Part shown: piece by piece, positions 1 to 64,000 of the stretch
How positions within the stretch are numbered: position 1 is the stretch's first letter
Layout: each line of letters opens with the position of its first letter
Assembly (NCBI GenBank): GCA_000998135.1
Contig: LCCV01000005.1
Location: 157 to 64,156, forward strand
Reading direction: 5' to 3'
From: Parcubacteria group bacterium GW2011_GWA2_42_14
GTDB taxonomy: Bacteria; Patescibacteriota; Minisyncoccia; Sungbacterales; GWA2-42-14
Length of the DNA stretch: 64,000 nucleotides
Notes under the pieces: generated by a model
Told to the model about the DNA's origin: nothing
Seen by the model: only the letters and a program-made list of their open reading frames with translations
Databases searched by the model: none
Translations under genes and position numbers: made by a program

Positions 1-82
1 TATTTTTTCGCCCAGCCTGTCTAATCACTCCGATTATTTTATTTTCTAAAGGAAGAAGGTCCATTTTTGGAGGATGAAATAA

Positions 83-811
83 TCAATCAGTAATTTCTTC
101 TGTAATATTTTTATATTTATTAATTAATTTTTTAATTTCGCTTACTGATAAACTAGGAATTATTTTATATCCACCTTCATAATTTAACCTTCTCATCAAG
201 AAACGTATACGTGCTTCCTTATGAGATTCAAACAAATGGGGATTTTCTATAACATATTCAAGTAAGGCACGCACAAAATTATTACTGCGTCCTAACATAC
301 CGAAAATAGTTCTTGTGTAATCTTGCATAGAAAAAAGTTCCTTTGTCAGCTCAAACGGATAATCGCTTTCAGAATTATATGTCATATACGCACCCCACCA
401 CAACATTGCTATCCCGTGGCGCATATATGACGAGCTTGTCTGAGTTTTCACAAACCAGTGATTAACGATATATGCCGCACGTTTTTCCTCATGCTGATCA
501 GCTACTGGCCAACGCTTTGCCATATACTCCATGAAGGGCACATGAGCCAACCAAGCCCACAAGCGCTGATCAGAGGCCATCGTACGATCTATGTCCCTCA
601 TTGACTCATAAAGAATTTGAGCATTTTCAAACTCTTCTTTATCGGCAGCGAGTTTAGGAAAAACGTCTATTTCAATAAGCGTATCCTTGGTGTCGGAGTT
701 GGAATAATTCGGCGCCCTACCCTCAACATAACCGTTGATAATCTCCTTACTCTGAAGTCGTTGACCCAGCTGATCAAGAAATGTTGTTGTAAATACTTTT
801 ATTCTTTCCAT
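83..811 (-). CDS. Hypothetical protein, 242 aa; last gene of the GHKL-ATPase four-gene operon
   Basis: Intact ORF separated by 3 nt from the upstream ORF that ends at 815. Hydrophobic, Trp-rich helical core (WAWLAHVPFMEYMAKRW, GIAMLWWGAY). No catalytic motif recognised. Confidence 0.5.
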   Translation of the reverse strand: MERIKVFTTTFLDQLGQRLQSKEIINGYVEGRAPNYSNSDTKDTLIEIDVFPKLAADKEEFENAQILYESMRDIDRTMASDQRLWAWLAHVPFMEYMAKRWPVADQHEEKRAAYIVNHWFVKTQTSSSYMRHGIAMLWWGAYMTYNSESDYPFELTKELFSMQDYTRTIFGMLGRSNNFVRALLEYVIENPHLFESHKEARIRFLMRRLNYEGGYKIIPSLSVSEIKKLINKYKNITEEITD

Positions 812-814
812 ACA

Positions 815-1657
815 CTATTCTGCTGAATCAATTATTTCTTTTAATCCGGTTAACATACGACTGACCGGTCCTTTTAATATTTCTTGTGCGATTTCAGAAA
901 TATTTTCTTTTTCCCACTCTAATTTTGCTTTTTCGGTACGCTCTTTTAATATATTAAACCACATTAAATGTCCGAATGATTCCGGTATTTCAAAAGCGTT
1001 ATAAAGAGCAGTGGTAATTGCCGGAAATGCCACACTGGACTGCAAAATCGAATTAATCTTTTCTGTTCTTGAACCCGCGAAAATCGCGAGTTTATCAAAA
1101 TCAAGACTTGGCAACCTTACCACTATTTTGTCTTGATGAGGATCAATGCTCATCGAGCCAAAAAGTCTCGGGTCGCGGACAACTTCAAGAATATCGGAAA
1201 CCGATTTTGCTCCTGCATATTTTTTCCTGGCATCGAATTTTTCAGACTCTGCTTCCGCCAAAATATCACCCGGCAAAAGAGAAACATTTGCTTCCACCCC
1301 TTCATAGTCCGGATGCGCCGTACCATTTATATAGCTGGCGATGTCGGTCGCGGCGAGCACCAGATAATCAAGCTGTACGATACTTCGAAGTTCCGATGCG
1401 GGCACGAAAACTTCAAACTGATTATTTATAAAAAGGTAACATTTTCGAAAGTGAGTCGCTTTACACATAATCTGTAAAACATAATTAGCCTGTCCGTTAT
1501 TGATTAGATCCTGAATAGATTTGTTGTCTAAATTAAAATTACCTCGGATTTTTATTTCATCCTTACCTCTAACAATTTCGACTATCGGAGCAAATGTTCC
1601 CGATACAGCATCACCATCGCCAAGTACCGGCCAAGGATATCGTGAAATTATATTCAT
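815..1657 (-). CDS. Hypothetical protein, 280 aa; third gene of the GHKL-ATPase operon
   Basis: ORF overlaps the upstream GHKL gene by 4 nt (1654-1657), implying translational coupling. No recognisable domain. Confidence 0.5.
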   Translation of the reverse strand: MNIISRYPWPVLGDGDAVSGTFAPIVEIVRGKDEIKIRGNFNLDNKSIQDLINNGQANYVLQIMCKATHFRKCYLFINNQFEVFVPASELRSIVQLDYLVLAATDIASYINGTAHPDYEGVEANVSLLPGDILAEAESEKFDARKKYAGAKSVSDILEVVRDPRLFGSMSIDPHQDKIVVRLPSLDFDKLAIFAGSRTEKINSILQSSVAFPAITTALYNAFEIPESFGHLMWFNILKERTEKAKLEWEKENISEIAQEILKGPVSRMLTGLKEIIDSAE

Positions 1658-3564
1658 GGTTGTATTTGTAAATTAGGATTTATTGCAATGACCCATGGGT
1701 CTTTTAATTCTATGGAGAGATATGCTTTTCCTGAGTCATCCAAAGAAAAATCGCAATATCCGGTATCTATCTTAATTATTTTAGTCCCACGTTCACCGAC
1801 AGCATCCGCAAGACCAAGTAATTCGCCCTCTCCCTCTTCCGCACGACCAAATAACTTCATTCGTACGACAGGATTCCCCTGAATTTTATCAGCGTGTATT
1901 AAAAAACGATACATTCGACCACTTGCAGTTGTACCCCCCACGACATAGCGCACAACCGCGTTTTCTAATTCTTTAGGCCTAATAACCGTACCTTCCGTAT
2001 CAGGTATAGTGGGAATTTCAACGGACTCATGCGGTCCTGAGGGTACCAGAGTAGGAACATCATCGGGAATTATCGGTCGCACAGGAACATAACGCTTCAC
2101 TCTAATTGGTTTTATGGTGTGAGTAGGCACAATGTTATCGTCCGGATCTTCCGAACCTATTTCAATTCCCGTTTCTTCCTCGACCGGTTCTTTCACGGGA
2201 TTGCTAGCAACTCCCGTCTGAGGTAAAATTCCGTCTGATTTCGGTACTCCAATATAGTCTGTAAGACCCGGGATAGTTGTTGATTGCTGAATTGGTGAAT
2301 ATAAAAGACCGCTTAATCCCTCGGCAATGAAAAGCTCAAGTTCCTGAGAAGCAGTTTTTCCATCCTCAACATAATGTCCGTGTTCATCTTTCCAATTGTG
2401 CCAATCCCATTCATTATGAGCGGGGTTTTCCAGCTTCCGGAGTATCTCACTTCCTTTTTTATTCCTACACTCAAAAACAGCAGCATACTTTGCTAAATGA
2501 AACGCCCTCCCCCTGAAATCAACAATCATTCCGGTATTTCTAATAAGCGCTGTCTTATTAGGGTATGGTAGTTCATCTGAGGTTCTACCGTAAAAAGAAA
2601 TTTCTCTAAGCATATCGGGGGTTTCCGATAATTTTTTTTCAGAATTAGTGTATGTATCAAAAAAATGTAGAGGATTATAAGGTTTATGAGATCTCTTTTC
2701 GTCTACTGCAAAAAATTCACTCATACGTTCACGAAGATTAGCGGCATCAAATTCTTTATCATCTACTCTTACCGTAAGTATTCCCCAATGTATTGCGGGC
2801 CAAAACCACCCCAAAACCGCCCGGCAGATTTCCTCTTTCCAATCAGTGCTTCCCTGATAATTAACAACCCAAATATCAGTTCCCTTTTCTTGCCTCTTTT
2901 TAAATATTTCCGGAATTTCTTTTTTATTCTTGATAGGTAACTGCCTTGGAAGACCGTATGTACCATTACCTTGCATTAATTCACCGTCCTGGTTAAAGGA
3001 TAGCAGCCGCAATTTTCCGGCAAACTTAATCCCTTCATCGGTAACCGTAGAAACGAATATAGTTCTAAAAAGCGAATTTGCAAAAAAAGCTCCCTTCCCT
3101 AATCCAAAAGCACCACCTGCCCAGGCTTCACCGGCATTAAATCCAACACCACGCATAAACATAAACCAACGCCCATCTTCAGTATCGCCGGTTAAACCGC
3201 AAGTATTGTAATCCGAAATCCGTAATAACGAAACGGAAATACCGCTTTTTAAAATATCTGCCTGAGCACGATAATGCTTTGCCGCATGAAGTACTCCTCT
3301 TTTCTCGGCATAATCGGCACATTTTCTGAATATTTTTTCTAACCGTTCCGGATTGGGTAATTCCCTTATAGGAAAATTTTCTAGATCAAATTCTGCTCTG
3401 ACCGGATTTTTACCGGGCAATTTTGCGTCAATAATATTTTGGATAGCTTCCCTTATTAGACTATCGGTTAAATTTTCTTCATATGCAAAATTTGCCGCAA
3501 CCGGGTCATTAAACCCCGCGACGTCTCCACCATCTGTTTTGCCAAAATGATAATCGGTTGTCAT
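1654..3564 (-). CDS. GHKL/Bergerat-fold ATPase (HATPase_c; MORC/MutL/Hsp90-like), 636 aa
   Basis: N-box EAIQNIIDA, G1 box DYNTCGLTGD and G2 box GAFGLGKGAFF sit in the correct order for a Bergerat ATP-binding fold. The C-terminal roughly 350 aa has no recognised domain. Confidence 0.75.
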   Translation of the reverse strand: MTTDYHFGKTDGGDVAGFNDPVAANFAYEENLTDSLIREAIQNIIDAKLPGKNPVRAEFDLENFPIRELPNPERLEKIFRKCADYAEKRGVLHAAKHYRAQADILKSGISVSLLRISDYNTCGLTGDTEDGRWFMFMRGVGFNAGEAWAGGAFGLGKGAFFANSLFRTIFVSTVTDEGIKFAGKLRLLSFNQDGELMQGNGTYGLPRQLPIKNKKEIPEIFKKRQEKGTDIWVVNYQGSTDWKEEICRAVLGWFWPAIHWGILTVRVDDKEFDAANLRERMSEFFAVDEKRSHKPYNPLHFFDTYTNSEKKLSETPDMLREISFYGRTSDELPYPNKTALIRNTGMIVDFRGRAFHLAKYAAVFECRNKKGSEILRKLENPAHNEWDWHNWKDEHGHYVEDGKTASQELELFIAEGLSGLLYSPIQQSTTIPGLTDYIGVPKSDGILPQTGVASNPVKEPVEEETGIEIGSEDPDDNIVPTHTIKPIRVKRYVPVRPIIPDDVPTLVPSGPHESVEIPTIPDTEGTVIRPKELENAVVRYVVGGTTASGRMYRFLIHADKIQGNPVVRMKLFGRAEEGEGELLGLADAVGERGTKIIKIDTGYCDFSLDDSGKAYLSIELKDPWVIAINPNLQIQP

Positions 3565-3567
3565 GGT

Positions 3568-3786
3568 TTATAATTTAAATTCTTTATCCCTTGGTAAGTG
3601 AAATTTCCCTCTGGCCTCTTTTACTGCCTGATCAATCTCTAAAAATATTCGTCGAACTTGATCAGGTGAATATGAATAATTTCCCTTATTCCCACAGTTA
3701 CCGAGAATGCGCATATCTCGTAAAACTGCCCTGGTTCGGCGCTCAGCAACCCTTTTAAACCTATCATTTTTTGATTCATTTTCCAT
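3568..3786 (-). CDS. Small basic protein, 72 aa; first gene of the GHKL operon, possible DNA-binding regulator
   Basis: Ends 3 nt before the GHKL start. Arg/Lys-rich (RFKRVAERRTRAVLRDMRILGN). Confidence 0.4.
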   Translation of the reverse strand: MENESKNDRFKRVAERRTRAVLRDMRILGNCGNKGNYSYSPDQVRRIFLEIDQAVKEARGKFHLPRDKEFKL

Positions 3787-3991
3787 ATTAATAAGTATTT
3801 ATTGAGCTTTTTAAGTATTTTAGTTATAGAGTTCAGATATCTAGTACTATATGTCCCCCATTATACTCGTAGTGGATTTTTTGTCAATAGCTACAAGAAT
3901 ATAAGAATGATAGTAAAAAAACAAATACTTTTTCGTTAACGAACCAACAGACGAACACAAAAACCGCCGATACCGGCAATTTTTTTGTTTA

Positions 3992-4429
3992 TTAATTGAG
4001 GGCCTTTTTAATTTTCTTAATAACGTCTTCCGGATACTTTTTTATCCCGTGTTCCCAAACAATAAGAGGTTTCCATCCGAAGTGCTTAATTTTTCGCAAA
4101 ACGGCTATATCCCTCTTTTTATTCCCGTTTATTTTCTCTCGCCAAAATTTTACATTGGTTTTAGGAATTGATCTATGTAGCTTACATCCGTGCCAAAAAC
4201 ACCCATGAACAAAAATCACAACCCGCTGCTTCGGAAAAATAAAATCGGGACGAACATTGAATATTTTTTGATGACGCCGCCAATGAGAAATCCCTTCTTT
4301 GCGAAAAAATCTTACGAGATTTAATTCGGTTGTTACATTACCGCTGCTATGTATAGCCGCCATATTCCGTGAACGTTGTTTGATATTTATTCGATCAACC
4401 ATGAATAGTTTTGATAATATTTTTTGCAA
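3992..4429 (-). CDS. vsr: Very-short-patch-repair endonuclease Vsr
   Basis: RSRNMAAI, RPDFIF and FVHGCFWHGC motifs match Vsr (E. coli has RSKNMRAI and FTHGCFWHHH). Overlaps the upstream dcm by 35 nt, as in classic dcm-vsr pairs. Confidence 0.9.
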   Translation of the reverse strand: MQKILSKLFMVDRINIKQRSRNMAAIHSSGNVTTELNLVRFFRKEGISHWRRHQKIFNVRPDFIFPKQRVVIFVHGCFWHGCKLHRSIPKTNVKFWREKINGNKKRDIAVLRKIKHFGWKPLIVWEHGIKKYPEDVIKKIKKALN

Positions 4430-5408
4430 TTGCCTCGATTACGGACACCGCAACACTGTTACCAAGCTGTTTCATTTTCTGAGAATAAGATAGATTGCCG
4501 GGAAAAATAAAATTTGACGGAAAACCCATCATTGTTTTTGCTTCTTCAACCGTTAATACATGCGGTTTATTGTTAACCAAATACGTATCCCAATTTCGTC
4601 TGTCCCTAAACCAAGACCCATCAGGATTCTTTCTGAAAGGCGATTTTCTTCCCCCGACGCGTATCGTTGACCCTATTATAGCAGGCCATCTTTTTCCAAA
4701 AATCTGTCTTAGGGTTACACCCCGCGGAGTCGTCGAGGATGGAAACCTAAAACTATTGGCCTTTCTTAAATCCTTTCTAAATGCGACAAGATAAAATCTT
4801 GGTCGATGAGTGGGCAGTCCGAAAGCGCTTGCCCTCAAAATTTCCCAATTAAAACCCCTTTCAGGCCTTACATCGTAACCGGCACCATCCAACTTATCCA
4901 GGATTACAACGAGCGTTTTATTGTCGTTGTGACTGACGATATTTCTTACGTTTTCCAAAAAAATAACCTTTGGTTTTCGCGCCCTAACTATTCTTTCTAT
5001 ATCATTAAACATTGTCCCTCTTACATCATCAAACCCCTTTTGTTTTCCAACCTGACTAAACGGCTGACATGGAAAACCGGCGCAAAGAATATCGAAGTTC
5101 GGAATAATTTCCCCAATATTTCTTTTCCAAATATATTTAGGTTCGTTTGTATCGGTGCGAGTTATTTGCTTAATATCCTTCCAAAAGAACGATTCTCTCT
5201 CGTCATCTATAAATAAGGTCGGGTCGACTTTTTTGAAATAATTTTTATAAGTTTCTTTGGCACATTTATTAAATTCATTCACAAAAACACACTTTCCGCC
5301 AAGCCTATGAAGAGCTAAATGAAAACCGCCTATTCCGGCAAATAAGTCGATAAAAGTGAATTTTGATTTTTTAGCACCCATTTCTCTATGTATGTTTAAC
5401 CTTAACAT
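4395..5408 (-). CDS. dcm: DNA cytosine-5 methyltransferase (Dcm-type m5C MTase)
   Basis: Motif I FIDLFAGIGGF, motif IV GFPCQPFS and motif VI ENV are present. Confidence 0.9.
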   Translation of the reverse strand: MLRLNIHREMGAKKSKFTFIDLFAGIGGFHLALHRLGGKCVFVNEFNKCAKETYKNYFKKVDPTLFIDDERESFFWKDIKQITRTDTNEPKYIWKRNIGEIIPNFDILCAGFPCQPFSQVGKQKGFDDVRGTMFNDIERIVRARKPKVIFLENVRNIVSHNDNKTLVVILDKLDGAGYDVRPERGFNWEILRASAFGLPTHRPRFYLVAFRKDLRKANSFRFPSSTTPRGVTLRQIFGKRWPAIIGSTIRVGGRKSPFRKNPDGSWFRDRRNWDTYLVNNKPHVLTVEEAKTMMGFPSNFIFPGNLSYSQKMKQLGNSVAVSVIEAIAKNIIKTIHG

Positions 5409-5437
5409 TTATAAAATAACATAAAACCGCTTAATCT

Positions 5438-5464
5438 TAAAGCCGCTGATCATCAGCGGTTTTA
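5438..5464 (-). terminator. Rho-independent terminator hairpin between the nuclease gene and dcm
   Basis: aaagCCGCTGATcATCAGCGGtttt forms an 8-bp stem with T/A tracts on both sides. Confidence 0.6.
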
Positions 5465-5496
5465 AGAAGGTTTGATAGTAATTTTACTATTCCCGG

Positions 5497-6645
5497 CTAT
5501 TTAATGGCCTGCTTAAACCCAAGAATCGCCGATTTAAAGAGTTCAATAGATTTTTTATCCGGAAAGGCCTCTTGAAACGTCATGTTCTTTCCGGGGAAAT
5601 CGCTGATACGAGACCCTCTCTTCCCTTCTCTAATTTCCTTGTCTGTACGTGCATACCATTTTTTTATTGCCGGCAGCTTCAATAATTTTTCACGCAATAA
5701 TTGGGATAATCGTTCGCCATCTTTTCCTGGAATTTCGTTTGTAATCCTCCAAAAACCTATTTTAAAACGGCCGTCGCTTTTCAAACTAACAATGCGTAAA
5801 AACCCGCTTTTTGCTTTGGGGTATTCGAGTCTAAGATAAGTGCGACCCAAATCGTGACCCGTTCCGTAACCCGGCTCCGCCAGTTCCGTGCGGCCGAATT
5901 CATAAAGATCAAGGATTGCATTCGAAAGTTCCTTGTCCTTAACCTCTTTTATTTTCTGGCGGAAAAAATCGTCATTTTGTTTATTGGGCCGGTATCCGCC
6001 CGCGATGTCTTTTTTTACCTCAGCACCGTATAGCTTGGGAATCAATATTTCATAGTCCTCGTGCTTATAATATTCAAATTCAACTGCAAAAAGATCAAAA
6101 CGGCTGTTTTCATTGATGAAAAGAATAAGGTTTTTCAATTGGTCATCAACTTTATCGAGAAGCACCACGAACCGATAATTTCCCTTGCTTAAGTTTTGCC
6201 GAACGTTTTCCAAAAGCAATGCGGCATCTTCGTCCTCAATACCGAAGAATTCTTTAACCAGTTGAACGGTATTCTGCTTAAATTTTTCCTGAACTTTTGC
6301 ATCAAGTTCCCGCATGAATTCGGTAAAATCCCCGTATGAGCGCCATAACGACGCACCATAATCAAGAACTTGTGCCACAATAGAACGCTTGTCCGAATTC
6401 CGGTAAAGCTTTGTTTCAATTAAGTAAACTTCACCATCTTTATCAATACCGAGGGCGTCGATTGGTCCGTGTTCTGTATAAAATTCTCTTGCAAGAATAA
6501 GAAGCTGGATATCCTTTTTAATATCGTAAACAGGGATGCTTTCAGGATTGTCATAAATATATTTCTGCAAATTTCCTTCTCGCTCAAATGTTGACTCGGG
6601 TACTGGTTTGGCATTTTTGCCGTTTTTTGAGATGATGATTGTCAT
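5497..6645 (-). CDS. PD-(D/E)xK-family nuclease, 382 aa; putative restriction endonuclease partner of the m5C MTase
   Basis: IDALGIDKDGEVYLIETKL contains a D...E-x-K catalytic core. Sits immediately upstream of dcm-vsr on the same strand. Confidence 0.55.
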   Translation of the reverse strand: MTIIISKNGKNAKPVPESTFEREGNLQKYIYDNPESIPVYDIKKDIQLLILAREFYTEHGPIDALGIDKDGEVYLIETKLYRNSDKRSIVAQVLDYGASLWRSYGDFTEFMRELDAKVQEKFKQNTVQLVKEFFGIEDEDAALLLENVRQNLSKGNYRFVVLLDKVDDQLKNLILFINENSRFDLFAVEFEYYKHEDYEILIPKLYGAEVKKDIAGGYRPNKQNDDFFRQKIKEVKDKELSNAILDLYEFGRTELAEPGYGTGHDLGRTYLRLEYPKAKSGFLRIVSLKSDGRFKIGFWRITNEIPGKDGERLSQLLREKLLKLPAIKKWYARTDKEIREGKRGSRISDFPGKNMTFQEAFPDKKSIELFKSAILGFKQAIK

Positions 6646-7295
6646 AGGTTTTTATGACGACGGGAAACACAAAGCCCCGCGCCAGCTAGGTCTTGCGACC
6701 CCATACCGGTTTCCCGATATGGCCCATCAAAGAGTTGCTGAACGCGGGGTTCAGTATCTTCATCGGGTCTTTATGCCATGCCCGGCGGTATGAACCGAAG
6801 GGTTTAGGACAATTAAATTGTTATCGTTATAACGACTATATCAAAAATGCCCGTTTCAATCAATTTTCTGTCCATTTCATAGCATAAATACTTGCTTTTG
6901 CGAAGGATCGAGTTATCAACAGCGGCTATTTGCAAACTCTTGATTTATTCAAAATAATTTGCTATTATGAAAATAATTGAATAGAAATCTTAGCGGCTGT
7001 CTCTAGTCTATAAAGATTATCAGATAGCTGTGTCGGCTAGACCGCCTAAGGTTTTATCAGCAATGCTATTTTGTATTGCTGTTGAAACTTTGGGCGGTTT
7101 TTATTTTTCGCCCCTTCGCCGCCACGGTCAACGGCGAAATGTAACCAAAGGAGAATATTGCTTATGAAATAAAACGCGTGCCATGAGTACGCAAAACGAA
7201 AATACTAAAAAACTCAGATATTAATAACGGAAACGGCTTATCCTAGAAAGGTTCAGTATAGAAACTTTCTTTGGTGAGCCGTTCCCTAAATTAAG

Positions 7296-8642
7296 ATGTT
7301 AGAAATTGATAGTGAAAAACAGCTTAAAATTACTTATGTTCCGGTGGATTCCCTCCAGCCTTCCGAGTACAATCCGCGCTCATGGAGCAAAGATGCCGCC
7401 GGGCAATTGAAAGAGAGTATAACCAGATATGGAATGGTGGACCCCATTTTGGTAAACTCCGCACCCGAAAGGAACGGCGTACTTATCGGAGGGCATTTCC
7501 GATGGGCAATGGCAAAGGAACTTGGGATAACAGAAGTACCAGTTGTCTATCTTAATATTCCTGACCTTGAAAAAGAGAAGGAACTTAATTTAAGGCTGAA
7601 CCGCAATCAAGGCGAATGGAATCTTGAACTTCTCGCTGAATTTGATGAAAAATTGCTCGCCGATATAGGTTTTAGTTCCGAAGAGATTGATGAAATATTT
7701 GGAATTGAGGAGAATCCGGAAATGTTTGATCTGGAAAAGGAATTAAAAAAACTGTCGATTGATAAAGTTGACGTGCAGAAAGGCGACGTCTATAAAATCG
7801 GAGAACATCGCGTCATGTGCGGAGATTCCACGATTGAAACGGATATGCTCAAACTCATGGCTGGAGAAAAAGCCGATATGTGCTTCACAGACCCGCCATA
7901 TTTACTCTCATATTTGACCGGAAAGAAGCGACATGGAAAAGCAACTGAAGGATTCGGGTTAAAACGCGACCGCCGGTATCTAGAAACAGATGTTTTGCCG
8001 GATAACTTCACGGAACTCTGGATGACAAATATTGCCAAGATTCAAAAACCGGATTTTTCAATCATCGTGTTTGAGAATCCTAAGAATTTGCGGACTATCT
8101 GGAACGAACTTGAAAAGTATTGGCGCTGGCGCAATACAATCATCTGGCACTTACCAAATCGCGTCTCCGGTTTCTCAGCAAAATACAAGTTCTTTAACAA
8201 ACACGATATTGCCCTCGTCGGCACCGACGGGAATCCATCATTAAATTTGGAACCGGAATCGGATGAATTATTTCAAAACGAGTATGAGAACGCATTATAC
8301 GCAACTTCCGGAAAACCGCACTGGGAGGGCTATGAGAAAGGAAAAAAGATCTGCCCTACGGATTTTATTGAGCACATTGCGGCTGATGAAAAATCCAGCG
8401 GCCAAGGAATAATATTCGGCACGAAGCCGATTGAACTCCTTATCCCATACATCAAGGTTCTCACGAAACGCGGAGATCTTATAGTAGAACCTTTCGGCGG
8501 ATCGGGATCTATGCTGGTTGCGGCAGAAAAGTTGAAACGACGGTGCTTTCTGATGGAAAAAAGTCCGATCTACACAGCCGTCATATTAAACCGAGTTGAA
8601 AAAATTATTGGCATAAAAGGAGAAAAAATCAATGAGGGATAA
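7296..8642 (+). CDS. ParB-like nuclease domain fused to an N6-adenine/N4-cytosine DNA methyltransferase (beta-class)
   Basis: N-terminal ParB/Srx signature (YNPRSW ... GGHFRWAMAKELG). Motif IV DPPY (CFTDPPYLL) precedes motif I (VEPFGGSGS) at the C-terminus. Confidence 0.85.
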   Translation: MLEIDSEKQLKITYVPVDSLQPSEYNPRSWSKDAAGQLKESITRYGMVDPILVNSAPERNGVLIGGHFRWAMAKELGITEVPVVYLNIPDLEKEKELNLRLNRNQGEWNLELLAEFDEKLLADIGFSSEEIDEIFGIEENPEMFDLEKELKKLSIDKVDVQKGDVYKIGEHRVMCGDSTIETDMLKLMAGEKADMCFTDPPYLLSYLTGKKRHGKATEGFGLKRDRRYLETDVLPDNFTELWMTNIAKIQKPDFSIIVFENPKNLRTIWNELEKYWRWRNTIIWHLPNRVSGFSAKYKFFNKHDIALVGTDGNPSLNLEPESDELFQNEYENALYATSGKPHWEGYEKGKKICPTDFIEHIAADEKSSGQGIIFGTKPIELLIPYIKVLTKRGDLIVEPFGGSGSMLVAAEKLKRRCFLMEKSPIYTAVILNRVEKIIGIKGEKINEG

Positions 8643-9201
8643 AATAGAGGAAAAGCTAAAAATACTTGAAACGCTGAAAACAACGCCGGTGATTAGTGTG
8701 GCGTGCGCTAAGGCGGGCTTGGCGCGCGCCACAATCTATCGCTGGCTTAACGACGATATTGACTTCGAAAAACAAGTTCAACAGGCCATGAGATCCGGCG
8801 CTAAGAATATTAACGACTTGGCGTATGCAAAACTGATCCAGAAAATCAACGAAGGCAGTCTGGGAGCCACTACTTTTTACCTCTCACACCGGCATCCTTT
8901 ATTCAAAAAGAAAGAAAAATTTAAAGTGGAAGTGACACAGAAAAATTCTCCGATCTATGACATTCCCGAAAGTGCGTTTAACGAAGTTTTAATCAGTAAA
9001 CTCCCGAAAAAACTCAGAAAGCAAGTAGTAAGAAAAGCAATAAGGATACACGAGATAGTGCGACAAGCCATCGAGAAAGCGCGCAAGGAGCGCCCGTACT
9101 TGGGACCCAAAAACCCGTCATCAAAGTATTGTCTACAAGATACGCTGCCGTGGGGGTTAATTCTTAAGAGCGTTCTTGAAGAAGAAAAGGGGAAGAAATA
9201 G
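8632..9201 (+). CDS. HTH DNA-binding protein (terminase-small-subunit-like or transposase-HTH-like)
   Basis: PVISVACAKAGLARATIYRWLNDD reads as a helix-turn-helix. The start overlaps the MTase stop by 11 nt. Confidence 0.5.
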   Translation: MRDKIEEKLKILETLKTTPVISVACAKAGLARATIYRWLNDDIDFEKQVQQAMRSGAKNINDLAYAKLIQKINEGSLGATTFYLSHRHPLFKKKEKFKVEVTQKNSPIYDIPESAFNEVLISKLPKKLRKQVVRKAIRIHEIVRQAIEKARKERPYLGPKNPSSKYCLQDTLPWGLILKSVLEEEKGKK

Positions 9202-9303
9202 TTATCAACTGCTTGGTTTGAGGGGGTCTGGACTCACAGGAGGGGTTGCGTCATCAATGTCCTTGTCGAAAGGTTATTAAATAACTAAGTAAAACAAGGG
9301 CTT

Positions 9304-10647
9304 ATGAAACAATCAACAACAACCCCTCCTGACGCCTTGGGGAAAATGACGGCAGAAATAACTGTCATGGCGCCGCAGATGCGCTACTGTCTTTATGCGC
9401 GGAAGAGTACCGCCGAGGAGGACCGGCAGGCTCTTTCCATAGAATCGCAGGTAAAAGAAATGCTTGCGATGGCGGAACGCGAACGACTTCACGTGGTCGA
9501 AGTGAAGCGCGAATCGCACTCATCTAAAGAAGCTGGCCAGCGGCCAATCTTCAATCAGATGATCGCCGAGATCAAAGAGGAAAAGTACAACGGGGTGCTC
9601 GCGTGGGCACCAGACCGGCTTTCGAGAAATGCAGGAGACCTGGGTTCGGTGGTCGATCTGATGGACCAGAAGTTACTGGTTGAGATCAGAACTTACGGCC
9701 AGCGATTTACAAATAACCCGAACGAGAAATTTCTTTTGATGATTCTCGGCTCGCAGGCAAAATTGGAAAACGATCAAAAGGGCGTGAACGTAAAACGCGG
9801 GCTAAGAGCCAGATGCGAGATGGGTCTATGGCCTGCTCCGGCACCAACCGGATACCTCAACGACAAGAGCCGGGACAAAAAATGCCATATCATTATAGAT
9901 CCAAAACGCGGACCGGTTATAAAGCAAATGTATGAAAAAGTTGCGAATGAAAGTTGGAGCGGTAAACGGCTGTATCACTGGCTAAAAGATACAAAATTTA
10001 CATCCGTCTACGGCAAACCACTAACATTGAGTAATGTATATTTGATATTAAAAAATACCTTATATTATGGAGTGTTCGAATATCCGAAAAAAAGCGGAAA
10101 CTTGTACACCGGCATCCATCAGCCGCTTATAACAAAAGAGATTTTTGAAAAAGTGCAAACGCAGATCAAGAGAAGCAAGATCTTAAGCCCTTATGGTGGC
10201 AAGGAATTCGCCTTCACGCGGCTTATCTCATGCGGAAATTGCGGAACGACGCTGGGCGCGGATGAGAAATTGAAGAAACTCAAAAACGGGCACATAAATA
10301 GACATGTGTATTATAGCTGTACGAAACGATGGTCAAGAGATTGCAAAAGCGGATTCATCAACGAGCCCGAATTAATTGGACAGCTTATGGCCATCATCGA
10401 CACGGTTAAACTCGACAAAACCGGCATTAGGGAAAAACTTGATGGCGAGATCAGTCGCTATCGAAAATTCCAATCTGGTGTTCTCGGCATCAAAGAGATA
10501 CACGACCAAAAATCCAAGGACTTGGACATCCGGAATTATGCGAAATACATCTTCAAAGAAGGAGCAATCTATGAAAAACGCGAACTGCTATCGTGCTTGA
10601 GAAGCAAACTGATATTCAAAGATAAAAAACTTTCGCTCGAAGCATAA
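9304..10647 (+). CDS. Large serine recombinase (resolvase/invertase N-domain, recombinase domain, zinc ribbon)
   Basis: YARKSTAEEDRQALSIESQ matches the catalytic motif of serine recombinases. A CGNCGTT ... YYSC zinc-ribbon-like region lies in the C-terminal half. Confidence 0.85.
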   Translation: MKQSTTTPPDALGKMTAEITVMAPQMRYCLYARKSTAEEDRQALSIESQVKEMLAMAERERLHVVEVKRESHSSKEAGQRPIFNQMIAEIKEEKYNGVLAWAPDRLSRNAGDLGSVVDLMDQKLLVEIRTYGQRFTNNPNEKFLLMILGSQAKLENDQKGVNVKRGLRARCEMGLWPAPAPTGYLNDKSRDKKCHIIIDPKRGPVIKQMYEKVANESWSGKRLYHWLKDTKFTSVYGKPLTLSNVYLILKNTLYYGVFEYPKKSGNLYTGIHQPLITKEIFEKVQTQIKRSKILSPYGGKEFAFTRLISCGNCGTTLGADEKLKKLKNGHINRHVYYSCTKRWSRDCKSGFINEPELIGQLMAIIDTVKLDKTGIREKLDGEISRYRKFQSGVLGIKEIHDQKSKDLDIRNYAKYIFKEGAIYEKRELLSCLRSKLIFKDKKLSLEA

Positions 10648-10694
10648 CCAATCCAAACGAAAAGCCGCCGAATGAGGGGAGTTTTTATCCGAAT

Positions 10695-13600
10695 CTACTT
10701 TTTATGAGGGGGCAAAACATTAGTATAAGTTTTTCCAACCAATTTGCCATCTACTTTCATCCTAAACGCACCACCCATTTCCAATCTCCCAAGGAAACCT
10801 TCTCCACTACCCATAGTTCCTAGTAAGAGTTTTTCTCCAATAACCGCCCAAATTATCTCGTAGCCATTCTTTTTTAGAAACTCAATCAAGGGTTTCTTTT
10901 TGATAATCAACGCTCCCGAACCTGCATCAGCCACTGAAGGGTCTTGTGCCACCACCTCACCTTTTTTATTGATGAATTTACCAGACTCTTTGCTCTGGTG
11001 AATATTCATCCCCTTAATTAACTCCTTTGCTGGTATGTGAATGGCTAACCCCTCTTCTAGTGAGCAATCAAAGCCGCTTCCTTCCCAATGGTATTCTTCT
11101 GTAGTCTTAATTACATTAAATGGCGTAATCTTTCGTTCCTTATCCTCAACTTTTATCCAACGCTTTTTATTGGAGACATTGTACTCGTTTTGGTATGCAA
11201 TAGAGTTTGGAATTTCTCTTAGAAAGAGACTACGCAACTCCAGCGGGTCAGGCATCCATCTACCCATAAAATCTTGTTTCTTTGCCCAGGCGAACATCCT
11301 ATTAACTTCTTTTTTCTTAACAATGTAACTACGCAATATATACCAAACATCACGCCTGATTTTATCGAATTTCTCCTCACCAGGAACGGGAGGCTGTTCC
11401 CACCGTACATAACCGTCCAAAAGCAACCATCCGCCTTTCGATTTAATTTCTATTAGATTTTTTTGAGTTGGTAAATCATTTTTAACTTTTGTCCATTGAG
11501 TATGGTTAAGTGAGGGACGCCAATGCTTATAAACAGCACTAATCCACCAGGGTTTTTTTGCCGATGAATCAATCGGGGTCTTATGCAAAAGACAAGATGG
11601 GTCAATGTCCCGCTCACACATTTGCCAAGTCCCCTGGTAGGGTTCAAAGGTGTCTCTCCAAGCACCTCTATAGACAAAGTTATCAGCAATTCTTCCCAAT
11701 ACCTCGTGGAAAGCTATCCATTGATACTTTTTACCAATACGCTCGCTTTTATGAGCATCTCTACCCATTTCTCTAACTGTTGAATCATATTTGGCAAATA
11801 GCTTCGGTCTCCAACCTAATTGGACGATTCTTTGAAATATGAGTCGTTGAATCTCTGCATCATTCAAGTCATCACTACCTTTAGGATTTTCACGATAAGG
11901 GAGAACACCTTTCTTGTATAGTTTTTGTTGCACATCGCTTAAAGTCTCAATAAAAACTTTCTCAAGATTTTTAACAAAAGTTTCCGCTTCTTTCAGCTGC
12001 TCTTTCATGAACTTATTTTCTGGTAATTGGTCTCCTTCTCTTCTTGGAAAATCTGTCATCCTTAATTGCCAGTCAGTGGATTGACGCATACTTTCAATTT
12101 TTTTCCACCTCTTTTTTTCTATTCGATTTAGACTGGTATTAAATTCCGCATCTATTTCCTTAATGGTTTTCTTTCTTTTTCCATTTTTTGATAATCTCAA
12201 GTTGCACCAATGGTTTAGAGTTGAACCCACAACATAATTCCCGAAGTCAGCAATACCTCCTTCATTGTTATACATCAATGAATACCAGATAGCGCCGTAG
12301 TCTCCATTTTTCCTTTTGCGACCACTTCCTTTTGGATACTTTTTCTTTAAATCGGCTAGAGTTGGCACTACTGTTGGAAATGAACTCCCGTATGGTGGTC
12401 TGATTCTTCGTATATCAATCTTATTTTTTAGTGTAGCATCCTGGGAAATCGCAAGCTCCATAATGCCGCGCGCATAGTCTCGTAATAAAATATGAGTGGG
12501 CGGCTTTCTGTCTTTGAAAATATTATTGTATGTGTAAAGTGCAAGCGTAGAAACATCCTCTCTTTTGTTTTCAGGCTGCAAAACACAACCGTAAGCTGCT
12601 GCATAAAGTCGTTCTTGTATGTAGGGGTCATCAACTCCTTTAAAGTCCTCTAACACCTTCAAAAGCACGGGGATTCTCCCGTTCAGCATTGATACCAACG
12701 CTTTCGTTGCTCTATCCCTCAAGAATCTATTTGAACTCGCTAAAAACCAAGCCAAAGTAACGCCAGCTAATCTCAACGAATCATTTTGTATCGTGCTTTT
12801 GTCTCCTCCGTCCCACGACCAAGTAAGAAGACGATTTATTGCGCCCTCATCACCATATCGGCTATTTATAAAAGGCAACCAAAACGCATCGCGTTGCGGC
12901 ATTTTCTTTTTTGCCAAATGCCTATGAAGTAACTTTGCATTTAACGGGTGGCTGGGTATGGCAGAAACAGTGATTAAGGTCTCCAAAATTTTTTCGTTGC
13001 CACCGTAATAAGGCAAGATGTATTTATTCAAATAATTTAAAATCCGTCTCTGGTTGATGTATTTTGTTTTCCCTTTTTTTAGCGATAAATCTCTCCAAAT
13101 GAGGCTTTCTAAAAAACTATCTTTCGCAATCTCTTGATAACGAAACTTATTTGGAGCCACATAAACTAATTCTCTACCGCGCAATCTCTCTGGCACTTGG
13201 ATGGATAAAGCCTCAATAAGTCCGCGGTTCCATTGTTCGCCGATAATATTGCCCAACCTTGTTCCTTTTTTTAACGACTGTTTTGGAAGAGTTGTGTTTA
13301 AATGTTTTGTTAAAAGATTCCTTACAATTAGATGGTCGCTGAATTTCTGATATGGAAATCTATAATCAAAGCCGATAATCTTATACTTTTTATAACGAGG
13401 AACTTTAGTTATTAACCAATATTTCTCTAAAAACCACAACACCTTTTTTCCTTTAGATGGGAACTGTTTTGCGGCAATTGATACCGCTTGCTTTTCTGGT
13501 ATCCTGTCAGTTCCATTTTCGCCCATATAAAGTGCGAGTTCTTTTATAGTTCCGTTCCAAATTCTTCTAACGCTTTCTCCTGATTCTCCTAATTTTTTTA

Positions 13601-14837
13601 GAACTGCATCGCCTTGAGTAATAACATATTTCTCGAAGATGTGAGTAAATCCTCGATGCCCCTTTATTGGCTCTGGTGATTTGGCAGATGCCTCACAAAA
13701 AATTTTCAAAAATAGAGGTATACGAAATTCTGGAAATAGGATAGGTACTTCGGGAAGGGGCAGTTTATATTCTGTAAAAAATTTTGTTAAAGCCTCCCAT
13801 TCGTGAGTGGCAAAACCCTCGTGTTCGACTCTTACATAACTTTTTAGTACAGATAGCGGGAGTTCACTCTGCTCAAAACCAGAACGAATACTCAAAATTA
13901 CACCAAGATTTTTGTACCTACTAATTAAATTAAATTGTTCCCAATGAACACCGAATACCTGGCTTTCATTTACGGCATCAACCACAATAATTGCCCTCGT
14001 GCGTTTTGCACCAGCGTAATCATTTAGAGCTTGGATGAATGTTTTATTTGATGTATTTATTGCTAACAGATTTTTAGCCGTACCCCACGGATTTTTAGAG
14101 TTATTAAATTCTTCACCAAGAAATATGAAAGTGGGTAACCCGTGGCTTATCCTGTATTTTGATAGGTCGCATAGAAAATGAGTCTTTCCTGAACCAGCTA
14201 TGCCGTTTAAAAGAACGCGGGGATTATTGGCAGCCAAAGCTGTATTACTTTTTGAGAAATCTATTAAGGAACTTAAAACACTGCCAATTTTGTATAAGTG
14301 ATGTTTTTCGTTTCTAAACTTTTCGTCCTCAATATATGTTATTCTCTCTCCCTTTTTCGGCTTGTTAATCGGATTTTCTTGTTCTTTTTTCTTTCTATTC
14401 TCCTCTTCGTTTTCTCGTAATAAGTGTGTACATTTATAGGCGGCTTCTTTTGCATTGTTGCTTATCGAATATATTTTCTTAAAATCTATTTTCGCTACGC
14501 CGCTATGCGGAATTTTCAATAAAAAGTTCACCACTTCTAGAAAGTGGCGTTTTACTTTTTCAAATTCTTTTGGAGCTACCTTGCTCACTTCTTCGTCTTT
14601 GATGCTCCTAAGATTTTTGATTATCTCATTAGCTGGGCTTTTTAATTCCTCATAAAACTTCGCTGTTCTTCCGAGACCATCGAATACTGAAGCAATGCTT
14701 ACCTCGACATTGAGTTTTGGAGTATATCTAGCTCCAGCAAGAGAGATAGCAACAGAAAGTCGTTTCTCTTGTGTGCTTTTATAGAGTTTTTTTTGTGAGA
14801 TTTTTTTCATAGTTTTATTATACAGCGCGCTCGACAA
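10695..14837 (-). CDS. Large (1380 aa) P-loop NTPase, STAND/NACHT-like; candidate defence NTPase
   Basis: Walker A GIAGSGKTH at about aa 210 and Walker B AIIVVDAVNES. The roughly 850-aa C-terminal region has no recognised motif. Confidence 0.55.
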   Translation of the reverse strand: MSSALYNKTMKKISQKKLYKSTQEKRLSVAISLAGARYTPKLNVEVSIASVFDGLGRTAKFYEELKSPANEIIKNLRSIKDEEVSKVAPKEFEKVKRHFLEVVNFLLKIPHSGVAKIDFKKIYSISNNAKEAAYKCTHLLRENEEENRKKKEQENPINKPKKGERITYIEDEKFRNEKHHLYKIGSVLSSLIDFSKSNTALAANNPRVLLNGIAGSGKTHFLCDLSKYRISHGLPTFIFLGEEFNNSKNPWGTAKNLLAINTSNKTFIQALNDYAGAKRTRAIIVVDAVNESQVFGVHWEQFNLISRYKNLGVILSIRSGFEQSELPLSVLKSYVRVEHEGFATHEWEALTKFFTEYKLPLPEVPILFPEFRIPLFLKIFCEASAKSPEPIKGHRGFTHIFEKYVITQGDAVLKKLGESGESVRRIWNGTIKELALYMGENGTDRIPEKQAVSIAAKQFPSKGKKVLWFLEKYWLITKVPRYKKYKIIGFDYRFPYQKFSDHLIVRNLLTKHLNTTLPKQSLKKGTRLGNIIGEQWNRGLIEALSIQVPERLRGRELVYVAPNKFRYQEIAKDSFLESLIWRDLSLKKGKTKYINQRRILNYLNKYILPYYGGNEKILETLITVSAIPSHPLNAKLLHRHLAKKKMPQRDAFWLPFINSRYGDEGAINRLLTWSWDGGDKSTIQNDSLRLAGVTLAWFLASSNRFLRDRATKALVSMLNGRIPVLLKVLEDFKGVDDPYIQERLYAAAYGCVLQPENKREDVSTLALYTYNNIFKDRKPPTHILLRDYARGIMELAISQDATLKNKIDIRRIRPPYGSSFPTVVPTLADLKKKYPKGSGRKRKNGDYGAIWYSLMYNNEGGIADFGNYVVGSTLNHWCNLRLSKNGKRKKTIKEIDAEFNTSLNRIEKKRWKKIESMRQSTDWQLRMTDFPRREGDQLPENKFMKEQLKEAETFVKNLEKVFIETLSDVQQKLYKKGVLPYRENPKGSDDLNDAEIQRLIFQRIVQLGWRPKLFAKYDSTVREMGRDAHKSERIGKKYQWIAFHEVLGRIADNFVYRGAWRDTFEPYQGTWQMCERDIDPSCLLHKTPIDSSAKKPWWISAVYKHWRPSLNHTQWTKVKNDLPTQKNLIEIKSKGGWLLLDGYVRWEQPPVPGEEKFDKIRRDVWYILRSYIVKKKEVNRMFAWAKKQDFMGRWMPDPLELRSLFLREIPNSIAYQNEYNVSNKKRWIKVEDKERKITPFNVIKTTEEYHWEGSGFDCSLEEGLAIHIPAKELIKGMNIHQSKESGKFINKKGEVVAQDPSVADAGSGALIIKKKPLIEFLKKNGYEIIWAVIGEKLLLGTMGSGEGFLGRLEMGGAFRMKVDGKLVGKTYTNVLPPHKK

Positions 14838-14898
14838 ATATCCAATAAACCTTATTCACAAAAACGAAAAGCCGCTGATTTCTCAGCGGACTTTTCGT

Positions 14899-14954
14899 TC
14901 TTGAATACGGCGCTCCCTCCTTCGCTAAAGCTACGGCGGGCACAGCAGCCGGTA
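14899..14954. repeat. Direct repeat copy 1 (TCTTGAATACGGCGCTCC ... GGGCACAGCAGCCGGTA) after a hairpin
   Basis: 18/18 and 17/17 identical blocks shared with 16204-16257. The interior is partly similar. Confidence 0.8.
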
Positions 14955-15093
14955 CTGCAGCTTTATCGGGGTTATTCACTAAATACTCAATTTTTAAAGG
15001 GTTACTTTTTGACCGATCTTTTTGATTTGACTTTTAAATCGCAATCTCATATAATCTAATATATCAACTATATAAGATTCGATAAGCTAAATT

Positions 15094-16146
15094 ATGAACC
15101 GGCTTAATACACGTATCAAAAAACTCCCCTACTCTATACTTGATCTTATCAATAAGATCGATGAACTGAAAGGCCAATGGGTGGGAGGTGCTAAATTAAA
15201 TCCACAAGCGCTCGGGCGGCTCAAGCATTCAACCTTGATTACATCAACGGGTGCTTCGACACGCATCGAGGGCGCACAGCTTTCCGATGAGGATGTGGAA
15301 AAACTGATGCGAGGACTTTCCATGCAAAAATTCGCCGACCGCGACAAGCAGGAGGCGAAAGGATATTACGAGTTGCTTGAAAATGTTTTTGCCGCATGGC
15401 AGAAGATACCGTTTTCTGAAAGTACCATCAAGCATCTGCACCGTGAACTGCTGAAATACGTAAAAAAAGATGATACCCATCGCGGAGAATATAAAAAGAT
15501 GGAAAACAAGGTAGTAATGCTCGATGAGGCCGGTAAACCGACTGCAACCCTTTTTGAGACAACGCCGACATATCTTACGCCAAAGGAAATGTTGGAACTT
15601 AGCGAATGGACCCGCGATGCACTGGCTATACGCGAATTCCATCCTCTGCTTGTCATCGGAAATTTTATCGTAGAGTTTCTGAACATCCACCCATTTCAGG
15701 ATGGCAACGGGCGGCTTTCCCGAATTCTGACAAATCTTCTCTTGCTCCAGCACGGATACACATATATGCCGTATGTCTCTCATGAAAAACTTATTGAAGA
15801 TAATAAGGCAGACTACTATGTAGTACTACGCAGAAGCCAGAAAACGTTTAAGACCGATTCCGAAAATGTGTCTCCCTGGATGGAGTTCTTCTTGAACATT
15901 CTTTTGTCACAGTCAAAACTCGCGATTGAGCTGCTTTCGCAAGAAAACATAGAACGCCTTCTTTCGCCGAAACAGCTTGCTGTATGGCAATACGTTGAAG
16001 GCGTTATTGAGGCAACACCGGGAAAAATCTCTAAAGCCACAAAGGTCGCCCGCCCAACGGTTTCCCAAGCGCTTGACGCACTCCTGCGCCTTAAAAAAGT
16101 GGAACGGATCGGGCAGGGGCGGACAACGAGATATAGAAAGATCTGA
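15094..16146 (+). CDS. fic: Fic/Doc-family protein (AMPylase-type) with C-terminal winged HTH
   Basis: Canonical Fic motif HPFQDGNGRLSR. Confidence 0.9.
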   Translation: MNRLNTRIKKLPYSILDLINKIDELKGQWVGGAKLNPQALGRLKHSTLITSTGASTRIEGAQLSDEDVEKLMRGLSMQKFADRDKQEAKGYYELLENVFAAWQKIPFSESTIKHLHRELLKYVKKDDTHRGEYKKMENKVVMLDEAGKPTATLFETTPTYLTPKEMLELSEWTRDALAIREFHPLLVIGNFIVEFLNIHPFQDGNGRLSRILTNLLLLQHGYTYMPYVSHEKLIEDNKADYYVVLRRSQKTFKTDSENVSPWMEFFLNILLSQSKLAIELLSQENIERLLSPKQLAVWQYVEGVIEATPGKISKATKVARPTVSQALDALLRLKKVERIGQGRTTRYRKI

Positions 16147-16177
16147 AGTCTTTCCCGGCAGATGCGGAAACAAAAAT

Positions 16178-16202
16178 TCACCCGGAAATGGGTGAATTTT
16201 TG
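16178..16202 (+). terminator. Rho-independent terminator of fic
   Basis: TCACCCggaaatGGGTGA followed by ATTTTT. Confidence 0.6.
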
Positions 16203-16203
16203 C

Positions 16204-16257
16204 TCTTGAATACGGCGCTCCTCCGCACAAGGCTGCGGACGGGCACAGCAGCCGGTA
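16204..16257. repeat. Direct repeat copy 2
   Basis: See copy 1. Lies immediately after the fic terminator. Confidence 0.8.
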
Positions 16258-16408
16258 TGACGTGGACTGTAACGAGTTTTCTTTGTAACTCCCCTGAGGC
16301 CCGAAACACTAGCTTTTTTAATGAGCGGTTCGAATCCGTGACGGGTCGAACTTTGACTCATTCAAAAAAGTGACGTGTTATGGGTCTCGGTAGGGGGTCG
16401 CAAGGACA

Positions 16409-16479
16409 CTGGGGGACAGGGATTCGAACCCCGATACCTGCCTCCAAAGGGCAGTGTCCTACCGTTAGACGATCCCCCA
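16409..16479 (-). tRNA. tRNA-Gln (anticodon TTG)
   Basis: The reverse complement reads TGGGGGATCGTCTAACGGTAGGACACTGCCCTTTGGAGGCAGGTATCGGGGTTCGAATCCCTGTCCCCCAG. It has a 7-bp acceptor stem, the anticodon loop CTTTGGA and the T-loop GTTCGAATC. CCA is not encoded. Confidence 0.8.
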
Positions 16480-16484
16480 ATAAC

Positions 16485-16817
16485 TTATTTTTTTAACCGT
16501 GCGGCAAGTGCGAATTGAAAAAAATATTTATCCAGGTCTTCAAATGTGCTTCCGTATTCTTTGCCACCATACATTGCGTCAACCACCATTTCTTTAGCGC
16601 GAAGAATTTCTTTAAGACGCCCTTTCCACCGAGGATCTTTGATGGTTAAATCCATAAGTTCGAGGGCGCGTTCCAGCGATTTTTCATATGCTCTTTTGTT
16701 CTCTTTTCGGATAAGCGCACGATGAATTTCACTCCCAACATTGCCTAACTGTTCTAAAAGTGAAAAATTTTGCCATCCGTCTTCAGCAATTGTTTTATGT
16801 TGAATTTCCGCAGTCAT
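16485..16817 (-). CDS. Hypothetical protein, 110 aa
   Basis: ORF only. Confidence 0.4.
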   Translation of the reverse strand: MTAEIQHKTIAEDGWQNFSLLEQLGNVGSEIHRALIRKENKRAYEKSLERALELMDLTIKDPRWKGRLKEILRAKEMVVDAMYGGKEYGSTFEDLDKYFFQFALAARLKK

Positions 16818-16823
16818 TTTTTA

Positions 16824-17183
16824 TCAAGATTGATTTTGTGTATAAATTAGACCGTTTACAATATCCCTTATCTTCTGTCTTATTTCCTGGTTTTCAACGC
16901 TTCTTGAACGATTTCCCCGCGATGGACGAACATTTATCATGGAATCAAATTCAATCCAAGCGTCATGCGCTGTGTCTAAACGCAAATTAATGCCCCAAAT
17001 ATTTTCTTGTTCAGAACCGTTTTCCAAAAGAACTTTTTCTTCGTCAGCATGCAATTCCCCTCCTATGGCCATAAGATTGTTTTCAATATCCACAGCCGCT
17101 TTTACCATGTCGCCAAACTGATTTCTTGCAATTTCTTCTATTGTTTTTTTTGAAATCGGCTCTTTTATAATCTGTATTGCCAT
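16824..17183 (-). CDS. Hypothetical protein, 119 aa (DUF-like)
   Basis: ORF only. Confidence 0.4.
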   Translation of the reverse strand: MAIQIIKEPISKKTIEEIARNQFGDMVKAAVDIENNLMAIGGELHADEEKVLLENGSEQENIWGINLRLDTAHDAWIEFDSMINVRPSRGNRSRSVENQEIRQKIRDIVNGLIYTQNQS

Positions 17184-17187
17184 AACG

Positions 17188-17886
17188 TTAAAGTTTAAAA
17201 ATTACGTCTTTACGCTCAACAATTATTTCCCATTTATGTTTTTTGGCGTGATTATAAAGTTTTATATTAGGATTAAAGGCGATGGGGCGCCGAACCATTT
17301 TTAAAAACGGAATATCGGAATCCGTATCCCCCACTCCGACGGACTCTTTAAGGGTCAGGCGTTCCTTATCTATGGCTCGCTTTAAAATTTTACCTTTGCG
17401 GTCAATTAAATCCTTATATAAAATTCCGCCGGTAAAACATTCTTTTTTGTCAATTTCAAACAAACGGCCGTAAACCTTATGAAAACCGAAAGCGCGGGCA
17501 AACGGGTCAACAATGTCAAAAGGAGAGCCGGAAATCGCGAGCATATAATAATTTTTTACTTCAAGCTCGCGCGCCAAATCGCGGGTAAATTTATAAACGC
17601 GGTTTTGATGAAAATCCATCACATGACGCGCCATATCCCAAACCACATGCTGTTTTACCCCCTTTATATATTTTTCGTAAGCGGCTATAACCCCCGAAAG
17701 ATATTCCTCATAAGACCCCCTGCGGTCAAGCCAGTTTAAGTAAGCGTGCGCGTAATACTCTTTGGCTTTCCGGGGAAATACTCCGGAGGAAATCAAATTT
17801 TCCAGAAGTTCACGGAGTAAACTGGAACGGAATATGGTGCCGTCGATGTCAAATACTGCTACTTTTCTTAATGGCTTATTCTTCAT
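17188..17886 (-). CDS. HAD-superfamily hydrolase (subfamily IB-like)
   Basis: Motif I FDIDGT and motif IV GVGDTDSD. Confidence 0.75.
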   Translation of the reverse strand: MKNKPLRKVAVFDIDGTIFRSSLLRELLENLISSGVFPRKAKEYYAHAYLNWLDRRGSYEEYLSGVIAAYEKYIKGVKQHVVWDMARHVMDFHQNRVYKFTRDLARELEVKNYYMLAISGSPFDIVDPFARAFGFHKVYGRLFEIDKKECFTGGILYKDLIDRKGKILKRAIDKERLTLKESVGVGDTDSDIPFLKMVRRPIAFNPNIKLYNHAKKHKWEIIVERKDVIFKL

Positions 17887-17969
17887 GCAAAAACAATAAA
17901 TTTCTATAAATTTCCATCAATTTCAATGAGTTTCAGAAATTAATAGAAACTGATAGAAACTTTTTGAAA

Positions 17970-19151
17970 TTAGTTGTTGGTTGTTGGTTGTTGGTTGTTG
18001 GTAAGCTCATATACCGCCATCTCGAGCGGTAATTGCGGAATCGGAGATTTTTTGAGCAATTCCCGTGTTTCCAAAAACATTCTGATGCCGTTGGTTAATC
18101 GTTCATTGGAAAACAAAGCAAGGCGGGATTTTAAAAAATTCAAATCATCCTGTGTTTCTTCTTCAAGAAGAATCGTTTCAAGTTCCATGTCGGTTTTTAA
18201 CAGCATGGAATTTCTAAAATATCTGAGCAAAATTTTGACGATATACTGCGTATCATATCCTTCTTTTGTCATTTCGGAAATCAAAGAAAGGGCCCTGCCT
18301 TTTTCATTGGAAGCCAAGCATGAAAAAAAATCGCGGATATATTCTTTTTTAGGAAGGCCGAGCGTTTTATAAATCGCTTCGGCCGTAATGTTTTCGTCAG
18401 CCACGGCCAAAATTCTTCCGAGAACGCTTTCGGCATCTCTCATTGAACCCTCGGCAATAAGCGCTATGGTTTCCAGCGCCCCATCTTCAAAATTAATTCT
18501 TTCCATGCCGCAAATTTTGACAAGCTTGTTTTTGATGTCTTTGCCGGATGGCCGTCTGAAATCAAATTGCTGGGTTCGGGAAGTAATCGTAGCAGGAACC
18601 TTATCAAGCTCGGTTGTGGCCAAAATAAAGATAGCATGCTCCGGCGGCTCTTCCAGGGTTTTTAAAAGGGCGTTGAAGGCGTCTTTGGTTAATTGATGGC
18701 ATTCGTCAATTACATAAACCTTGTATTTTCCCCTGGATGGAACGAATCTTATTGACTCTCTTAATTCGCGAACTTCATCTATGCCTCGGTTGGAAGCGGC
18801 GTCAATTTCAATAAGGTTGAAAGAAGAGCCGGCATTAAACTCACTGCAGGATTCACAAATGTTGCATGGTATTTTTCCCTCAAAAACGCCGCTTGCCAAT
18901 GGATTCTCTTTTAAAATACTTGTCAACGATTTACCCGTACTATTATTTGCCTCACAATTAACGGATTTGGCGACTAATCTGGCAATGGTTGTTTTTCCTA
19001 CCCCCCTCGGCCCGGAAAATAAATAAGCATGGGCAATACGCCCCTGTTTTAGAGAATTATTCAGAACCCTAACAACTTGTTCTTGCCCTATTATTTCTTC
19101 AAAGCTTTGAGGACGGTATTTGCGATATAAAACCTGATGATGTTTAGCCAT
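17970..19151 (-). CDS. dnaX: DNA polymerase III subunit gamma/tau (short form)
   Basis: GPRGVGKTT P-loop. Sensor region ILATTELDKVPATITSRTQQFDF. The C-terminus is encoded by a 4x heptanucleotide repeat. Confidence 0.9.
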   Translation of the reverse strand: MAKHHQVLYRKYRPQSFEEIIGQEQVVRVLNNSLKQGRIAHAYLFSGPRGVGKTTIARLVAKSVNCEANNSTGKSLTSILKENPLASGVFEGKIPCNICESCSEFNAGSSFNLIEIDAASNRGIDEVRELRESIRFVPSRGKYKVYVIDECHQLTKDAFNALLKTLEEPPEHAIFILATTELDKVPATITSRTQQFDFRRPSGKDIKNKLVKICGMERINFEDGALETIALIAEGSMRDAESVLGRILAVADENITAEAIYKTLGLPKKEYIRDFFSCLASNEKGRALSLISEMTKEGYDTQYIVKILLRYFRNSMLLKTDMELETILLEEETQDDLNFLKSRLALFSNERLTNGIRMFLETRELLKKSPIPQLPLEMAVYELTNNQQPTTNN

Positions 19152-19204
19152 AACAATAACTACTCTATCACAAAACTAAAAATAAAAAAAGGCTAAAAAG
19201 CCTT

Positions 19205-19816
19205 TTAGGTCAGCGATTTTATATAATGACCGCTATACTCATCAAACTTAAACCCCATTCTTTTCGCGGTAACATCATAGCGCAATTTAAATTTTTTTTG
19301 CTCCCGCTCAACCCATAAGTCATCTCCAACCTTAGGACACCACTTATTCAAACGAGATGATTGCACCCAAATTTCTTTAAACCTATTACGATGCGCCCAT
19401 TGAGTAGCATAATCAAGAAGAAATTTTTCCCATCGTAAACGGGAGAGAAATATTTCTGTTCCTTTTTTGCCCTGAATTTGCCGCACACAAACACGGGATA
19501 ACTCGGGATAAATATCAAAGGCAATACACGCACAGGCCCCCCATAAGGTTCTTAAAACAAAAGCTTCATGGGCATCATAATAAAATCCCTGCGGTCCATA
19601 ATTGCTTTTTTCTGTTTTCCATCTGGTAACAAACAAAAAGGCAGTTTTATTTAAAGAATTGTTATCTTTTACAAACCGGGCAAGTTGATTTTTATTTATT
19701 TTCTTTAGGCCGCGAAAACGGGTAATCGGTCCAAAAATCTGGCAGAGAAACCATAAGATAAAGACAGGGGCGGGTATACCCAGCCAGATACCCAGGATAC
19801 AGTACCACCACGGCAT
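19205..19816 (-). CDS. Hypothetical membrane-anchored protein
   Basis: N-terminal TM helix (WWYCILGIWLGIPAPVFILWFL). Confidence 0.4.
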   Translation of the reverse strand: MPWWYCILGIWLGIPAPVFILWFLCQIFGPITRFRGLKKINKNQLARFVKDNNSLNKTAFLFVTRWKTEKSNYGPQGFYYDAHEAFVLRTLWGACACIAFDIYPELSRVCVRQIQGKKGTEIFLSRLRWEKFLLDYATQWAHRNRFKEIWVQSSRLNKWCPKVGDDLWVEREQKKFKLRYDVTAKRMGFKFDEYSGHYIKSLT

Positions 19817-19980
19817 TTAAACACCCCTTTTAAAATTTCAAGGAAACGCTGAAATAAATTATATCATAAAACAATCAAGAAAGCAAGAGGTTTGGGGGCG
19901 AGTTCAAAAAAATGAGAAATTAGCAAATATTCATCTTAAAAACATTCCAACATTAAAAGAATTTAAACTAGGCCGAGCCA

Positions 19981-20622
19981 TTAATCATGATGTCCCGGCA
20001 GTACGGCTGCAGTTTTTTTAAATACAAAAAATTTGTAGCCGGTGAAATTCCAGGCTAAAGAAATCGGTATTCCGATTACCACGGCGACATTCATCCACGC
20101 TTCCGGGCCCATGCCCCCCTTGGGGCCGATGACATTTACGATTACATGAAACAGGCTGACATTTATAAAAGCTCCCGATAGGCTCACCACAAAAAATTCA
20201 ATATATTCTCTTACGGTTTTTTGATTACTGCCGGCTCCAAAAGTCCAATACTTATTCCAAAAGAAACTATTGGTAACAACCAAAGCAAAAGTAATGGCCG
20301 CAAAAATATCGGCCTGAAATCCGCTGGAAACCCCTGTCCAAAAAATAAAAATGTTTATGATGCCGAGATTGGCAATCGTATTGAAAACGCCGATAAGACC
20401 ATAACGGGCGAGCTGAAGCATAATCGGAATTTTTTTGCCGAGTTCAAAAAGCAGCCAATAACCGGTAGCGGTAGCGAAAGGAAGAACGATAGCGGCAAAA
20501 TATTTAAATTTCTCAATCCCGAGTTTGGCAAAAATTCCGATAACCCAATCAATAGGCAATAAAAAAATAAAAATCAGCTCCCCTAAAATTAAACTATTTA
20601 TAATGTCATTTTTTTTAAGCAT
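19981..20622 (-). CDS. GtrA-like polytopic membrane protein
   Basis: Multi-TM protein with a GtrA-like C-terminal NSFFWNKYWTF motif. Confidence 0.5.
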   Translation of the reverse strand: MLKKNDIINSLILGELIFIFLLPIDWVIGIFAKLGIEKFKYFAAIVLPFATATGYWLLFELGKKIPIMLQLARYGLIGVFNTIANLGIINIFIFWTGVSSGFQADIFAAITFALVVTNSFFWNKYWTFGAGSNQKTVREYIEFFVVSLSGAFINVSLFHVIVNVIGPKGGMGPEAWMNVAVVIGIPISLAWNFTGYKFFVFKKTAAVLPGHHD

Positions 20623-20642
20623 AAGGGTTTGTTTTTTTTAAT

Positions 20643-21467
20643 TTATTGTTTGAGCGCTATTTTTTCATTTCTCTCGCCTTCAATTAGCGCCATAAATGAA
20701 CGCATCACATAAATAAATCTTAATTGTCCTTCAATTTCCTCTTTTTCTTCGCTTCTTAACCCTTGAATATAAACCTTAAGCAATATGGTTATTTCTTCGC
20801 GGGCATATAAAATTTTATCATCAAGGATAGATAGTATAGTATCATAATCCCCTTTTGCCTCTCTCCCGTCAATAAAATTGTTAATAGCGGGAACTTCCGC
20901 TTTCAAACGCGATTCGTAACGTTTTTGTTCGTTTTCAAGTTCAGCGTTCTTCGCCGTTTCTTCAATATGGCGTTTTTCATCCTTAAACCATTCAATAATA
21001 TCGGCTCGGTCCGGCATGGCGTCAAAAAGTTCCGAATGAGAAAAAAAGAAATCTTCTGCTTCCTGATACCCTTTTTTATAAAGCCGCGCCATTTCAGAGT
21101 TATCCATATCGGTTTCATCCGGCATATCGCCGCTTTCTTTTTTTTCTTCAACACGGTTTCCGATTTTTTCAAGCGCCAACTGAACCGCTTCAATAAGCGC
21201 CAGAGGAATTAATATGTCTTTTTTCTTTAAATCTTCCTTAAGCGTTTTTGAAATATCCTCAATATAGACCTTACTGGGCAATTCGTGTTTTTCGGCAAGA
21301 TAGGCCATAAACTCTCCAAGGGCGTCTTCAAGCATAAGGCCAAATCCCTGAAATTTTATCTCAATTTCTTTTGGCGATTCGTTTATCAAGGGCTGGCCAA
21401 GTTCAATATCCTGCCCTTCCTCAAGAAGGTGGGGACGTCCTAAATTTTTTTCCTGGGAGTGGGACAT
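20643..21467 (-). CDS. Hypothetical acidic coiled-coil protein
   Basis: ORF only. Glu/Asp-rich. Confidence 0.4.
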   Translation of the reverse strand: MSHSQEKNLGRPHLLEEGQDIELGQPLINESPKEIEIKFQGFGLMLEDALGEFMAYLAEKHELPSKVYIEDISKTLKEDLKKKDILIPLALIEAVQLALEKIGNRVEEKKESGDMPDETDMDNSEMARLYKKGYQEAEDFFFSHSELFDAMPDRADIIEWFKDEKRHIEETAKNAELENEQKRYESRLKAEVPAINNFIDGREAKGDYDTILSILDDKILYAREEITILLKVYIQGLRSEEKEEIEGQLRFIYVMRSFMALIEGERNEKIALKQ

Positions 21468-21495
21468 GACGATTTCCGGAAGAACCGGAATTATT

Positions 21496-23916
21496 TTAAG
21501 AATGCTTTTTAATAATTTCCTCCTCCACTTCTTCTCTTGGCTTGCCGTATTTAAGACGCGACAGTTCTTTGATTTTTTCCACGTTTTCGCGGAAAATCTG
21601 TCCAGACGGATATGTTTTCATGCTGAATGGCTCCGAAGTTTTGCCGTTTATAAGAAGTTTAGCATAACAGTTAAAATTATCAATGTTCAATAAGTCATGA
21701 CCGCTGAATACCGGTTGAAATTGTTTTTCCATAAATTCAGCGTCATCCGAACCGATGCGGAAAGCAATCATGGAGCCGACATTGCCGAAAACGGCTTTTT
21801 TAATATTTTCTTCAAGTTGCCCGATAAATTGATGCGAAATAACCAAATCCAAGCGATATTTTCTGGCTTCGGAAAGAATGGTGGCGATGGAAGGGGTCGT
21901 AACATTCTGAAATTCATCAAGATATAAATAAAAATCGCTGCGAGATTCTTCCGGAACATCGGTCCTGGACAAAGAAGCGATAAGCAATTTTCCAACAAGA
22001 ATCAGGCCCAAAAGCGATGAGTTTAATTCTCCCAATCTGCCCTTGGAAAGATTAATCAAAAGTATTTTTTTAGAATCCATTACTTCCCTGAAATTGAATG
22101 CGGATTTTTCCTGGACAATTATCGGACGCATAATTTCATTTGCCAGAAATGTGTCAAACTTGGAAGTAACATAAGGAACAATATTGGCCAGAGCCGATTC
22201 TCCTCCGGCTTTTTCCGCGATCTGCTCCCAAAAAGTTTTTACGATTATATTGGAGGTGCGCGATAATTTAAGTTCCCTGAAACTTGAATCGGACAAAACG
22301 CGTGATATTTCCATAAGCGTGTTTCCGCTTTCAGGATTATCCATTACCAAAAGGGTTGAATTCCTGAAATACTGCTCAAACATCGGACCCATGGATTCAG
22401 GAATGGCGCCGTATAATTTCTGAAAAATGCTGAAAAGTTCATTTACCACCATTGTTTTTTGTTCGGGGAATCGCTGGTCATACTCAAGCATGTTCAATCC
22501 AAGAGGCCGGGCAGTATCGGCAGGGTTAAAATAAATAACGTCGTCCAGACGATTTTCCGGGATATAGCCCAAAATTTCTTCAACCGTATCGCCGTGCGGG
22601 TCAATAAAGCAAGTTCCTTCACCTGATTCAATATCCTGCCTAATCATATTTTTCAGAAGGACCGATTTTCCGGTGCCTGTCTGGCCTACTGTATAAATAT
22701 GACGCCGGCGGTCTTCTTTTTGCAATTTTATTTCCGAAGAAATTCCTCTAAAGAAGTTAAATCCGAGAACCATGCCGGAAGAAGGCAAATTGGCCGGTGC
22801 AGACGCTTCTTTGGCCTTAAGAAATTCCACCTTGGGGGTCTCCAGCATAATATTGGGGAAATGAAAAAGACCGGTCATTTCTTCGCTGTTTAAAATCATT
22901 TTTTTTGATTCGTCAAAAACCCGGAAAGAGAATTTGTATATTAATTCCTTAAGGGATGAGCCGCTAACACGGTTTATGGCAAATTCGTTTGATGTCGGGT
23001 CGGCAAATTGAGCCAGGGCGGATTCCAGATTGCGCAAAATTTCCGACGCCCTTTTTTCATCCTTGGCCGACGCAAGCAAACGGATATTGGCCTCAAAAAG
23101 GTTTTTTTGCGTTTTCGCTTCCACCTTTTTTAGCAGTTCTTCTTCTCCCTGGGTCAATTTTTTCATTTTTTTTGCTTCCTCTTGCTGGGGAGAAGGGGGG
23201 GAAATTGTTTCCCGCATCATTTCAAAAAAACCGATGATTTTATTCCTGGGGCCTGACCTTATTTTTGCCCGCCCCTCCTGGACTTCTTTGGCAAAAGAAT
23301 GGATTTTTAATTTAAGGCCTCCGGGAGCGGGCCTGGCAACTATCTGGAAAGAGGCGCCTTCTCCCTCGCGGGCTAATTTGGAAAAAACATTGGTAACGGA
23401 GCGAAGGGGGTCGGTCGATATTTCCCTGTAGGTTTTTACCGGAAAAAAGAATTTACGCATCAGCTTAACTTCCGAAGCCGCCGTAACGCCTTCGGGATTG
23501 AAAATATTATAATCTTTTACCTGTTCAATGGAAGCGGAAGAAAAATTAGCGTGAATTATTTTTTCAAGGGATTCCGCGAACCTTTTGGGAACGGCCGCGT
23601 AAAAAGAAATTTCTTCTCCGATATGAGGCGTGGTAATTTCCAAAGCAAATGCCGGTTTGCCGTAAGCAAACGTATTCCACCAGGAATCATGAACGGACAT
23701 AAGATTGGCGTAAACATTTTCCATTACCGATATTTTTTCGCGGGCATGTTCTTGAGACATCTCTTCTTTTCTTATATCCTTGGGCAGGCGCACCAAAAAA
23801 AGGCGCAAATTTAAAGAGCGCCAGATTTCATCGCGTCTCGTGATTTTTTTAAGCATCCAAAAAAAACCAAAAGCCAGAATTCCGAGTATGATAAAAAAAA
23901 TTGTAATAAAAGTCAT
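21496..23916 (-). CDS. Membrane-anchored FtsK/HerA/VirB4-superfamily ATPase (TraC/VirB4-like)
   Basis: N-terminal TM helix. Walker A TVGQTGTGKSVLL and Walker B YLYLDEFQN in the C-terminal half. Confidence 0.5.
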   Translation of the reverse strand: MTFITIFFIILGILAFGFFWMLKKITRRDEIWRSLNLRLFLVRLPKDIRKEEMSQEHAREKISVMENVYANLMSVHDSWWNTFAYGKPAFALEITTPHIGEEISFYAAVPKRFAESLEKIIHANFSSASIEQVKDYNIFNPEGVTAASEVKLMRKFFFPVKTYREISTDPLRSVTNVFSKLAREGEGASFQIVARPAPGGLKLKIHSFAKEVQEGRAKIRSGPRNKIIGFFEMMRETISPPSPQQEEAKKMKKLTQGEEELLKKVEAKTQKNLFEANIRLLASAKDEKRASEILRNLESALAQFADPTSNEFAINRVSGSSLKELIYKFSFRVFDESKKMILNSEEMTGLFHFPNIMLETPKVEFLKAKEASAPANLPSSGMVLGFNFFRGISSEIKLQKEDRRRHIYTVGQTGTGKSVLLKNMIRQDIESGEGTCFIDPHGDTVEEILGYIPENRLDDVIYFNPADTARPLGLNMLEYDQRFPEQKTMVVNELFSIFQKLYGAIPESMGPMFEQYFRNSTLLVMDNPESGNTLMEISRVLSDSSFRELKLSRTSNIIVKTFWEQIAEKAGGESALANIVPYVTSKFDTFLANEIMRPIIVQEKSAFNFREVMDSKKILLINLSKGRLGELNSSLLGLILVGKLLIASLSRTDVPEESRSDFYLYLDEFQNVTTPSIATILSEARKYRLDLVISHQFIGQLEENIKKAVFGNVGSMIAFRIGSDDAEFMEKQFQPVFSGHDLLNIDNFNCYAKLLINGKTSEPFSMKTYPSGQIFRENVEKIKELSRLKYGKPREEVEEEIIKKHS

Positions 23917-23946
23917 GAGCTTTTGCTGTTTACGCGGTTTTTTAGA

Positions 23947-25311
23947 TTATTTGCTATTTTCCGTAACAGGATTAAGAATATAAAAATCGTTACCATTTTT
24001 ATCTTTTTTTATCCCGCCAACCCGTACGGCAACGTTCTTTTGTCCTATTTTCGGCTTCCAGCCCTTAGGAAAAATTGAAAAAACGTCGGCAAGATAACTT
24101 ATGTATGAATCCCCCTGTTGTTTCAGAGACACCTGAAAAATTCCCCGCCGCTCAACTTCATCCATGGTAAAAAGGGCTTTTAATTTAGGAGACGGCGTAT
24201 CATGATAACCGAGTTTACCGAGTATCTCTTTTAAAGATAAGGTGAGACGCAAGCCGTCCCACGATGGTTTAATATGGATTTGCTTACGAACCGTAACGCC
24301 TTCTTCAAAATCAACATTCAATTCTTTCTCCTTCATTGAAAGAACGAAGTTATTCATCTCAGGCGACCACGCCAAATACCCGTCGGCTCCCGCGGCATAC
24401 GCGGCGGCATACCCGCCTTTTAATTTATTTTCCGGACTTACCAGTATCACGCCCATATCGGTTTTGACGAAAAATCCGTCTTTTTCCAATTCGGGCAGAA
24501 TATTTTTTGTCTGATTGATATTCTCTTCCTGGTCCTTTTGGTAATTTTTCATCGTTTGAATGGGTTTGCCTTCCTGTTTTCGCTTTAAAAATGATGGCGG
24601 AAGAAATTCATCCGCTGACCATTTCTCAATGTCCGCGTCAGTTACTTCGTCGTCAAAACTTCTTCCCGAAAGAAAGAAATCATAGACCTGTTTGAAATTC
24701 ATAAAACGGTTCAGGCCGATAAGGGTCTTATGCGACTGCCAATATTCTTTTTGCCAATCAAAATCGCCGGATTCAACTTTTTTATTGAACTCGACGATTT
24801 TGTCCAACACTGGATTTTTTTTTATAAATTTCAACTCTACCAACGCCTGATACATGAACTCTGCGGAAGAAGAAAGGCGTTTACTTTCTTTGCCGTGGTT
24901 ATCGCACCAGGCCGTTATTCGCGCCAGTTCATCTTTCATGAAATCTCCTTCCACCGAAAAGCCATGATGGTTGCCTGTATCAATATTCAAAAAACCAAGT
25001 TCACTTTTGCCCGGAAGAATATATTTTGTCTTGGAAGTATCGAACCCGCCGACCTCAAGAAGCCCCAGTGAGACTTTTCCGTCCAGATCGGTAAAGGATT
25101 TAACAATGCGCCGATCTCGGTCCCAGATGCCTGAAACCGCAAAATCTTGCAGGAGTTTTGGAGCAAGATTTCTGAACTCCTCACTGTTGATGATTTCATG
25201 AAATGCTTTCGAATCTTCAAACATCAATTCACCCGGCTTTAGCCTGGAAAAAATAAAATAGCCGAGTTGTTCGCCGGGAGTAAATTCTTTTTTTTCTATT
25301 TTTTCAGTCAT
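23947..25311 (-). CDS. Hypothetical protein, 454 aa
   Basis: ORF only. Confidence 0.4.
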   Translation of the reverse strand: MTEKIEKKEFTPGEQLGYFIFSRLKPGELMFEDSKAFHEIINSEEFRNLAPKLLQDFAVSGIWDRDRRIVKSFTDLDGKVSLGLLEVGGFDTSKTKYILPGKSELGFLNIDTGNHHGFSVEGDFMKDELARITAWCDNHGKESKRLSSSAEFMYQALVELKFIKKNPVLDKIVEFNKKVESGDFDWQKEYWQSHKTLIGLNRFMNFKQVYDFFLSGRSFDDEVTDADIEKWSADEFLPPSFLKRKQEGKPIQTMKNYQKDQEENINQTKNILPELEKDGFFVKTDMGVILVSPENKLKGGYAAAYAAGADGYLAWSPEMNNFVLSMKEKELNVDFEEGVTVRKQIHIKPSWDGLRLTLSLKEILGKLGYHDTPSPKLKALFTMDEVERRGIFQVSLKQQGDSYISYLADVFSIFPKGWKPKIGQKNVAVRVGGIKKDKNGNDFYILNPVTENSK

Positions 25312-25314
25312 AGA

Positions 25315-25737
25315 TCAAAATTCTTTTAATTTCTGACTCTGCACGAGTTTTTGATAATATTCATCAACCAAACGGTCATGCAATTCATCCAAAAGCCACG
25401 GAGTCATGTTTTCGGCCAGGGTTACGGCATCCAGCAGCCCTTTTTCAAAAGAAATGCCTATCAGATGTTCCAGTTGTTCATGGCGTTCTTTTTGCTTGAG
25501 CTCGTCGGCTTGGCGTTTTTGTTCATCGGAAACTGCCGCCGGCAATTGGACTGCCGGTGGCGGCAATAACGGTTTTTTGGCTCCAACATATTCCTTAAAT
25601 ACCTCCCGAAACACCTCTTTGGGCTCTTTTTCAATACCCTTTTCCTCCATCGTCTTTCGTTTTTCAGCCAAAAGCCATTCTAATTCGCGGATTTCCTCTT
25701 CCGGCGTTTTTTCAGTTTTTTGGCTTGGTTCCTGCAT
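25315..25737 (-). CDS. Hypothetical protein, 140 aa
   Basis: ORF only. Confidence 0.35.
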   Translation of the reverse strand: MQEPSQKTEKTPEEEIRELEWLLAEKRKTMEEKGIEKEPKEVFREVFKEYVGAKKPLLPPPAVQLPAAVSDEQKRQADELKQKERHEQLEHLIGISFEKGLLDAVTLAENMTPWLLDELHDRLVDEYYQKLVQSQKLKEF

Positions 25738-25779
25738 ACCGATAATTATACCAAAAATACGATAAAATTAAAAAACAGC

Positions 25780-26310
25780 TTAGAGTTTTCTAAGCCGTTC
25801 AAGAAGGATTTTATATGTTTTTTTCCAGATTTTGCCGTGTTCATCTTTCTCATCCCAAGTAATAACATGGGAAAATTCATGCGCGAGAAGATTGTCTAAA
25901 TATTCATTATTGCGGTTAATACTGTTTTTGTTAATAACAATACAGGAAGTTTCCGTCAGCGCGTCATAATAAGAAATATTTTCTACAACCCCGATCCTTA
26001 CCGAAAACATTGATTCTTTTAGAAAACCCAGGCGCCGACTAACATTGATAAGAAATTCCACGCGCTCTTTTATATACGGCGCTTTTCCGAGCCATGCCGG
26101 ATCATCTGACCCGAGAATAATTACCTCATCACCAGGAGAAGAATCTAGAAGATATAATTTATGAAAGACCTTATTGACTTCATAATTGCTCTTTTTCAGT
26201 CTTAGGTTTATTTTTAAAAACCAAATAAGTAATAAAATCAAACCGGCCAGCCACGCAAGAAAAACCGTAAAAAATAAAATCAAGAGCCGCCTCTTCTTTC
26301 CGGGCCTCAA
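25780..26310 (-). CDS. Membrane-anchored putative zinc metallopeptidase (HExxH)
   Basis: N-terminal TM helix plus LLAHEFSHVITW (HExxH). Confidence 0.45.
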   Translation of the reverse strand: MRPGKKRRLLILFFTVFLAWLAGLILLLIWFLKINLRLKKSNYEVNKVFHKLYLLDSSPGDEVIILGSDDPAWLGKAPYIKERVEFLINVSRRLGFLKESMFSVRIGVVENISYYDALTETSCIVINKNSINRNNEYLDNLLAHEFSHVITWDEKDEHGKIWKKTYKILLERLRKL

Positions 26311-26426
26311 CAGTAGTTAACCGGATTTTATATTAAATATTCAATAGTGTCAAGGAATAAAGTTTTGACAAACAAGCTGGTCGGTATTCATCAAGGGAGA
26401 ATGAAGATTTATTCTTTCGGACGAAA

Positions 26427-28184
26427 TTAAAAATTTTGGAACACGTAAAATTCCGCCTCCGGCGGGAGAATTTTAAATTCCGGAAATTTTTCTCTTATTT
26501 CTTGGACGAGATCCTTGTCAAAAGGGTTAAGAAGTATAATGATAGACTGCTTTTTTTTATCTATTAATCCCAAAACGCCCGGAAGAATATAAAAAATATT
26601 TTTTTCTTTTCTTGACGTCTCGCGGTATGAATCGGTAAGAAACATTACGGTTTGGGCGGGCATGGGGACTCCGTTAACATTAACACCGTCCATGTTTACA
26701 ATAATATATTTATTAATTTCCCGGGGTGATGAAGCCATGTACTCGCCTATCCGGTATAATCCGGTGGAAAATTCAAAATAAGTTTTGGCGTGTCCCGAGA
26801 ATTTTTTAAAATATGTATCGTAGGTATTTACGACGGCAAAAATTATAAAAAATGCAATAAATATTACTGCTCCCCGGCGAACTCGCCAATGTTCATGATT
26901 AAGGCGTTCTTTCCCGTCATAAAACAAATGGAAGCGATAAAAGAGCTGATGCAAAAGAAAACTTGAACCGAGCCCCGCAAAAATAAAAACCGGAACAATA
27001 AGACCGATAGAACGAATGGCGTGAGGGATGCCTTCTTTGGTTAAAGTTGACGGAAGCATCATTACCAAAAACCAAACCATAATAAACAGATGCGGAAATA
27101 CGGATATGCCGTTTGGAGTTTTGCTAAAAGAATTTTTCATCCAGCGCCATATTCGGGAAAAAGAGTAATAAACACCGGCAAGAAACAATATTCCAACCGG
27201 CCAGAAAAGTTCCGGCTCGCAGTTAAAATTATGGCGCTGGTTGCAATCGCCTCTTACATTAAACATTCCCAAAGTTTTAATATTGGAAATTGCGAATTCT
27301 TTCAAAGGGTTTTCCGAAGAAAAAATTGAAACTTGCGATTGCCTTCCCATAAAATCTTCGGGATGATTCAAGAAGTACCAGCCGATGGGCAAGGCAACAA
27401 CAAAAGTTATGAGCAGGAATAAAACAATAATGCACGAAACACAGGTTTTTGTTGTAGGTTGCAGGTTGTGGGTTGTAGGTTGTGCTTTATGCCATTGCCA
27501 CAGCTTCCACCCCGACACAAAAATCAATATCAACGGAACTAAACGAAAGGCGATATAGGTATGAAATCCCAAACCAATAAAAATTCCGGTCAAGACAGCA
27601 GTTAAAATTTTTCCGGTTCTAAAAACTTTTAAAAGAAAATAAAATCCGAAAGCCAGAAAAAACGGCACCATTATCGCCCGAAATCCTATTCGCGAAAAAT
27701 TAATATGCCAATAGCTTGTTGCCAGAAAAAAGGACGACAATGTTGCTACCCAAAGGCCGTGCGGAAGAAAAGTATCAAAGGTGACAGATTCTTTCGTTTC
27801 TTTTTCAACCGTATGATTATAATTCCGGAATAATTCATAAACCAATAAAAAGAAACCGAGTATGGTGAGAGTTCCAAAAAAACCGGAAACAACTCGTAGG
27901 GCCCAGGCATTATTGCCAAAAAACCAAAGGGAAACTGCCTGTAAATTTATAAAAAGCCCTTCTCTGCCGTTATTTTCCGGATAAAAAATCTTAAACTCTC
28001 CGGTTTTTAACGCTTCCAGCGCGTTATTCCCATTTATGGCTTCATCCGGATAAAGCCCGGGCGGAATTTCGGTAATTTTATAAAAACGAAAAAAAACTCC
28101 TACCACGAGGATTAAAATTATAATAATTATTTTTTTATTGCGATTAATAATATTTGTTATTGATATCATATATTCTTTATCCAA
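26427..28184 (-). CDS. GT39/GT83-like (ArnT/PMT-type) polytopic membrane glycosyltransferase
   Basis: Many TM helices. Contains an internal heptad repeat coding QPTTHNLQPTT. Confidence 0.55.
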   Translation of the reverse strand: MDKEYMISITNIINRNKKIIIIILILVVGVFFRFYKITEIPPGLYPDEAINGNNALEALKTGEFKIFYPENNGREGLFINLQAVSLWFFGNNAWALRVVSGFFGTLTILGFFLLVYELFRNYNHTVEKETKESVTFDTFLPHGLWVATLSSFFLATSYWHINFSRIGFRAIMVPFFLAFGFYFLLKVFRTGKILTAVLTGIFIGLGFHTYIAFRLVPLILIFVSGWKLWQWHKAQPTTHNLQPTTKTCVSCIIVLFLLITFVVALPIGWYFLNHPEDFMGRQSQVSIFSSENPLKEFAISNIKTLGMFNVRGDCNQRHNFNCEPELFWPVGILFLAGVYYSFSRIWRWMKNSFSKTPNGISVFPHLFIMVWFLVMMLPSTLTKEGIPHAIRSIGLIVPVFIFAGLGSSFLLHQLFYRFHLFYDGKERLNHEHWRVRRGAVIFIAFFIIFAVVNTYDTYFKKFSGHAKTYFEFSTGLYRIGEYMASSPREINKYIIVNMDGVNVNGVPMPAQTVMFLTDSYRETSRKEKNIFYILPGVLGLIDKKKQSIIILLNPFDKDLVQEIREKFPEFKILPPEAEFYVFQNF

Positions 28185-28348
28185 AATATCCCTAGACCGT
28201 CCAAAAATGCCAAAAAGTTACTCCCTAAGCCTGTCGAAGGGTAACTTTTTGGCTTATGTCATGTAGGCCTTCGACAAGCTCAGGCAATATATTAAAGTTT
28301 TCGGACGGTCCGGCAAAGCTCCATATTTATTATACCGCGAATAATGAT

Positions 28349-30025
28349 TTAACGAAAACGAATAGGAATACGAAGTTCATCGTAATTTTCCGGCAATCCC
28401 GACGGATTATCTTTTTCCAGAATCAGTTCGCCCGACGCCGTATCCGGCATTTTAAATTCTAGGGTCGCGCGAAACGGAACAAAATCCGTTGTCATCCATT
28501 CGGATAACGCCTCGGCGTGTCCCCGAAAAATCTCCTTGCTATTGCCGTCAACAAGCCGCACCGGAAACGAAGCTTCAAAAAACCAATTGCCTCTCGCCTC
28601 GCCTTCAATAACCAGCGGGCTTTTTACAATTTTTCCCGGCAATGGTGTCTTAACTTTAATTAGATTTGATTTATCGCCTACTCGGGGCTTGCCGCTTTGA
28701 TAAATTATCTTATATATTACTCCGGCTTTGTCGTCGGAAAGAAACATCTCGCCCTTGGAATTAAAAATAATGTCAACCGGCCTCCCCAAAGCGCCTTCTT
28801 GGACAAGCCAACCGGTTATAAAATCTTCAACTCCCTGATAATTTCCATTTGCGTCAAATTTATGCCGGACGACTTTATAGCCGATTGGATCAGAACGATT
28901 CCATGAACCGTGGTAAGCAACCAAAAGATCATACCAATAATCTTCCGGCCAAGCTTGCCCTGAGCCTATCGAATGGGTGCCATTAGATACAAAAGCAAGG
29001 CCGAGAGGGGCAGAATGCGCCGGAATATCAATAAAGCTTGGTAATTCAAACGGCTCCATGCATGGGTTTCTAATATAGGTATTTTTATCAAAATCAGTGT
29101 CGTGAATATTTTTTCCGTAACAAATCGGCCAACCAAAATTCGGAATCGAATTTTGTTCTGAGTTTATTGAAGAATCTCTGATAATATTAATTTCATCCGG
29201 CGGCAAATTATCTCCCAGCCAATCGCGTCCCATTTCCGTTACCCACATTTCATTTTGAGCTTTATACCCATTATTTGCGGTGAGCCGGGTTAAACCATCT
29301 TGTGGTGAGCTTGTCGAACCATTCCAAACAAAAAATATGGCATTACGAAGGCCTTTCGCAAAAATCTTTGAAATTTTGGTCTGTATATCATACTGAATTA
29401 TACTTGCTCTTCTTTCAATCTCTTCGTTACAGACATTACAGCTTGAACCGACGGAAATATACAATTTATTATCAGGGCCAAATCCAATAGTGCGGGTAAA
29501 ATGCCCTTCTCCCAACGGCAAAGACAAAACGTCTTCGCCCAAGTCGTCAGAATAAACGGTTATTCTGCGAACACGATTTTCCTCGGCTATATACAGCAAA
29601 AAGGGATTATTCGGGTCAAACGCCAAGCCGTGCGGTTTACGCAAACCATTAAAAATATCATCCTGATGCAAAACTTTTCCTGTACCGCGGTCTATTTCAA
29701 GAAGCGTTATTGCCCCCTTGCCGGTGCGGCTCACCCACATATTGCCGAAAGTATCAAAACGCATAACCCTTGCTCCGGCAAGATTTTTGGCAAAAATTGA
29801 TATGGTGAAACCATCCGGAAGCTTAAGCGGAAAATTAGTTTCATTGATTGCTTCAGACGGTACTGTGTCTTCCGGAAGATATTCGGCAATATCCTTTGGA
29901 GGCGCGAAAATCGCCGGAGAAATACCTCTGAAATATTTTTTATAAATTCCAGAGCCGGCTAAAACAAAAAACAATGCTGCGAATAAAAAAATTATAAAAA
30001 CTTTTCGCGATATATTTCGCGCCAT
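28349..30025 (-). CDS. PQQ-dependent sugar dehydrogenase-like beta-propeller protein (YliI/GSDH family) with N-terminal TM helix
   Basis: PHGLAFDPNNPFLLYIAEEN and TIGFGPDNKLYISVGSSCNVCNEE resemble GSDH propeller motifs. Confidence 0.45.
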   Translation of the reverse strand: MARNISRKVFIIFLFAALFFVLAGSGIYKKYFRGISPAIFAPPKDIAEYLPEDTVPSEAINETNFPLKLPDGFTISIFAKNLAGARVMRFDTFGNMWVSRTGKGAITLLEIDRGTGKVLHQDDIFNGLRKPHGLAFDPNNPFLLYIAEENRVRRITVYSDDLGEDVLSLPLGEGHFTRTIGFGPDNKLYISVGSSCNVCNEEIERRASIIQYDIQTKISKIFAKGLRNAIFFVWNGSTSSPQDGLTRLTANNGYKAQNEMWVTEMGRDWLGDNLPPDEINIIRDSSINSEQNSIPNFGWPICYGKNIHDTDFDKNTYIRNPCMEPFELPSFIDIPAHSAPLGLAFVSNGTHSIGSGQAWPEDYWYDLLVAYHGSWNRSDPIGYKVVRHKFDANGNYQGVEDFITGWLVQEGALGRPVDIIFNSKGEMFLSDDKAGVIYKIIYQSGKPRVGDKSNLIKVKTPLPGKIVKSPLVIEGEARGNWFFEASFPVRLVDGNSKEIFRGHAEALSEWMTTDFVPFRATLEFKMPDTASGELILEKDNPSGLPENYDELRIPIRFR

Positions 30026-30034
30026 AAAAATGTC

Positions 30035-30080
30035 TTTAAAAACATTCTCATATTCTTAAGAATATGAGAATGTTTTTAAA
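30035..30080. promoter_or_regulatory. 46-bp perfect palindrome (site A) overlapping the ArsR stop codon
   Basis: Two 23-bp arms, TTTAAAAACATTCTCATATTCTT and AAGAATATGAGAATGTTTTTAAA, centred on CTTAAG. Confidence 0.8.
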
Positions 30081-30352
30081 AAACCATAAATAATCTTGCC
30101 GTATGGAGAAAGACCGTGAAGAACCTCCTGGCCGCGGTATTTTTTATTTACCAAGCCCGCCTGAACCAGCCGCCTGATATGTTCGGATATGGTCTTCATA
30201 TTGCAGTTTAAACGTTCGGCAATTTGCCACAAGGTAAGTCCGTCCTCGCCGGCAATCAAAAACACAATTTCGATGCGGCGATGATTAGCCACCCCCTTCA
30301 TATGCCCTTCAAGGTCTTTGGCTGTTTTCTTTAATTTTTTCATAATATTCAT
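30056..30352 (-). CDS. ArsR/SmtB-family transcriptional regulator
   Basis: HTH region RRIEIVFLIAGEDGLTLWQIAERLNCNMKTISEHIRRLVQAGLV. Confidence 0.75.
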   Translation of the reverse strand: MNIMKKLKKTAKDLEGHMKGVANHRRIEIVFLIAGEDGLTLWQIAERLNCNMKTISEHIRRLVQAGLVNKKYRGQEVLHGLSPYGKIIYGFLKTFSYS

Positions 30353-30368
30353 ATCCTAACATATCCTA

Positions 30369-30405
30369 AAAGATATTCCAATATTCTCAATATTAGAATA
30401 TCTTT
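30369..30405. promoter_or_regulatory. Degenerate palindrome (site B) in the ArsR promoter region
   Basis: AAAGATATTC and GAATATCTTT arms around CAATATTCTCAATATTA. It is a shortened copy of site C. Confidence 0.7.
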
Positions 30406-30438
30406 AATTAAAATTTTAATAACAAAACAGAAATAATT

Positions 30439-31476
30439 CTAGGACGCGGAAATAATTTTTTTGATTAACTCCTCATTCTTATGAATAATTTTTTCTTTAT
30501 CTTTTTCCTCTCCGCGCCATAAATCAGTGTAGGGAATATCAAACCAAGAAAGAATATAGTAAAGCCAAAAAAGGCTGCGGAGGGAATAATAAGACGAATC
30601 TATTGCCTTGCTCTTTTGATATGCTTCCCAAAATACCCGGGGGACTTCTCTGCCGTTGTACACTGATTGTAATTCGTATCCAGCCAGCACAAATCGCTGG
30701 TCGTGAAATCTGTGATCTTCAATATCAACCACGCCGGTAAATATCCAGCGATTATTTTCAAACTTCACCATCCCCTGAAGCCCGTCGGTGTGAGTCAATA
30801 CGAATTCTTTCGGGTCTTGCCAACCAGATTCAGCACTTGAAATAAAACTTTCAATTATGTCTTTTTTGCTCCTTAAAAATTCATTTGGACGCTTAATAGC
30901 ATTATTAAGACGAGAATGAAGCGAGAAAAAGAAAGCATCTTTCCAGTTCATTAAATATGGCTCTTTTTGAATTGTTACGCCGTCATAAGCCCTTGTAATT
31001 CCGTGGAGCTTGCCAAATATCTCTCCGGCAAGCGCGTGCGCCTCATCCCCTTGTTCGGGACCCCATCCAAGATACTCTTGAATTGATTCTCCTTCAATCC
31101 ACGACATAATTTGGTAGATGTAAGAAATATCTTTTGCGGGGAATCCGAATGAATAGAGTTTAAAAATCGGAATGCCGGCTTTTACAATAAGGCCATAAGT
31201 ATTCCGGACACTTTTGAAATCTTCATACGCGGTGCCGTAAACCCTATTGTTAATTCGTTCTTCTTCAGTTTGGTCAATAAAAACATCATTTAGCTTTACT
31301 GCAAGAGTTTCTCTTTTATCCCGTAAAACTGCTTCAACCTTGTACACATAGCCAAAATAGCCTAAAAGAACCCTCTCGCAGGTTATTAGTTTCCCATTTA
31401 GTTTGACGGCAATAAGACGTTCAATTATTTGTTGTGGATTTTGTGGTTCCGACATTATACGCAAGCCCCAACACAT
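30439..31476 (-). CDS. Phosphotransferase-family kinase (APH/choline-kinase-like)
   Basis: Brenner-type HxD in LTHTDGLQGMV and a DIEDHRFHD metal-binding region. Confidence 0.55.
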   Translation of the reverse strand: MCWGLRIMSEPQNPQQIIERLIAVKLNGKLITCERVLLGYFGYVYKVEAVLRDKRETLAVKLNDVFIDQTEEERINNRVYGTAYEDFKSVRNTYGLIVKAGIPIFKLYSFGFPAKDISYIYQIMSWIEGESIQEYLGWGPEQGDEAHALAGEIFGKLHGITRAYDGVTIQKEPYLMNWKDAFFFSLHSRLNNAIKRPNEFLRSKKDIIESFISSAESGWQDPKEFVLTHTDGLQGMVKFENNRWIFTGVVDIEDHRFHDQRFVLAGYELQSVYNGREVPRVFWEAYQKSKAIDSSYYSLRSLFWLYYILSWFDIPYTDLWRGEEKDKEKIIHKNEELIKKIISAS

Positions 31477-31480
31477 CCTT

Positions 31481-31520
31481 AAAGATATTCTAATATTCTT
31501 AAGAATATTAGAATATCTTT
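31481..31520. promoter_or_regulatory. 40-bp perfect palindrome (site C) upstream of the kinase gene
   Basis: Two 20-bp arms, AAAGATATTCTAATATTCTT and AAGAATATTAGAATATCTTT. Shares the core ATATTCTTAAGAATAT with site A. Confidence 0.8.
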
Positions 31521-31533
31521 AATTAAGGAATTA

Positions 31534-32037
31534 TCATTTCTTGGTTTTAACATAATATTCAAGAAAAATCTTTAACGTGCTTTTGAAACCGCCTGTATAT
31601 TTTTCGGGCTGTATTGCCATATCCCGATATACTTCTTTAGGGTCAGCCCAGAACACCCTTCTTACTTCGTCCTCTTTTAATTTCTCCGGCGCCGATTTAC
31701 AAATAAATATTTTAAACATATGCCGGTTGTCAAAAGTATCGCCCTTATCCCGTGCCCGCGACGAACCAATTTCTTGAAGCTTAATTCCAAAAATACCCAG
31801 CTCTTCTTCCAATTCCCTTTTCGCCGCCTCCGGATAACTTTCTCCGATATTAACGTGCCCCGCCGATGAATGGTCAAGATGCCCGTCTTTTGCCCTCTCG
31901 TTTACCAAGAGCTCGTTTTTATCATTAACAACATAAATAACGGCTACTCTATGAAGCAGGCCTTCTTGGTGCGCTTTCTCCCGGGTTATTTCACCAAGCA
32001 CATTGTCATTATCATCAACCCAAATAACATTATTCAT
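31534..32037 (-). CDS. NUDIX hydrolase
   Basis: Nudix box GHVNIGESYPEAAKRELEEELGI. Confidence 0.8.
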   Translation of the reverse strand: MNNVIWVDDNDNVLGEITREKAHQEGLLHRVAVIYVVNDKNELLVNERAKDGHLDHSSAGHVNIGESYPEAAKRELEEELGIFGIKLQEIGSSRARDKGDTFDNRHMFKIFICKSAPEKLKEDEVRRVFWADPKEVYRDMAIQPEKYTGGFKSTLKIFLEYYVKTKK

Positions 32038-32043
32038 AGATTC

Positions 32044-32370
32044 TTATTTTAATAATTTAAAACTGACTATTTTTACTACTGTATCTCCATTCACTGCCTC
32101 TCCATAATATTCCCGATAATGCTGATACATATCTTCTTCACTTTCAAATTTTTCATGTCTTTCAAAATCAGCATCCGTTAATTTACCGAGTTTCTTTTCT
32201 CTTACTTCAACAATTTCAGTTTCAGCAAAATTCTCGCCGGTATTCCAATTCTGAAAAACAAGTTTATCTCCGACCCGCAAATCTTTATCATCAAATAGCC
32301 GCCAAGTAACTGTTTTTTCCCCGCTTAAAATTTTTAAAGCAAGGTGATTTCTAAATTTCAAAATTTTCAT
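32044..32370 (-). CDS. ASCH-domain protein
   Basis: GEKTVTWRLFDD ... KLVF pattern typical of ASCH. Confidence 0.55.
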   Translation of the reverse strand: MKILKFRNHLALKILSGEKTVTWRLFDDKDLRVGDKLVFQNWNTGENFAETEIVEVREKKLGKLTDADFERHEKFESEEDMYQHYREYYGEAVNGDTVVKIVSFKLLK

Positions 32371-32381
32371 TGATTTTAAAG

Positions 32382-32903
32382 CTAAATTTCATATTCCCAA
32401 TAAAGCCGCCACTTAAAAGGAATGTTTAACAACTCTTTCAAGGTTTTCCCCGTAAGCGCGTCAAGCCCGTATTGGGTAGCTCTATGGCCAACAATAAGAA
32501 TTATTTTATCAGGATACCTTTCTTTAAGTTCTTTATAAAATCCCTGAACCCGCGCTATGGCCTGCTCGTAACTTTCCCCGCCGGAAAACGGTTCTTTAAT
32601 ATGCCGCATTTTCATCGGCTCAACAACGACGGATGGTTTGCCGTTAAAATCTCCGTAATTGAGTTCTCGCAGCCGCTTGTCGGCAATAACCGGATATTTG
32701 TTTGCAAAAGCAATTTTAACCGTATCAACAGCTCTCCTTAAATCAGAACAACAGACCAAATCCAATTTGATGTCTTTGAATGTTTCTCCCAGTTCTTTTG
32801 CTTGTTTTTTGCCCAAATCCGAAAGCTCCGAATCGTTCCACCCGGAAGCAAATTTCGCTTCATTATCTTTAGTTGTCGCGTGAGCGGCAAAATAAATTTT
32901 CAT
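32382..32903 (-). CDS. Histidine-phosphatase-superfamily (PGM-like) protein
   Basis: N-terminal IYFAAHATT (variant of the RHG motif) and SDLRRAVDT. Confidence 0.5.
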   Translation of the reverse strand: MKIYFAAHATTKDNEAKFASGWNDSELSDLGKKQAKELGETFKDIKLDLVCCSDLRRAVDTVKIAFANKYPVIADKRLRELNYGDFNGKPSVVVEPMKMRHIKEPFSGGESYEQAIARVQGFYKELKERYPDKIILIVGHRATQYGLDALTGKTLKELLNIPFKWRLYWEYEI

Positions 32904-32968
32904 GATTATTTTAAGGATATCAAAATTTACTGAAATAATAACTTTTTTCCAAGAACCTGTTTTTTTAC

Positions 32969-34645
32969 TTAAAACTTATATATTCTAAAAACCTCAATCC
33001 CCTTTTTGTTGTAAAGAAATACTGAGGAATAGCCCCTGGATAAAAGCTCTTTTTCAAAAAGACCGCCGGTTTCGGTCAGACGTTCCGGTTTCTTCAGCGG
33101 AACATTTTGGGTCATGGCAATAAAATAAAAATAATTAAAACCGGCTTTGGTGAAATAATCCTGCCCATTTTGCGCTAAAAACGACTGGTAATCTTCGGTT
33201 TTAAGAACAGGCCAACCGTGATAAATTTGCAGACGGTCTAAATACCAAATCTGGGGCCCGTTCAGCATGTTGCCGTCATATATTATTAATGCCGGATACG
33301 GTTCCGCTCCTTTTTGTTTGCGCAGGGCAACCGTTTTTGCCTGAAGGGCTTCAATAAATTTATAGCGCGCGTCAAAAACAAAAGCCGGCATTTTTCCGGA
33401 TAATTCCCTGTCAAGATATTTGCCTAACTCCGCAAAACCCCAATTATAATTTTCATAACGGAGTTTTTGCGAATAAAACCACGGACTCGGCCCCTTCGAA
33501 GCATAAATAAGCTGGCTATTTACGGAATAAACAATTTCAAAAATTATAAATGCCGCAAAAAAATAAATTATCGTTGTTTTTAATTTTGGGAATTGCTGAT
33601 AAACGCTGTATATAAGGAAACCTATTCCCAAAGCCAAAAACGGGACAAGCATGGAAAGAAATCTCATTTGCGGTCCGATAAATCCCGCTATCAAAAATAC
33701 CAAAAACACCAATGAAACCAGCAGGAACCGGCTCTTGAATAATGCGGATAGTCCCAAAAATGACATTAAAAGAAATAACCAGGAATTACTTTGAATAAGA
33801 TTGGGCAAAAAGTTGCGGATGCGGTCGAGTATCGTTCCCGCTTCTTCTTTGCCCGGAGCGGTTTTCCAAACTTCAGGATGTTGCCCGAAGATATAAGAAA
33901 ATTGAAAATCAAAATGGCCGACCGCGCGGTAAAGTCCGAAATTATAAATCAGAACGGGACTGAAAATCAAAATGGCTAAAATAATATTCATCCAAAATTT
34001 CTTATTCCAAAAATACTCGCGGCGAAAAATAATAAAATAAATAAAAAGAACAGGAACGGTTATAAAAATTAAAGTGTATTTGGTTAAAAAACCCAAACCC
34101 ATGGATAATCCGACCAGCCAAAGAAAATTGTCATTTTTCAAAGACCTGACCAAGGCGTAAGAAAACAAAAGCAGGAAAAAAATCACGTATGGCTCCTGCA
34201 GGCCCACGCGGGAAATTAAAATATGGTTGGAGGAAACCGCCAGAATCAGGGCAGAAATGATTCCCACCAAAGGAGAAAAAAGTAGCGCGCCTAATTTATA
34301 AATAAGATAAACCGAAGCAATGCCGAATAAGGCCGCCGAAAACCGGAAAGCAAAAATATTTTCACCAAAAATTTTGATAAAAAAATGCTGGATTAAAAAA
34401 ACCAGCGGCGGATGGTCATGAAACGATAATTTTGTCCACCACGGAATATTTCCGTCAAACCACTGAAGGGGCGTTGTTTGAAATTCGGCAACATCATAAT
34501 CAAGCAATCCTACGGCACGAAAGGCGTATAAAACTTCGTCTCCGACAGGGTCCCCCGCCCCGATGCCCCACAAACGCAAAACCGCCGCCAAAAAAATAAT
34601 GGCGGCAAGAATATATATCGTATTCCGGTTACGTTTTATTTCCAT
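32969..34645 (-). CDS. GT39/GT83-like membrane glycosyltransferase (second paralogue)
   Basis: Polytopic, with an early GDPVGDEVLYAFRA DE-type loop. Confidence 0.55.
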   Translation of the reverse strand: MEIKRNRNTIYILAAIIFLAAVLRLWGIGAGDPVGDEVLYAFRAVGLLDYDVAEFQTTPLQWFDGNIPWWTKLSFHDHPPLVFLIQHFFIKIFGENIFAFRFSAALFGIASVYLIYKLGALLFSPLVGIISALILAVSSNHILISRVGLQEPYVIFFLLLFSYALVRSLKNDNFLWLVGLSMGLGFLTKYTLIFITVPVLFIYFIIFRREYFWNKKFWMNIILAILIFSPVLIYNFGLYRAVGHFDFQFSYIFGQHPEVWKTAPGKEEAGTILDRIRNFLPNLIQSNSWLFLLMSFLGLSALFKSRFLLVSLVFLVFLIAGFIGPQMRFLSMLVPFLALGIGFLIYSVYQQFPKLKTTIIYFFAAFIIFEIVYSVNSQLIYASKGPSPWFYSQKLRYENYNWGFAELGKYLDRELSGKMPAFVFDARYKFIEALQAKTVALRKQKGAEPYPALIIYDGNMLNGPQIWYLDRLQIYHGWPVLKTEDYQSFLAQNGQDYFTKAGFNYFYFIAMTQNVPLKKPERLTETGGLFEKELLSRGYSSVFLYNKKGIEVFRIYKF

Positions 34646-34706
34646 AGCACTTCTGTTGCTTATTGACTACCCCGCACGGATTATATCAAACAATAGGAAG
34701 TATTGC

Positions 34707-34988
34707 ATGTCACAGCCATTGTTGCCGTGGGATTCTCTCAAAAGTACCAACCACCCCCAACTAGTCTGGCGAAGCCAGCTCAATGACAGATATATCATTG
34801 AAATGCAACGTACTGGCGGTTATAGCGGCAAGCTCTTTGTATTCGATCACAACCAGAGTGATCAGGAAATTTTTTCTGTGGATGTCGGTCTGTCCTATTT
34901 AGCAATGTTCGGACCTGATATGGCCGATGTCCAAGAATGGCATGGCACTTTTGAATATGCGGTATCAATGGGAAACACTTTGCATTAA
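34707..34988 (+). CDS. Hypothetical protein, about 93 aa
   Basis: AGGAAG 8 nt before the ATG at 34707. The longer ORF starting at 34563 overlaps the GT39 gene and is rejected. Confidence 0.4.
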   Translation: MSQPLLPWDSLKSTNHPQLVWRSQLNDRYIIEMQRTGGYSGKLFVFDHNQSDQEIFSVDVGLSYLAMFGPDMADVQEWHGTFEYAVSMGNTLH

Positions 34989-35909
34989 AAGGTTTAATAC
35001 TCTGTCTCGATATTTTTCGGTTTCCTCGTCTCCGCCAGTTACTGGTATTTCTTTCTTCAAAATCTTCAAACAACCCAATACCAAGCGAATACGGAAATCT
35101 TCTTTAGTAAAACCTCGCCTCTCTAGAAAAACATCTACAATATCGGTTCTTGAAAGGGGCAATAAATCATAAATAGGATATTTTACAAAGCCCATCATGG
35201 GATCTTGAAACGACGCGGATTCAAAATCTAAGTACCCTGTGATTTTGCCATTCTGTGCTAAAAAGTTTCCTGGTTGATAATCGCCATTAGAAATTACCAA
35301 TGGCGTGTTGATATTTTTAAGGATATCTTGTAAATATATTACCGCCAACCGGTAGCCATCCTCACTAAGCCACAAATTATTCTCATCATTCAGTAATTCT
35401 AATTCTTTCGTTAAAGTAAAACGCGGCATCAATTTTACCACCTCGTGACCTTCAATAAATGGTGTCGCATCCATTAACTTAATGACTCCTTCAACCAGCA
35501 GCTCTTTTGCTTTTTGCAAGCTCTCTTCAGAACGCATGCTAACCCTCTGAAGGTTCTCTCCGGGAAGCAACGAGTATACTGCTTCACTTTCTCCTGATTC
35601 GTTTAAAAATGGTTTTACCAAAACCTTAGGGACAGGTAAACCAAATTCTTCCAGAGCACTAAATATTTGTATTTCTTTCTCTACATCGCCATGGCGATTT
35701 TTTCTTAACACAACAGCCGCATAATCTCCATTTCTTGTTTGAATAGTAACGCGAATGGGGCACGGCAAGTCATAATTATCAAAATACTCCGCTTTCACAA
35801 TCGAATGAAAATCAGGACTAATACCAAGAAGGGCCTTACGTTCAGCAACAGTTAATTCAACTTTTCTTTCTTCTTCACTATGAAATTGATTCATTGGTTC
35901 GTTTTCCAT
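34965..35909 (-). CDS. Phosphotransferase-family kinase (APH-like), second copy; start ambiguous (35909 or 35966)
   Basis: ISNGDYQPGNFL catalytic loop and YLDFESASFQDP. Confidence 0.55.
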   Translation of the reverse strand: MENEPMNQFHSEEERKVELTVAERKALLGISPDFHSIVKAEYFDNYDLPCPIRVTIQTRNGDYAAVVLRKNRHGDVEKEIQIFSALEEFGLPVPKVLVKPFLNESGESEAVYSLLPGENLQRVSMRSEESLQKAKELLVEGVIKLMDATPFIEGHEVVKLMPRFTLTKELELLNDENNLWLSEDGYRLAVIYLQDILKNINTPLVISNGDYQPGNFLAQNGKITGYLDFESASFQDPMMGFVKYPIYDLLPLSRTDIVDVFLERRGFTKEDFRIRLVLGCLKILKKEIPVTGGDEETEKYRDRVLNLLMQSVSH

Positions 35910-36247
35910 TATTGTAACTTGCCGCCTAGATTTACTGATTGTTTTGCGGGAGTAATCAACACCCAACCATCTCCGGCATTGTTTTTAAAGCCGAGCGTAA
36001 GAACTTCCGAAGAAAAATTTCCAATGCGTTTTGGAGGAAAATTAACGACGCAACAAACAAACATCCCAAAAAGTTCTTCTTTGGTATGCGCTCCAACCGC
36101 TTGCACACTTGATACCTTGATACCAATTTCTGCACCAAAATCTATTTTCAGCTTAAAAGCGGGCTTCCGCGCTTCGGGAAAATCTTCAATTTCAACAACT
36201 TTCCCCACCCGAACATCAACCTTATCAAAATCTTCGTATATAATCAT
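35909..36247 (-). CDS. CsaA/EMAP-like tRNA-binding domain protein; start ambiguous
   Basis: VDVRVGKVVEIEDFPEARKPAFKLKIDFG matches the tRNA-binding (Myf) domain. Confidence 0.6.
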   Translation of the reverse strand: MIIYEDFDKVDVRVGKVVEIEDFPEARKPAFKLKIDFGAEIGIKVSSVQAVGAHTKEELFGMFVCCVVNFPPKRIGNFSSEVLTLGFKNNAGDGWVLITPAKQSVNLGGKLQ

Positions 36248-36357
36248 ATATTTATAAATCTTACTATTCGCACGACACATCACGAATTGCTATTCATATG
36301 GCACTTTTTGCCTGCCCTGAGACCGCCGAAGAGATACGCGATATGAATTGGAAGTTA

Positions 36358-36585
36358 TTAAAGCAATTCCAAAAACATATCAACGCTCAAACCCGCTTGT
36401 TTGATAATTGATTTAATGGTCTTGGGTGTAAGTTCCTTACGGTGAAAAGGAACAGTAACCCGCAACTCCGGTTTAACTAAGTGGCGCAGCTGGATATGAC
36501 TTCCCGCCTGATGAAATTCATAAAACCGAGCTCGTTTAAGGGCTCGGATTACTAAAATCGAAGGTATGCGTGGTAGTTTCGGCAT
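36358..36585 (-). CDS. hicA: HicA-family toxin
   Basis: 75 aa; ...QAGSHIQLRH...TVPFHRKELTPKTIKSIIKQAGL. Confidence 0.7.
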   Translation of the reverse strand: MPKLPRIPSILVIRALKRARFYEFHQAGSHIQLRHLVKPELRVTVPFHRKELTPKTIKSIIKQAGLSVDMFLELL

Positions 36586-36588
36586 ACA

Positions 36589-36822
36589 TTACACGGAAAC
36601 CTTTATCCTCTCACGATGCGGCTCTGAAAAAGAAATTCTCCGGTCTTTAAGGAGGGCTTCCAGATAACAGCGAATAGCGTCCTTGGCCATTTCTCTTGCT
36701 TCTTTTAAATTATCTCCCTCGGTAACTAAACCGGGAAGTTTTGGAACAGTAACAGTGTATCCTGCTCCATTCGGGTCAAAAACTACCTCGTATTGATAGA
36801 TTATTTCTTTATGTTTCTTCAT
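36589..36822 (-). CDS. hicB: HicB-family antitoxin
   Basis: 77 aa; TVPKLPGLVTEGDNLKEAREMAKDAI. Lies 3 nt upstream of hicA. Confidence 0.7.
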   Translation of the reverse strand: MKKHKEIIYQYEVVFDPNGAGYTVTVPKLPGLVTEGDNLKEAREMAKDAIRCYLEALLKDRRISFSEPHRERIKVSV

Positions 36823-36857
36823 AGTTACATTATACCTTGTCTTAAATAAAAATACAA

Positions 36858-37352
36858 TTATTTACTCAGAAAAATTAAATCCCGCATGCGAATAAACTTG
36901 CCCTCGTAATCTCCAACATTTATTTCGCTCTCAAGCGTTTTTATGGCATCTTCTAATTTCATCCATTCTGGTTGAAACCCATCGTCAATTTCGTCACCAA
37001 CAAAATTAGGTAAACCTTTATCGCCAACAACGTCTGCAATATAGCAATAAGAAATCTGGTGTATTTTTAAATTGTTTCGATACTTCTCAATAATCCCAAG
37101 CTCTCGAATATTTTCGATAGAACAACCAATCTCCTCTAATACTTCTCTTCGTAACGCAGTTTCTATATCTTCGCCCTCTTCTATGCCGCCACCGGGGAGT
37201 TTGTGATAATTCTTTTTGGTAACATTCAACAATGCAACATTCCCATCTTTATCAAAAACAATCGCACGAGCCGCTTCGCGCTTGTCATAGTTGGGCGACG
37301 CTTGAGAATCAACTCCAATATCTGCATCCCGAATTGTTTTTAACAAATTCAT
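36858..37352 (-). CDS. NUDIX hydrolase
   Basis: Nudix box LPGGGIEEGEDIETALRREVLEEIG. Confidence 0.8.
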   Translation of the reverse strand: MNLLKTIRDADIGVDSQASPNYDKREAARAIVFDKDGNVALLNVTKKNYHKLPGGGIEEGEDIETALRREVLEEIGCSIENIRELGIIEKYRNNLKIHQISYCYIADVVGDKGLPNFVGDEIDDGFQPEWMKLEDAIKTLESEINVGDYEGKFIRMRDLIFLSK

Positions 37353-37357
37353 TTTTT

Positions 37358-37378
37358 TCCTATCTCCCGTGACATCGC
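37358..37378 (-). repeat. secA-3'-end-like element, copy 1; encodes I-K-R-C-H-G-R-stop, immediately upstream of the NUDIX ATG
   Basis: Reverse complement AAGCGATGTCACGGGAGATAGG aligns with the true secA terminus at 41824-41845. Confidence 0.75.
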
Positions 37379-37408
37379 TTGATTTATAACATCAATGGTG
37401 TTAGAGAT

Positions 37409-39019
37409 TTACAATACCTTCGCTTTTTGTAAAACTCGACGAACAGAATGGGGATAATTATGTACTTTCGCGAGAGCAGAAGATGCCTGTTCCTTGCTAA
37501 TGAAACCCACAGTAACTTCTCGTGCCAATCGTGTCGTATCTGGATGAAACCCGAGCATACGTTTTGCCTTACTTTCCGCGGCTCGCGCAAAAAGGCAAGA
37601 ATTTGCGTTGGATTCAATTAATCTCTCGCCTCGCGGAATTTTCCAGCCTAATTTTCTTAAAATTCTTTCCGTATCTTCTATTTTACGCTGAAGCAAAAAT
37701 GGCAAATGAACAATATATACGGGTGGCTTATTCTTAAACGGCTGCAATTTCCTTATAGCAGAGAAAATAAACTTTTTCGACTCACTATCTTGGCTTAATC
37801 CAGCCCATTCGTTTATACCAAGAATAACCACTTTTACTCCTCGCTTCAATGCTTCACCATAATATGCGCGGACGACGAGCCGTCTGCATAACTGACATGT
37901 TCGCACAAAAGGAATTTTATGCTGGCATTTAACTGAATAATGCCTACGTCCTTCCACATACCATTTCCGAAACTTCTCTTTCAGCTCTTGGGAATCACGC
38001 TCATTGTATAAATCTGATGTCTTTCGGAAACATATTCGATCAACTGAGCGCATGTATATTCTGGCATCTATCTTTTCATAATCTACTTTTAGCTTTTTAG
38101 CCACTGTTTTTGCCCGCTGGAAAATATGTTTCGGATAGTATCCAGTATCTAATGAAAAAGTAAGCGGTATAAAACCCATTTGCTTTGCAGTGTACAAAGT
38201 TGCAGTGCTGTCCTTGCCGCCAGAAATTCCGACCATGGCATCATGTTTCTCTTTTCCAGAACCCCTGAGTGAGAGTAAAAATCTTAATTCTTTTTGCAAA
38301 ACAGCACCGCTGAAATTTTTCTCGTATTTCTCGCAAACATCGCATAATCCATATTTACCAATAACACTGGATAAATTTGAACTTGTGTTAACGCATTTTT
38401 TGCATTCTGCCGCCCCAATCAATGCTTTGATTTGAGCAGCAATCTCTTTCTTCGACGTAACAGCCGTATTGAAAGTAAGGTGCGCAATACGCTCCACCTT
38501 ATTCGTAGAAAACAGTCGTTCCTCAATTTGTCTTTCTTTCTCCGCATCTTTCTTTGAAAAACTCTCTCTCCTCGAAATCCTACCTGTTAAATATTTATCG
38601 GGCGTTTTAAGATATACGACCAAATATCCATTTTTCTTAAAATACATTGAATTTCTGAAACCGCGAATGCCCGCAATAATTAACGACTTATGAAAAAACT
38701 TTTTCCTGTGCAGATAAATAAGCGTTTTTGCAATAACAGCTGATGAATATTTGTTCTTAAGATAAACAAACATCTGCTGCGCTTCATCCCTCGAGAATTT
38801 CCGTTTATGGCGTAATTTCAATATTGCCCGAATAAAATCCGTCTCTCGCGGCGGCAGTTCTTCTTTTATTGAGATAGCTGGATATATTACGGAGCTGGAT
38901 GCTTCAACATATTTCGCTTCAGGAAAAATTTTAAGAAAAGATTTGGCAACCGTAGTTTTTCCGCTTCCTGGCGCTCCGAAAACAACAATGCCGTGAAATT
39001 TATTTATTTTCCTATTCAT
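37409..39019 (-). CDS. Fusion protein: N-terminal P-loop kinase-like NTPase plus C-terminal PP-loop ATP pyrophosphatase (TtcA/QueC/TilS-like) with Cys clusters
   Basis: GIVVFGAPGSGKTTVAKSF Walker A at the N-terminus. VGISGGKDSTATLY PP-loop in the C-terminal half. CDVCEKYEK and CQLCRRL cysteine pairs. Confidence 0.6.
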   Translation of the reverse strand: MNRKINKFHGIVVFGAPGSGKTTVAKSFLKIFPEAKYVEASSSVIYPAISIKEELPPRETDFIRAILKLRHKRKFSRDEAQQMFVYLKNKYSSAVIAKTLIYLHRKKFFHKSLIIAGIRGFRNSMYFKKNGYLVVYLKTPDKYLTGRISRRESFSKKDAEKERQIEERLFSTNKVERIAHLTFNTAVTSKKEIAAQIKALIGAAECKKCVNTSSNLSSVIGKYGLCDVCEKYEKNFSGAVLQKELRFLLSLRGSGKEKHDAMVGISGGKDSTATLYTAKQMGFIPLTFSLDTGYYPKHIFQRAKTVAKKLKVDYEKIDARIYMRSVDRICFRKTSDLYNERDSQELKEKFRKWYVEGRRHYSVKCQHKIPFVRTCQLCRRLVVRAYYGEALKRGVKVVILGINEWAGLSQDSESKKFIFSAIRKLQPFKNKPPVYIVHLPFLLQRKIEDTERILRKLGWKIPRGERLIESNANSCLFARAAESKAKRMLGFHPDTTRLAREVTVGFISKEQASSALAKVHNYPHSVRRVLQKAKVL

Positions 39020-39069
39020 ATGACACTTCGGAGATATTTACTACGCTAAAAAATCCAATAAATACGCGA

Positions 39070-39093
39070 CTTATCCATTTCCATGACATCGCT
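39070..39093 (-). repeat. secA-3'-end-like element, copy 2; encodes ...KKQRCHGNG-stop
   Basis: Reverse complement GCAGCGATGTCATGGAAATGGATAAG. Confidence 0.7.
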
Positions 39094-39202
39094 GCTTTTT
39101 TAATAACCAACCGCAGGAGTTTTCTTTATTTTAAGCCATTTTTTCGTCTGTGCCACATCCTGATTTGCCTAAATATAGAAAATGTCATGCGGACATAAAA
39201 AC

Positions 39203-39232
39203 TTGACAAATACCATACTACCATGCTATACT
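39203..39232 (+). promoter_or_regulatory. Consensus sigma70-type promoter
   Basis: TTGACA at 39203-39208, an 18-nt spacer, then TATACT at 39227-39232. The SD AAGGAGG at 39270-39276 lies 5 nt before the ATG at 39282. Confidence 0.7.
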
Positions 39233-39281
39233 TATAGCAAAGTTCCGAATCCCACAATCAATCTTTTAAGGAGGAACCGAA

Positions 39282-39494
39282 ATGGAGACCCACACTCTCA
39301 CGACCAAGCAGTTGCGGAAGCTCGTCAACGCGATCGGCAGCGGAAGCGACTGGCCGAAGCATACGGACGATCTGAAGGTGAACTACGCTGTCGACTGCAT
39401 CGTGCAGGACGATGGCGATGTGCCCCCCTACGACGAACGGCTGTATGTCGAGGAAATCGAGGCCTTCAAGGCACTCGAAGCCAAGACCGGCTAG
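39282..39494 (+). CDS. 70-aa acidic protein of unknown function in a roughly 60% GC island (compositional outlier)
   Basis: Strong SD plus ATG. GC-rich codons (GAG ACC CAC ACT CTC ACG ACC AAG CAG ...) in an otherwise AT-rich genome. Confidence 0.6.
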   Translation: METHTLTTKQLRKLVNAIGSGSDWPKHTDDLKVNYAVDCIVQDDGDVPPYDERLYVEEIEAFKALEAKTG

Positions 39495-39541
39495 TCAACC
39501 AAGTGCTTAGCATCACTTAAAACTGCTCTTTTTTATTTGTT

Positions 39542-39561
39542 TTATCTCCCGTGACATCTCT
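39542..39561 (-). repeat. secA-3'-end-like element, copy 3; encodes KRCHGR-stop with no downstream gene
   Basis: Reverse complement AAGAGATGTCACGGGAGATAA. Confidence 0.7.
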
Positions 39562-39750
39562 TGATGTGCGGTACTAATGGGAAATTGACTAATTAAATAA
39601 GTGAACGAACTTGTTTCCTTAAATAATTCTGATATTCATGCTGAAGCTTAGATAAATTAGGGATTAACTTTCCGACCATCTTATGCATTTGAAATATAAA
39701 TTTTGGTTTTCCATTACTGAATTCCTTAATCGGAAGATTCAATAAAATAT

Positions 39751-40332
39751 TCATGATTTGTTCAAATCCTTAATATTTTCTTGGAGAACATTTCTTATCG
39801 GCTGTTCGTATTCTTCGGGAACAATATATGATATCGCGTTATATACCTCCTCGACTCGTTTTTTGGTCGGTATAAACTCTATTTTGATATTTGATACCTG
39901 AATACCTCTTGGATCAAAACCGCCGTCTTCCGCAATAATAGTATAAATTTTTTCCTCAATGGGCTTTTTAAATAAAGCTAATAATAAATCCAGTACCCCC
40001 TTGGCGGCATTACCACTGCCAATTTCATCATCTACAAACAATATATCTTTTATATTCAGTAAGGATATATTTTGAAAATCTCCGGCTAATGTCGAATTGT
40101 CAAATAAAATTGCTTCCTTTTCATCTGCGTGACGATAAATTGGCGCCACCACAGTCTGCGGACAATCAACTTTTAACAATTCATAAACCAATCTGGTTAA
40201 ATAAATCATTATCTGGCCTGAATCCCCTGCGCCAATAATAATATCAAACTTTCTTTTATCGTTTACCAACAAACGCTTAAAAGTTTTTATAAATTGCGAT
40301 AGAGAATCTTCTCCTAGTTTTCCGAGGTCCAT
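39751..40332 (-). CDS. Phosphoribosyltransferase (type I PRTase) domain protein
   Basis: PRPP-binding loop ILFVDDEIGSGNA. Confidence 0.6.
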   Translation of the reverse strand: MDLGKLGEDSLSQFIKTFKRLLVNDKRKFDIIIGAGDSGQIMIYLTRLVYELLKVDCPQTVVAPIYRHADEKEAILFDNSTLAGDFQNISLLNIKDILFVDDEIGSGNAAKGVLDLLLALFKKPIEEKIYTIIAEDGGFDPRGIQVSNIKIEFIPTKKRVEEVYNAISYIVPEEYEQPIRNVLQENIKDLNKS

Positions 40333-40519
40333 GTAAAATTTAATTTATTTTTTACTTATAAGTCTTTGGGGTTCTTCGCTATTAACCCTTCAATAAATTC
40401 GGGGCAAATTCCTTGATAAACTCCCTCGATAAAACTCGGGACAAATCAGAGCAAGCAAGTCCCCAGCATTTTATCCTGAGCCCGCCGAAGGGTTGGTGCG
40501 CGGATACGGATGGAAAAAT

Positions 40520-41110
40520 CTACAACGACAAACCCTGTTGGAATTGTAAAACTTCCAAGTTACGAATTAAAATTGTCCGCTTCGTTGTCGCCGTAAGCCC
40601 TTTGTTCGGCATCATTTCAAAACCAAGATAAATACTTTCAACATTTCTTTTATTCAATTCGCGAATAGCCGGCTGTAAATCAGAATCAGAACTTCCCACA
40701 ATCGCAGTTTTTATAATTTTATCACAAGCGGCAACAACCATATCAACCGCGATACTAATATCTACGCCTTTTTCTTTAAACACCAACACATCTTTTCCTC
40801 TCCCGTCTCTCCTGTAATTGCCTCTTACTGCGCCGGAAAGAATTACCCTGAAACCCTGATTCTCCAAGTGAACTTTAAGAAGACGGCGTTGTAAAATAAG
40901 TTTCTGGGATTTTTCTTTGGTGTCCGGATGCTCTTTGATTTTAGCAAAATAAAAAATTCTTTCATCAACCTTTATCCCCTTAAGGACATGACCTAACAAC
41001 CCGCGAAAATTGTAAGTTGCCCAAACCGGAAATGACTTCTTTTCCACCTCAAATGTATCTTCCAGTTTGCCCAAAAAATTTCTTCCGTCTATAAAAAGTA
41101 TTGTTTTCAT
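40520..41110 (-). CDS. NYN-domain (LabA/PIN-like) putative RNase
   Basis: ILFIDGRNF at the N-terminus. GVDISIAVDM and VGSSDSDL acidic motifs. Confidence 0.6.
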   Translation of the reverse strand: MKTILFIDGRNFLGKLEDTFEVEKKSFPVWATYNFRGLLGHVLKGIKVDERIFYFAKIKEHPDTKEKSQKLILQRRLLKVHLENQGFRVILSGAVRGNYRRDGRGKDVLVFKEKGVDISIAVDMVVAACDKIIKTAIVGSSDSDLQPAIRELNKRNVESIYLGFEMMPNKGLTATTKRTILIRNLEVLQFQQGLSL

Positions 41111-41318
41111 AGCATAATTAGCAATAAAATGAAACCCCAGCGGACCTTTCGGCTGGCTGGGGCGTTTGTAATTCTATTATACCAAACCGAACATTTTTGT
41201 AAAGAGCTTATCCACAGGCATGTTTATGCCTCTTTCCATGACTCTTTTTTTACCTTCGGCAGCCGCTTAAAATTTTCCATAACATTTTTTGATGTGCTGT
41301 ATAAATGGAAACATTCTT

Positions 41319-41819
41319 TTACAAAGTATTGATCTTTGAACCACGAAGTAATTCAAATCCTCTTTTTATAGCCTTTATTTCAGGATCTTGTTCGCCTTTC
41401 TCTTTAGTCAATATCTGACTGAGTTCGTTTTCGGCTATCCAAAGAAGTTGTGAATGAACGGCTGGGTCGAGATTGATTTTTTCGATTGCATCTTCAAATG
41501 CGGCAAAATAAATTACTTCAATCGAGTGAGATCCTTTTACATCATTGATATAAGTAAAAACGTAAAATGGATCGCCAATGATAACATGAATCCCAAATTC
41601 CTCAAAGATTTCTCTTTTCAAACCATCAATGGTGGTTTCTCCGAAATCAATATGTCCGCCAGGCAATTCAAAGACTCCTGGCAAGAACTTTTTAGTACCT
41701 GCACGTTTCGGTACAAACAATTTTTCGACGCCATCGAAATTATGATGGATAAAAGCGTAAGCAGTTATCACTTGCTGGCCTTTGGCTGGTTTTTCGCTTT
41801 CGTGAGATGTTGTATTCAT
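41319..41819 (-). CDS. NUDIX hydrolase
   Basis: Nudix box LPGGHIDFGETTIDGLKREIFEEFG. Confidence 0.8.
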   Translation of the reverse strand: MNTTSHESEKPAKGQQVITAYAFIHHNFDGVEKLFVPKRAGTKKFLPGVFELPGGHIDFGETTIDGLKREIFEEFGIHVIIGDPFYVFTYINDVKGSHSIEVIYFAAFEDAIEKINLDPAVHSQLLWIAENELSQILTKEKGEQDPEIKAIKRGFELLRGSKINTL

Positions 41820-41825
41820 ATTTTC

Positions 41826-44558
41826 CTATTTTCCATGACATCGCTTATACTTTTTCCCTGAACCGCACGGGCAGGGGTCGTTTCTTCCCACCTCACTAGT
41901 GAGACGCGGATTTGACGCTGATCCGCTATCCGCCTGCGAGCTCAAACCGCTGATTTTACGCTGATCAAATCCGGAAGAATTAATATCAGGCCGCCGCTCT
42001 TCAACTTTTCGAAACTGCGGTTGAGCCGCAACGCCGACCTTATATATAGTATTTACCACCTGCGAACGAATGGCGGCCCGCAGTTCCTTGAAAAGGCGCG
42101 AGCCCTCGTTTTTGTATTCAACCAACGGGTCGCGCTGGCCATAGGCGCGAAGGCGCACCGAATCCCGAAGATGCTCCATAATATCCAAATGATCCATCCA
42201 GAGCATATCAATAGTTTGTAATAAAACAACTTTTTCCAGATTTCTCATGCCTTCCTCGCCTATCAATTTTTCTCGTTCGTCATAAAAATTATTCAAAAAT
42301 TCAACCGCGTGTTCCTTGATTTTTTCCCGGCCGTCTTCTTCGTTTGATTCCTGCGCCAACTCTTCAAATTTTTTATGCAATCCATCCGCCAAACCACCTG
42401 TGGTGAGCGAAGCCGAACCAGAAATTGCCCTTATAGTTTCAGAAATTTCTTCAAGATTCCAATCGGAACGATATCCGGCAGTATGAAAATCAACAACCAT
42501 AGAAACTTCCTCCTGAACAAACTCCATGATTTTTTCTTTATGAGGATGGACGCCGCTTGCGGTGAGCGAAGTCGAACCGCGCAAAATTTCGTTTCTCAAC
42601 TTATACACAAAATTCCTTTGTTTATTCATCACGTCATCAAACTCCAAAATGTGCTTGCGGGAATCAAAATGAAAGCCCTCGATTTTGGCTTGTGCCGCTT
42701 CAATGGCTTTGGAAACCATTTTATTTTCAATGGGCTGGTCTTCGGGAATTCCGAACGACTCCATCATACTTTTTATCCTCTCCGACCCGAAAATTCTCAT
42801 AACTTCATCCTCCAGAGATAAGAAAAACTGCGTTGAACCGGGGTCGCCCTGACGACCGGCACGACCACGCAACTGATTATCAATACGTCTGGCTTCATGC
42901 CGCTCGGTGCCTATGACATGGAGACCGCCTGCCCCCTTAACCTTTTGGGCCTCTTCAATGCTCGGCGGATTCCCCCCCAAAATAATATCAACACCGCGAC
43001 CGGCCATATTGGTGGCAATAGTAACGGCCCCCAAACGTCCTGCTTGCGAAATAATATTTGCTTCCCTTTCATGATTCTTGGCGTTCAAAATTTCATGCGG
43101 GACCCCATCACGTTTAAGAAGCGCGCCCAATCGTTCGTTCTTTTCAATGGATACTGTTCCCACAAGAACCGGCTGACCCAGCTTATGCCTTTCTTTAATT
43201 TCATTAACTACGGCTCTCATCTTTCCTGTTTCTGTTCTGAATATAAGGTCCGGGGAATCGCGCCGTATCAGCTGTTTATTCGTCGGAATTATAATCACAT
43301 CAAGCTTATAAACCTTATGGAATTCCTCTCCATTGGTTGCCGCGGTTCCGGTCATGCCAGCGAGCTTGGCATACATCCTGAAATAATTTTGAAAAGTGAT
43401 GGTAGCGAGCGTTCGTGACTCCCTTTGAACCTGCACATTTTCTTTGGCTTCAATTGCTTGATGAAGCCCTTCGGACCATCTCCTACCAGGCATAAGACGC
43501 CCGGTAAATTCATCAACAATAATTACTTCGCCGTCTTTCACAACATAATCTTTATCCAGATGAAAAAGCGCTTGCGCCCTCAATGCCTGCTCCAGATACC
43601 GGACATATCTGAATCCTTTTTCCTCGTATAAATTTTTAATGCCAAGGATTTTTTCAACTTTTTCAATTCCAGGTTCGGTTATGGAAACTGCTTTTAATTT
43701 ATGGTCAACGTTATAATCATTGTTTTCTTCAAGACGCGGAGTTATGCGTGAAAAAGTTTTATATAAATCCGCTGATTCTTCGTCGGGAGCGGAAATTATC
43801 AAGGGGGTTCGCGCTTCATCAATCAAAATAGAATCAACTTCATCAACAATCGCGAAATTATGCTCTCGCTGGGATAAATTATTGATGTCATAGGCCAAAT
43901 TATCCCGAAGATAATCAAAACCGAATTCGTTGTTAGTGCCATAAGTGATATCCGCTCCGTAGGCTTCGTGCCGGGAGCAAGGCCTCCAATGGTCAAGCCG
44001 CGGGTCGCCATGCGACGGCTCTGCCTGAAAATCCGGGTCATAAATTCCCGAAAAATCATGAGCGATAACACCTACTGAAACACCAAGAGCATAGTAAACC
44101 GGACCCATCCACCCGCCACCCACGCGAGACAAATAATCATTGGGAGTAACCAAATGACATCCCTTGCCGGTTAAAGAGTTTAAATATAAAGGAAGAGTGG
44201 CCACCAGTGTTTTTCCCTCGCCGGTTCTCATTTCAGCGATTTTGCCCTGATGCAAAACAATTCCGCCGATAAGCTGAACGTCAAAATGCCGCTGATTTAA
44301 TGTTCTTCGCGCGGCCTCGCGAACAGCCGCAAATGCTTCGGGCAAAATGTCATCAAGCGTTTCTCCGCCCCCCAACGGTTCGGCTTCGCTCACCGCAAGC
44401 AATCTTTTCTTAAACTCAACGGTTTTTTGCTTAAGTTCATCCGCCGACAACTTCTGAAATTCCGGCTCAAGCGAATTGATTTGGTCAACCAAGGGCTGAA
44501 CGGATTTTATATACCGCTCATTGGAATCTCCTAAAATTTTAGACAGGATAGAAGACAT
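41826..44558 (-). CDS. secA: Preprotein translocase ATPase SecA
   Basis: MRTGEGKTLVATLP Walker A, conserved SecA N-terminus, and the C-terminal zinc-binding CPCGSGKKYKRCHGK. Confidence 0.95.
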   Translation of the reverse strand: MSSILSKILGDSNERYIKSVQPLVDQINSLEPEFQKLSADELKQKTVEFKKRLLAVSEAEPLGGGETLDDILPEAFAAVREAARRTLNQRHFDVQLIGGIVLHQGKIAEMRTGEGKTLVATLPLYLNSLTGKGCHLVTPNDYLSRVGGGWMGPVYYALGVSVGVIAHDFSGIYDPDFQAEPSHGDPRLDHWRPCSRHEAYGADITYGTNNEFGFDYLRDNLAYDINNLSQREHNFAIVDEVDSILIDEARTPLIISAPDEESADLYKTFSRITPRLEENNDYNVDHKLKAVSITEPGIEKVEKILGIKNLYEEKGFRYVRYLEQALRAQALFHLDKDYVVKDGEVIIVDEFTGRLMPGRRWSEGLHQAIEAKENVQVQRESRTLATITFQNYFRMYAKLAGMTGTAATNGEEFHKVYKLDVIIIPTNKQLIRRDSPDLIFRTETGKMRAVVNEIKERHKLGQPVLVGTVSIEKNERLGALLKRDGVPHEILNAKNHEREANIISQAGRLGAVTIATNMAGRGVDIILGGNPPSIEEAQKVKGAGGLHVIGTERHEARRIDNQLRGRAGRQGDPGSTQFFLSLEDEVMRIFGSERIKSMMESFGIPEDQPIENKMVSKAIEAAQAKIEGFHFDSRKHILEFDDVMNKQRNFVYKLRNEILRGSTSLTASGVHPHKEKIMEFVQEEVSMVVDFHTAGYRSDWNLEEISETIRAISGSASLTTGGLADGLHKKFEELAQESNEEDGREKIKEHAVEFLNNFYDEREKLIGEEGMRNLEKVVLLQTIDMLWMDHLDIMEHLRDSVRLRAYGQRDPLVEYKNEGSRLFKELRAAIRSQVVNTIYKVGVAAQPQFRKVEERRPDINSSGFDQRKISGLSSQADSGSASNPRLTSEVGRNDPCPCGSGKKYKRCHGK

Positions 44559-44607
44559 AATAACAGGTTTAAGTATATATCATTTGGCACCTTTTTTAAA
44601 GCCAACT

Positions 44608-44632
44608 AAAAACTGCTGTTACAGCAGTTTTT
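44608..44632 (-). terminator. Terminator hairpin after hpf
   Basis: AAAACTGCTGTtACAGCAGTTTT. Confidence 0.6.
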
Positions 44633-44633
44633 C

Positions 44634-45026
44634 CTATCTTCTCCTTTTTATCCTTGCCAAAGGGTCAACCTTTAATTCTTCCATGACAATTCTTTGCCGC
44701 CGCCTATTTTTGTCGGCGCGCTTTTCTTTATATTTTCTAAGTTCGGCAGATAATTCCGCTTGAACCATATCAATAGCAGAACGAATATCCTCCGCCTCGG
44801 CTTCAGCCCTTAAAAATACCTTCGGGAGAACCAAATTAACTTCCGCCCGCCAAATCCTGCCTTTTTGGTGATGCCTGGTTTCTCTTTCAATCTCAATATC
44901 AAGAGAGGCGGGCTTAACCAAATTTTCGTCCTTTAATAGCTTGGCAACAATCCTTACTATTTTTAAATCAACATAAACGCGCAAAGGGGCGTCAATGCTA
45001 AATCCGGTTGTTTTTAAATTGAATTT
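44634..45026 (-). CDS. hpf: Ribosome hibernation-promoting factor / RaiA family (short HPF)
   Basis: From the internal Met MKFNLKTTGFSIDAPLRVYVD onward. Pattern ...HHQKGRIWRAEVNLVLP ... AEDIRSAIDMVQAELSAELRKYKEK. The ORF-track N-terminal extension to 45113 is rejected. Confidence 0.7.
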   Translation of the reverse strand, partial: KFNLKTTGFSIDAPLRVYVDLKIVRIVAKLLKDENLVKPASLDIEIERETRHHQKGRIWRAEVNLVLPKVFLRAEAEAEDIRSAIDMVQAELSAELRKYKEKRADKNRRRQRIVMEELKVDPLARIKRRR

Positions 45027-45068
45027 CATACTTATCTTAAGTATAACAGTATAATTTATTACAAGCAA

Positions 45069-45094
45069 GCAAACCGGTTTGCAAACCGGTTTGC
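45069..45094. promoter_or_regulatory. Tandem 14-bp palindromes GCAAACCGGTTTGC x2 (sharing GC) upstream of hpf
   Basis: Perfect dyad symmetry, 43-68 nt upstream of the proposed hpf start. Confidence 0.6.
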
Positions 45095-45294
45095 TGATAT
45101 AAGATTTATTCAAAACATGGCGCTCAATTTTATATTTATGCTCGTTTCGCCTTCAGCGAAACTGCGCGTAAACAAAATTGGCACTTATCCACAGTTGACG
45201 CAAAAAATTATTTATCATAAACTTAAAATAGTTACTCTTTTTTATTGATCGCCGGGGAGGACCCTCGCACACGCTTGCGGGGGTTTTTACAACA

Positions 45295-46617
45295 ATGAAC
45301 GGAAATCAAACAGCATTGGAAAAGAAAAAATTTCTTTTTGTATCGCTTGAATCCCTAAGCGGCGATTTGGCGTGGACGCTTAAAAAAGAAGGGCATGAAG
45401 TTAAAATTTTTATAAAATCAAAGAGCGATGCTGATGTATATGACGGTTTTCTTGAAAAGGTTTCCGACTGGGAGGAGCACACCGACTGGGCGGACGTAAT
45501 AATTTTCGATGACGTAGAATTCGGCCCGGTAGCGGAAAAACTGAAAAAAAAGGGCAAACTTGTAATAGGGGGCAACAAGTATACGGATGAACTGGAAATG
45601 AACCGGGAATTCGGACAAACGGAACTTAAAAAGTACGGGGTAAACATTCTTCCCCAATGGCACTTTGCGAATTATGACGAAGCAATAGAATTCATCAAAA
45701 AAAACCCGGACCGCTATGTTTTTAAACCATCGGGCAATATGCCATCGGGAGAAAAGGGACTGCTTTTTATCGGCCAGGAAGAAGACGGGAAAGACCTTCT
45801 GGAGCTCCTTGAACAAAATAAAACCGTATGGACAAAAAAAGCGCCGACGTTTCAGCTCCAAAAATTCATATCGGGAGTGGAAATCGCCGTAGGCGCTTTT
45901 TTCAACGGGAAAGATTTTATTTATCCCATTAACGTCAATTTCGAGCATAAACGCATCTTTCCGGGAGATATCGGCCCGTTTGCCGGTGAAATGGGGACAT
46001 TGATGTTCTGGAGCGAACCAAACCGACTTTTTAAACATACTCTTGAAAAAATGAAAGCGCCGCTGGCAGAATCGGGCTATAGCGGCTATGTGGACATCAA
46101 CTGCATCGTAAACGGAAAAGGCATCTACCCGCTTGAATGGACATGCAGGTTCGGATACCCCACTATTGAAATTCAACTTGAGGGCATTCTCATGCCGGCC
46201 GGAGAATTTCTTTATAAACTCGCGGGAGGAGAAACATTTGAACTGAAAACAAAAAAGGGATTCCAAATCGGCGTACGAATAATGGTGCCCACCTATCTTG
46301 TCCGTTCAAGCGATAAAGAGACAACGGAACTTTACCGAGACCTTCCGATTCTTTTCAAAAAAAACGACAGCCTTGAGGGCATACACATAGAAGACATTAA
46401 ATTAGCCGACGGGGTTTGGAGAATTGCCGGCGAATCCGGGGTACTCATGGTAGTAACCGGTTCCGGCACTACGGTTGAAGAGGCGCGCCGCCAAGTTTAC
46501 TCCCGCATCAAAAACATCATGGTTCCAAACATGTTTTACCGCGTAGATATAGGACATAGGTGGCTTGAAGATTCGGATAAGCTTCAGACATGGGGGTATT
46601 TGGATACCTTTATTTAA
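45295..46617 (+). CDS. ATP-grasp enzyme, PurD (phosphoribosylamine-glycine ligase)-like
   Basis: GDIGPFAGEMGT and LEWTCRFGYPTIE resemble the PurD GPNTGGMG and EFNCRFGDPE motifs. Confidence 0.55.
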   Translation: MNGNQTALEKKKFLFVSLESLSGDLAWTLKKEGHEVKIFIKSKSDADVYDGFLEKVSDWEEHTDWADVIIFDDVEFGPVAEKLKKKGKLVIGGNKYTDELEMNREFGQTELKKYGVNILPQWHFANYDEAIEFIKKNPDRYVFKPSGNMPSGEKGLLFIGQEEDGKDLLELLEQNKTVWTKKAPTFQLQKFISGVEIAVGAFFNGKDFIYPINVNFEHKRIFPGDIGPFAGEMGTLMFWSEPNRLFKHTLEKMKAPLAESGYSGYVDINCIVNGKGIYPLEWTCRFGYPTIEIQLEGILMPAGEFLYKLAGGETFELKTKKGFQIGVRIMVPTYLVRSSDKETTELYRDLPILFKKNDSLEGIHIEDIKLADGVWRIAGESGVLMVVTGSGTTVEEARRQVYSRIKNIMVPNMFYRVDIGHRWLEDSDKLQTWGYLDTFI

Positions 46618-46723
46618 ATCGCAAATCTTTCGCGAATTTTTATCACTAATTATCGCGAATCCTGCTTAAACGAATCGTTATTAGAGATTATTAGAGAATA
46701 AATTGGAGATTGATTAGTGATAA

Positions 46724-47713
46724 TCAAAAGCCGACTAACTGTATCTCCTCCTCCAAAAAAATATTGTATTTTGTATGAACACGCTCTTTTATGAGCGCAA
46801 TCAACATCCTAACTTCTTCCGCAGTACCTCCCCTCTCATTAATAATATAATTAGCATGTTTCGGCGAGACATAAACCTTGCCTATTTTTTTATTTTTGAG
46901 TCCGGCCTGGTCAATAAGGTAAGAAGCGGGCAGAGTCGAACGATTTAAAAATTGTTGAAGGTCGATAAATTCTTTAAGCACGACCTGTTTATTTTTAACA
47001 TCCTCCCAGGGGATGTTTTTAAATATACAGCCGGCTGATTTTGTTCCGATGTCCTGCGTTTCACTTCTATGAGTCGTATATTCAAGGATTTTTTTTCGCG
47101 ACGCCCAAAGGTCTCCCGGCGGAAGAGTTAAAACCGCGGAAACAATTACAAAACTTGAAGAATGTTTAAAATAGGAATCGCGATAGTGAAAATCACATTC
47201 GGTATTGGTAAAAATTGATTTTTGAAAATCCTTGGTATTAATCGCCCAAACCGTATCAACCACATCTTTCATTTCGTTTCCAAAACACCCGGCGTTACCG
47301 CGGACAGAACCGCCGATTGTTCCCGGAATGCCAATTCCCCATTCAAATCCGCCAAGGCCGGCTTTTATTGATTCGTTAACAACTCGGGCCATGGAAACGC
47401 CGGAACTTGAATAAACTTTCTTATCCTCAATCCTCAAATCCTGCAAATCCATTTTTATAACCAATCCGTCAAATCCTTTGTCCGAAACAAGAATATTGGA
47501 ACCGGAGCCCAGAATAAAAATGGGCAATTTTTTATCCTTGGCCAAGTTCAAAACTTCTGACAAATCATCCTCCGATTTAACCACAACGAAAAACCTTGCC
47601 GGCCCCCCAATTTTAAATACGGAAAAGTCAGAAAGATTTATATTTTCCTTTATTTCTACAGTCATATTTCCAATATACTGATACGCGATAATTAAAATAC
47701 CCTTCCTGAACAT
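46724..47713 (-). CDS. murB: UDP-N-acetylenolpyruvoylglucosamine reductase
   Basis: FAD-binding PCMH pattern KIGGPARFF ... LGSGSNILVSD. Confidence 0.85.
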   Translation of the reverse strand: MFRKGILIIAYQYIGNMTVEIKENINLSDFSVFKIGGPARFFVVVKSEDDLSEVLNLAKDKKLPIFILGSGSNILVSDKGFDGLVIKMDLQDLRIEDKKVYSSSGVSMARVVNESIKAGLGGFEWGIGIPGTIGGSVRGNAGCFGNEMKDVVDTVWAINTKDFQKSIFTNTECDFHYRDSYFKHSSSFVIVSAVLTLPPGDLWASRKKILEYTTHRSETQDIGTKSAGCIFKNIPWEDVKNKQVVLKEFIDLQQFLNRSTLPASYLIDQAGLKNKKIGKVYVSPKHANYIINERGGTAEEVRMLIALIKERVHTKYNIFLEEEIQLVGF

Positions 47714-48023
47714 GGCGAAAAGGGGGTTTAACTCTCCACCGCCGCTTCGCTTTAGCGGATTGCTATTTGTTCCTTAAATTTTACCGTATGTACACGATAA
47801 AATTTCAGACAAACAGGGAACAATACTATTGTCTTTACCCCGTTACTTTCCTCCAAAAAGACCGTGATAAGGTTTAACTCCAATTCTATTGTCTTTATGT
47901 GAGTGCCTGTTATCACTGCCTATCTAGAGAAAGTAACGGGGTTTATGTGAATGCCGGCCATTATCACCCAATTCAAAAGGGGTATATATTAAATATAAAG
48001 CAAAAAATACAAACTCTGCAAAT

Positions 48024-48046
48024 GAAAAAGCGGCATTTCTGCCGCC
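48024..48046 (-). terminator. Rho-independent terminator of nadC
   Basis: Minus-strand sense GCGGCAgaaaTGCCGC followed by TTTTT. Confidence 0.6.
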
Positions 48047-48094
48047 GTTTAAATTTCCGCGTTTATCCGCATTGCTATCCCCCGGATTGCAATA

Positions 48095-48946
48095 CTATCC
48101 GCGTTTACCCGCTTCTACAATTATCATATGCATCTTAATCGGACGCGCTCCGAGAATCAAAGAACTAAGCGATATATAATGAACTCCGGTTTCGGCGACT
48201 TCTTTTAAATCTTCGCCGCCGATGCCTGACGCCTCAAGCGTAACCAGGCAACCCGCCCTGTGAACCGCTTTCTTCATTTCATCAATTGACATATTATCCA
48301 GAAGAATATAACGAATCCTTCCGTCTCTTACAACTTCTTCCAATTGTTCCGAATTTTCCACTTCAACTTCAATCTCGACAAGATGAGATTTTTCTTCCGA
48401 GGCCTTATCAATCGCCTTTTTAATACCGCCGTAAATTTTGATATCCTCTTTTTTAATCAAAATTCCGGCATATCTTCCCGGGCGGTGATTATGAGCTCCG
48501 CCGACCTTAACGGCGTATTTTTCAAACGCCCTAAGTCCGGGCAAAGTTTTTCTCGTATCCAATAGTTTGCAATTTGTGCCACTAACTTCATTTACTTTCA
48601 TTCTGGTATTGGTCGCGATACCGCTTAAATGGCCAAGAAGATTCAAAACAATTCTGATGCCGTTTCGCAAAATTTCTTTCTCCACCCTGAATTCCGCCAA
48701 AACATCACCGGACGAGAATAATGTACCATCGTCCAAAAGCTGAACCATGTCTAAAAGATGAACGTCATACTGGGCCAAAAGGTCAAAAGCCGGCTTAATC
48801 AATCTTCCGCCGCAAAAAATTCCGACGTCTTGGACGACAATTCGGACGGTAACATATTCAGGATTCGGTCCGGGATTAACTTCCAGCGACCCCAAATCTT
48901 CCGACAAAAACTCTTCAAGCTTTCTTCGGATATAAATTTCGTTCAT
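48095..48946 (-). CDS. nadC: Nicotinate-nucleotide pyrophosphorylase (quinolinate PRTase)
   Basis: LLDTRKTLPGLRAFEKYAVKVGGAHNHR. Confidence 0.9.
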   Translation of the reverse strand: MNEIYIRRKLEEFLSEDLGSLEVNPGPNPEYVTVRIVVQDVGIFCGGRLIKPAFDLLAQYDVHLLDMVQLLDDGTLFSSGDVLAEFRVEKEILRNGIRIVLNLLGHLSGIATNTRMKVNEVSGTNCKLLDTRKTLPGLRAFEKYAVKVGGAHNHRPGRYAGILIKKEDIKIYGGIKKAIDKASEEKSHLVEIEVEVENSEQLEEVVRDGRIRYILLDNMSIDEMKKAVHRAGCLVTLEASGIGGEDLKEVAETGVHYISLSSLILGARPIKMHMIIVEAGKRG

Positions 48947-48963
48947 GGCTTTTTCTCCTTTCC

Positions 48964-50070
48964 CTATACGATTGACAGCATGCGCTCAATCGGTTTTCTG
49001 GCACGTTCCGCAAGATCGCGGTCAACGGTAATTTCATACTTAAGGTCGCGAAGCGACTCATACACTCCGCGAAGCGTATTTTGTTTCATAAAAGCGCATA
49101 CTGCTTCGGGATTTGCCGGAATAAGCTTTTTTTCCGGAGCGGCTTTTGACATCGGATGGATATTACCGATTTCGGTTGCCACGATTACCGTTTGTTCAGG
49201 GGTTTCCCTGACAAACTTAATCATGCCCTGGGTTGAACGAAACTGCATCATCTCTTCCGGCACCATGCCGCTCGCAATCTGGCGCATGCACGCGGACGTG
49301 CATCCGCACTCGGGATGAATAACCGCGGCGGCCCCGGGATGAAGCCTACGCTGTTCCTCAACATGATGCGGCTTGATGCGGTCGTGCACATGGCAGGCCC
49401 CCATCATAAGAAACAAGCGGTCAAGCGGCTCGCCCATTTTCTCAAGAAGTTTTGCGGCATAAAACCCGAGATACACATCCGGCAGAAAAAGAATCGGACG
49501 GCCGGGTTCATGTTCAATCACGTATTTTATGACCTTCGCGGAATTTGCCGAAGCGCAGCAATAATCGCTTTCCGCTTTCACGTCAACATAGGTATTAACA
49601 TAACTTATCACAACCCCATCGCTGTGTTCACGCTTCCAGGCGCGGATTTTATTGACATCCGCATGCGCGGCAAGAGAACAAAGCGCTTCCAAACTCGGCG
49701 CAAGAACTTTCTGGTGCGGCCGCGCCATTATCGCCAAAATCTGATTCATGAAAAGCACTGCGGCTTCGCACAATACATCGGCATCCGAAGCCGTGCCCTG
49801 CTGGGCAAGATACAATGAATCGCCGATTGCATCGGCAACATCCTGCACGTCAGGCGGCATGTAATTATGAGCAAGAATCAGGGCATTTCGTTCTTTCTTA
49901 AGCCGCGCTATTTCGGCCCGCAAAAATTCACGCTCTTCCCGGGAAATATTTTCGGGAAACGCGCTCGCGGGAATCAACGGAACTTCAATAGGAGGGCTTA
50001 AATCAACCTCATCCATTAACGCGATTGCTTCACGCGCGGGAAAAATATCGCCGGCCATCACGTCTTTCAT
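48964..50070 (-). CDS. nadA: Quinolinate synthase A
   Basis: ILAHNYMPPDVQDVADAIGDSLYLA. Confidence 0.9.
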   Translation of the reverse strand: MKDVMAGDIFPAREAIALMDEVDLSPPIEVPLIPASAFPENISREEREFLRAEIARLKKERNALILAHNYMPPDVQDVADAIGDSLYLAQQGTASDADVLCEAAVLFMNQILAIMARPHQKVLAPSLEALCSLAAHADVNKIRAWKREHSDGVVISYVNTYVDVKAESDYCCASANSAKVIKYVIEHEPGRPILFLPDVYLGFYAAKLLEKMGEPLDRLFLMMGACHVHDRIKPHHVEEQRRLHPGAAAVIHPECGCTSACMRQIASGMVPEEMMQFRSTQGMIKFVRETPEQTVIVATEIGNIHPMSKAAPEKKLIPANPEAVCAFMKQNTLRGVYESLRDLKYEITVDRDLAERARKPIERMLSIV

Positions 50071-51440
50071 TATTTTTCCTCCTTTTTCCGGGTTCCGAGG
50101 TCTTTTTCAAACGTTTCGTAATCGAAATAATATTTTCCCCGGAAAAACTTTACTATTTGTTCCGCATCGCGCTTGCCGTTTCTAATGCATACCGAAGCTC
50201 CCGGAGAAGGGGTGGTGTTAAAAATACAATTTTCTCCCACAATCGTCTTATCACCCATCTCGAGTTCCCCCGTATCAAGATTGACAATCTGCGGACGGAT
50301 TCCGCCAACGCCCTTGCGGATTTTAAGGTCAGCGTAACGGATAGTCGGAATAATGACCCGCGCTTCCCGCAAAAAGAAGAATTTCCCGACAACCGGCAAA
50401 CTATAAACCATATTCCTGAATACATAGCCAAAGAGATTATTCTTACAGATAATTTTCGCAAGGCACCATGCCCCGCGCAAAGAAACAATCGGCAATCTTA
50501 TAAAATCAAAAAATGTCTCATAGTGATGGCGCTCCATCAGCGGAAGCGGTTTGGTGGTGGGGCCGAATCTTGTAACTCTTTGATTCAAAACATCCGGGTC
50601 GGCGTGAATTTCGGCAAACGGCCTTCCTTCAACCTGCACCCGGTAAACTTTCCCGTTAACCAATTCGGGTGCGGAAAAGAAATCTCCGGCAACCAACAAA
50701 AGGCCCAAATTCAATCCATATCCGAGTTCTTGCGCAAAAAGCAGACTGTAGGAACCGGCGGCAAAAACAATCGCCTCCGCAACGAATACTCCATCATTTG
50801 TTTCAAGAACATAAACGCCGCCTTCTCTTCGAACGGATTGCACTTTCACATTAAAGAAAACATCAAGATTTTTGTTAACCATTTTTGCGTCGTCAAGAAG
50901 AGACTCGGAAAGTTTCTTATAATCTACGGCATAACCTTCACTCGAAACCATGGCGCATACCGGCTCGTCCGGGTTGCGTCCTTTCATGACCATCGGCTCT
51001 AGAGTAGCAAGTTCTTCCGGGCCGATAAGACGAATGTCTTCATAATACGGGCTGAATTTTTCAAACCTGTTTTTAACTCTTTTGACTTCACCCGCTCCGA
51101 CAGCCAGCACCATCCGGTGTGTTTTTTTAAAAAGGCCTTTGTCCTTTCGCGCCTCCACATAACATCTTAAGGCAACAGCTCCGACTTTAACCTCAAGCGC
51201 GTGGGCAAGACCGTAATTTGTTTCAGTTCCGCCGTCATGTGATGTTTGAGCATTGTTGAGCGGATGAGAATTAACTTCGGCCGCGCCGGAATTCTTCTCG
51301 AGAAGAGCTATCTTTTTTCCGGTGGAGTGGTCCGCCGAAGATTTAACATAAGCGCTTAAAACATAAGCTAACGCCGTACCTGTTACCCCGCCACCCACGA
51401 TAATAACATCAAAAACTTTGGATTCTTCCGCTTTTTTCAT
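50070..51440 (-). CDS. FAD-dependent oxidoreductase, L-2-hydroxyglutarate oxidase (LhgO)-like, sitting in the NadB position
   Basis: FDVIIVGGGVTGTALA dinucleotide-binding fold. IALLEKNSGAAEVNS and C-terminal NTTPSPGAS resemble LhgO. Overlaps the nadA start by 1 nt. Confidence 0.6.
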   Translation of the reverse strand: MKKAEESKVFDVIIVGGGVTGTALAYVLSAYVKSSADHSTGKKIALLEKNSGAAEVNSHPLNNAQTSHDGGTETNYGLAHALEVKVGAVALRCYVEARKDKGLFKKTHRMVLAVGAGEVKRVKNRFEKFSPYYEDIRLIGPEELATLEPMVMKGRNPDEPVCAMVSSEGYAVDYKKLSESLLDDAKMVNKNLDVFFNVKVQSVRREGGVYVLETNDGVFVAEAIVFAAGSYSLLFAQELGYGLNLGLLLVAGDFFSAPELVNGKVYRVQVEGRPFAEIHADPDVLNQRVTRFGPTTKPLPLMERHHYETFFDFIRLPIVSLRGAWCLAKIICKNNLFGYVFRNMVYSLPVVGKFFFLREARVIIPTIRYADLKIRKGVGGIRPQIVNLDTGELEMGDKTIVGENCIFNTTPSPGASVCIRNGKRDAEQIVKFFRGKYYFDYETFEKDLGTRKKEEK

Positions 51441-51511
51441 TTTTCAAAGACCTCCTGCCGTACCCGATCACGCTATAAGCGCGATTTAGGGCCGACTTAG
51501 TGTATATCTTA

Positions 51512-51540
51512 CACTAATTATATTATACTCCCGCCCCATA
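51512..51540 (-). promoter_or_regulatory. Consensus sigma70 promoter of the oxidase-nadA-nadC operon
   Basis: Minus-strand sense TTGACA-(17 nt)-TATAAT, then the conserved ATAATTAGTGTAAGATATA, then GGAGGTCTTTGAAAAATG. Confidence 0.75.
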
Positions 51541-51716
51541 TCCGTGTCAAGTAGAAGTAGATAGATAAAAACAAAAAACCGCCCCTAGACCGACTCCGCT
51601 ATATGTGGAGTCTATGTCGGGCGGTTCAATTGTAAAAATTTATTCTCCTTCGCCGAATACCGACCGGCTTGCTGGTCGGAGCTTCATCTTAAATCGGCAA
51701 ATACGAAAGGCCATTT

Positions 51717-52784
51717 TCACTCGCCATCCGGCAAATCCCTGACCGCATCAACTAATTTATCCGCCAAAGATACAATATTTTCATAATCTTCAAGCTCCCG
51801 CTTCCACTCATCGGGAATTCCGCTTAAACCTACTCTGGTTCCGACCAAAGCTCCGGTCATAGCCGCGATGGTATCGGTATCGCCTCCGGCATTGGCTCCG
51901 GCAAGGACCGCCGAACGAAAATCATCCTGATATTTAATGGCATAAGCCAACGCAGTCGGAAAACTTTCATAAACTGCTCCGCCAGTCTTTAAAACATCCG
52001 CAATTAATTCATCTGTGGCTCCAAGCAATGGGGGAATTTTTGCAAGAATTTCTGAAATTTTTGGCGTGCCGTCCTTAACGTAAGGTATTTTAATAACCAA
52101 ATCTTCATAATATTTTGCCTGCTCATATATCCAGGAAAAATTATCTTCGTTTCTTAAATCCCAGCCAAATAAAAACAAACCGGCAATATGCGCTTGCAAC
52201 ATCGCTCCGACAACGGAACGCGAATCATTGTGCGTAAGCATGGAAACCATGATTACTAATTCTTCTTCATCGTATTCGCCAAAATCTTTATTAAAGAGCG
52301 CGCCAAGATCGGAAAATATCCCAAGTATGGCGCTTTTCATGGCGCAGCCGTTGCCAGGACGCGTTGGAAATCTTCCATCAAAAGGATTATTACCTTCCAT
52401 ACGCGCAGTTAATGATTCGCGCGTAGTTTTCCCAAATCCGCGTTTTTGATGTTCCTCGAGCGCTTGGATATAATTTACAAACATTGCCAAGCCAACTACG
52501 TATAAATTCCCAAAAGCATTGCTTTTTACCGACTCAATCAATCCGCCGACAGTAGCAATAGTTAATTTCGTATCATCGGTCCACTGGCCCTTGGCAAGTC
52601 CTCGTGAAAAACGCGATTGCGAATCGCAAAAACCGATAATTCTGCCAAAATTCTTCAGAATATCCTGGCGGGTCATTCCTTCGGAAGGCATGCCTAATGC
52701 ATCACCAACAGCAATGCCAACCAGGCATCCTCTTACCGAATCACGAATTCCGACAAGATTGTCTTTTTCCGCATTTTTTGCCAT
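51717..52784 (-). CDS. ADP-ribosylglycohydrolase (DraG/ARH family)
   Basis: GCLVGIAVGDALG ARH signature. Start is taken at the internal ATG (MAKNAEKD) because the ORF-track TTG start lies inside the -35 box. Confidence 0.7.
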   Translation of the reverse strand: MAKNAEKDNLVGIRDSVRGCLVGIAVGDALGMPSEGMTRQDILKNFGRIIGFCDSQSRFSRGLAKGQWTDDTKLTIATVGGLIESVKSNAFGNLYVVGLAMFVNYIQALEEHQKRGFGKTTRESLTARMEGNNPFDGRFPTRPGNGCAMKSAILGIFSDLGALFNKDFGEYDEEELVIMVSMLTHNDSRSVVGAMLQAHIAGLFLFGWDLRNEDNFSWIYEQAKYYEDLVIKIPYVKDGTPKISEILAKIPPLLGATDELIADVLKTGGAVYESFPTALAYAIKYQDDFRSAVLAGANAGGDTDTIAAMTGALVGTRVGLSGIPDEWKRELEDYENIVSLADKLVDAVRDLPDGE

Positions 52785-52823
52785 TTTCAAAGACCAGTTT
52801 GGTTTATATCTTACACTAATTAA

Positions 52824-52850
52824 ATTATACTCTTCAACATTTTTTGTCAA
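52824..52850 (-). promoter_or_regulatory. Consensus sigma70 promoter of the ARH gene, twin of the nad promoter
   Basis: Minus-strand sense TTGACA-(15 nt)-TATAAT, then TTAATTAGTGTAAGATATA. Confidence 0.7.
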
Positions 52851-52889
52851 CCCATTGCAATTTTGATAAAAGAATGATAAAATAGTAAT

Positions 52890-54428
52890 ATGCCTTACGC
52901 TATAAAGGAAACGAGGACTGCTGTGTCTAAAACCGAATCACTTCTCTATCAGACGTTCAGTCGCTTAAATATCGGAATGCCTGAACAAACTTCGATTCTC
53001 TTGTATCTTGACATCATTAAACGCAGAGACCCCGCAACATATTTTCACTCACTTCGCGTCGGAATTCTGGGTTCAAGTATGGCAAACCACCTCTCACTCA
53101 ATCCTAAGCCCCTTTTCTATGCAGGACTTCTCCATGATATCGGAAAAGCGCTAATAGACCCACATATATTAAGAAAAACAAAGGGATTTAATAAAAAAGA
53201 TTTTGAAGAAATTAAACCTCACCCGCTATATGGTTATTTTATGCTTCGCGACATCCACGATTTTTCTGCAGAAATTTTACTTCGTCATCACCGATTTGGC
53301 CATCACCCCTATCCTAAAAAATTACCAAAGTCTTCAGCGCCATATGGTAAAAAAACGAAAAAACTTATTGAAAAATATGCCCGTCTCCTGGCCCTGGCCG
53401 ACTTTTATGACGCTCTAACAACAAGAAAAAACGATAAATTCGGGAAACAGCATATTCGTCCAGGAGAAATAAAAAATATTCTTATTTTTTACAATAGGGA
53501 CGTGCAGGGAATCATTGAAGAATTATTCCGGAAAGGTATATTTACGGAAATACCCTCTTCCGTTTTTGCAAAAAAGGAAATTCTTCCTTATCTTTCTCTC
53601 AACGAAGAGATTAAAAATATTCTTTTGTCTGCAGAACATTCTTTGAATTTATCGGAAAGAATTGCTCGTAACGTTGCTTTAGCAGCCGCACTTGAACCAA
53701 TCCCCGATAAACCGGGTGCTACCACCCGCCTTCAAGACATAAAGGAATCAAAAACTTTAGAAATGTTTGTAAGCGGGGGTGTCAATATCGGCTTGGCATT
53801 CTCCCACCTTGCCGACTACATTCAAAAACACAGAACAGCCGAGAGTTCATATCAATTTTGCTATCAAGCAATGGCGCTTAGCAAAATACGAAGGGCCGGC
53901 GGAAAAATAAATCAAGGAATCATTGAATTTTTATTTCCCATCGCAATCGCACAATCAATGCATGATCCAGATTCCAGAAAAAACATTTTATGGATTCTTG
54001 AAAAAACGAAAGATGTACTTAAAGATACAACACCAGCAGACGTTGCCTGGCTAATCAAAATGAAAAGGTTGGGAAATCGGCTAAGCGCAGTTGAACATAA
54101 GTATCCGGTAAAAGTGCGCAATACTAGTAATGTCTTTAACTATTATTACCAGGAGCTTCGAGATGAGGAAAAGAAAAGAAATACTGCCGGCATAATACAC
54201 AATCGCCAATTTGTCCTCGTCTATCCTGACGTAAAACGAGGGCTCGATGCTTTTCTAAAAAGCAAAGAGCCGAAATTCGCAAAAAGGGTTATTGAGGCTT
54301 ACGAAGCCATAAGAAACAACCCGAACAACATGCGCATTGGGCCGGGACTTGCTTCAGACTTTATTGCCATTATTCTTTATCTTGTATTTTCTTACTCCGC
54401 ATCACCAATTGAGGAAATCATAAATTAA
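52890..54428 (+). CDS. HD-domain phosphohydrolase (HD-GYP-like) with C-terminal domain of unknown function
   Basis: HSLRVG ... GLLHDIGKA HD motif. HHRFGHHPYP resembles a degenerate GYP loop. Confidence 0.55.
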   Translation: MPYAIKETRTAVSKTESLLYQTFSRLNIGMPEQTSILLYLDIIKRRDPATYFHSLRVGILGSSMANHLSLNPKPLFYAGLLHDIGKALIDPHILRKTKGFNKKDFEEIKPHPLYGYFMLRDIHDFSAEILLRHHRFGHHPYPKKLPKSSAPYGKKTKKLIEKYARLLALADFYDALTTRKNDKFGKQHIRPGEIKNILIFYNRDVQGIIEELFRKGIFTEIPSSVFAKKEILPYLSLNEEIKNILLSAEHSLNLSERIARNVALAAALEPIPDKPGATTRLQDIKESKTLEMFVSGGVNIGLAFSHLADYIQKHRTAESSYQFCYQAMALSKIRRAGGKINQGIIEFLFPIAIAQSMHDPDSRKNILWILEKTKDVLKDTTPADVAWLIKMKRLGNRLSAVEHKYPVKVRNTSNVFNYYYQELRDEEKKRNTAGIIHNRQFVLVYPDVKRGLDAFLKSKEPKFAKRVIEAYEAIRNNPNNMRIGPGLASDFIAIILYLVFSYSASPIEEIIN

Positions 54429-54508
54429 AAATGCTACAGGTAATATGCAGCGTTTTATATTTGGATAATTAATGCTATATCCGTACAAAAAAACCTATGC
54501 TATAATTT

Positions 54509-55387
54509 TTGTATATGTCTAAAACACCTTTTAAAAAAATATCCTTTTATTACCGCGGCTCCAACCCGAGAGCGCCCGTCTGGGAAAAACGCATAAAATC
54601 ATGGATTAAAAAGCGCTATCCGGAAACTATTTTTCTTGAAACCGGCATTTTCCCCAAACAAAAAAAAGATGCTCCCAATCTACTTATCGTTCTTGGCGGA
54701 GACGGCACCATTCTTGAGGCCAGCCAAAAATATCAAAAATGGAATTCTCTTATTTTCGGCCTTAATTTAGGCCATGTCGGTTTTTTAGCTTCAGTCCGGG
54801 AACCGAAAAATTTTCTTTCCGGAATTTCCAAAATTTTCAAAAAAAAGTACCGCGCTCTTCCCCGCATGCTTATCAAAGCCGTTATTTACCGGAAAAATAA
54901 AAAAATATTTTCGGCTTATGCCTTAAATGACGTTGCCGTGCAAAACCTTCTAGGAATGGTTGACATAGAAGTTTTTGTTGATAACCATCCGGTGCAGTAT
55001 ATTCACGGCACGGGAGTATTAATTGCCACCGCTACCGGAACAACCGCTTACAATCTTTCAGCCCACGGCCCCATTGTCATGCCGGATATAAAGTGTCTTA
55101 TTATTACGGAGCTTTTGGACCATAATATCCCGACTCCAAGCTTAATTATAAAAAGAAACAGGAATATAATTTTAAAAATAAAGGATTTCAGAAAACAAAA
55201 TCGTTTCATTATTAAAAAAACCGGCGAAACGGCAGATGTCGTCCTAACCACGGATACGGAAAATATAATCTCCCTGCAAAAAGGAGATAAAATAATCATC
55301 AGGCGCTCGGAAAGACTGGTGCGATTCGCCGAACTTGAAAAAAACTACTTTTTCAAAAGCTTGCAGGAAAAATTCGCTTTCCGCTAG
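54509..55387 (+). CDS. nadK: NAD+ kinase
   Basis: LLIVLGGDGTILEAS, NDVAV and GTGVLIATATGTTAYNLSAHGPIV. Confidence 0.85.
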   Translation: MYMSKTPFKKISFYYRGSNPRAPVWEKRIKSWIKKRYPETIFLETGIFPKQKKDAPNLLIVLGGDGTILEASQKYQKWNSLIFGLNLGHVGFLASVREPKNFLSGISKIFKKKYRALPRMLIKAVIYRKNKKIFSAYALNDVAVQNLLGMVDIEVFVDNHPVQYIHGTGVLIATATGTTAYNLSAHGPIVMPDIKCLIITELLDHNIPTPSLIIKRNRNIILKIKDFRKQNRFIIKKTGETADVVLTTDTENIISLQKGDKIIIRRSERLVRFAELEKNYFFKSLQEKFAFR

Positions 55388-55470
55388 AGTAATCGCGAAT
55401 ATACGAATTTCTTTTCAATATACAAATATACGAATACATAAAAATAGGCCCTGCGGCCTGTTTTTAAAAA

Positions 55471-57225
55471 TTATTTACTGAATTGCATGGAATAAAGTTT
55501 TTGATACGTCGGGCTTTTTTTAAGCAATTCCTCATGCTTGCCCATTGCTTCCAATTCTCCTCCGCGAAAAACCAAAATCATATCCGCCCCAAGAATAGTA
55601 GAAAGACGATGAGCGACAATAAATGTCGTCCTGTCTTTAATAAGGGCATCAGTTGCTTTAGCAATCAATCGTTCGCTTTCCGTATCCAGATGGCTCGTGG
55701 CTTCATCCAAAATCAAAATAGAAGGGTCGCGAAGGATTGCGCGGGCAATGCCGATTCTCTGGCGTTCTCCTCCGGATAATTTAATTCCCCGTTCTCCGAC
55801 AAGCGTATCATATCCATGTTCCGTATTGACGATAAAATCATGGGATAAAGCTGTTTTGGCCGCCCTAATAACGTCTTCTTTATCAACTTCCCGTTTGCCG
55901 TAAGCGATATTCTCAAAAATCGTCCTGGAAAAAAGGTCAACTTCCTGCGGCACTACGGCAATCTGGCTCAAAAGGCTTTCTCTGGTAACGTTTCTCAAGT
56001 CGTTTCCGTCTATTAAGACCGAGCCGATTTCCGGGTCAAAAGAACGCAATAAAAGATTTACGAAAGTGGTTTTTCCGGAGCCGCTCCTCCCCACCAACGC
56101 CACCGTGCTTCCGGCGGGTATCGTCGCGTTCACGTTGTTCAATGCCCAGCGCCTTTTTTCCGAATAACGGAATGAAACATTTTTGAATTCAACCGAATCC
56201 TTATGCGCTGTCAGATTTTTTGCTCCCGGCCTGTCAACAATCAAAACCGGCTCATCAAGAACGGTAAAAAGCCTTTCCACGCGGGCGGTATTCCTGCGAA
56301 GCCGCGGAAAAACATGGGAAAGCTGGGCCATGGGCGCGTAAGCCATTCCATGCAAGGTAATATAAAGCACGAATTCACCGATACTGCTTTTTCCCCAAAC
56401 CACCAAAAAACCGCCGACAAGTATTATCCCAATCCTTGAAAGCGTGGAAATAAACGTCTGAATATTGCCCATAACACTCCATAATCTTTCGGCGCTGTAC
56501 TGAACCTCGCGAAATTCACGAAGCAGGCGGGATTGGTTTATTGCTTCCTCTTCTTCCTGAAAAAATTTCTTTACCGTAAAAATATTGGCGGCCACGTCAT
56601 AGGATTCTTTGGTTACCGCTTCATATTTGTCGTTGGCCTGTTTTTCAATTTCATAAATCTTCTCGGTAATTCTTTTGACACTCAAGATATATACGGGCAA
56701 GGGCAAAAACACCACTAACGCGATCCACGCGTTTTTATACAAAAGCACTGTCATAACTCCGACAAAAACAATAAGCGGCGGCAAAAGATTATGGCCGAAA
56801 ATATCATGCAGAATAGCGTAAACGGCAGTAGCGCCCCTTTCAAGCCTTCCGATAATCTGGCCGCTGGATGACCCGTGATGGAATAGAACATGAAGCTTCA
56901 CATATTTCTCAAAAACCCTGCGCCGCAAATCATCTTCAATCTGAGTAACATTTTTAAACAGATTATAATCGTATAAAGAACGCATAATACTGCTCATAAG
57001 TGTTGCTACCAGGATGCCCAAGGCGGAAAAAATCAACATTTTTATCGGCGGAACTCCCCCGTCCTTAAAAAATTCAATCAGCTTATCAATAAGCTTTTGG
57101 GAAATAAACGGCACGGTAATATCAAAACCGGAAGAAACCATGACCAGCAAAAACAAAAAACCGACCTCCTTTTTTCTGGCCTTAAGCAATTTTATAACTC
57201 TTATTATTGGGTTTTTTTTAGCCAT
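55471..57225 (-). CDS. ABC transporter, fused permease/ATPase (MsbA-like exporter)
   Basis: Six TM helices in the N-terminal half. Walker A GRSGSGKTT, signature LSGGERQR, Walker B ILILDEATS. Confidence 0.9.
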   Translation of the reverse strand: MAKKNPIIRVIKLLKARKKEVGFLFLLVMVSSGFDITVPFISQKLIDKLIEFFKDGGVPPIKMLIFSALGILVATLMSSIMRSLYDYNLFKNVTQIEDDLRRRVFEKYVKLHVLFHHGSSSGQIIGRLERGATAVYAILHDIFGHNLLPPLIVFVGVMTVLLYKNAWIALVVFLPLPVYILSVKRITEKIYEIEKQANDKYEAVTKESYDVAANIFTVKKFFQEEEEAINQSRLLREFREVQYSAERLWSVMGNIQTFISTLSRIGIILVGGFLVVWGKSSIGEFVLYITLHGMAYAPMAQLSHVFPRLRRNTARVERLFTVLDEPVLIVDRPGAKNLTAHKDSVEFKNVSFRYSEKRRWALNNVNATIPAGSTVALVGRSGSGKTTFVNLLLRSFDPEIGSVLIDGNDLRNVTRESLLSQIAVVPQEVDLFSRTIFENIAYGKREVDKEDVIRAAKTALSHDFIVNTEHGYDTLVGERGIKLSGGERQRIGIARAILRDPSILILDEATSHLDTESERLIAKATDALIKDRTTFIVAHRLSTILGADMILVFRGGELEAMGKHEELLKKSPTYQKLYSMQFSK

Positions 57226-57315
57226 ACGCCTTTTAACTAAAAACTGTAAAAGTACTTGCTATTTTATATTTGCACTAATCGGCGAACTTGTCAATACTTT
57301 ATATTTATGTTATAT

Positions 57316-58231
57316 TAATAACTACTTGCGCTTGATAAACGCGCTGGTAAGAACTTTGAAAATTCAAACTTTCAGCATTATCGCGGGAAGCGAGGCCTGC
57401 AATGCCCGTTGTCCTTTCTGTATTTCCAAAATGACTCCTGCTTTGAGCGTTGAACTATCTGAACCCAAAGTTAACTGGAAAAAATTCAAGACCGCCTGCC
57501 GCGTTGCTAAAAATTACGGGACTCATACCGCCATGTTTACCGGCAAAGGAGAACCGACGCTATTCCCCAAACAAATAACAAAATTTCTTGATGAAATGGC
57601 GGAATTTAATTTCGCGCCGATTGAACTCCAAACCAACGGAATTTTGATTGCGGAAAAACCGGAAATTTATTCCTCCCACCTTAAAGAATGGTATGCTCGC
57701 GGCCTGACCACCATTGCCATATCAATAACGCACTACGAACCGGGAAAAAACCGGAAAGTTTACCTGCCGCATAAAAAACAATACATTGACCTGCCCGCCT
57801 TGATTAAAACGCTTCACGAACATGAATTTTCGGTACGCCTTACCTGCATCCTTGCCAATGATTTCATTGACAGCAAAGAAAAAATTGAAAACCTCATGGC
57901 TTTCGCCAAAGAAAACGAGGTTGAACAGCTGACCTTAACACCGGTAAACAAGCCCGAAGAAAGCGAAAATTACGCGGTATGGAATTGGACCAACCAGCAC
58001 CACCTTTCCGAAAAGCAGAAAAAAGAAATTTTTGATTATATCGAAGAAAACGGCAACCGCGTACTGCGTCTTTCACACGGAGCAATTGTTTTTGACGTTA
58101 AAGGCCAAAATGTCTGCCTTAATAACTGCCTTTCTGTAAATCCGAATTCCGAAGAATTGCGAAACTTAATTTTCTTTCCGGACGGCCATCTGCGATATTA
58201 CTGGCAATATCCGGGAGCAATAATTATGTAA
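57316..58231 (+). CDS. Radical SAM protein (function unknown); start uncertain, probably non-ATG
   Basis: CNARCPFC (CxxxCxxC) near the N-terminus. The ORF-track start at 57014 overlaps the ABC transporter and is rejected. Confidence 0.55.
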
Positions 58232-58270
58232 CATTGAATTACGAAATACAATTTCAGAAGATATCAGCGT

Positions 58271-58300
58271 TCTAAATTAAAAAAGGCCGAGTAATCGGCC
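58271..58300. terminator. Bidirectional terminator between convergent genes
   Basis: aaaaaGGCCGAgtaaTCGGCCgattttttt. Confidence 0.65.
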
Positions 58301-58307
58301 GATTTTT

Positions 58308-59312
58308 TTATTCTTCGCCTTTTTCTAATTCAACGGGCAACATACATTCTTCCGGTCTCTTGTCTTCGCGAGGCCGCATGAACACGGGATGGCGAAGCGA
58401 GCCCGACGCAAAACGCTCTTCAAATTTTACCTGAACAACAAGCGGATAATTTTTTCGAGTAAAATCTTCTCGCTCATCATCGGTAAATCCGATACCCACC
58501 TCGCCGCAATTAATTTCTTTTTCGGTTTTGGAATCAATCTGCAAAAGATAAAGCTTGCCCATACGGTTCTTATTCTTTCCGCTTCCTTTTTCCCATTTCC
58601 TCACAATAAAATCATCTTCCTTAAACGGCTTCCATTTCCAGCATCCTTCAGGACGAGGCGGCTGATTGGATTTTCCGTCAAGGCGGAAAGCCGACGGCTT
58701 TGTCTTGTCATACAAAACCAAACCTTCCCATTTCTTTTCCTTAACAAGATTTTTTGCTTTTTCAAATGAACATCCGAGAATTTCCACCGGCTGTATATAA
58801 TAAGTCCTGAAATCAAGCTTGGCAAATAAATTCTTAATCAAATCAAAACGTTTCTGGTGGGTTTCTAAAGATACAACTTTCCCGCCAAAAACCACAACCC
58901 CAAAAACCATAGCAACCGCAAATCCGATTTCTTCCTGAAGTTTAACTGCCGCCGAATTGCCCGATTTGGCAATTCTTGTAAATTTCTCAAATTCATCCTT
59001 ACCGCAGTTGTCAAAAAGCATCTCTACGCACAAAAGAAACGGAGAAGGAATTTCCATTAAAGAAATTTCCTGAACTATATGGGGGTATTTTGCCGTAACA
59101 TCTTTAATGCCGCGAGTATAAATTTTTATTGAAGAATTTCGCCCCGCAATAAGATGGCAATAGCCGTTGCGCTTCCTCGTGACAATAAGGTTTCCGGATG
59201 TTTCCAGATTTAAAACCTTGGATTCCTCAACACTATTTTTCGGCTTAGCCGGAACAAAATTCGGGTCAAGAGGGGCAAGCGAAAATGGCAAACCAGAAGC
59301 TTTTTCGGACAA
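58308..59312 (-). CDS. ATP-dependent DNA ligase / nucleotidyltransferase-superfamily-like protein
   Basis: Motif-I-like TRKRNGYC (K-x-N-G rather than K-x-D-G), EGLVLYD motif IV, CWKWKP motif V, and a C-terminal OB-like region. Confidence 0.45.
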   Translation of the reverse strand: MSEKASGLPFSLAPLDPNFVPAKPKNSVEESKVLNLETSGNLIVTRKRNGYCHLIAGRNSSIKIYTRGIKDVTAKYPHIVQEISLMEIPSPFLLCVEMLFDNCGKDEFEKFTRIAKSGNSAAVKLQEEIGFAVAMVFGVVVFGGKVVSLETHQKRFDLIKNLFAKLDFRTYYIQPVEILGCSFEKAKNLVKEKKWEGLVLYDKTKPSAFRLDGKSNQPPRPEGCWKWKPFKEDDFIVRKWEKGSGKNKNRMGKLYLLQIDSKTEKEINCGEVGIGFTDDEREDFTRKNYPLVVQVKFEERFASGSLRHPVFMRPREDKRPEECMLPVELEKGEE

Positions 59313-59461
59313 TTATCCTCTCCTTTTTTCAATTTTCAAAAATCAAAAAACTTTCCCTAATTATACTCTTAAAATCACAAAAGTCAAGTTTTGTTTGCGT
59401 CTGACACAATAGTATGCTATAAAATTAAAACAGTCCTCTGACAAATCACGGATAAATAATA

Positions 59462-60634
59462 ATGCAAATCGTTTATACAGGAGAGCCGTTTCCGGAAAAA
59501 ACCGTAAAATCAATTTTTCTGGCCGGACCCACTCCAAGAACCCCTGATGTTAAATCATGGAGGCCGGAAGCCCTTGAAATACTTAAAAAACTTGATTATA
59601 ACGGACATGTGTTTGACCCCGAATACAAAGAAGGTCCGCGGGAAGTTAAAGAATACGAATATGAAGGACAAACTGATTGGGAAACAAAAGGGCTGAATCA
59701 GGCCGATATTATTGTTTTTTGGGTACCAAGAAATCTTGAAACCATGCCTGCTTTTACCACCAACGTTGAATGGGGCACTTGGGCTGACTCCGGAAAAGTT
59801 GTTTTCGGCGCGCCCCCCGAAGCTCCAAAAAATAAATACCTGAAACTCATGGCCGAAAAATATTCTGTTCCGCAGTTTGAGACCCTTGAGGAAACCCTTG
59901 CCTGTGCCGTTAATTATCTTGGCAAAGGAGCGGAAAGAACCGGCGGAGAATGCAAAGTTCCGCTTTATATTTGGGAAACAGAGTCATTTCAGGCGTGGTA
60001 TAAAAATCTTCTTAAAGCAGGCAATCAACTGAAAGACGCAGGGGTTTTATGGACTGACAGGCGCGGCCCCAAAAAAGATTCTATTTTTGCCTGGGGCATG
60101 GAAGCTAAAATTTATATTGCCTCTGAAAATCGGTACAAAACCAATGACATCGTTATAACTCGCCGCGATATTTCTTCGGCAGTTCTCTGGAAAAAAGACA
60201 GATTTAACCTGCTGAATTCAGGAATTGTTCTAGTAAAAGAATTCCGTTCTCCCGGAAGGACTTCTGACGGTTTTATTCACGAATTGCCTGGAGGTTCCGC
60301 GTTCAAAAATAACGTTGAACCGATAATTCTTGCCGCCGAAGAAATATTTGAAGAAACCGGGCTTCATTTTGAACCGAGCCGCTTAAAACCCCATGGCTCG
60401 CGGCAACTCACCGGAACTTTTTCAACGCATCACGCGCATTTGTTTTCCATAAATCTGACCGAACTGGAACTTGCATGGTATAAAAAACTGGTTGAACTCA
60501 AAGAACCCCTCGGCAACCAAAACGATTCCGAAAGAACTTATATAGAAGTAAAAACCTTGAAAGAAATTTTATCGGAAAAACTCGCTGACTGGTCAACTCT
60601 CGGCATGATTATGCAGGTTATTTCGGAAAATTAA
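59462..60634 (+). CDS. Fusion protein: nucleoside 2-deoxyribosyltransferase-like Rossmann domain plus C-terminal NUDIX domain
   Basis: N-terminal IFLAGPTPR ... VFWVP (NDT/LOG-like). C-terminal Nudix-box-like ELPGG ... EPIILAAEEIFEETGL. Confidence 0.55.
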   Translation: MQIVYTGEPFPEKTVKSIFLAGPTPRTPDVKSWRPEALEILKKLDYNGHVFDPEYKEGPREVKEYEYEGQTDWETKGLNQADIIVFWVPRNLETMPAFTTNVEWGTWADSGKVVFGAPPEAPKNKYLKLMAEKYSVPQFETLEETLACAVNYLGKGAERTGGECKVPLYIWETESFQAWYKNLLKAGNQLKDAGVLWTDRRGPKKDSIFAWGMEAKIYIASENRYKTNDIVITRRDISSAVLWKKDRFNLLNSGIVLVKEFRSPGRTSDGFIHELPGGSAFKNNVEPIILAAEEIFEETGLHFEPSRLKPHGSRQLTGTFSTHHAHLFSINLTELELAWYKKLVELKEPLGNQNDSERTYIEVKTLKEILSEKLADWSTLGMIMQVISEN

Positions 60635-60663
60635 AAAGGTCTGAACATTTCAGACCTTATTTT

Positions 60664-61665
60664 TTATTCAAAAAGCGAGCTTACCGACTGATTTTTGTGG
60701 ATTCTGAAAATTGCTTCGCCCAGAAGTCCGGCAACGGAAACAATTCTTAATTTTCCGGTTTTAGATGAAACGGCGGAAGGAAGATGAATTGAATCAGTAA
60801 CAAACAAAAATTTAATCGGAGAATTTTCTACGCGCTCCAGGGCATCGCCGGAAAAAACTCCGTGCGCGGCCAGCGCAAAAATATTCCTTGCGCCGCGGTC
60901 CCTAAGCGCTTCGGCGGCATTAGAGGTAGTTTTGGCGCTATCAATCATGTCATCAACAATCAGCGCGTCTTTACCGCCAACATCGCCCACCACATTCAAA
61001 ACCCGCGCCTCTCCCGGATTCGGCCTTGTCTTTTCTATGACCGCAATCCCTTCAGCTTCAAGATTTTTCGCGTAAGCTCTGGCAAGCCGGCCGGCATGAA
61101 TATCGGGCGCAACAATTACCAAAGGATTTGACGAACACCACTCGCTTTGACGCGCCTCAAGATATTTCACAAAAACAGGACGGACCCAAAGATGGTCGGA
61201 TGAAACATTCAAAGCGGCAAAAGCGCCGACAACAACGTTTGAATGCGCGTCAAGAAGAACCACCCTATCAACTCCCGATGCCCAAAGAAGGCGCGCGATA
61301 ACCGAAACCGTGACCGGAGCGCGCGACTTATCTTTCCAATCCTGACGCGAATAACCAAGATACGGAATAACAGCCGTAATACGTTCGGCCGAAGCCAGAC
61401 GCGCGGTATGAATCATCATCTCAAGTTCCCACAAATGAGTATCCGGCTGATTCGTCGGTTGAACTATAAATACGTCTTTTCCGCGAATATTTTCTCCGTA
61501 TCTTACGTAAATCTCGCCGTCATTAAAATTTCTTCGGTCATCCAAGACACCTAAAACAGTTTTCCTCTCAAATGTATCGTGCCATATCTTATCTTCAACA
61601 TAGGCGGCAATCGCTTTTGCCAACGGTTCATTTGCTCTTCCGGCAAAAATTTTGATGTCACTCAT
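60664..61665 (-). CDS. prs: Ribose-phosphate pyrophosphokinase
   Basis: Typical Prs N-terminus IKIFAGRANEPLAKAIA and PRPP-binding ALIVDDMIDSAKT. Confidence 0.85.
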   Translation of the reverse strand: MSDIKIFAGRANEPLAKAIAAYVEDKIWHDTFERKTVLGVLDDRRNFNDGEIYVRYGENIRGKDVFIVQPTNQPDTHLWELEMMIHTARLASAERITAVIPYLGYSRQDWKDKSRAPVTVSVIARLLWASGVDRVVLLDAHSNVVVGAFAALNVSSDHLWVRPVFVKYLEARQSEWCSSNPLVIVAPDIHAGRLARAYAKNLEAEGIAVIEKTRPNPGEARVLNVVGDVGGKDALIVDDMIDSAKTTSNAAEALRDRGARNIFALAAHGVFSGDALERVENSPIKFLFVTDSIHLPSAVSSKTGKLRIVSVAGLLGEAIFRIHKNQSVSSLFE

Positions 61666-61666
61666 C

Positions 61667-63118
61667 TTAACCCTCCTTGGGTTCTTTAAGTCCGACAGGA
61701 ATTGCTATATTGGAATATTCATTTTCATCTTTATTCATAAAACCGCTTAACATCTCAATAGCAGTTTTAAGACCGCGCCCGATATAAACCGGATAATTAT
61801 ACAAATCGCGAAAGCGTTTTAACTGCCGCATTACGAATTCGCGCTGTTTTTGCATGGAGGGAACGGGAACAGCGCTACCGTTAATCCAAAAATCGCAAAG
61901 AAGCGGCTCGGAAGCATAAGCGTTTGCCCACGGACAAGAAAAATCAAAATCATCAGTTGTAATCATATCACCGATAAAATAGCCGTCCTTATCGCTATAG
62001 CGCCAAACCTGAAGTTTTCCCGGAAGAGTCGCTTTTGACATGGAAGAACATTTCAAAGTCGGGTGTCCTCCGATAAGACATTCCTTAAAAATGACTCCGG
62101 CCACATTTTCAACTTCGGACAAAATTTTCGTGCCGACCCCGAATCCATACGATTTGGGGTGCATGCGCACGACTTCCGAAATTGATTCTTTATCATGGTC
62201 TCCGCTCGTAATAATTTTTACGTCTGAAAAATCGTTAGCGTCAAGAATAGACTGCACATAAACGCTCCAATCGCCAAGCGGCTTAGTATCAATGCGGCAC
62301 GCTTTAAAGGCGACCCTGCGAATAGAACTGCTTTTGGCGGCCGCAATGGCATGAATAATTCCCAGAGGAACTGAAATAGTATCAAGCAAAAGCGTTGTGC
62401 CGTTGGGATGAGCGTCAAGCCACCGTTCAAAACAAATCTGCTCAAAATGTTTTTGGCGGCCGGTAACGGAATCAATTTCCTGAACACCAATAAAAGACTG
62501 TACAAGATAATGGGCCATGGTGCCTACCGGAAACTGGTCAAGCAGAAATCCCGCTTCCATGTTAGAAGTATCATTAAATCCTCCGATATAGGCATAACGG
62601 GCAACATCAACCGCTCTGTCAACTTCTCCGTTTCTCCTCAAAGAAAAATCAGTCAGCCATCTGTCCCCGGCGGCAAGACGCATTTCAAGGGCGCGGGAGG
62701 CAACAGTCATGGGAATATCAAAAGCATGCTCAAATTTAACTTCGCTAAGCTGGGCCAGGGCAAACGGGCCGGTAATATCGGCAAACGGCTCTCTCGGAAA
62801 CATTATGGTTCCGGGTTTTACCGCGCGCACAATGCCTTCAAAACGGGTATTCTCAAGAAGCTCGGCAACACGCTCAAGCCCGGCCCGGTCATTTTTAAGA
62901 AAACGGATGCGCGGGGCATCAATGCCAATATGCGTCAAATACTCAACCAAACGTTCATGGCCCACGCAGGGAGCAAAAGGCAGTTTCCTGAATGCCGAAT
63001 AAAATGTGGCTTCAACATCTGCAAGATTAACGCCTTCACCCAAATCCGCATAGCCGGACAAAGCAAAATTTCCCATAGTCATGTGGTAGCGGTCTGCCTG
63101 AAACATGGATTTAGGCAT
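61667..63118 (-). CDS. pncB: Nicotinate phosphoribosyltransferase (NAPRTase family, long YueK-like form)
   Basis: QADRYHMTMGNFAL N-terminal motif and GTMAHYLVQSF. Lies 1 nt downstream of prs. Confidence 0.8.
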   Translation of the reverse strand: MPKSMFQADRYHMTMGNFALSGYADLGEGVNLADVEATFYSAFRKLPFAPCVGHERLVEYLTHIGIDAPRIRFLKNDRAGLERVAELLENTRFEGIVRAVKPGTIMFPREPFADITGPFALAQLSEVKFEHAFDIPMTVASRALEMRLAAGDRWLTDFSLRRNGEVDRAVDVARYAYIGGFNDTSNMEAGFLLDQFPVGTMAHYLVQSFIGVQEIDSVTGRQKHFEQICFERWLDAHPNGTTLLLDTISVPLGIIHAIAAAKSSSIRRVAFKACRIDTKPLGDWSVYVQSILDANDFSDVKIITSGDHDKESISEVVRMHPKSYGFGVGTKILSEVENVAGVIFKECLIGGHPTLKCSSMSKATLPGKLQVWRYSDKDGYFIGDMITTDDFDFSCPWANAYASEPLLCDFWINGSAVPVPSMQKQREFVMRQLKRFRDLYNYPVYIGRGLKTAIEMLSGFMNKDENEYSNIAIPVGLKEPKEG

Positions 63119-63274
63119 TGTTTTTCTCCATTATTATTGATATTTCAACGAACAAAATCTTTTGAAATTATATCAAAATATTTCCTAAAAGTCAAATGTT
63201 TGACTGGCGACTTCAAGAAACTAACACAACGATTCCGGTATCAATTATTATCCAGGAAAAACTGGTAAAAAATT

Positions 63275-63318
63275 TATCTTAACAATTGTTGGCCGATTGT
63301 TCAACAATTGTTAAGATA
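63275..63318. promoter_or_regulatory. 16-bp perfect inverted repeat TATCTTAACAATTGTT / AACAATTGTTAAGATA with a 12-nt spacer, upstream of pncB
   Basis: Read directly from the sequence. Confidence 0.7.
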
Positions 63319-63344
63319 AACTAAAATTGAATTTAATATCTAGC

Positions 63345-63382
63345 GAAGTCCGACTTCACTAAATTTAGTGAAGTCGGACTTC
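63345..63382. promoter_or_regulatory. 38-bp perfect palindrome GAAGTCCGACTTCACTAAA / TTTAGTGAAGTCGGACTTC
   Basis: Read directly from the sequence. No trailing T-tract on either strand. Confidence 0.7.
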
Positions 63383-63394
63383 AATAATTGATTA

Positions 63395-63422
63395 AAAAGA
63401 AAAAGCGTAAAATTTTTACGCT
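63395..63422 (-). terminator. Rho-independent terminator of pncA
   Basis: Minus-strand sense AGCGTAAAAattTTTTACGCT followed by TTTTCTTTTT. Confidence 0.6.
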
Positions 63423-63451
63423 TACTAAACTATTACTTCTGTTGCATTAAC

Positions 63452-63991
63452 TTATTCATAGGGAGGAGTATAAAAACCCAAAATAATGTCGGTAGTGGTA
63501 AATTTTGCTCCTGCCTGTTTCATTTCGCTTATGGCGCGTTCACAATCCCCGGGATTAATTTCAACCCCACGAATAGCATCTTCAATAACCGTAACTTCAA
63601 AGCCAAGCCGCAAGGCGTCAAGAACTGTTTCCTTAACACAATAGTCGGTGGCAAGGCCGCCGATATATAATTTCTGAAAACCATTTTTCCTTAAAAACTC
63701 GTCCACTGAAAATCTAAGAAAACGTCCATTATTATCAAGAAAACCCTGAAAGGCTGAATACGCATCTTCATTTTTTTCCGTGCCCTTGGAAATGACTATA
63801 ACATTACTTGGCAACAGCAAATTCGGATGAAATTTTGCTCCCCAAGTGTTGTGAACGCAATGAACCGGCCATTTTCCGCCATAGGCATTAAAGTGGCTGG
63901 TAACAGGGGGATGCCAGTCGCGAGACGCAACAACCAACATTTGGACATCTTTCGCGAGTTGAATCATATTATTTAGCGGCTGAACCACCAT
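63452..63991 (-). CDS. pncA: Nicotinamidase / isochorismatase-family hydrolase; the N-terminus may extend beyond the window end
   Basis: DWHP ... HCV ... GGLATDYCV catalytic cysteine context. Confidence 0.8.
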   Translation of the reverse strand: MVVQPLNNMIQLAKDVQMLVVASRDWHPPVTSHFNAYGGKWPVHCVHNTWGAKFHPNLLLPSNVIVISKGTEKNEDAYSAFQGFLDNNGRFLRFSVDEFLRKNGFQKLYIGGLATDYCVKETVLDALRLGFEVTVIEDAIRGVEINPGDCERAISEMKQAGAKFTTTDIILGFYTPPYE

Positions 63992-64000
63992 ATCCCCATC

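Follow-up and report, generated by a model that had tools for sequence, protein, structure and literature searches.

Three long palindromes lie between four consecutive minus-strand genes in the 64-kb stretch of Patescibacteria DNA that was analyzed (the window), and all three are copies of one motif of about 32 bp. We consider it likely that these palindromes are the cognate sites of the winged-helix (wHTH) protein encoded between two of them, sites B and A, with site B serving autorepression, site C the control of a kinase gene and site A acting as a 3'-end site. Because the motif brackets the wHTH gene in almost every relative examined, the protein and its motif are probably an undescribed repressor and binding-site pair of these ultra-small bacteria; no description of a wHTH-palindrome pair was found in the literature searched.

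Three copies of one palindromic motif

The initial annotation had described three related long palindromes that fill all three gaps of the series NUDIX, APH-like kinase, ArsR and PQQ-dehydrogenase-like protein. Both points held: the order is NUDIX/C/APH-like/B/wHTH/A/GSDH-like with every gene on the minus strand, and a weight-matrix scan of the whole window, in which shuffles reached at most 1.5 bits (20 runs), found no full site besides A at 53 bits, C at 44 bits, and B. The exact 16-mer core occurred in the window at sites A and C only; with up to 3 mismatches there were 4 matches versus 0.89 expected, a count reached in 0 of 100 shuffles. The sole other match in the window was a lone half-site, ATCATTCTTATATTCTT, in an intergenic gap (3895..3911, minus strand), which was borderline (half-site matrix score 20.0, shuffle maximum 19.3). 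This half-site aside, the motif is confined in the window to the surroundings of the wHTH gene, which speaks for the cognate-site reading.

Site A (30035..30080, no strand assigned) is the 46-bp perfect palindrome over the wHTH stop codon that had been proposed, since its two 23-nt arms (30035-30057 and 30058-30080) are 100% complementary and have no spacer between them. The stop codon (30056-30058) lies at its centre, the left arm on the gene strand supplies the codons for the wHTH C-terminus K-T-F-S-Y-S, and 10 bp separate the end of the site from the ATG of the next gene. Site C (31479..31522, no strand assigned), located by its palindromy and by alignment with site B between the NUDIX stop and the APH-like start, is a perfect palindrome of 44 bp and not of 40 bp as first given; its arms (31479-31500 and 31501-31522) are 22 nt each and 100% complementary. 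No other perfect palindrome in the window is as long as either of these two. Site B (30369..30405, no strand assigned), a putative operator over the wHTH promoter as judged by palindromy, promoter scan and alignment, is a 17-3-17 palindrome with one mismatch (arms 30369-30385 and 30389-30405, 94% complementary), and corresponds to the element of site C minus 3 bp at the centre. Its outer ATTCC variant is typical of upstream sites in the family. The common centre CTTAAG claimed for the three sites, together with the exact 16-mer core, is confined to A and C; in site B the gene strand has TTGAGA at this position.

A feature missed earlier is that each arm consists of two direct AYATTCY copies with an 8-bp period, giving four half-sites per site. 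In site A, palindrome and sequence analysis resolved these as ACATTCT-C-ATATTCT-TA-AGAATAT-G-AGAATGT. The presence of four half-sites in each site suggests that two dimers would bind per site.

The flanking genes were identified by Pfam. The NUDIX hydrolase gene (31534..32037, minus strand; Pfam NUDIX, 9.8e-15) ends with its stop 12 bp from site C. Directly downstream of site C lies the gene for an APH-like phosphotransferase (30439..31476, minus strand; Pfam APH, E = 4.3e-6), and directly downstream of site A one whose product combines an N-terminal membrane anchor with a GSDH/TrAA12-like propeller and a Gmad2 domain (28349..30025, minus strand; Pfam Gmad2 8.9e-13, GSDH/TrAA12 weak, and precomputed TrAA12 and Gmad2 assignments).

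A winged-helix protein without a metal site

The gene between sites B and A (30056..30352, minus strand) encodes a 98-aa ArsR/SmtB-like wHTH protein, as assigned by Pfam HTH_5, an AF2 model, Foldseek and alignments. Translation probably begins at the ATG at 30343, which would make the protein 95 aa long, the length of most homologues. The scores for PF01022 (HTH_5; 36.8 bits, cut-off 22) and PF12840 (36.1 bits, cut-off 27) were above the gathering threshold, and the sequence-level matches were HlyU and CadC. The AF2 model (pLDDT 87) had the topology a1-a2-a3-aR-b1-b2-a5, with helices at 11-17, 24-35, 41-48, 52-64 and 83-96 and strands at 68-73 and 76-81, and the best Foldseek matches of this model were HlyU, CadC, CzrA and SmtB. 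The ArsR/SmtB fold is that of a family of dimeric repressors acting on inverted repeats, which favors the cognate-site reading. The wHTH protein family is highly conserved, and its recognition helix, N-x-K-T-x-S-E-H-x-R-R-L, is invariant in both protein subfamilies, paralleling the invariant ATTCT core of the motif.

Features of ArsR/SmtB metal sensors were looked for and not found. The metal-ligand motifs (a3 CXC; a5 D/H-x-H...H) were absent from wHTH in two family alignments; the a3 region reads LTLWQIAERL, the single cysteine (Cys50) is not invariant, and a5 carries no His/Asp cluster. No adjacent gene for metal efflux or detoxification was found, the neighbors being NUDIX, APH-like and GSDH-like here and heterogeneous at 65 other loci. 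Assignment to the ArsR/SmtB metalloregulators (NCBIfam NF033788) was rejected at 43.9 bits, below the subfamily cut-off of 55. Only wHTH families matched, with no catalytic domain found by profile match or fold, and no relationship to ParB, RTP or MatP was detected by sequence.

The motif brackets the wHTH gene in relatives

A protein-first sample was assembled from 80 metagenome loci found via the wHTH protein alone, of which 77, with homologues of 56-71% identity, were scored. The motif was present upstream of the wHTH gene in 74 of the 77 loci and at its 3' end in 76, and in 64 the stop codon stood at the palindrome centre in the register of site A. Homologues from Yanofskybacteria and Sungbacteria (65-68% identity) likewise had the motif upstream and at the stop codon and had different neighboring genes. 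When the search started from the motif, the wHTH gene was the sole recurrent neighbor among the matches listed (clustering placed it in 24 of 120 blocks and phmmer in 28). The motif is kept in genomes of 60-69% G+C, and adjoins the wHTH gene in two of these loci (L035 and L123).

The other neighbors of the wHTH gene are not conserved. The 65 downstream genes fell into 48 clusters, and at one locus (L011) the gene upstream of wHTH is unrelated to the kinase. Of the earlier proposal that an ArsR-type repressor regulates itself and co-regulates the flanking genes, the first half is likely, given the upstream and stop-codon sites and the promoter overlap, whereas a dedicated four-gene regulon is not borne out.

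Putative promoter layout at site B and its probable copy at site C

A consensus scan and the geometry of the family placed a putative wHTH promoter at 30363..30390 (minus strand), with the -35 TTGAGA at the centre of site B (30390-30385), a 16-nt spacer and the -10 TAGGAT (30368-30363). At the family's upstream sites, TAnnnT peaked sharply at two distances from the centre, beginning at +22 in 25 loci and at +19 in 17 (together 42 of 77), and began somewhere within +19..+28 in 59 of 77; no such peak was seen at the downstream (3'-end) sites. The centre of the upstream sites, read towards the gene, was TTGAGA in 38 versus 22. A fixed -10 combined with a -35-like centre is, judged by sequence, the layout of an autorepressed promoter, and site B conforms to it. 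Between site B and the wHTH start, a tandem duplication read from the sequence (CATATCCTAA x2; 30350..30369, no strand assigned) duplicates the -10-like TAGGAT.

Site C and the stretch of about 25 nt downstream of it (31453..31522, minus strand) align with the wHTH promoter-operator region at 30341-30410, as indicated by direct repeat D2 (55 nt, 76% identity) and by alignment. Since sites B and C have about 35 nt of downstream flank in common, site C looks like a copy of the site B promoter-operator. An ATG at 31455 lines up with the probable start of wHTH, and may for this reason be where the APH-like kinase gene truly begins. Three observations weigh against the cognate-site reading: at sites A and C the family offset holds no convincing -10, solo sites have no fixed -10, and no helical phasing was found between the two sites flanking the wHTH gene.

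Dispersed and intragenic copies

A motif scan of genome contigs returned at least 120 loci, mostly in Patescibacteria and some in PVC phyla, and about three quarters of the blocks among the matches listed had no wHTH gene. Related genomes carry the motif at places remote from wHTH genes, between convergent genes and even, in frame, within coding sequence. The initial annotation had named a dispersed repeat unrelated to ArsR-adjacent genes as the alternative to its model; the sites are indeed dispersed, but their linkage to the wHTH gene is clear. By crude ORF calls, 23 sites among the matches listed lay between convergent genes versus 8 between divergent ones, which is the wrong bias for operators. 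The genes beside the sites were heterogeneous and had no common functional theme.

At least 12 sites fall within housekeeping genes, where they keep the reading frame and occupy loop insertions specific to a lineage. Both these intragenic sites and the missing functional theme among adjacent genes count against the cognate-site reading. Relative to solved homologues, where there is a gap, the loop measured 13 aa in MurD, 17 aa in TsaD and 9 aa in GluRS. The loop is entirely absent from some MurD orthologues, and the MurD site is intact in orthologues only 54-58% identical. Units were reiterated at three loci (L060, L078 and L063). Palindromy runs past the conserved core by means of site-specific complementary bases, which a protein site would not need and which counts against the cognate-site reading. 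Copy number was low, with one 8-kb block per contig of 100-600 kb and extra sites at about 1 per 40 kb around solo sites. There were no motif matches in viral contigs, no transposase or recombinase recurred near the sites in the motif-first blocks listed, and no Rfam family or other entry matched the element.

Proposed mechanism and rival explanations

Autoregulation by wHTH is likely the best reading, because the motif is linked to the gene and its upstream copy overlaps the promoter. Comparative sequence analysis establishes the motif, its statistics, its nearly constant presence on both sides of the wHTH gene and the upstream promoter geometry. Binding of wHTH to the motif is likely; we infer that it represses rather than activates, and likewise any signal that would release it from DNA. 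With both the -35 and the spacer of the wHTH promoter lying under site B, the protein would most likely repress its own synthesis. Site C, as a promoter-operator copy ahead of the APH-like kinase gene, would place the kinase under the same control. Site A would be the invariant 3'-end site of the family, over the stop codon and just ahead of the next gene, where bound protein, or a hairpin in the transcript, could reduce read-through into the GSDH-like gene or bring about its repression. Site A may also serve as a terminator, as the initial annotation proposed. Outside the window the motif behaves as a low-copy duplicative element, with solo intergenic copies and old in-frame loop insertions in housekeeping genes. 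Because the motif is dispersed beyond the window, wHTH is probably less the regulator of a single operon than a site-specific DNA binder acting across the genome.

This dispersal can also be read, tentatively, as that of a mainly selfish duplicative palindrome of the REP/MITE/RPE kind, whose IS-like master copy would be the site-promoter-wHTH-site unit. The wHTH protein would then only bind the ends, autoregulating or aiding an unknown enzyme in trans, and the genes next to sites A and C would not be regulated through them. Point mutation cannot have produced a motif of at least 28 bp at over 100 unrelated places, which leaves copying as its means of spread; the in-frame loops in MurD, TsaD and GluRS, the heterogeneous neighbor genes, the reiterated units, the flanks common to B and C, and the IS-like layout, whose left end holds the -35 and whose right end holds the stop codon, all fit. 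However, copy number is low, viral contigs gave no matches, no transposase or recombinase recurs, wHTH lacks a catalytic domain and its family is highly conserved, and the intact MurD site in so diverged orthologues argues for selection and not recent spread. The selfish-element explanation overlaps the cognate-site reading rather than excluding it. With comparable reserve, we suggest that the unit of about 380 bp (palindrome-promoter-wHTH-palindrome) might be an unrecognized minimal IS-like element encoding only a DNA binder, whose ends became portable binding sites by being copied from place to place in the genomes of Patescibacteria and PVC bacteria, with some copies in frame in essential genes such as murD and intact since the divergence given above (54-58%). 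If true, it would represent a bacterial dispersed repeat and its binder forming a genome-wide network.

It is unlikely that the sites act mainly as RNA hairpins, that is, as bidirectional intrinsic terminators or transcript-end stabilizers between packed genes, with the wHTH link secondary. If transcribed, sites A, B and C are predicted to form stable hairpins (-26.4, -16.7 and -26.9 kcal/mol; z-scores -8.0, -4.3 and -6.5), site A was picked up by a loose terminator scan, gene 3' ends are preferred (the convergent excess above), the site-specific flank bases lengthen the stem, and A/T tracts beside the sites are mildly enriched. But in tandem gene pairs the T tract is not biased to the downstream side, the stems are AT-rich where those of an intrinsic terminator are G+C-rich, and their primary sequence is kept from phylum to phylum, a constraint to which terminators are not subject; moreover, transcription of essential genes would stop at the sites within them, the upstream site belongs to a promoter, and Rfam gave no match. 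Slightly less probable still are chromosome-organizing or segregation sites of the parS, Ter, matS or Noc-site kind, in which wHTH would have a non-transcriptional role and only its gene-proximal sites would be autoregulatory. The sites are indeed few per genome, conserved across phyla, located in and between genes and flanking the gene of the binder, the intragenic MurD site has been retained for long, and the adjacent genes lack a functional theme; yet no partner ATPase or other recurrent neighbor was found, perfect symmetry is at odds with polar fork traps, and wHTH is unrelated by sequence to ParB, RTP and MatP. Recombination sites delimiting mobile gene cassettes, Xer/dif-like or attC-like, are already disfavored and very improbable: although the 28-bp core can be read as 11-6-11 and the sites punctuate consecutive same-strand genes, no integrase or tyrosine recombinase recurs among the neighbors, the arms are fully symmetric, there is more than one site per genome and several per locus, copies lie inside genes, and the wHTH linkage is left unexplained.

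To our knowledge, almost nothing is known of gene regulation in Patescibacteria (Candidate Phyla Radiation). A recent overview of Patescibacteria biology leaves transcription factors unmentioned. The cognate-site reading pairs a protein of 95 aa with a site of about 32 bp that can be predicted in hundreds of uncultivated genomes; this pairing is concrete and easy to test, and would allow purely sequence-based maps of regulons or sites. By what route binding sites of more than 45 bits are copied around streamlined genomes is a further question, posed by the IS-like layout and the intragenic copies.

Comparison with known systems

The wHTH protein resembles the ArsR/SmtB repressors HlyU, CadC, CzrA, SmtB, SqrR and YgaV in fold, size and topology, and in the AT-rich inverted-repeat operator over its own promoter and the autoregulation, which is here predicted. 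Multi-dimer binding on long operators is known for SmtB and CzrA. It differs in lacking a metal site and a metal-resistance neighbor, in its sub-cut-off NCBIfam score, in its four-unit palindrome of 32-46 bp in place of 12-2-12, in the second site at the stop codon, and in the dispersed sites, some of them inside genes.

REP/RAYT systems (REPINs) share short palindromes on either side of a dedicated gene, solo copies that are mostly intergenic and often at 3' ends, and long persistence within lineages. They differ in that a HUH Y1 transposase takes the place of the 95-aa wHTH protein and copies number tens to hundreds, whereas here copies are few in the contigs covered, some are intragenic and sequence conservation extends from phylum to phylum. 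Rickettsia palindromic elements (RPE) are likewise in-frame palindromic loop insertions in housekeeping genes that leave the reading frame open, but they are about 100-150 bp long and belong to different phyla; the present element measures 34-46 bp, has a gene for a cognate DNA-binding protein (binding being predicted), and its MurD copy is conserved in sequence in diverged orthologues. The layout also recalls insertion sequences whose left inverted repeat carries the promoter -35, whose ORF ends in the right inverted repeat and which autoregulate by end binding: here the -35 comes from the upstream palindrome and the stop codon falls within the downstream one. A catalytic domain is lacking, however, either end forms a full palindrome on its own, and no target-site duplication was seen. 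Finally, although no ParB or RTP homology and no ParA-like partner were detected, ParB-parS and the RTP-Ter system of B. subtilis also combine a conserved palindromic or dyad site at the gene of the binder with a few copies elsewhere, including intragenic ones. In RTP, two wHTH dimers occupy a site of about 30 bp and the protein is autoregulated.

Palindromes around the wHTH gene

Region 28349-32037 holds four genes, all on the minus strand: a NUDIX hydrolase gene (31534-32037), an APH-like phosphotransferase gene (30439-31476), the gene of a 98-aa winged-helix protein, wHTH (30056-30352), which matches the ArsR (HTH_5), HTH_20 and MarR models, and a gene (28349-30025) whose product combines a membrane anchor with a GSDH/TrAA12-like propeller and a Gmad2 domain. 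The initial annotation placed a palindrome in every gap of this series, and one was indeed found in each of the three gaps. Site A (30035-30080) is a perfect palindrome of 46 bp, and site B (30369-30405) is a 17-3-17 palindrome with one mismatch. Site C (31479-31522) is perfect, as had been claimed, and measures 44 bp rather than 40 bp. No perfect palindrome of the 64-kb window is longer than those at sites A and C, which are also its only exact copies of the 16-mer core. The observed number of near matches to this core was reached in none of 100 shuffles of the window. A weight matrix built from related sites gave 53 bits for A and 44 bits for C, shuffles scoring at most 1.5 bits; beyond A, B and C, scanning the window with it revealed nothing but one lone half-site at 3895-3911. 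This half (AAGAATATAAGAATGAT, plus strand) is intergenic, matches well and stands without a second arm; possibly it is a decayed site.

Each arm contains the unit AYATTCY twice, in direct orientation and 8 bp apart; a complete site thus offers four half-sites. Site B is the element of A and C minus 3 bp at the centre; its centre therefore differs from the CTTAAG that all three sites had been said to share.

Between site B and the wHTH start, a 10-bp tandem duplication (30350-30369, two copies of CATATCCTAA) creates two -10-like TAGGAT hexamers. A few kb off are another APH-like kinase gene and another NUDIX gene (34965-35966 and 36858-37352), giving two NUDIX/APH pairs in the window, and the weight-matrix scan found no palindrome at this second pair. 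The third longest perfect palindrome of the window (63345-63382, 38 bp, GAAGTCCGACTTCACTAAATTTAGTGAAGTCGGACTTC) is unrelated in sequence to sites A-C and lies just downstream of ORF 63452-63991(-). Another, of 28 bp (45068-45095, AGCAAACCGGTTTGCAAACCGGTTTGCT), consists of two overlapping copies of GCAAACCGGTTTGC and is situated inside or at the end of ORF 44634-45113(-). The 165-bp gap after the GSDH-like gene (28185-28348) is structured by nested inverted repeats, with a repeat at 28219-28240/28268-28289 and a 13-bp stem, GCCAAAAAGTTAC...GTAACTTTTTGGC; the loop is 9 bp shorter in strain L001 (9-bp indel, 28197-28250), and the sole Rfam match of the gap, AaHKsRNA41, is far below threshold.

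The wHTH protein family

wHTH is identical in sequence to a hypothetical protein of Parcubacteria group bacterium GW2011_GWA2_42_14. The wHTH sequence matches HlyU (E = 2e-6) and CadC (9e-5). Its AlphaFold model (pLDDT 87) follows the a1-a2-a3-aR-b1-b2-a5 topology of ArsR proteins, and the closest structures to the model are HlyU, CadC, CzrA, SmtB and SqrR, plus MarR-type proteins. Judged by its sequence, wHTH is a distant member of the ArsR/SmtB family. Its score lies under the NCBIfam metalloregulator cut-off, and neither CXC nor a5 metal motifs were found in the family alignments. The family is compact, with just 86 clusters at E <= 1e-10 among 1.84 billion representative proteins, and its members across many Patescibacteria classes share 60-73% mutual identity. 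Both subfamilies share one unvarying recognition helix, N-x-K-T-x-S-E-H-x-R-R-L, in parallel with the invariant ATTCT core of the sites; co-variation of helix and site was also considered, and the invariant helix left nothing to correlate. Five proteins from the cluster search (P0155, P0204, P0249, P0250 and P0261; 380-887 aa) each show 5-9 separate regions of similarity to the 98-aa wHTH and appear to be tandem wHTH-domain arrays related to this family.

Association of the motif with wHTH genes in relatives

In two homologues from Yanofskybacteria and Sungbacteria (65-68% identity), one copy of the motif precedes the start codon by ~34-50 bp and another spans the stop codon, and the genes adjoining these loci are unrelated. 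The association was quantified in a protein-first sample of 80 metagenome loci with homologues 56-71% identical, 77 of them evaluable, in which a site was defined by at most 4 mismatches to the 28-mer ATTCTNAYATTCTYRAGAATRTNAGAAT; gene calls at all fetched loci were crude, taking the longest ORF. An upstream site within 150 bp of the wHTH gene was present in 74 of the 77 loci and a 3'-end site in 76. The register of the latter was identical in 64 of the 76: the stop codon (TGA or TAA) forms the palindrome centre, and the left arm codes for a C-terminal T-F-S-H-S. In the second subfamily (43-48% identity, with Planctomycetota among its hosts), the ORFs end in a decayed palindrome that is read in a different frame, with an intact site at most ~60 bp past the ORF end. 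A conserved operon was rejected: the upstream gene at locus L011 is unrelated to the kinase of the window, and the genes downstream of wHTH at 65 loci fall into 48 clusters. DNA looping was likewise rejected, the distances between the two gene-flanking sites showing no helical phasing.

A -10-like TAnnnT, frequently with TG just before it, follows the upstream sites. Counted from the palindrome centre, the first base of this element is at +22 in 25 of the 77 upstream sites and at +19 in 17, and the element falls within +19 to +28 in 59; downstream sites have it in 25 of 77, with a flat distribution and no peak. The centre hexamer TTGAGA faces the gene in 38 loci and faces away in 22. Taken together, the TAnnnT geometry and the TTGAGA centre indicate that the upstream palindrome covers the -35 and the spacer of the wHTH promoter, a predicted layout that is that of a classical autorepressed gene. 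Site B conforms to it, with TTGAGA (30390-30385), 16 nt and TAGGAT (30368-30363). Sites B and C have common sequence outside the palindrome, on either side and as far as an ATG, and C thereby resembles a copied wHTH promoter-operator; it looks like such a copy set before the kinase gene, the true start of which may be the ATG at 31455. At site A, no convincing -10 stands at the offset typical of the family.

Motif copies beyond wHTH genes

An exact motif scan of one genome per species returned at least 120 eight-kb blocks. Among the matches listed, most were from Patescibacteria of many classes and some from Planctomycetota, Phycisphaerae, Verrucomicrobiota and Omnitrophota, the latter set including a 5.97-Mb contig of 69% G+C. 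Metagenome bins may carry wrong taxon labels, and part of the non-Patescibacteria bins may be mis-binned, but the high-G+C contigs cannot be. The initial annotation had proposed a genome-wide search for the core as a means of defining a regulon. The scan did recover a wHTH homologue, in 28 of these blocks and in stereotyped geometry each time, but no neighbour theme emerged. No other recurrent protein family was found near the motif among the matches listed, and a coherent regulon was rejected on the Pfam assignments of 66 site-adjacent genes, which include those of DNA polymerase I, tRNA synthetases, glycosyltransferases and restriction-like nucleases. Blocks with and without wHTH coexist in several assemblies. 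By crude ORF calls, 80 sites are in tandem, 23 in convergent and 8 in divergent contexts, and 23 lie within ORFs. Copies seem to be few, each contig of 100-600 kb giving one block; at up to 2 mismatches, the density of extra sites is about one per 13 kb near a wHTH gene and one per 41 kb around solo sites, those away from any wHTH gene. Solo sites have no -10 peak at a fixed offset, and a promoter there was rejected. A phage origin was rejected since viral contigs gave no pattern matches to the motif, and a defence system since the only PADLOC matches were generic wHTH ones, to Csa3/CARF tails.

Several individual arrangements were observed. The 8-bp unit extends beyond four copies in L060 (~1398-1470, (ACATTCTA)n runs), additional GAGAATGT units occur in L078 (~7829-7880) and L063 (~1322-1365), and L082 has two full sites 48 bp apart within one ORF (3791-3866). 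In four assemblies (L090, L094, L101 and L127) a site lies 17-43 bp beyond the stop codon of a gene for an Obg or YchF GTPase, and in a fifth (L036) one lies within ychF; this position may be conserved.

Sites inside genes

At least 12 sites lie within long recognisable genes, always in the one open frame, where they code for HS(H/D/N)IL(K/E)N(V/M)R(M/I). The site peptide corresponds to a 13-residue gap in the solved MurD homologue 3lk7, a 17-residue gap in 8iey for TsaD and a 9-residue gap in 2o5r for GluRS; by these alignments, the intragenic sites fall in lineage-specific loop insertions. In YchF, the peptide takes the place of a variable loop and adds 3 residues net, and two IleRS genes have the site at the same position. 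Of the MurD orthologues compared, four at 54-58% identity retain an intact site and two hold decayed versions; in another three the loop is 24 residues shorter and shows nothing of the site. In DNA sequence, the intact MurD copies differ only at motif-variable positions, and a CTGCAG centre found among them also occurs beside wHTH genes. Codon bias in these AT-rich genomes could account for some of this pattern. The recurrence of the same peptide in unrelated proteins points to a constraint that acts on DNA. Given that the information content of the motif is too high for point mutation, the sites must, on this reasoning, have spread by copying, and the MurD comparison shows that a site presumably so acquired can persist long. 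In L219, a LAGLIDADG-type homing-endonuclease-like ORF (1555-2223) directly follows a murD bearing an intragenic palindrome.

Interpretation and comparison with known systems

If transcribed, the sites are predicted to form hairpins of -17 to -27 kcal/mol, and site A was picked up by a loose terminator scan, as would suit elements acting at the RNA level. Palindromy also runs past the conserved core through site-specific complementary bases, 18 sites having at least 4 extra pairs beyond position 17 against ~2.5 expected. However, the AT-rich stems, the conservation of sequence across phyla, the promoter geometry of the upstream sites and the intragenic copies argue against an action confined to RNA. 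A/T tracts flanking the sites are mildly enriched, without direction; directional U tracts were looked for and none was found. A known RNA family was also rejected, an Rfam E-value search giving just sub-threshold microRNA-like hairpin matches.

The best-supported reading, inferred from sequence like every function named here, is instead a cognate pair of a small ArsR-like dimer and a four-unit palindrome, with probably two dimers per site. wHTH bound at the upstream site would repress its own gene. Because all three copies in the window surround the wHTH gene, the local regulation proposed by the initial annotation is reasonable for site B and plausible for site C. For site A, the comparison supports just its being the family's invariant 3'-end site, and this site might block read-through, repress the next gene or mark where a mobile unit ends. 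The proposed dedicated regulon of four genes is unsupported, because the neighbours are not conserved.

We found no description of the motif or of the wHTH-motif pair in the literature searched, where the motif strings were not found either, nor any report linking Patescibacteria with ArsR and palindromes or with palindromic elements. The wHTH unit resembles an insertion sequence in having a -35 in its left palindrome and the stop codon in its right one, and the motif copies that stand alone or lie within genes are reminiscent of REP/RAYT systems and of Rickettsia palindromic elements. Copies of the motif nevertheless seem to be few, and the analysis detected no catalytic partner.

Follow-up and report, generated by a model that had tools for sequence, protein, structure and literature searches.

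A GC-rich single-gene unit beside secA in Sungbacteria, probably circulating among CPR bacteria and recently exchanged between co-occurring lineages

We found that a 70-aa ORF in the window (the whole 64,000-nt stretch of DNA analysed here) lies in a small transcription unit that, judging from comparison with its relatives, very probably circulates horizontally, is an old resident beside secA, and has recently exchanged its allele with another lineage. In the explanation that we favor, the unit would circulate among CPR bacteria (Sungbacteria, Saccharibacteria, and other Patescibacteria) much as a chromosome-dwelling phage moron might, landing at different chromosomal sites with its own expression signals. 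At this locus, the ORF and its 3'UTR would have been replaced by, or shared with, the allele of a co-occurring Sungbacteria lineage of 52% GC, represented here by contig L001 and nine near-identical contigs, while the TA- and defence-like blocks on both sides would be later additions, inserted where the secA 3' end is repeated. We consider it likely, on balance, that the gene is moron-like, circulates horizontally, and belongs to the pool of genes involved in phage-host conflict. Little is known of gene exchange or phage interaction in CPR bacteria, whose genomes are tiny; the unit provides a clean, datable allele exchange between co-occurring Sungbacteria with synonymously saturated housekeeping genes, and its protein now defines an unannotated family common to CPR chromosomes and phage-like contigs.

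The ORF (39282-39494, plus strand) is, by the pattern of its homologues, a real protein-coding gene of this unannotated family. A word-indexed search returned 12 homologues at 57-90% identity, and a profile search against 1.84 billion representatives yielded 122 clusters at E <= 1e-3, 54 of them at <= 1e-10, with members mostly 60-110 aa long. Two candidates from the profile search (P0043 and P0116) were of leucine-rich-repeat type or repetitive, matched the N-terminal helix only, and were treated as spurious. The family is recognizable by the motifs LTxEQxxKLxxAIGDGxD(W/F)PKxTDDPxVNYxVDCxV and YDExLYxxEIEAF. Between codon-aligned copies, dN/dS was 0.1-0.45 for most pairs, and indels were whole codons. 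The protein encoded in the window is acidic (pI 4.6, with 14 D+E against 8 K+R), as is the family at large (pI 4.1-5.2), and an AlphaFold2 model predicts a three-helix fold (residues 8-18, 31-41, and 52-69; pLDDT 86, pTM 0.72). Homology and structure searches, which an earlier note on this DNA had proposed, thus gave a family and a fold model, but the 70-aa protein matched no known fold or family, and the fusion partners of longer family members contained no Pfam domains.

Composition sets the ORF apart from its surroundings. Its GC content is 59.2%, compared to 40.9% for the window, and only 0.08% of 213-nt segments across the 64 kb are as GC-rich. The excess is greatest at third codon positions (GC of 0.61, 0.34, and 0.83 at the three positions): among the 54 long ORFs of the window, GC3 has a mean of 0.39, a standard deviation of 0.06, and a maximum of 0.53, placing this ORF about 7 standard deviations out. 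The favored codons are CGG, ACG, CCG, GCG, CTC, and GTC. This calculation bears out the impression in the earlier note that the gene uses GC-rich codons foreign to its genome. The step in GC coincides with the gene, its edges falling at the Shine-Dalgarno site and start codon on one side and at the stop codon on the other.

An assembly chimera, the artefact that the earlier note wished to see excluded by a check of the assembly, was ruled out because independent assemblies carry the identical locus. Window positions 33282-45494 are found at 100% identity in GCA_001820775.1, and positions 33282-40726 at 100% identity in an independent ENA assembly. In GCA_001822305.1, 33282-45494 matches at 99.77% identity; its 28 differences cluster in the NYN gene and secA, and none lies in the cassette. 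The exact 70-aa protein has also been recorded from Candidatus Sungbacteria and Parcubacteria MAGs.

Positions 39107-39541 very probably constitute a self-contained single-gene transcription unit, with an upstream block, a sigma-70 promoter, a Shine-Dalgarno site, the ORF, and a weak terminator. The predicted promoter (39203-39232, plus strand) reads TTGACA-18 nt-TATACT, with a TG extended -10 (TGcTATACT) and an A-tract just upstream. It is followed by a leader of about 42 nt (39233-39281, plus strand) containing the Shine-Dalgarno sequence AAGGAGG (39268-39274), 7 nt 5' of the ATG at 39282. These signals, like the acidic ORF itself, are just where the earlier note had placed them. That note had also called the promoter unusually textbook; the match is indeed close (11 of 12 consensus positions, in addition to the TG), but the 64 kb contain eight near-consensus promoters (>=11/12) versus 1.3 expected, making this one good but not unique. 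The -35, -10, and Shine-Dalgarno elements are kept in six lineages while the leader diverges, and all copies inspected except L017 have a TTGACA-type promoter together with a Shine-Dalgarno site. The conserved upstream block (39107-39202), which contains a 25-nt run identical to L001 (39120-39144) and a promoter-like site on the minus strand (39156 to 39128), may act as a divergent promoter or have a regulatory role. Downstream, the 3'UTR (39495-39541, plus strand; 94% identity to L001) contains a weak terminator-like hairpin at 39508-39528 and, after it, a T6 run at 39529-39534. No intrinsic terminator passing a standard scan was found after the ORF, and a folding test detected no significant hairpin in the 3'UTR or the flanking repeats. 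Alignment with relatives brings out the weak hairpin, GAGCR-N11-YGCTC-T6, whose closing pair is broken in the window copy and whose stem has one compensatory pair in L018. Every chromosomal copy inspected has its own terminator-like 3' end, and the hairpin-plus-T-run ends of the other copies are clear.

Comparison with L001 indicates that the ORF and 3'UTR were exchanged laterally, and recently, between the two Sungbacteria lineages. The ORFs share 94.8% nucleotide identity, with a pS of 0.065, whereas the flanking orthologues are at synonymous saturation (pS of 0.81 for secA, 0.78 for APH, and 0.84 for HPF; protein identities of 75%, 70%, and 53%, respectively). In blastn alignments of the window with L001, APH (window 34987-35792) and secA (42032-44363) matched at ~70% identity, and the stretch containing the unit (39115-39562) matched at 86.5%. 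Within that stretch identity is a mosaic, at 73% in the upstream block, 87% in the promoter, 59% in the leader, 94.8% in the ORF, 93.6% in the 3'UTR, and 82% in the secA-end remnant that follows, a pattern pointing to a recent recombination tract over the ORF and 3'UTR. With an identity of only 59%, the leader would lie outside that tract. Codons held frozen by selection cannot explain the near-identity of these two copies, since other pairs within the family reach a dS of 0.3 to above 1. The two lineages co-occur at the Rifle site. The gene replacement that the earlier note had offered as one option is thus supported, with a tract that covers ORF and 3'UTR; its recent horizontal event stands as a lateral exchange (pS of 0.065 versus 0.78-0.84), but not as a new insertion into an accessory patch.

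The history of the locus is written in copies of the secA 3' end. In L001 and its nine near-identical contigs, the unit is flanked by an APH gene and by secA, with which it is convergent at a distance of 47 nt from the secA stop codon. It also adjoins secA-end sequence in L018 and L021, and it is convergent with secA in L001, L018, L021, and the window alike. In the window, the unit is followed by a 22-nt orphan copy of the secA 3' end (39542-39563, plus strand), the reverse complement of which encodes ...KRCHGR*, as in L001; the window's real secA (41818-44558, minus strand; ORF 41826-44558) ends in ...CHGK* at 41826. Because the unit adjoins the secA end in those three contigs, the orphan copy is best read as the ancestral junction between cassette and secA. 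By this comparison, the unit very probably is an old neighbor of secA, tail to tail with it, separated by the later insertion of 39585-41817. That insertion (minus strand) encodes a 53-aa ORF, a PRTase-CE-like protein, an NYN protein similar to HEC-09, and a NUDIX protein similar to PDC-S07. L018, a Hainich contig whose host is at ~44% GC, shows this arrangement independently: there, a ParE-type TA pair has been inserted between secA and the cassette with its secA-end remnant. The earlier note had taken the orphan copy to mark a lost gene and the unit to be a recent insertion; the comparative data reverse that inference, since the ancestral occupant next to secA in L001, L018, and L021 is the unit itself and no gene was lost.

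An HMM built from the secA-end repeat located further copies in the window, all in one orientation and confined to 34.9-41.9 kb: 34926-34975, 37353-37400, a weak copy at 39078-39106, 39539-39584, 41263-41313 (inside the insertion just described), and 41818-41870. The last of these is the true secA 3' end and the founder copy of the repeat. Beside the orphan junction, a repeat arm at 39564-39584 (plus strand) is common to the copies at 34926-34975, 37353-37400, and 41263-41313. Between these repeats lie co-oriented cargo blocks, which encode products similar to TA and candidate defence proteins. On this arrangement, the PRTase/NYN/NUDIX block and the blocks upstream would be inserted material, and the array looks like the product of serial site-specific insertion at the secA 3' end rather than an integron. 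Genomic islands accrete in tandem at gene 3' ends by site-specific integration, classically at tRNA and tmRNA genes. The surroundings of the unit resemble such islands in that direct repeats of the target 3' end bound co-oriented cargo, the target end is regenerated, and the cargo is TA- and defence-like. They differ in that the target is secA and the blocks measure only 0.5-2.4 kb; the cargo blocks contain no integrase, and just one recombinase turned up, a large serine recombinase (9304-10647) at a distance of 25 kb. The 70-aa unit itself lies within the array but points the other way, and it predates the secA-side block at least. Integron gene cassettes are likewise short and co-oriented, split by a repeated site, and include TA modules among their cargo. 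However, an attC reading of the secA-end repeats was rejected, as the repeats form no attC-like hairpins; there is no intI or attI nearby, and, in contrast to the typically promoterless integron cassettes, the 70-aa unit has its own promoter. TA- and defence-like cargo thus appears to land at the secA 3' end, where the 70-aa gene is an old resident.

The GC excess is shared by nearly all copies of the gene. Among the 13 copies with DNA available, the ORF has a GC content of 52-61% and a GC3 of 0.58-0.86, on host contigs of 37-53% GC and beside genes with a GC3 of 0.34-0.63. GC3 was above that of the host in 12 of the 13 chromosomal copies, with only L014 near native; in L001, for example, the gene has a GC3 of 0.82 and its neighbors 0.58 (maximum 0.66). 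The earlier note had reasoned that a gene conserved with native composition in related genomes would tell against a foreign origin; the gene is indeed conserved in relatives, but with a composition richer in GC than the host's in all but one case. The lowest GC3 values (0.58-0.65) occur in the hosts of lowest GC (L023, L024, and L022), consistent with partial amelioration. The unit was found in at least six unrelated genomic contexts: in L023 it occupies the antisense strand between atpA and atpG, where its -35 hexamer overlaps the start codon of atpG; in L017 it is upstream of hrcA-grpE, behind a 79-aa ORF; and other copies adjoin UPF0102, a PolB-exonuclease-like gene, or, in a Saccharibacteria MAG, tRNA genes. 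No donor of ~60% GC was found for the unit. Moreover, the GC step ends exactly at the ends of the ORF, though the AT-rich 3'UTR belongs to the exchanged tract, and simple import of foreign DNA is therefore not a full explanation. We infer that the gene has been imported repeatedly from a reservoir of higher GC, and that GC-biased gene conversion during recurrent recombination may have added to the excess. A gene richer in GC than its host in 12 of 13 chromosomal copies, with an excess that stops at the ends of the coding sequence, makes a sharp compositional puzzle.

Other explanations of the high GC3 have to be set against this one. The gene might be a native, vertically inherited neighbor of secA, small and very highly expressed, in which selection (for instance for fast or accurate translation, or for a stable mRNA) keeps the codons GC-rich. 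Its syntenic position beside secA in four lineages is equally expected from vertical descent, a point against our favored explanation; the GC step matches the coding region exactly, the strong promoter and Shine-Dalgarno site are conserved, and the GC3 excess persists between subfamilies with saturated synonymous sites, where turnover has not erased it. We nevertheless regard this as improbable. The gap between a pS of 0.065 in the ORF and ~0.8 in the flanks is too large for codon selection alone, the dS values between other pairs show that synonymous sites are not frozen, and the unit also occurs in unrelated contexts, such as inside an atp operon. Highly expressed genes typically prefer C-ending codons; the set favored here, from CGG and ACG through CCG and GCG to CTC and GTC, resembles mutational GC bias, and housekeeping genes of the CPR contigs, dnaK and atp genes among them, lack a comparable GC3. 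Codon selection alone thus fits the excess poorly, and translational selection as its sole cause was judged insufficient on these codons, the pS of the flanks, and housekeeping GC3. GC-biased gene conversion at a recombination hotspot, raising GC3 in the exchanged tract, is compatible with our favored explanation but rather unlikely to be the whole account. It would suit the visible tract over ORF and 3'UTR (94-95% identity versus 59% in the leader, with saturated flanks), the raised GC3 in 12 of 13 hosts whatever their GC, and the clustering of differences between two population variants in nearby tracts, a sign of active recombination; recombination reportedly correlates with GC3 in bacteria. 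Against it, the AT-rich 3'UTR within the tract is not enriched, and the effect sizes of GC-biased conversion reported for bacteria are far smaller than the +0.4 in GC3 seen here. A GC-rich island in an AT-rich genome often proves to be a structured RNA, and the segment could in principle be, or overlap, a non-coding RNA of this kind or a second gene, with the 70-aa frame incidental; a 112-codon alternative frame is open at 39182-39520. This is very improbable: folding z-scores were unremarkable (-1.4 on the plus strand and 0.0 on the minus strand), Rfam gave no match even at E <= 10, and the RNA reading is effectively refuted; the overlapping or antisense gene was rejected because none of the alternative frames is open in all homologues. 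The substitutions are patterned by codon, at a dN/dS below 0.5, and the protein family comprises 122 clusters.

Returning to the circulating unit, its closest parallel among described systems is the phage moron, defined as a single accessory ORF with its own promoter and terminator, deviant GC, and horizontal spread (PMC3594210). Like the moron at gene 15 of HK97, it is an independent transcription unit with one small accessory ORF, deviant composition (GC3 of 0.83 versus 0.39 in the window), and horizontal dissemination. In contrast to morons, which are additions to a phage or prophage genome relative to related phages, it sits in bacterial chromosomes between housekeeping and accessory genes, with APH, TA, NUDIX, PRTase, NYN, and secA genes as its neighbors here and no adjoining prophage genes; its terminator is weak, its host is a CPR bacterium, and its product has no sequence relation to described moron products. 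Because of its chromosomal location, we call it moron-like rather than a moron. A link to phages comes from four more distant homologues (P0081, P0079, P0064, and P0087; profile E-values of 1e-8 to 1e-11) in phage-like contigs, which are made up of tightly packed, co-oriented ORFs of 50-140 aa that have no Pfam hits. Neighbors of these distant members match phrog_1017 (NADAR-like), phrog_1550 (QueC-like), and phrog_1617, and a GP88-like neighbor has tblastn matches in 268 phage records. In those phage-like contigs, the GC of the gene is native. Neither the window protein nor two of the distant members had a tblastn match among INPHARED phages or PLSDB plasmids, and pattern-limited scans of IMG/VR found no family member.

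What the protein does is a more tentative matter. Its small size, charge, strong expression signals, relatives in phage arrays, and defence-rich surroundings suggest that it may be a small cytoplasmic protein that binds or modulates a conserved host or defence component in phage-host conflict, a role that we favor with low confidence. The more specific idea, raised in the earlier note, that a cassette recently inserted in a defence patch expresses an antitoxin or a protein directed against defence (a mimic of anti-CRISPR or anti-restriction type) is unlikely as a whole, although the 70-aa protein may have an anti-defence role. The protein is small, acidic, and, by its signals, strongly expressed; a HicAB pair, the HEC-09-like NYN, the PDC-S07-like NUDIX, and the PRTase are nearby, L018 has its ParE pair, and, as indirect support, distant relatives are found among early-type small genes of phage-like contigs. 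On the other hand, it resembles no known Acr, Ard, Ocr, or antitoxin family or fold, no aca-like HTH or toxin gene adjoins the monocistronic unit, and the unit is chromosomal, older than the defence-like blocks at this site, and mostly found next to housekeeping genes elsewhere. A constitutive inhibitor of the host's own defences would presumably also be costly. Genes for anti-CRISPR and anti-restriction proteins belong to phages, plasmids, or other mobile elements and are often accompanied by an aca-type HTH gene, and DNA-mimic proteins imitate the DNA backbone with an array of surface carboxylates and have a very low pI. The 70-aa protein shares with this group (Ocr, ArdA, anti-CRISPRs, Neisseria DMP19 and DMP12, and HI1450) a short, acidic sequence without enzymatic motifs, a family-specific fold without detectable relatives, strong expression signals, and some relatives in phage early-type arrays; it departs from the group in being only moderately charged (pI 4.6, 20% D+E), in lacking a homology or fold match or an aca partner, and in its chromosomal location, where it shows synteny with secA. 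Since this monocistronic unit lacks a toxin partner, an antitoxin role is unlikely. Type II antitoxins are co-transcribed with an adjacent toxin gene, whereas the unit has its own promoter and terminator and its neighbors are divergent or convergent; the HicAB pair of the window is complete and lies 2.5 kb from the unit.

A bolder possibility, which we offer as speculation, is that the unit represents an undescribed class of single-gene elements shuttling between CPR bacteria and their phages. In such a class, the ORF alone would be kept GC-rich in almost all of the hosts examined, irrespective of their composition, by recurrent recombination between lineages, GC-biased conversion, or nucleotide-level selection, and the acidic three-helix product would modulate, in a new way, some conserved component of the host or of its defences. 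At this locus, the unit would also be the fixed anchor beside an integration hotspot at the secA end where TA- and defence-like cargo accumulates. If the protein does modulate defence or host machinery, it would provide a new tool and a new family; if it has no such role, the gene is an ordinary small ORFan with an unusual history.

Finally, an Asp and a Pro that are near-invariant in the family are replaced in the window copy by Ser20 and Leu31, respectively, and the dN/dS of this copy against L001 is 0.74, a value that comes from only 11 differences. Together, these features suggest that the window copy may be under relaxed constraint.

Six direct repeats, each roughly 45 nt long and all in one orientation, lie along the region that carries the cassette (34926-34975, 37353-37400, 39078-39106, 39539-39584, 41263-41313 and 41818-41870), the last being the true 3' end of secA. 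Each combines the secA 3' end, with the coding core ...KRCHG[RK]*, and a common arm, GATGTGCGGTAYNAATGGRAA. The repeats delimit co-oriented minus-strand blocks of toxin-antitoxin (TA)- and defence-like genes. We found no further copies beyond this array in the 64-kb window, and the repeats do not form hairpins. This arrangement suggests serial site-specific insertion at the 3' end of secA.

A candidate recombinase for the array may lie within the same window. Three neighboring genes with slightly elevated GC content occupy 7296-10647. The first (7296-8642) encodes a fusion of ParB-N and an N6-N4 DNA methylase, the second (8632-9201) a helix-turn-helix (HTH) protein, and the third (9304-10647) a large serine recombinase that contains Resolvase, Recombinase and Zn_ribbon_recom domains; together the three genes may represent the remnant of an integrative element. 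Elsewhere in the window, a LOOT RNA (RF03000) was detected on the minus strand at 6688-6810, with a bit score of 65.7 that exceeds the gathering score (46.4). This RNA adjoins a 382-aa open reading frame (ORF), a C5 cytosine methylase gene (4395-5408) and a small ORF (3992-4429).

The same secA-end pattern, with different cargo, is present at positions 1-1800 of L018, a Sungbacteria-like contig from Hainich. There HicAB comes first, followed by the cassette and a remnant of the secA end; next is an inserted TA pair of the ParE type, and a further copy of the secA end (1676-1698) precedes secA itself.

We also compared the window with L038, a metagenome-assembled contig that is 99.77% identical to it. 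All 28 of the 28 differences fall into two tracts, one in the 5' region of the NYN gene (40937-41131) and the other inside secA (43062-43773), and this clustering suggests recombination tracts within the population. Within the secA coding region, moreover, the 20-nt sequence GCGGTGAGCGAAGCCGAACC occurs three times with at most one mismatch; two of the copies are direct (42400-42419 and 42559-42578, plus strand) and one is inverted (44377-44396, minus strand). Read as protein in either orientation, these give GS[AT]SLT... and LAVSEAEP. They are absent from the secA genes of L018 and L001 (a 52%-GC Sungbacteria contig) and are confined to the secA of the window lineage.

Upstream of the 70-aa ORF, a 25-nt run, TTTTCTTTATTTTAAGCCATTTTTT (39120-39144), is identical in L001 though the intergenic region has otherwise diverged, and it is also mostly present in L018. 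The run overlaps a promoter-like minus-strand site, GTGGCA-17-TAAAAT (39156-39128), which would drive whatever gene is upstream.

Copies of the family gene also occur in other settings. On the 39%-GC contig L023, a copy (3546-4076) lies antisense between atpA and atpG in an otherwise intact atp operon, and its -35 hexamer overlaps the start codon of atpG. On L017 (101-563), the family gene is second in a GC-rich two-gene unit positioned upstream of hrcA-grpE; the 79-aa ORF that precedes it has no Pfam match. A PP-loop/QueC-like protein adjoins the family gene in two places. In the window (37409-39019, minus strand) it is 536 aa long and carries a P-loop domain at its N terminus; in the phage-like contig L034 (1114-1809) it has 231 aa and matches phrog_1550. 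This shared neighbor may be a coincidence.

Follow-up and report, generated by a model that had tools for sequence, protein, structure and literature searches.

The sequence block shared by two minus-strand promoters in the 64-kb stretch of DNA analysed here (the window), from a groundwater Candidatus Sungbacteria genome, is, judging from comparative sequence analysis, very probably an operator for the Nudix-related repressor NrtR. This assignment would give the NAD gene cluster of an uncultivated bacterium of the CPR a regulator, three target promoters and, in ADP-ribose, a likely effector; transcriptional regulation is almost unstudied in these lineages. The regulon is of an ordinary kind in an unusual lineage and reveals no new mechanism.

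Two promoters with a common block

The first of the two promoters, P_ARH, precedes a gene for an ADP-ribosylglycohydrolase (ARH), and the second, P_NAD, precedes an operon for de novo NAD synthesis. The earlier note described them as twin minus-strand TTGACA/TATAAT promoters, and both are indeed present, with -35 and -10 hexamers at 52845..52850 and 52824..52829 in P_ARH and at 51545..51550 and 51522..51527 in P_NAD. Their spacers are 15 and 17 nt long, respectively, that of P_ARH being suboptimal; it falls short of the usual 16-18 nt, so that P_NAD alone (12/12 match) appears in the sigma-70 scan. Downstream of TATAAT, P_ARH continues with TTAA, TTAGTGTAAGATATAAACCAA (52819-52799) and the ATG at 52784, and P_NAD with ATAA, TTAGTGTAAGATATACACTAA (51517-51497) and the ATG at 51440. 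The identity of the initial transcribed stretches that had been claimed is borne out and even reaches GAGTATAAT, located 5' of the common 18-mer TAATTAGTGTAAGATATA, such that 27 of the 28 bases of GAGTATAAT-N-TAATTAGTGTAAGATATA match. The likeness of the two leaders runs on into the first codons (AAAAA(T)GCGGAA). The 18-mer has two copies in the 64 kb and no additional ones when three mismatches are permitted (0.03 expected). The sequence of the two promoters is identical in four independent assemblies and thus is not an assembly artefact.

The ARH gene (51717..52784, minus strand) encodes 355 aa from the ATG at 52784 and was identified by Pfam PF03747 (E 1.7e-56) and by its orthologues. An intrinsic terminator, a branched G+C-rich stem with a U run behind it (51573..51627, minus strand; -27.8 kcal/mol, z -5.6), comes after it and divides the ARH and NAD transcription units. 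The minus-strand NAD operon consists of a gene for a DAO/Mqo-family FAD oxidoreductase (hereafter, flavoprotein; 50070..51440) in the position where nadB normally sits, nadA (quinolinate synthase, 48964..50070; PF02445, E 2.8e-90) and nadC (quinolinate phosphoribosyltransferase, 48095..48946), with a terminator-like hairpin after nadC at 48029-48046. A literature search found no DAO-family replacement of NadB.

The TTG at 52850, from which the open reading frame track starts ARH, is the TTG of the -35 hexamer of P_ARH and therefore spurious, as the earlier note had recognized. The ATG at 52784 proposed in its place agrees with the 355-aa length of an 83%-identical orthologue and of three of the four gene calls on identical contigs, and the ARH start codon is corrected accordingly. 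An in-frame TTG at 52790, two codons upstream of this ATG, may be an alternative start.

A palindrome at both promoters

The common 18-mer belongs to a 21-bp palindrome, TTAGTGTA-N5-TACACTAA, that is absent from the earlier note; it covers the left two thirds. At P_NAD, the putative NrtR-type operator O_NAD (51497..51517) is a perfect 8+8 palindrome, TTAGTGTA-AGATA-TACACTAA, and at P_ARH, O_ARH (52799..52819), TTAGTGTA-AGATA-TAAACCAA, carries two mismatches, both in the promoter-distal arm; the next best window matches have at least four, which is the chance level. In both promoters, the palindrome begins 4 nt past the -10 box and spans the predicted transcription start together with the first ~20 transcribed bases. 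The core GT-N7-AC is present, with G6T7 and A15C16 of the 21-mer 7 nt apart as read from the sequence.

Eighteen sites are located at ARH, flavoprotein/nadA, nadD, nrtR and nadK promoters of eight related genomes (the sites come from window/L128, L001, L004, L005, L006, L210, L211, L212 and L213). With a position weight matrix (PWM) built from 18 related sites, O_NAD scores 29.9 and O_ARH 21.3, all other positions of the window score below 9, and the maximum over 20 shuffles is 16. In L001, L004, L005, L006, L210 and L211, the ARH and flavoprotein/nadA promoters carry the site at an equivalent position, and additional sites are found in relatives at nrtR (L211), nadK (L006) and a nadD-ARH operon (L210). 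Both promoters retain the site in relatives with ARH proteins only 50-83% identical, and the N5 spacer and flanks vary. A metagenome scan with the ARH alignment recovered mostly paralogues (26-34% identical) and two orthologous loci; the site was found at none of the ARH-paralogue loci.

A search for the exact palindrome in 185,579 species genomes yielded at least 120 loci. Among the 120 listed, 21 have a gene for a protein with Nudix and NrtR_WHD domains within 2.5 kb, often directly adjacent and on either side of the palindrome, in many phyla; 18 have NAPRTase/NAMPT and eight have PncA nearby. The union of nrtR, NAPRTase and PncA covers 33 of the 120 listed loci, across unrelated phyla. Compared over the full length, the NrtR proteins encoded at those loci share 47-57% identity with the Sungbacteria NrtR.

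The NrtR regulator and a third site

The window itself contains no nrtR gene detectable by tblastn or by an HMM built from 22 NrtR proteins; the three hits of the same search (at 31534, 36858 and 41319) are plain Nudix hydrolases. A 390-aa fusion of deoxyribosyltransferase-like and Nudix-like domains (59462-60634) was considered as a regulator and dropped, as it has no winged helix. The gene is found in L128 (GCA_001820775.1, contig MHQY01000044.1), which is 99.98% identical to the tail of the window: nrtR occupies positions 964-1638 of L128, on the same contig, 7.5 kb past the window end and ~19 kb from P_ARH, within a nadD-nrtR-nadE cluster. The encoded protein of 224 aa combines a Nudix domain that has an intact Nudix box with the NrtR winged helix (Pfam NUDIX and WHD_NrtR). 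It matches NCBIfam NF050029, 'ADPR responsive transcriptional repressor' (E 1.4e-53, positions 16-230 of 245), with 182 bits against an equivalog cut-off of 400, which marks it as a divergent NrtR member whose effector could differ. Its best structural matches, both full length, are BtAraR 5bs6 (E 6e-42) and Shewanella NrtR 3gz5 (E 2.9e-37). L128 also carries a third perfect site, TTAGTGTATATAATACACTAA, at positions 168-188, where it overlaps the -10 box of the nadD promoter. The pncA-pncB-prs salvage genes of the same NAD cluster have no NrtR site, so the regulon is partial.

Alternative explanations of the shared sequence

The identity of the two promoters could be a historical trace, left by recent copying or gene conversion of one promoter-leader onto the other, with no operator function. 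Such an origin would fit the fact that the identity reaches past the arms and takes in GAG with TATAAT, linker and AGATA spacer as well as the leader box and the initial codons, and that promoters of the same genome resemble each other more than their orthologues do: the window ARH promoter is 75% identical to the window flavoprotein promoter and 56% to the L001 ARH promoter, and the within-genome pairs of L006 and L005 are 82% and 73% identical, respectively. Duplication, however, accounts for the matching flanks and not for the persistence of the arms, which are near-invariant where the ARH proteins are 45-63% identical and the neighbouring bases drift; furthermore, the site is also present at the non-paralogous nadD, nrtR and nadK promoters and beside nrtR in other phyla. 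As a complete explanation, a historical trace is thus very improbable. The most plausible source of the identity outside the arms (GAG and the -10 box, the linker of 4 nt, AGATA, the GGTCTTTGAAAA box and the first codons) is a common ancestor of the two promoter-leader modules, to which gene conversion between the two may have contributed.

We consider it very unlikely that the shared sequence acts as RNA, that is, as a 5'-terminal stem-loop (UUAGUGUA-AGAUA-UACACUAA) that in both leaders would stabilise the mRNA or bind a ligand or protein. The NAD leader does fold into such a stem-loop (-7.0 kcal/mol, z -2.6), and the ARH site of L001 shows a symmetric change, GTATA...TATAC, but the ARH leader of the window lacks the hairpin (-1.9 kcal/mol, z +0.5). 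The arms are kept in sequence rather than in pairing alone, with an RNAalifold covariation term of +0.33 and double-sided changes in two of the eight pairs. At the nadD promoter, the left arm would not be transcribed because the palindrome overlaps the -10 box, and with a start ~7 nt past the -10 box it would be only partly transcribed even at P_NAD. The occurrence of the palindrome on either side of nrtR genes in many phyla also argues against an RNA function. A search with Rfam 15, including the NAD+ riboswitches, returned nothing relevant in 51300-53000 at E up to 10 and no relevant leader RNA family at the gathering score in the whole window. The shared leader RNA element that the earlier note had proposed as an alternative to an operator was therefore abandoned, given the ARH leader that does not fold, the overlap of the nadD site with the -10 box and the lack of an Rfam match.

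Another NAD regulator (NiaR, NadR, NadQ or an unknown factor) binding the palindrome is highly improbable. NiaR and NadR were named as options in the earlier note along with NrtR, and NadQ contains an NrtR-type winged helix (PDB 7q91 matches NrtR residues 127-214). However, the TGT-N7-ACA of the palindrome matches neither core of NiaR (YrxA; HTH and 3H domains), TGT-N4-ACA (type I) or ACA-N5-TGT (type II) (PMC2330245), nor the 18-bp operator TGTTTA-N6-TAAACA of enterobacterial NadR, a protein with an N-terminal HTH (PMC2330246). Among the scanned window ORFs and the gene tables of contigs L127-L130, no HTH_11/3H or NadR-type HTH gene was seen. Of the three options, only NrtR is thus retained, with the GT-N7-AC core, a bona fide nrtR gene in the cluster and the exact motif beside nrtR elsewhere.

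Finally, we attach practically no probability to the 18-19-mer belonging to a generic repeat or being a standard sequence near promoters of the organism, the objection that the earlier note had raised against itself, given the two copies of the 18-mer in the window, the presence of only three operator sites in ~76 kb of genome, each at NAD genes, and the lack of enrichment of GGGAGTATAAT-like strings (25 observed vs 17.6 expected) or of GGGAG with a -10 box as a generic promoter feature.

A leader box downstream of the putative operator

The operator by itself leaves the GGGAG 5' of the -10 box and a second conserved element, the box GnnCnTTGAAA, unaccounted for. The claim that both leaders end in GGTCTTTGAAAA-ATG holds for the NAD operon, where this box (51441..51452, minus strand) is preceded by the Shine-Dalgarno sequence AGGAGG and directly followed by the ATG of the flavoprotein gene; for ARH, it requires modification, as in the conserved box GGTCTTTGAAA(A) (52784..52795, minus strand) abutting the start codon, the 12-mer ends with the first base of the ATG. 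GGTCTTTGAAAA occurs without mismatch at the two start codons and has one further copy, within a gene at 34135. In 10 aligned leaders, GnnCnTTGAAA is invariant and its flanks drift. In 10 related promoters, 6-15 nt separate it from the operator upstream; the distance is 45 nt in the window NAD leader because of an inserted hairpin of ~40 nt (51457..51496, minus strand) that the orthologous leaders of L001 and L004 lack and that is unique in the window. In two relatives, the gene call begins at the TTG of the box, and in others short overlapping uORFs begin there.

Two simple interpretations of the box were rejected: as part of the NrtR site, because it occurs in 5 of 240 palindrome flanks in other phyla, which is the chance level, and as a plain start codon, because the TTG is in frame in about half of the cases. 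We tentatively raise the rather doubtful possibility that, in the ARH and de novo NAD promoters of Sungbacteria, GnnCnTTGAAA is a second, undescribed cis-element, which could act as another operator or, around the conserved TTG, control translation, with the promoter-leader modules perhaps kept alike within each genome by gene conversion.

Predicted regulation of the NAD cluster

By analogy with published NrtR work, an NrtR dimer bound to the site would block RNA polymerase. The regulator would thereby repress three units, namely ARH, flavoprotein-nadA-nadC and nadD-nrtR-nadE, the last one through autoregulation. ADP-ribose, derived from NAD consumption and from ARH action on ADP-ribosylated substrates, would bind the Nudix domain and release NrtR, jointly relieving NAD synthesis and the recycling of ADP-ribose from repression. 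The connection that the earlier note had drawn between the processing of ADP-ribose and the synthesis of NAD is mechanistically sensible, since published work identifies ADP-ribose as the effector of NrtR, an anti-repressor (PMC2330246), and it has a precedent in the nrtR-draG (ARH) locus of Streptomyces (Rodionov et al., 2008; PMC2330246). Because O_ARH has a degenerate right arm and the spacer of its promoter is 15 nt long, repression is probably looser at P_ARH than at P_NAD, and the promoter itself weaker.

Comparison with known NrtR-family systems

The typical NrtR operator is a 21-bp palindrome with the core GT-N7-AC, placed either across promoter elements or downstream of them ahead of the start codon, and known regulons include the actinobacterial nrtR<>nadA-nadB-nadC arrangement (Rodionov et al., 2008; PMC2330246). 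The Sungbacteria system resembles these in the palindrome, its core and its overlap with the promoter or transcription start; in its predicted targets, namely de novo NAD genes, nadD/nadE and the gene for an ADP-ribosylglycohydrolase; and in a regulator with a Nudix domain and a winged helix that is probably autoregulated. It differs in that the host belongs to the CPR/Patescibacteria (Ca. Sungbacteria), which are absent from the published regulon sets; that nrtR is located ~19 kb from the two promoters, inside a larger NAD gene cluster; that the de novo operon opens with the DAO/Mqo-family flavoprotein instead of NadB; and that pncA-pncB-prs lack a site. Our literature searches found no paper linking NrtR with CPR and nothing relevant for NrtR together with TACACTAA.

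In Shewanella oneidensis (PDB 3gz5/3gz6) and Mycobacterium smegmatis (PMC6800001), ADP-ribose frees NrtR from a palindromic operator at NAD genes. These proteins have the same architecture as the Sungbacteria NrtR, whereas their operator sequences are different, the mycobacterial one being the 23-bp GTTTTCGA-N7-TCGAAAAC (PMC6800001). Another member of the NrtR family, NdnR, responds to NAD (PMC4666351).

The closest solved homologue of the Sungbacteria NrtR is AraR of Bacteroides thetaiotaomicron (BtAraR; PDB 5bs6/5dd4), a homodimer that places one winged helix on each arm and that binds, and has been crystallised with, the operators AAGTGTA-N5-GACACTT and AAGTGTT-N5-TACACCC (PMC4666351). The effector of BtAraR is L-arabinose, its targets are arabinose utilisation genes and its Nudix domain is non-catalytic (PMC4666351), whereas the Sungbacteria NrtR retains the canonical Nudix box GX5EX7REUXEEXGU, as read from the sequence. 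The verified BtAraR operators have the same core as the Sungbacteria site, AGTGT(A/T)-N5-(T/G)ACAC. The operator sequence of Chloroflexi, Proteobacteria, archaeal MAGs and Bacteroides AraR thus appears to be used in Sungbacteria as well.

Gene neighborhood

The minus strand of the window encodes an ADP-ribosylglycohydrolase-family protein (ARH, Pfam ADP_ribosyl_GH; 51717-52784) and an operon consisting of genes for a DAO/Mqo-family FAD oxidoreductase (50070-51440), NadA (48964-50070) and NadC (48095-48946). On the plus strand, the gene for a 512-aa HD-domain protein (52890-54428) diverges from ARH and precedes the NAD kinase gene (54509-55387), rightward of which Pfam searches identify a deoxyribosyltransferase-like and Nudix-like fusion, an ATP-dependent DNA ligase, Prs, NAPRTase and PncA. 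Given this Pfam gene content, the window is part of a large NAD-metabolism cluster.

Several genes in this cluster deserve comment. The flavoprotein is not an L-aspartate oxidase of the NadB family, and its best NCBIfam and PDB matches, all weak, are malate:quinone oxidoreductase, L-2-hydroxyglutarate oxidase, glycerophosphate oxidase and glycine oxidase; it may be a non-orthologous substitute for NadB. The flavoprotein-nadA-nadC order is retained in contigs L004 and L006 of relatives, and the L004 and L001 flavoproteins carry an N-terminal membrane extension. The HD-domain protein matches known domains only within residues 51-175, where it weakly resembles the HD domain found in NadD-HD fusions (NF005519); its gene has a possible leaderless promoter (TTGCAA-N17-TAAAAT) ending 6 nt upstream of the ATG, and has no counterpart in L001, the 83%-identical relative in which nadK and ARH are direct divergent neighbors. 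The 390-aa fusion of nucleoside 2-deoxyribosyltransferase-like and Nudix-like domains (59462-60634, plus strand), which has no NCBIfam match and an altered Nudix-like box (AAEEIFEETG, R to E), is retained in the NAD clusters of L006 and L211, and the DNA ligase gene (58308-59312, minus strand) is likewise embedded in the clusters of L210 and L211. Elsewhere in the window, a LOOT RNA (Rfam RF03000; 6688-6810, minus strand) that scores 65.7 bits, where the gathering threshold is 46.4, adjoins a restriction/defense-like island encoding DUF6339, a Vsr endonuclease, a DNA methyltransferase-like ORF and a Fic protein.

Two promoters with a shared downstream sequence

Reading of the minus strand of 51300-53000 confirmed the twin promoters described in the earlier note. 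The ARH promoter (P_ARH) consists of TTGACA (52850-52845), a 15-nt spacer and TATAAT (52829-52824), followed by a TTAA linker, the 21-bp site O_ARH (TTAGTGTAAGATATAAACCAA; 52819-52799) and the ATG at 52784. The promoter of the flavoprotein-nadA-nadC operon (P_NAD) has TTGACA (51550-51545), a 17-nt spacer, TATAAT (51527-51522), an ATAA linker, O_NAD (TTAGTGTAAGATATACACTAA; 51517-51497) and the ATG at 51440. In a sigma-70 scan, P_NAD is the sole 12/12 match in the surrounding 7.6 kb; both P_ARH hexamers are perfect but stand only 15 nt apart. The 18-mer TAATTAGTGTAAGATATA occurs in the 64 kb only at these two promoters, even with up to 3 mismatches allowed (0.03 expected), and GAGTATAAT plus the 18-mer are identical at 27 of 28 positions. 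The ARH stop codon and P_NAD are separated by a strong intrinsic terminator (-27.8 kcal/mol, z -5.6), which makes ARH and the NAD operon two distinct transcription units. The promoter-region sequence is the same in 4 independent assemblies.

A predicted NrtR operator

A feature absent from the earlier note is a 21-bp inverted repeat, TTAGTGTA-AGATA-TACACTAA, of which the 18-mer forms the left arm and spacer. At P_NAD the palindrome is perfect (8+8), and at P_ARH it has 2 mismatches, both in the distal arm; every other position in the window has at least 4 mismatches to it, as expected by chance. Within the site, G6T7 and A15C16 are exactly 7 nt apart. Of the regulators proposed in the earlier note for a shared operator (NrtR, NiaR or NadR), NrtR, the ADP-ribose-sensing Nudix repressor of NAD genes, fits, and the shared block is very probably its operator. 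The published NiaR cores (TGT-N4-ACA, ACA-N5-TGT) and NadR operator (TGTTTA-N6-TAAACA) do not match the site.

Searches of the window with 22 NrtR proteins (tblastn and HMM) detected no NrtR, the only matches being 3 small Nudix hydrolases. The exact sequence of the window NAPRTase also occurs in longer contigs of the same organism (Candidatus Sungbacteria, GCA_001820775.1), including L128 (MHQY01000044.1), which share 99.98-100% identity with the tail of the window. Past the right end of the window, these encode PncA, a 1656-1668-aa protein, NadE, a 224-aa protein with NUDIX and WHD_NrtR domains, and NadD. Along almost all of its length, the 224-aa NrtR-type protein, whose Nudix box is canonical, matches NF050029, "ADPR responsive transcriptional repressor" (E 1.4e-53, with a score under the equivalog cut-off). 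It also matches two solved NrtR-family structures, BtAraR (5bs6, E 6e-42) and the NrtR of Shewanella (3gz5, E 3e-37), and is 47-57% identical to NrtR proteins encoded beside this same palindrome in other phyla. The nadD promoter carries a third site, this one perfect (TTAGTGTATATAATACACTAA; L128 168-188), which overlaps its -10 box. In ~76 kb scanned with a PWM derived from 18 related sites, only O_ARH, O_NAD and the nadD site were recovered; the pncA and pncB promoters contain no NrtR site.

The suggestion that the shared block acts as an RNA hairpin or leader element did not hold up and is most improbable: the hairpin can fold in the NAD leader (-7 kcal/mol) and not in that of ARH (-1.9 kcal/mol, z +0.5), RNAalifold detects no supporting covariation among 10 leaders (term +0.33), part of the nadD site lies upstream of any plausible transcription start, and Rfam yields no relevant match in 51300-53000 at E up to 10.

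Two further features of this region were noted. The 1656-1668-aa protein, encoded between nadE and pncA (L128 3965-8935) within the NAD gene cluster, has no Pfam match. The 333-nt pncA-pncB spacer contains a second long hairpin (63283-63330) and a perfect 38-bp palindrome (GAAGTCCGACTTCACTAAATTTAGTGAAGTCGGACTTC; 63345-63382) that precede a consensus promoter, TTGACT-N17-TATAAT, which lacks an NrtR site.

Conservation of the site

ARH orthologs (45-83% identity) were located on contigs of relatives and their promoters read. The module of -35 box, 17 nt, -10 box, ~4 nt and palindrome is found upstream of ARH and the flavoprotein gene (or nadA) in L001, L004, L005, L006, L210 and L211, with additional sites upstream of nrtR (L211), nadK (L006) and a nadD-ARH operon (L210). 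The arms barely vary, unlike the N5 spacer and the flanks. In three promoters (L005 5027-5058 and 8852-8883; L210 8238-8269), the -10 hexamer is TACACT, the same as the operator right half-site, yielding three half-sites each (TACACTA-N3-TTAGTGTA-N5-TACACTAA).

A scan of 185,579 species (one genome each) for TTAGTGTA-N5-TACACTAA gave at least 120 loci; every ORF up to 2.5 kb from a site was clustered and Pfam was run on representatives. Among the 120 listed loci, the largest neighbor cluster comprises NUDIX + NrtR_WHD proteins 220-250 aa long (21 loci, mostly directly adjoining the site), followed by NAPRTase/NAMPT (18), with PncA at 8; at least one of these is nearby at 33. Hosts among the matches listed include a Gammaproteobacteria MAG, Myxococcota, Ktedonobacteraceae, Levybacteria and archaeal MAGs. 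In a separate Bacteroidota group of at least 19 loci (including L009, L014, L021, L024, L032, L033, L064, L081, L082, L092, L095, L109 and L122), the exact palindrome lies upstream of pfk, gapdh or enolase genes, and an NrtR-family gene adjoins the site in two of those listed (L095, L122), which suggests that glycolytic genes in this phylum have an NrtR-family regulator.

Features beyond the operator

The NrtR operator leaves a leader box unexplained. GGTCTTTGAAAA is found at the ARH and flavoprotein start codons (52784-52795 and 51441-51452), and the first codons of both genes are similar too. Its general form, G-N-N-C-N-TTGAAA, which follows the NrtR site, shows no variation across an alignment of 10 ARH and flavoprotein leaders from the window and the six relatives; a similar sequence, GTTCGTTGAAAT, is present in the pncB leader. 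The box is not found at the nadD or nrtR promoters, and near NrtR sites of other phyla it occurs at chance level (5 of 240 flanks). Gene calls for L210 and L211 use its TTG as the start codon; in some genes this TTG is in frame, and elsewhere it opens short uORFs overlapping the gene start. The window NAD leader also has a unique 40-nt hairpin insertion.

Promoters within a genome are more alike than orthologous ones: the window ARH and NAD promoters are 75% identical (L006 pair, 82%; L005 pair, 73%), compared to 56% for the ARH promoters of the window and L001. This pattern suggests duplication of the promoter followed by gene conversion, which would account for the identity outside the operator arms.

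Proposed regulation and comparison with known systems

From characterized NrtR proteins, we infer that an NrtR dimer on the site would occlude the transcription start, repressing ARH, the de novo operon and nadD-nrtR-nadE, and would be released by ADP-ribose. The degenerate arm and short spacer suggest that P_ARH is weaker and leakier than P_NAD. Co-regulation of ARH would be coherent because ARH is expected to free ADP-ribose from modified substrates; the known nrtR-draG (ADP-ribosylglycohydrolase) locus of Streptomyces is a precedent (PMC2330246).

A literature search found no paper linking NrtR with CPR bacteria; the regulon itself is of a well-known kind, in an understudied host lineage. 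Published NrtR sites are 21-bp palindromes with a GT-N7-AC core that overlap promoter elements or fall between promoter and start codon, and ADP-ribose suppresses NrtR DNA binding (PMC2330246). BtAraR, the closest solved homolog, recognizes AAGTGTA-N5-GACACTT and was crystallized on AAGTGTT-N5-TACACCC, with a core common to the Sungbacteria site (PMC4666351).
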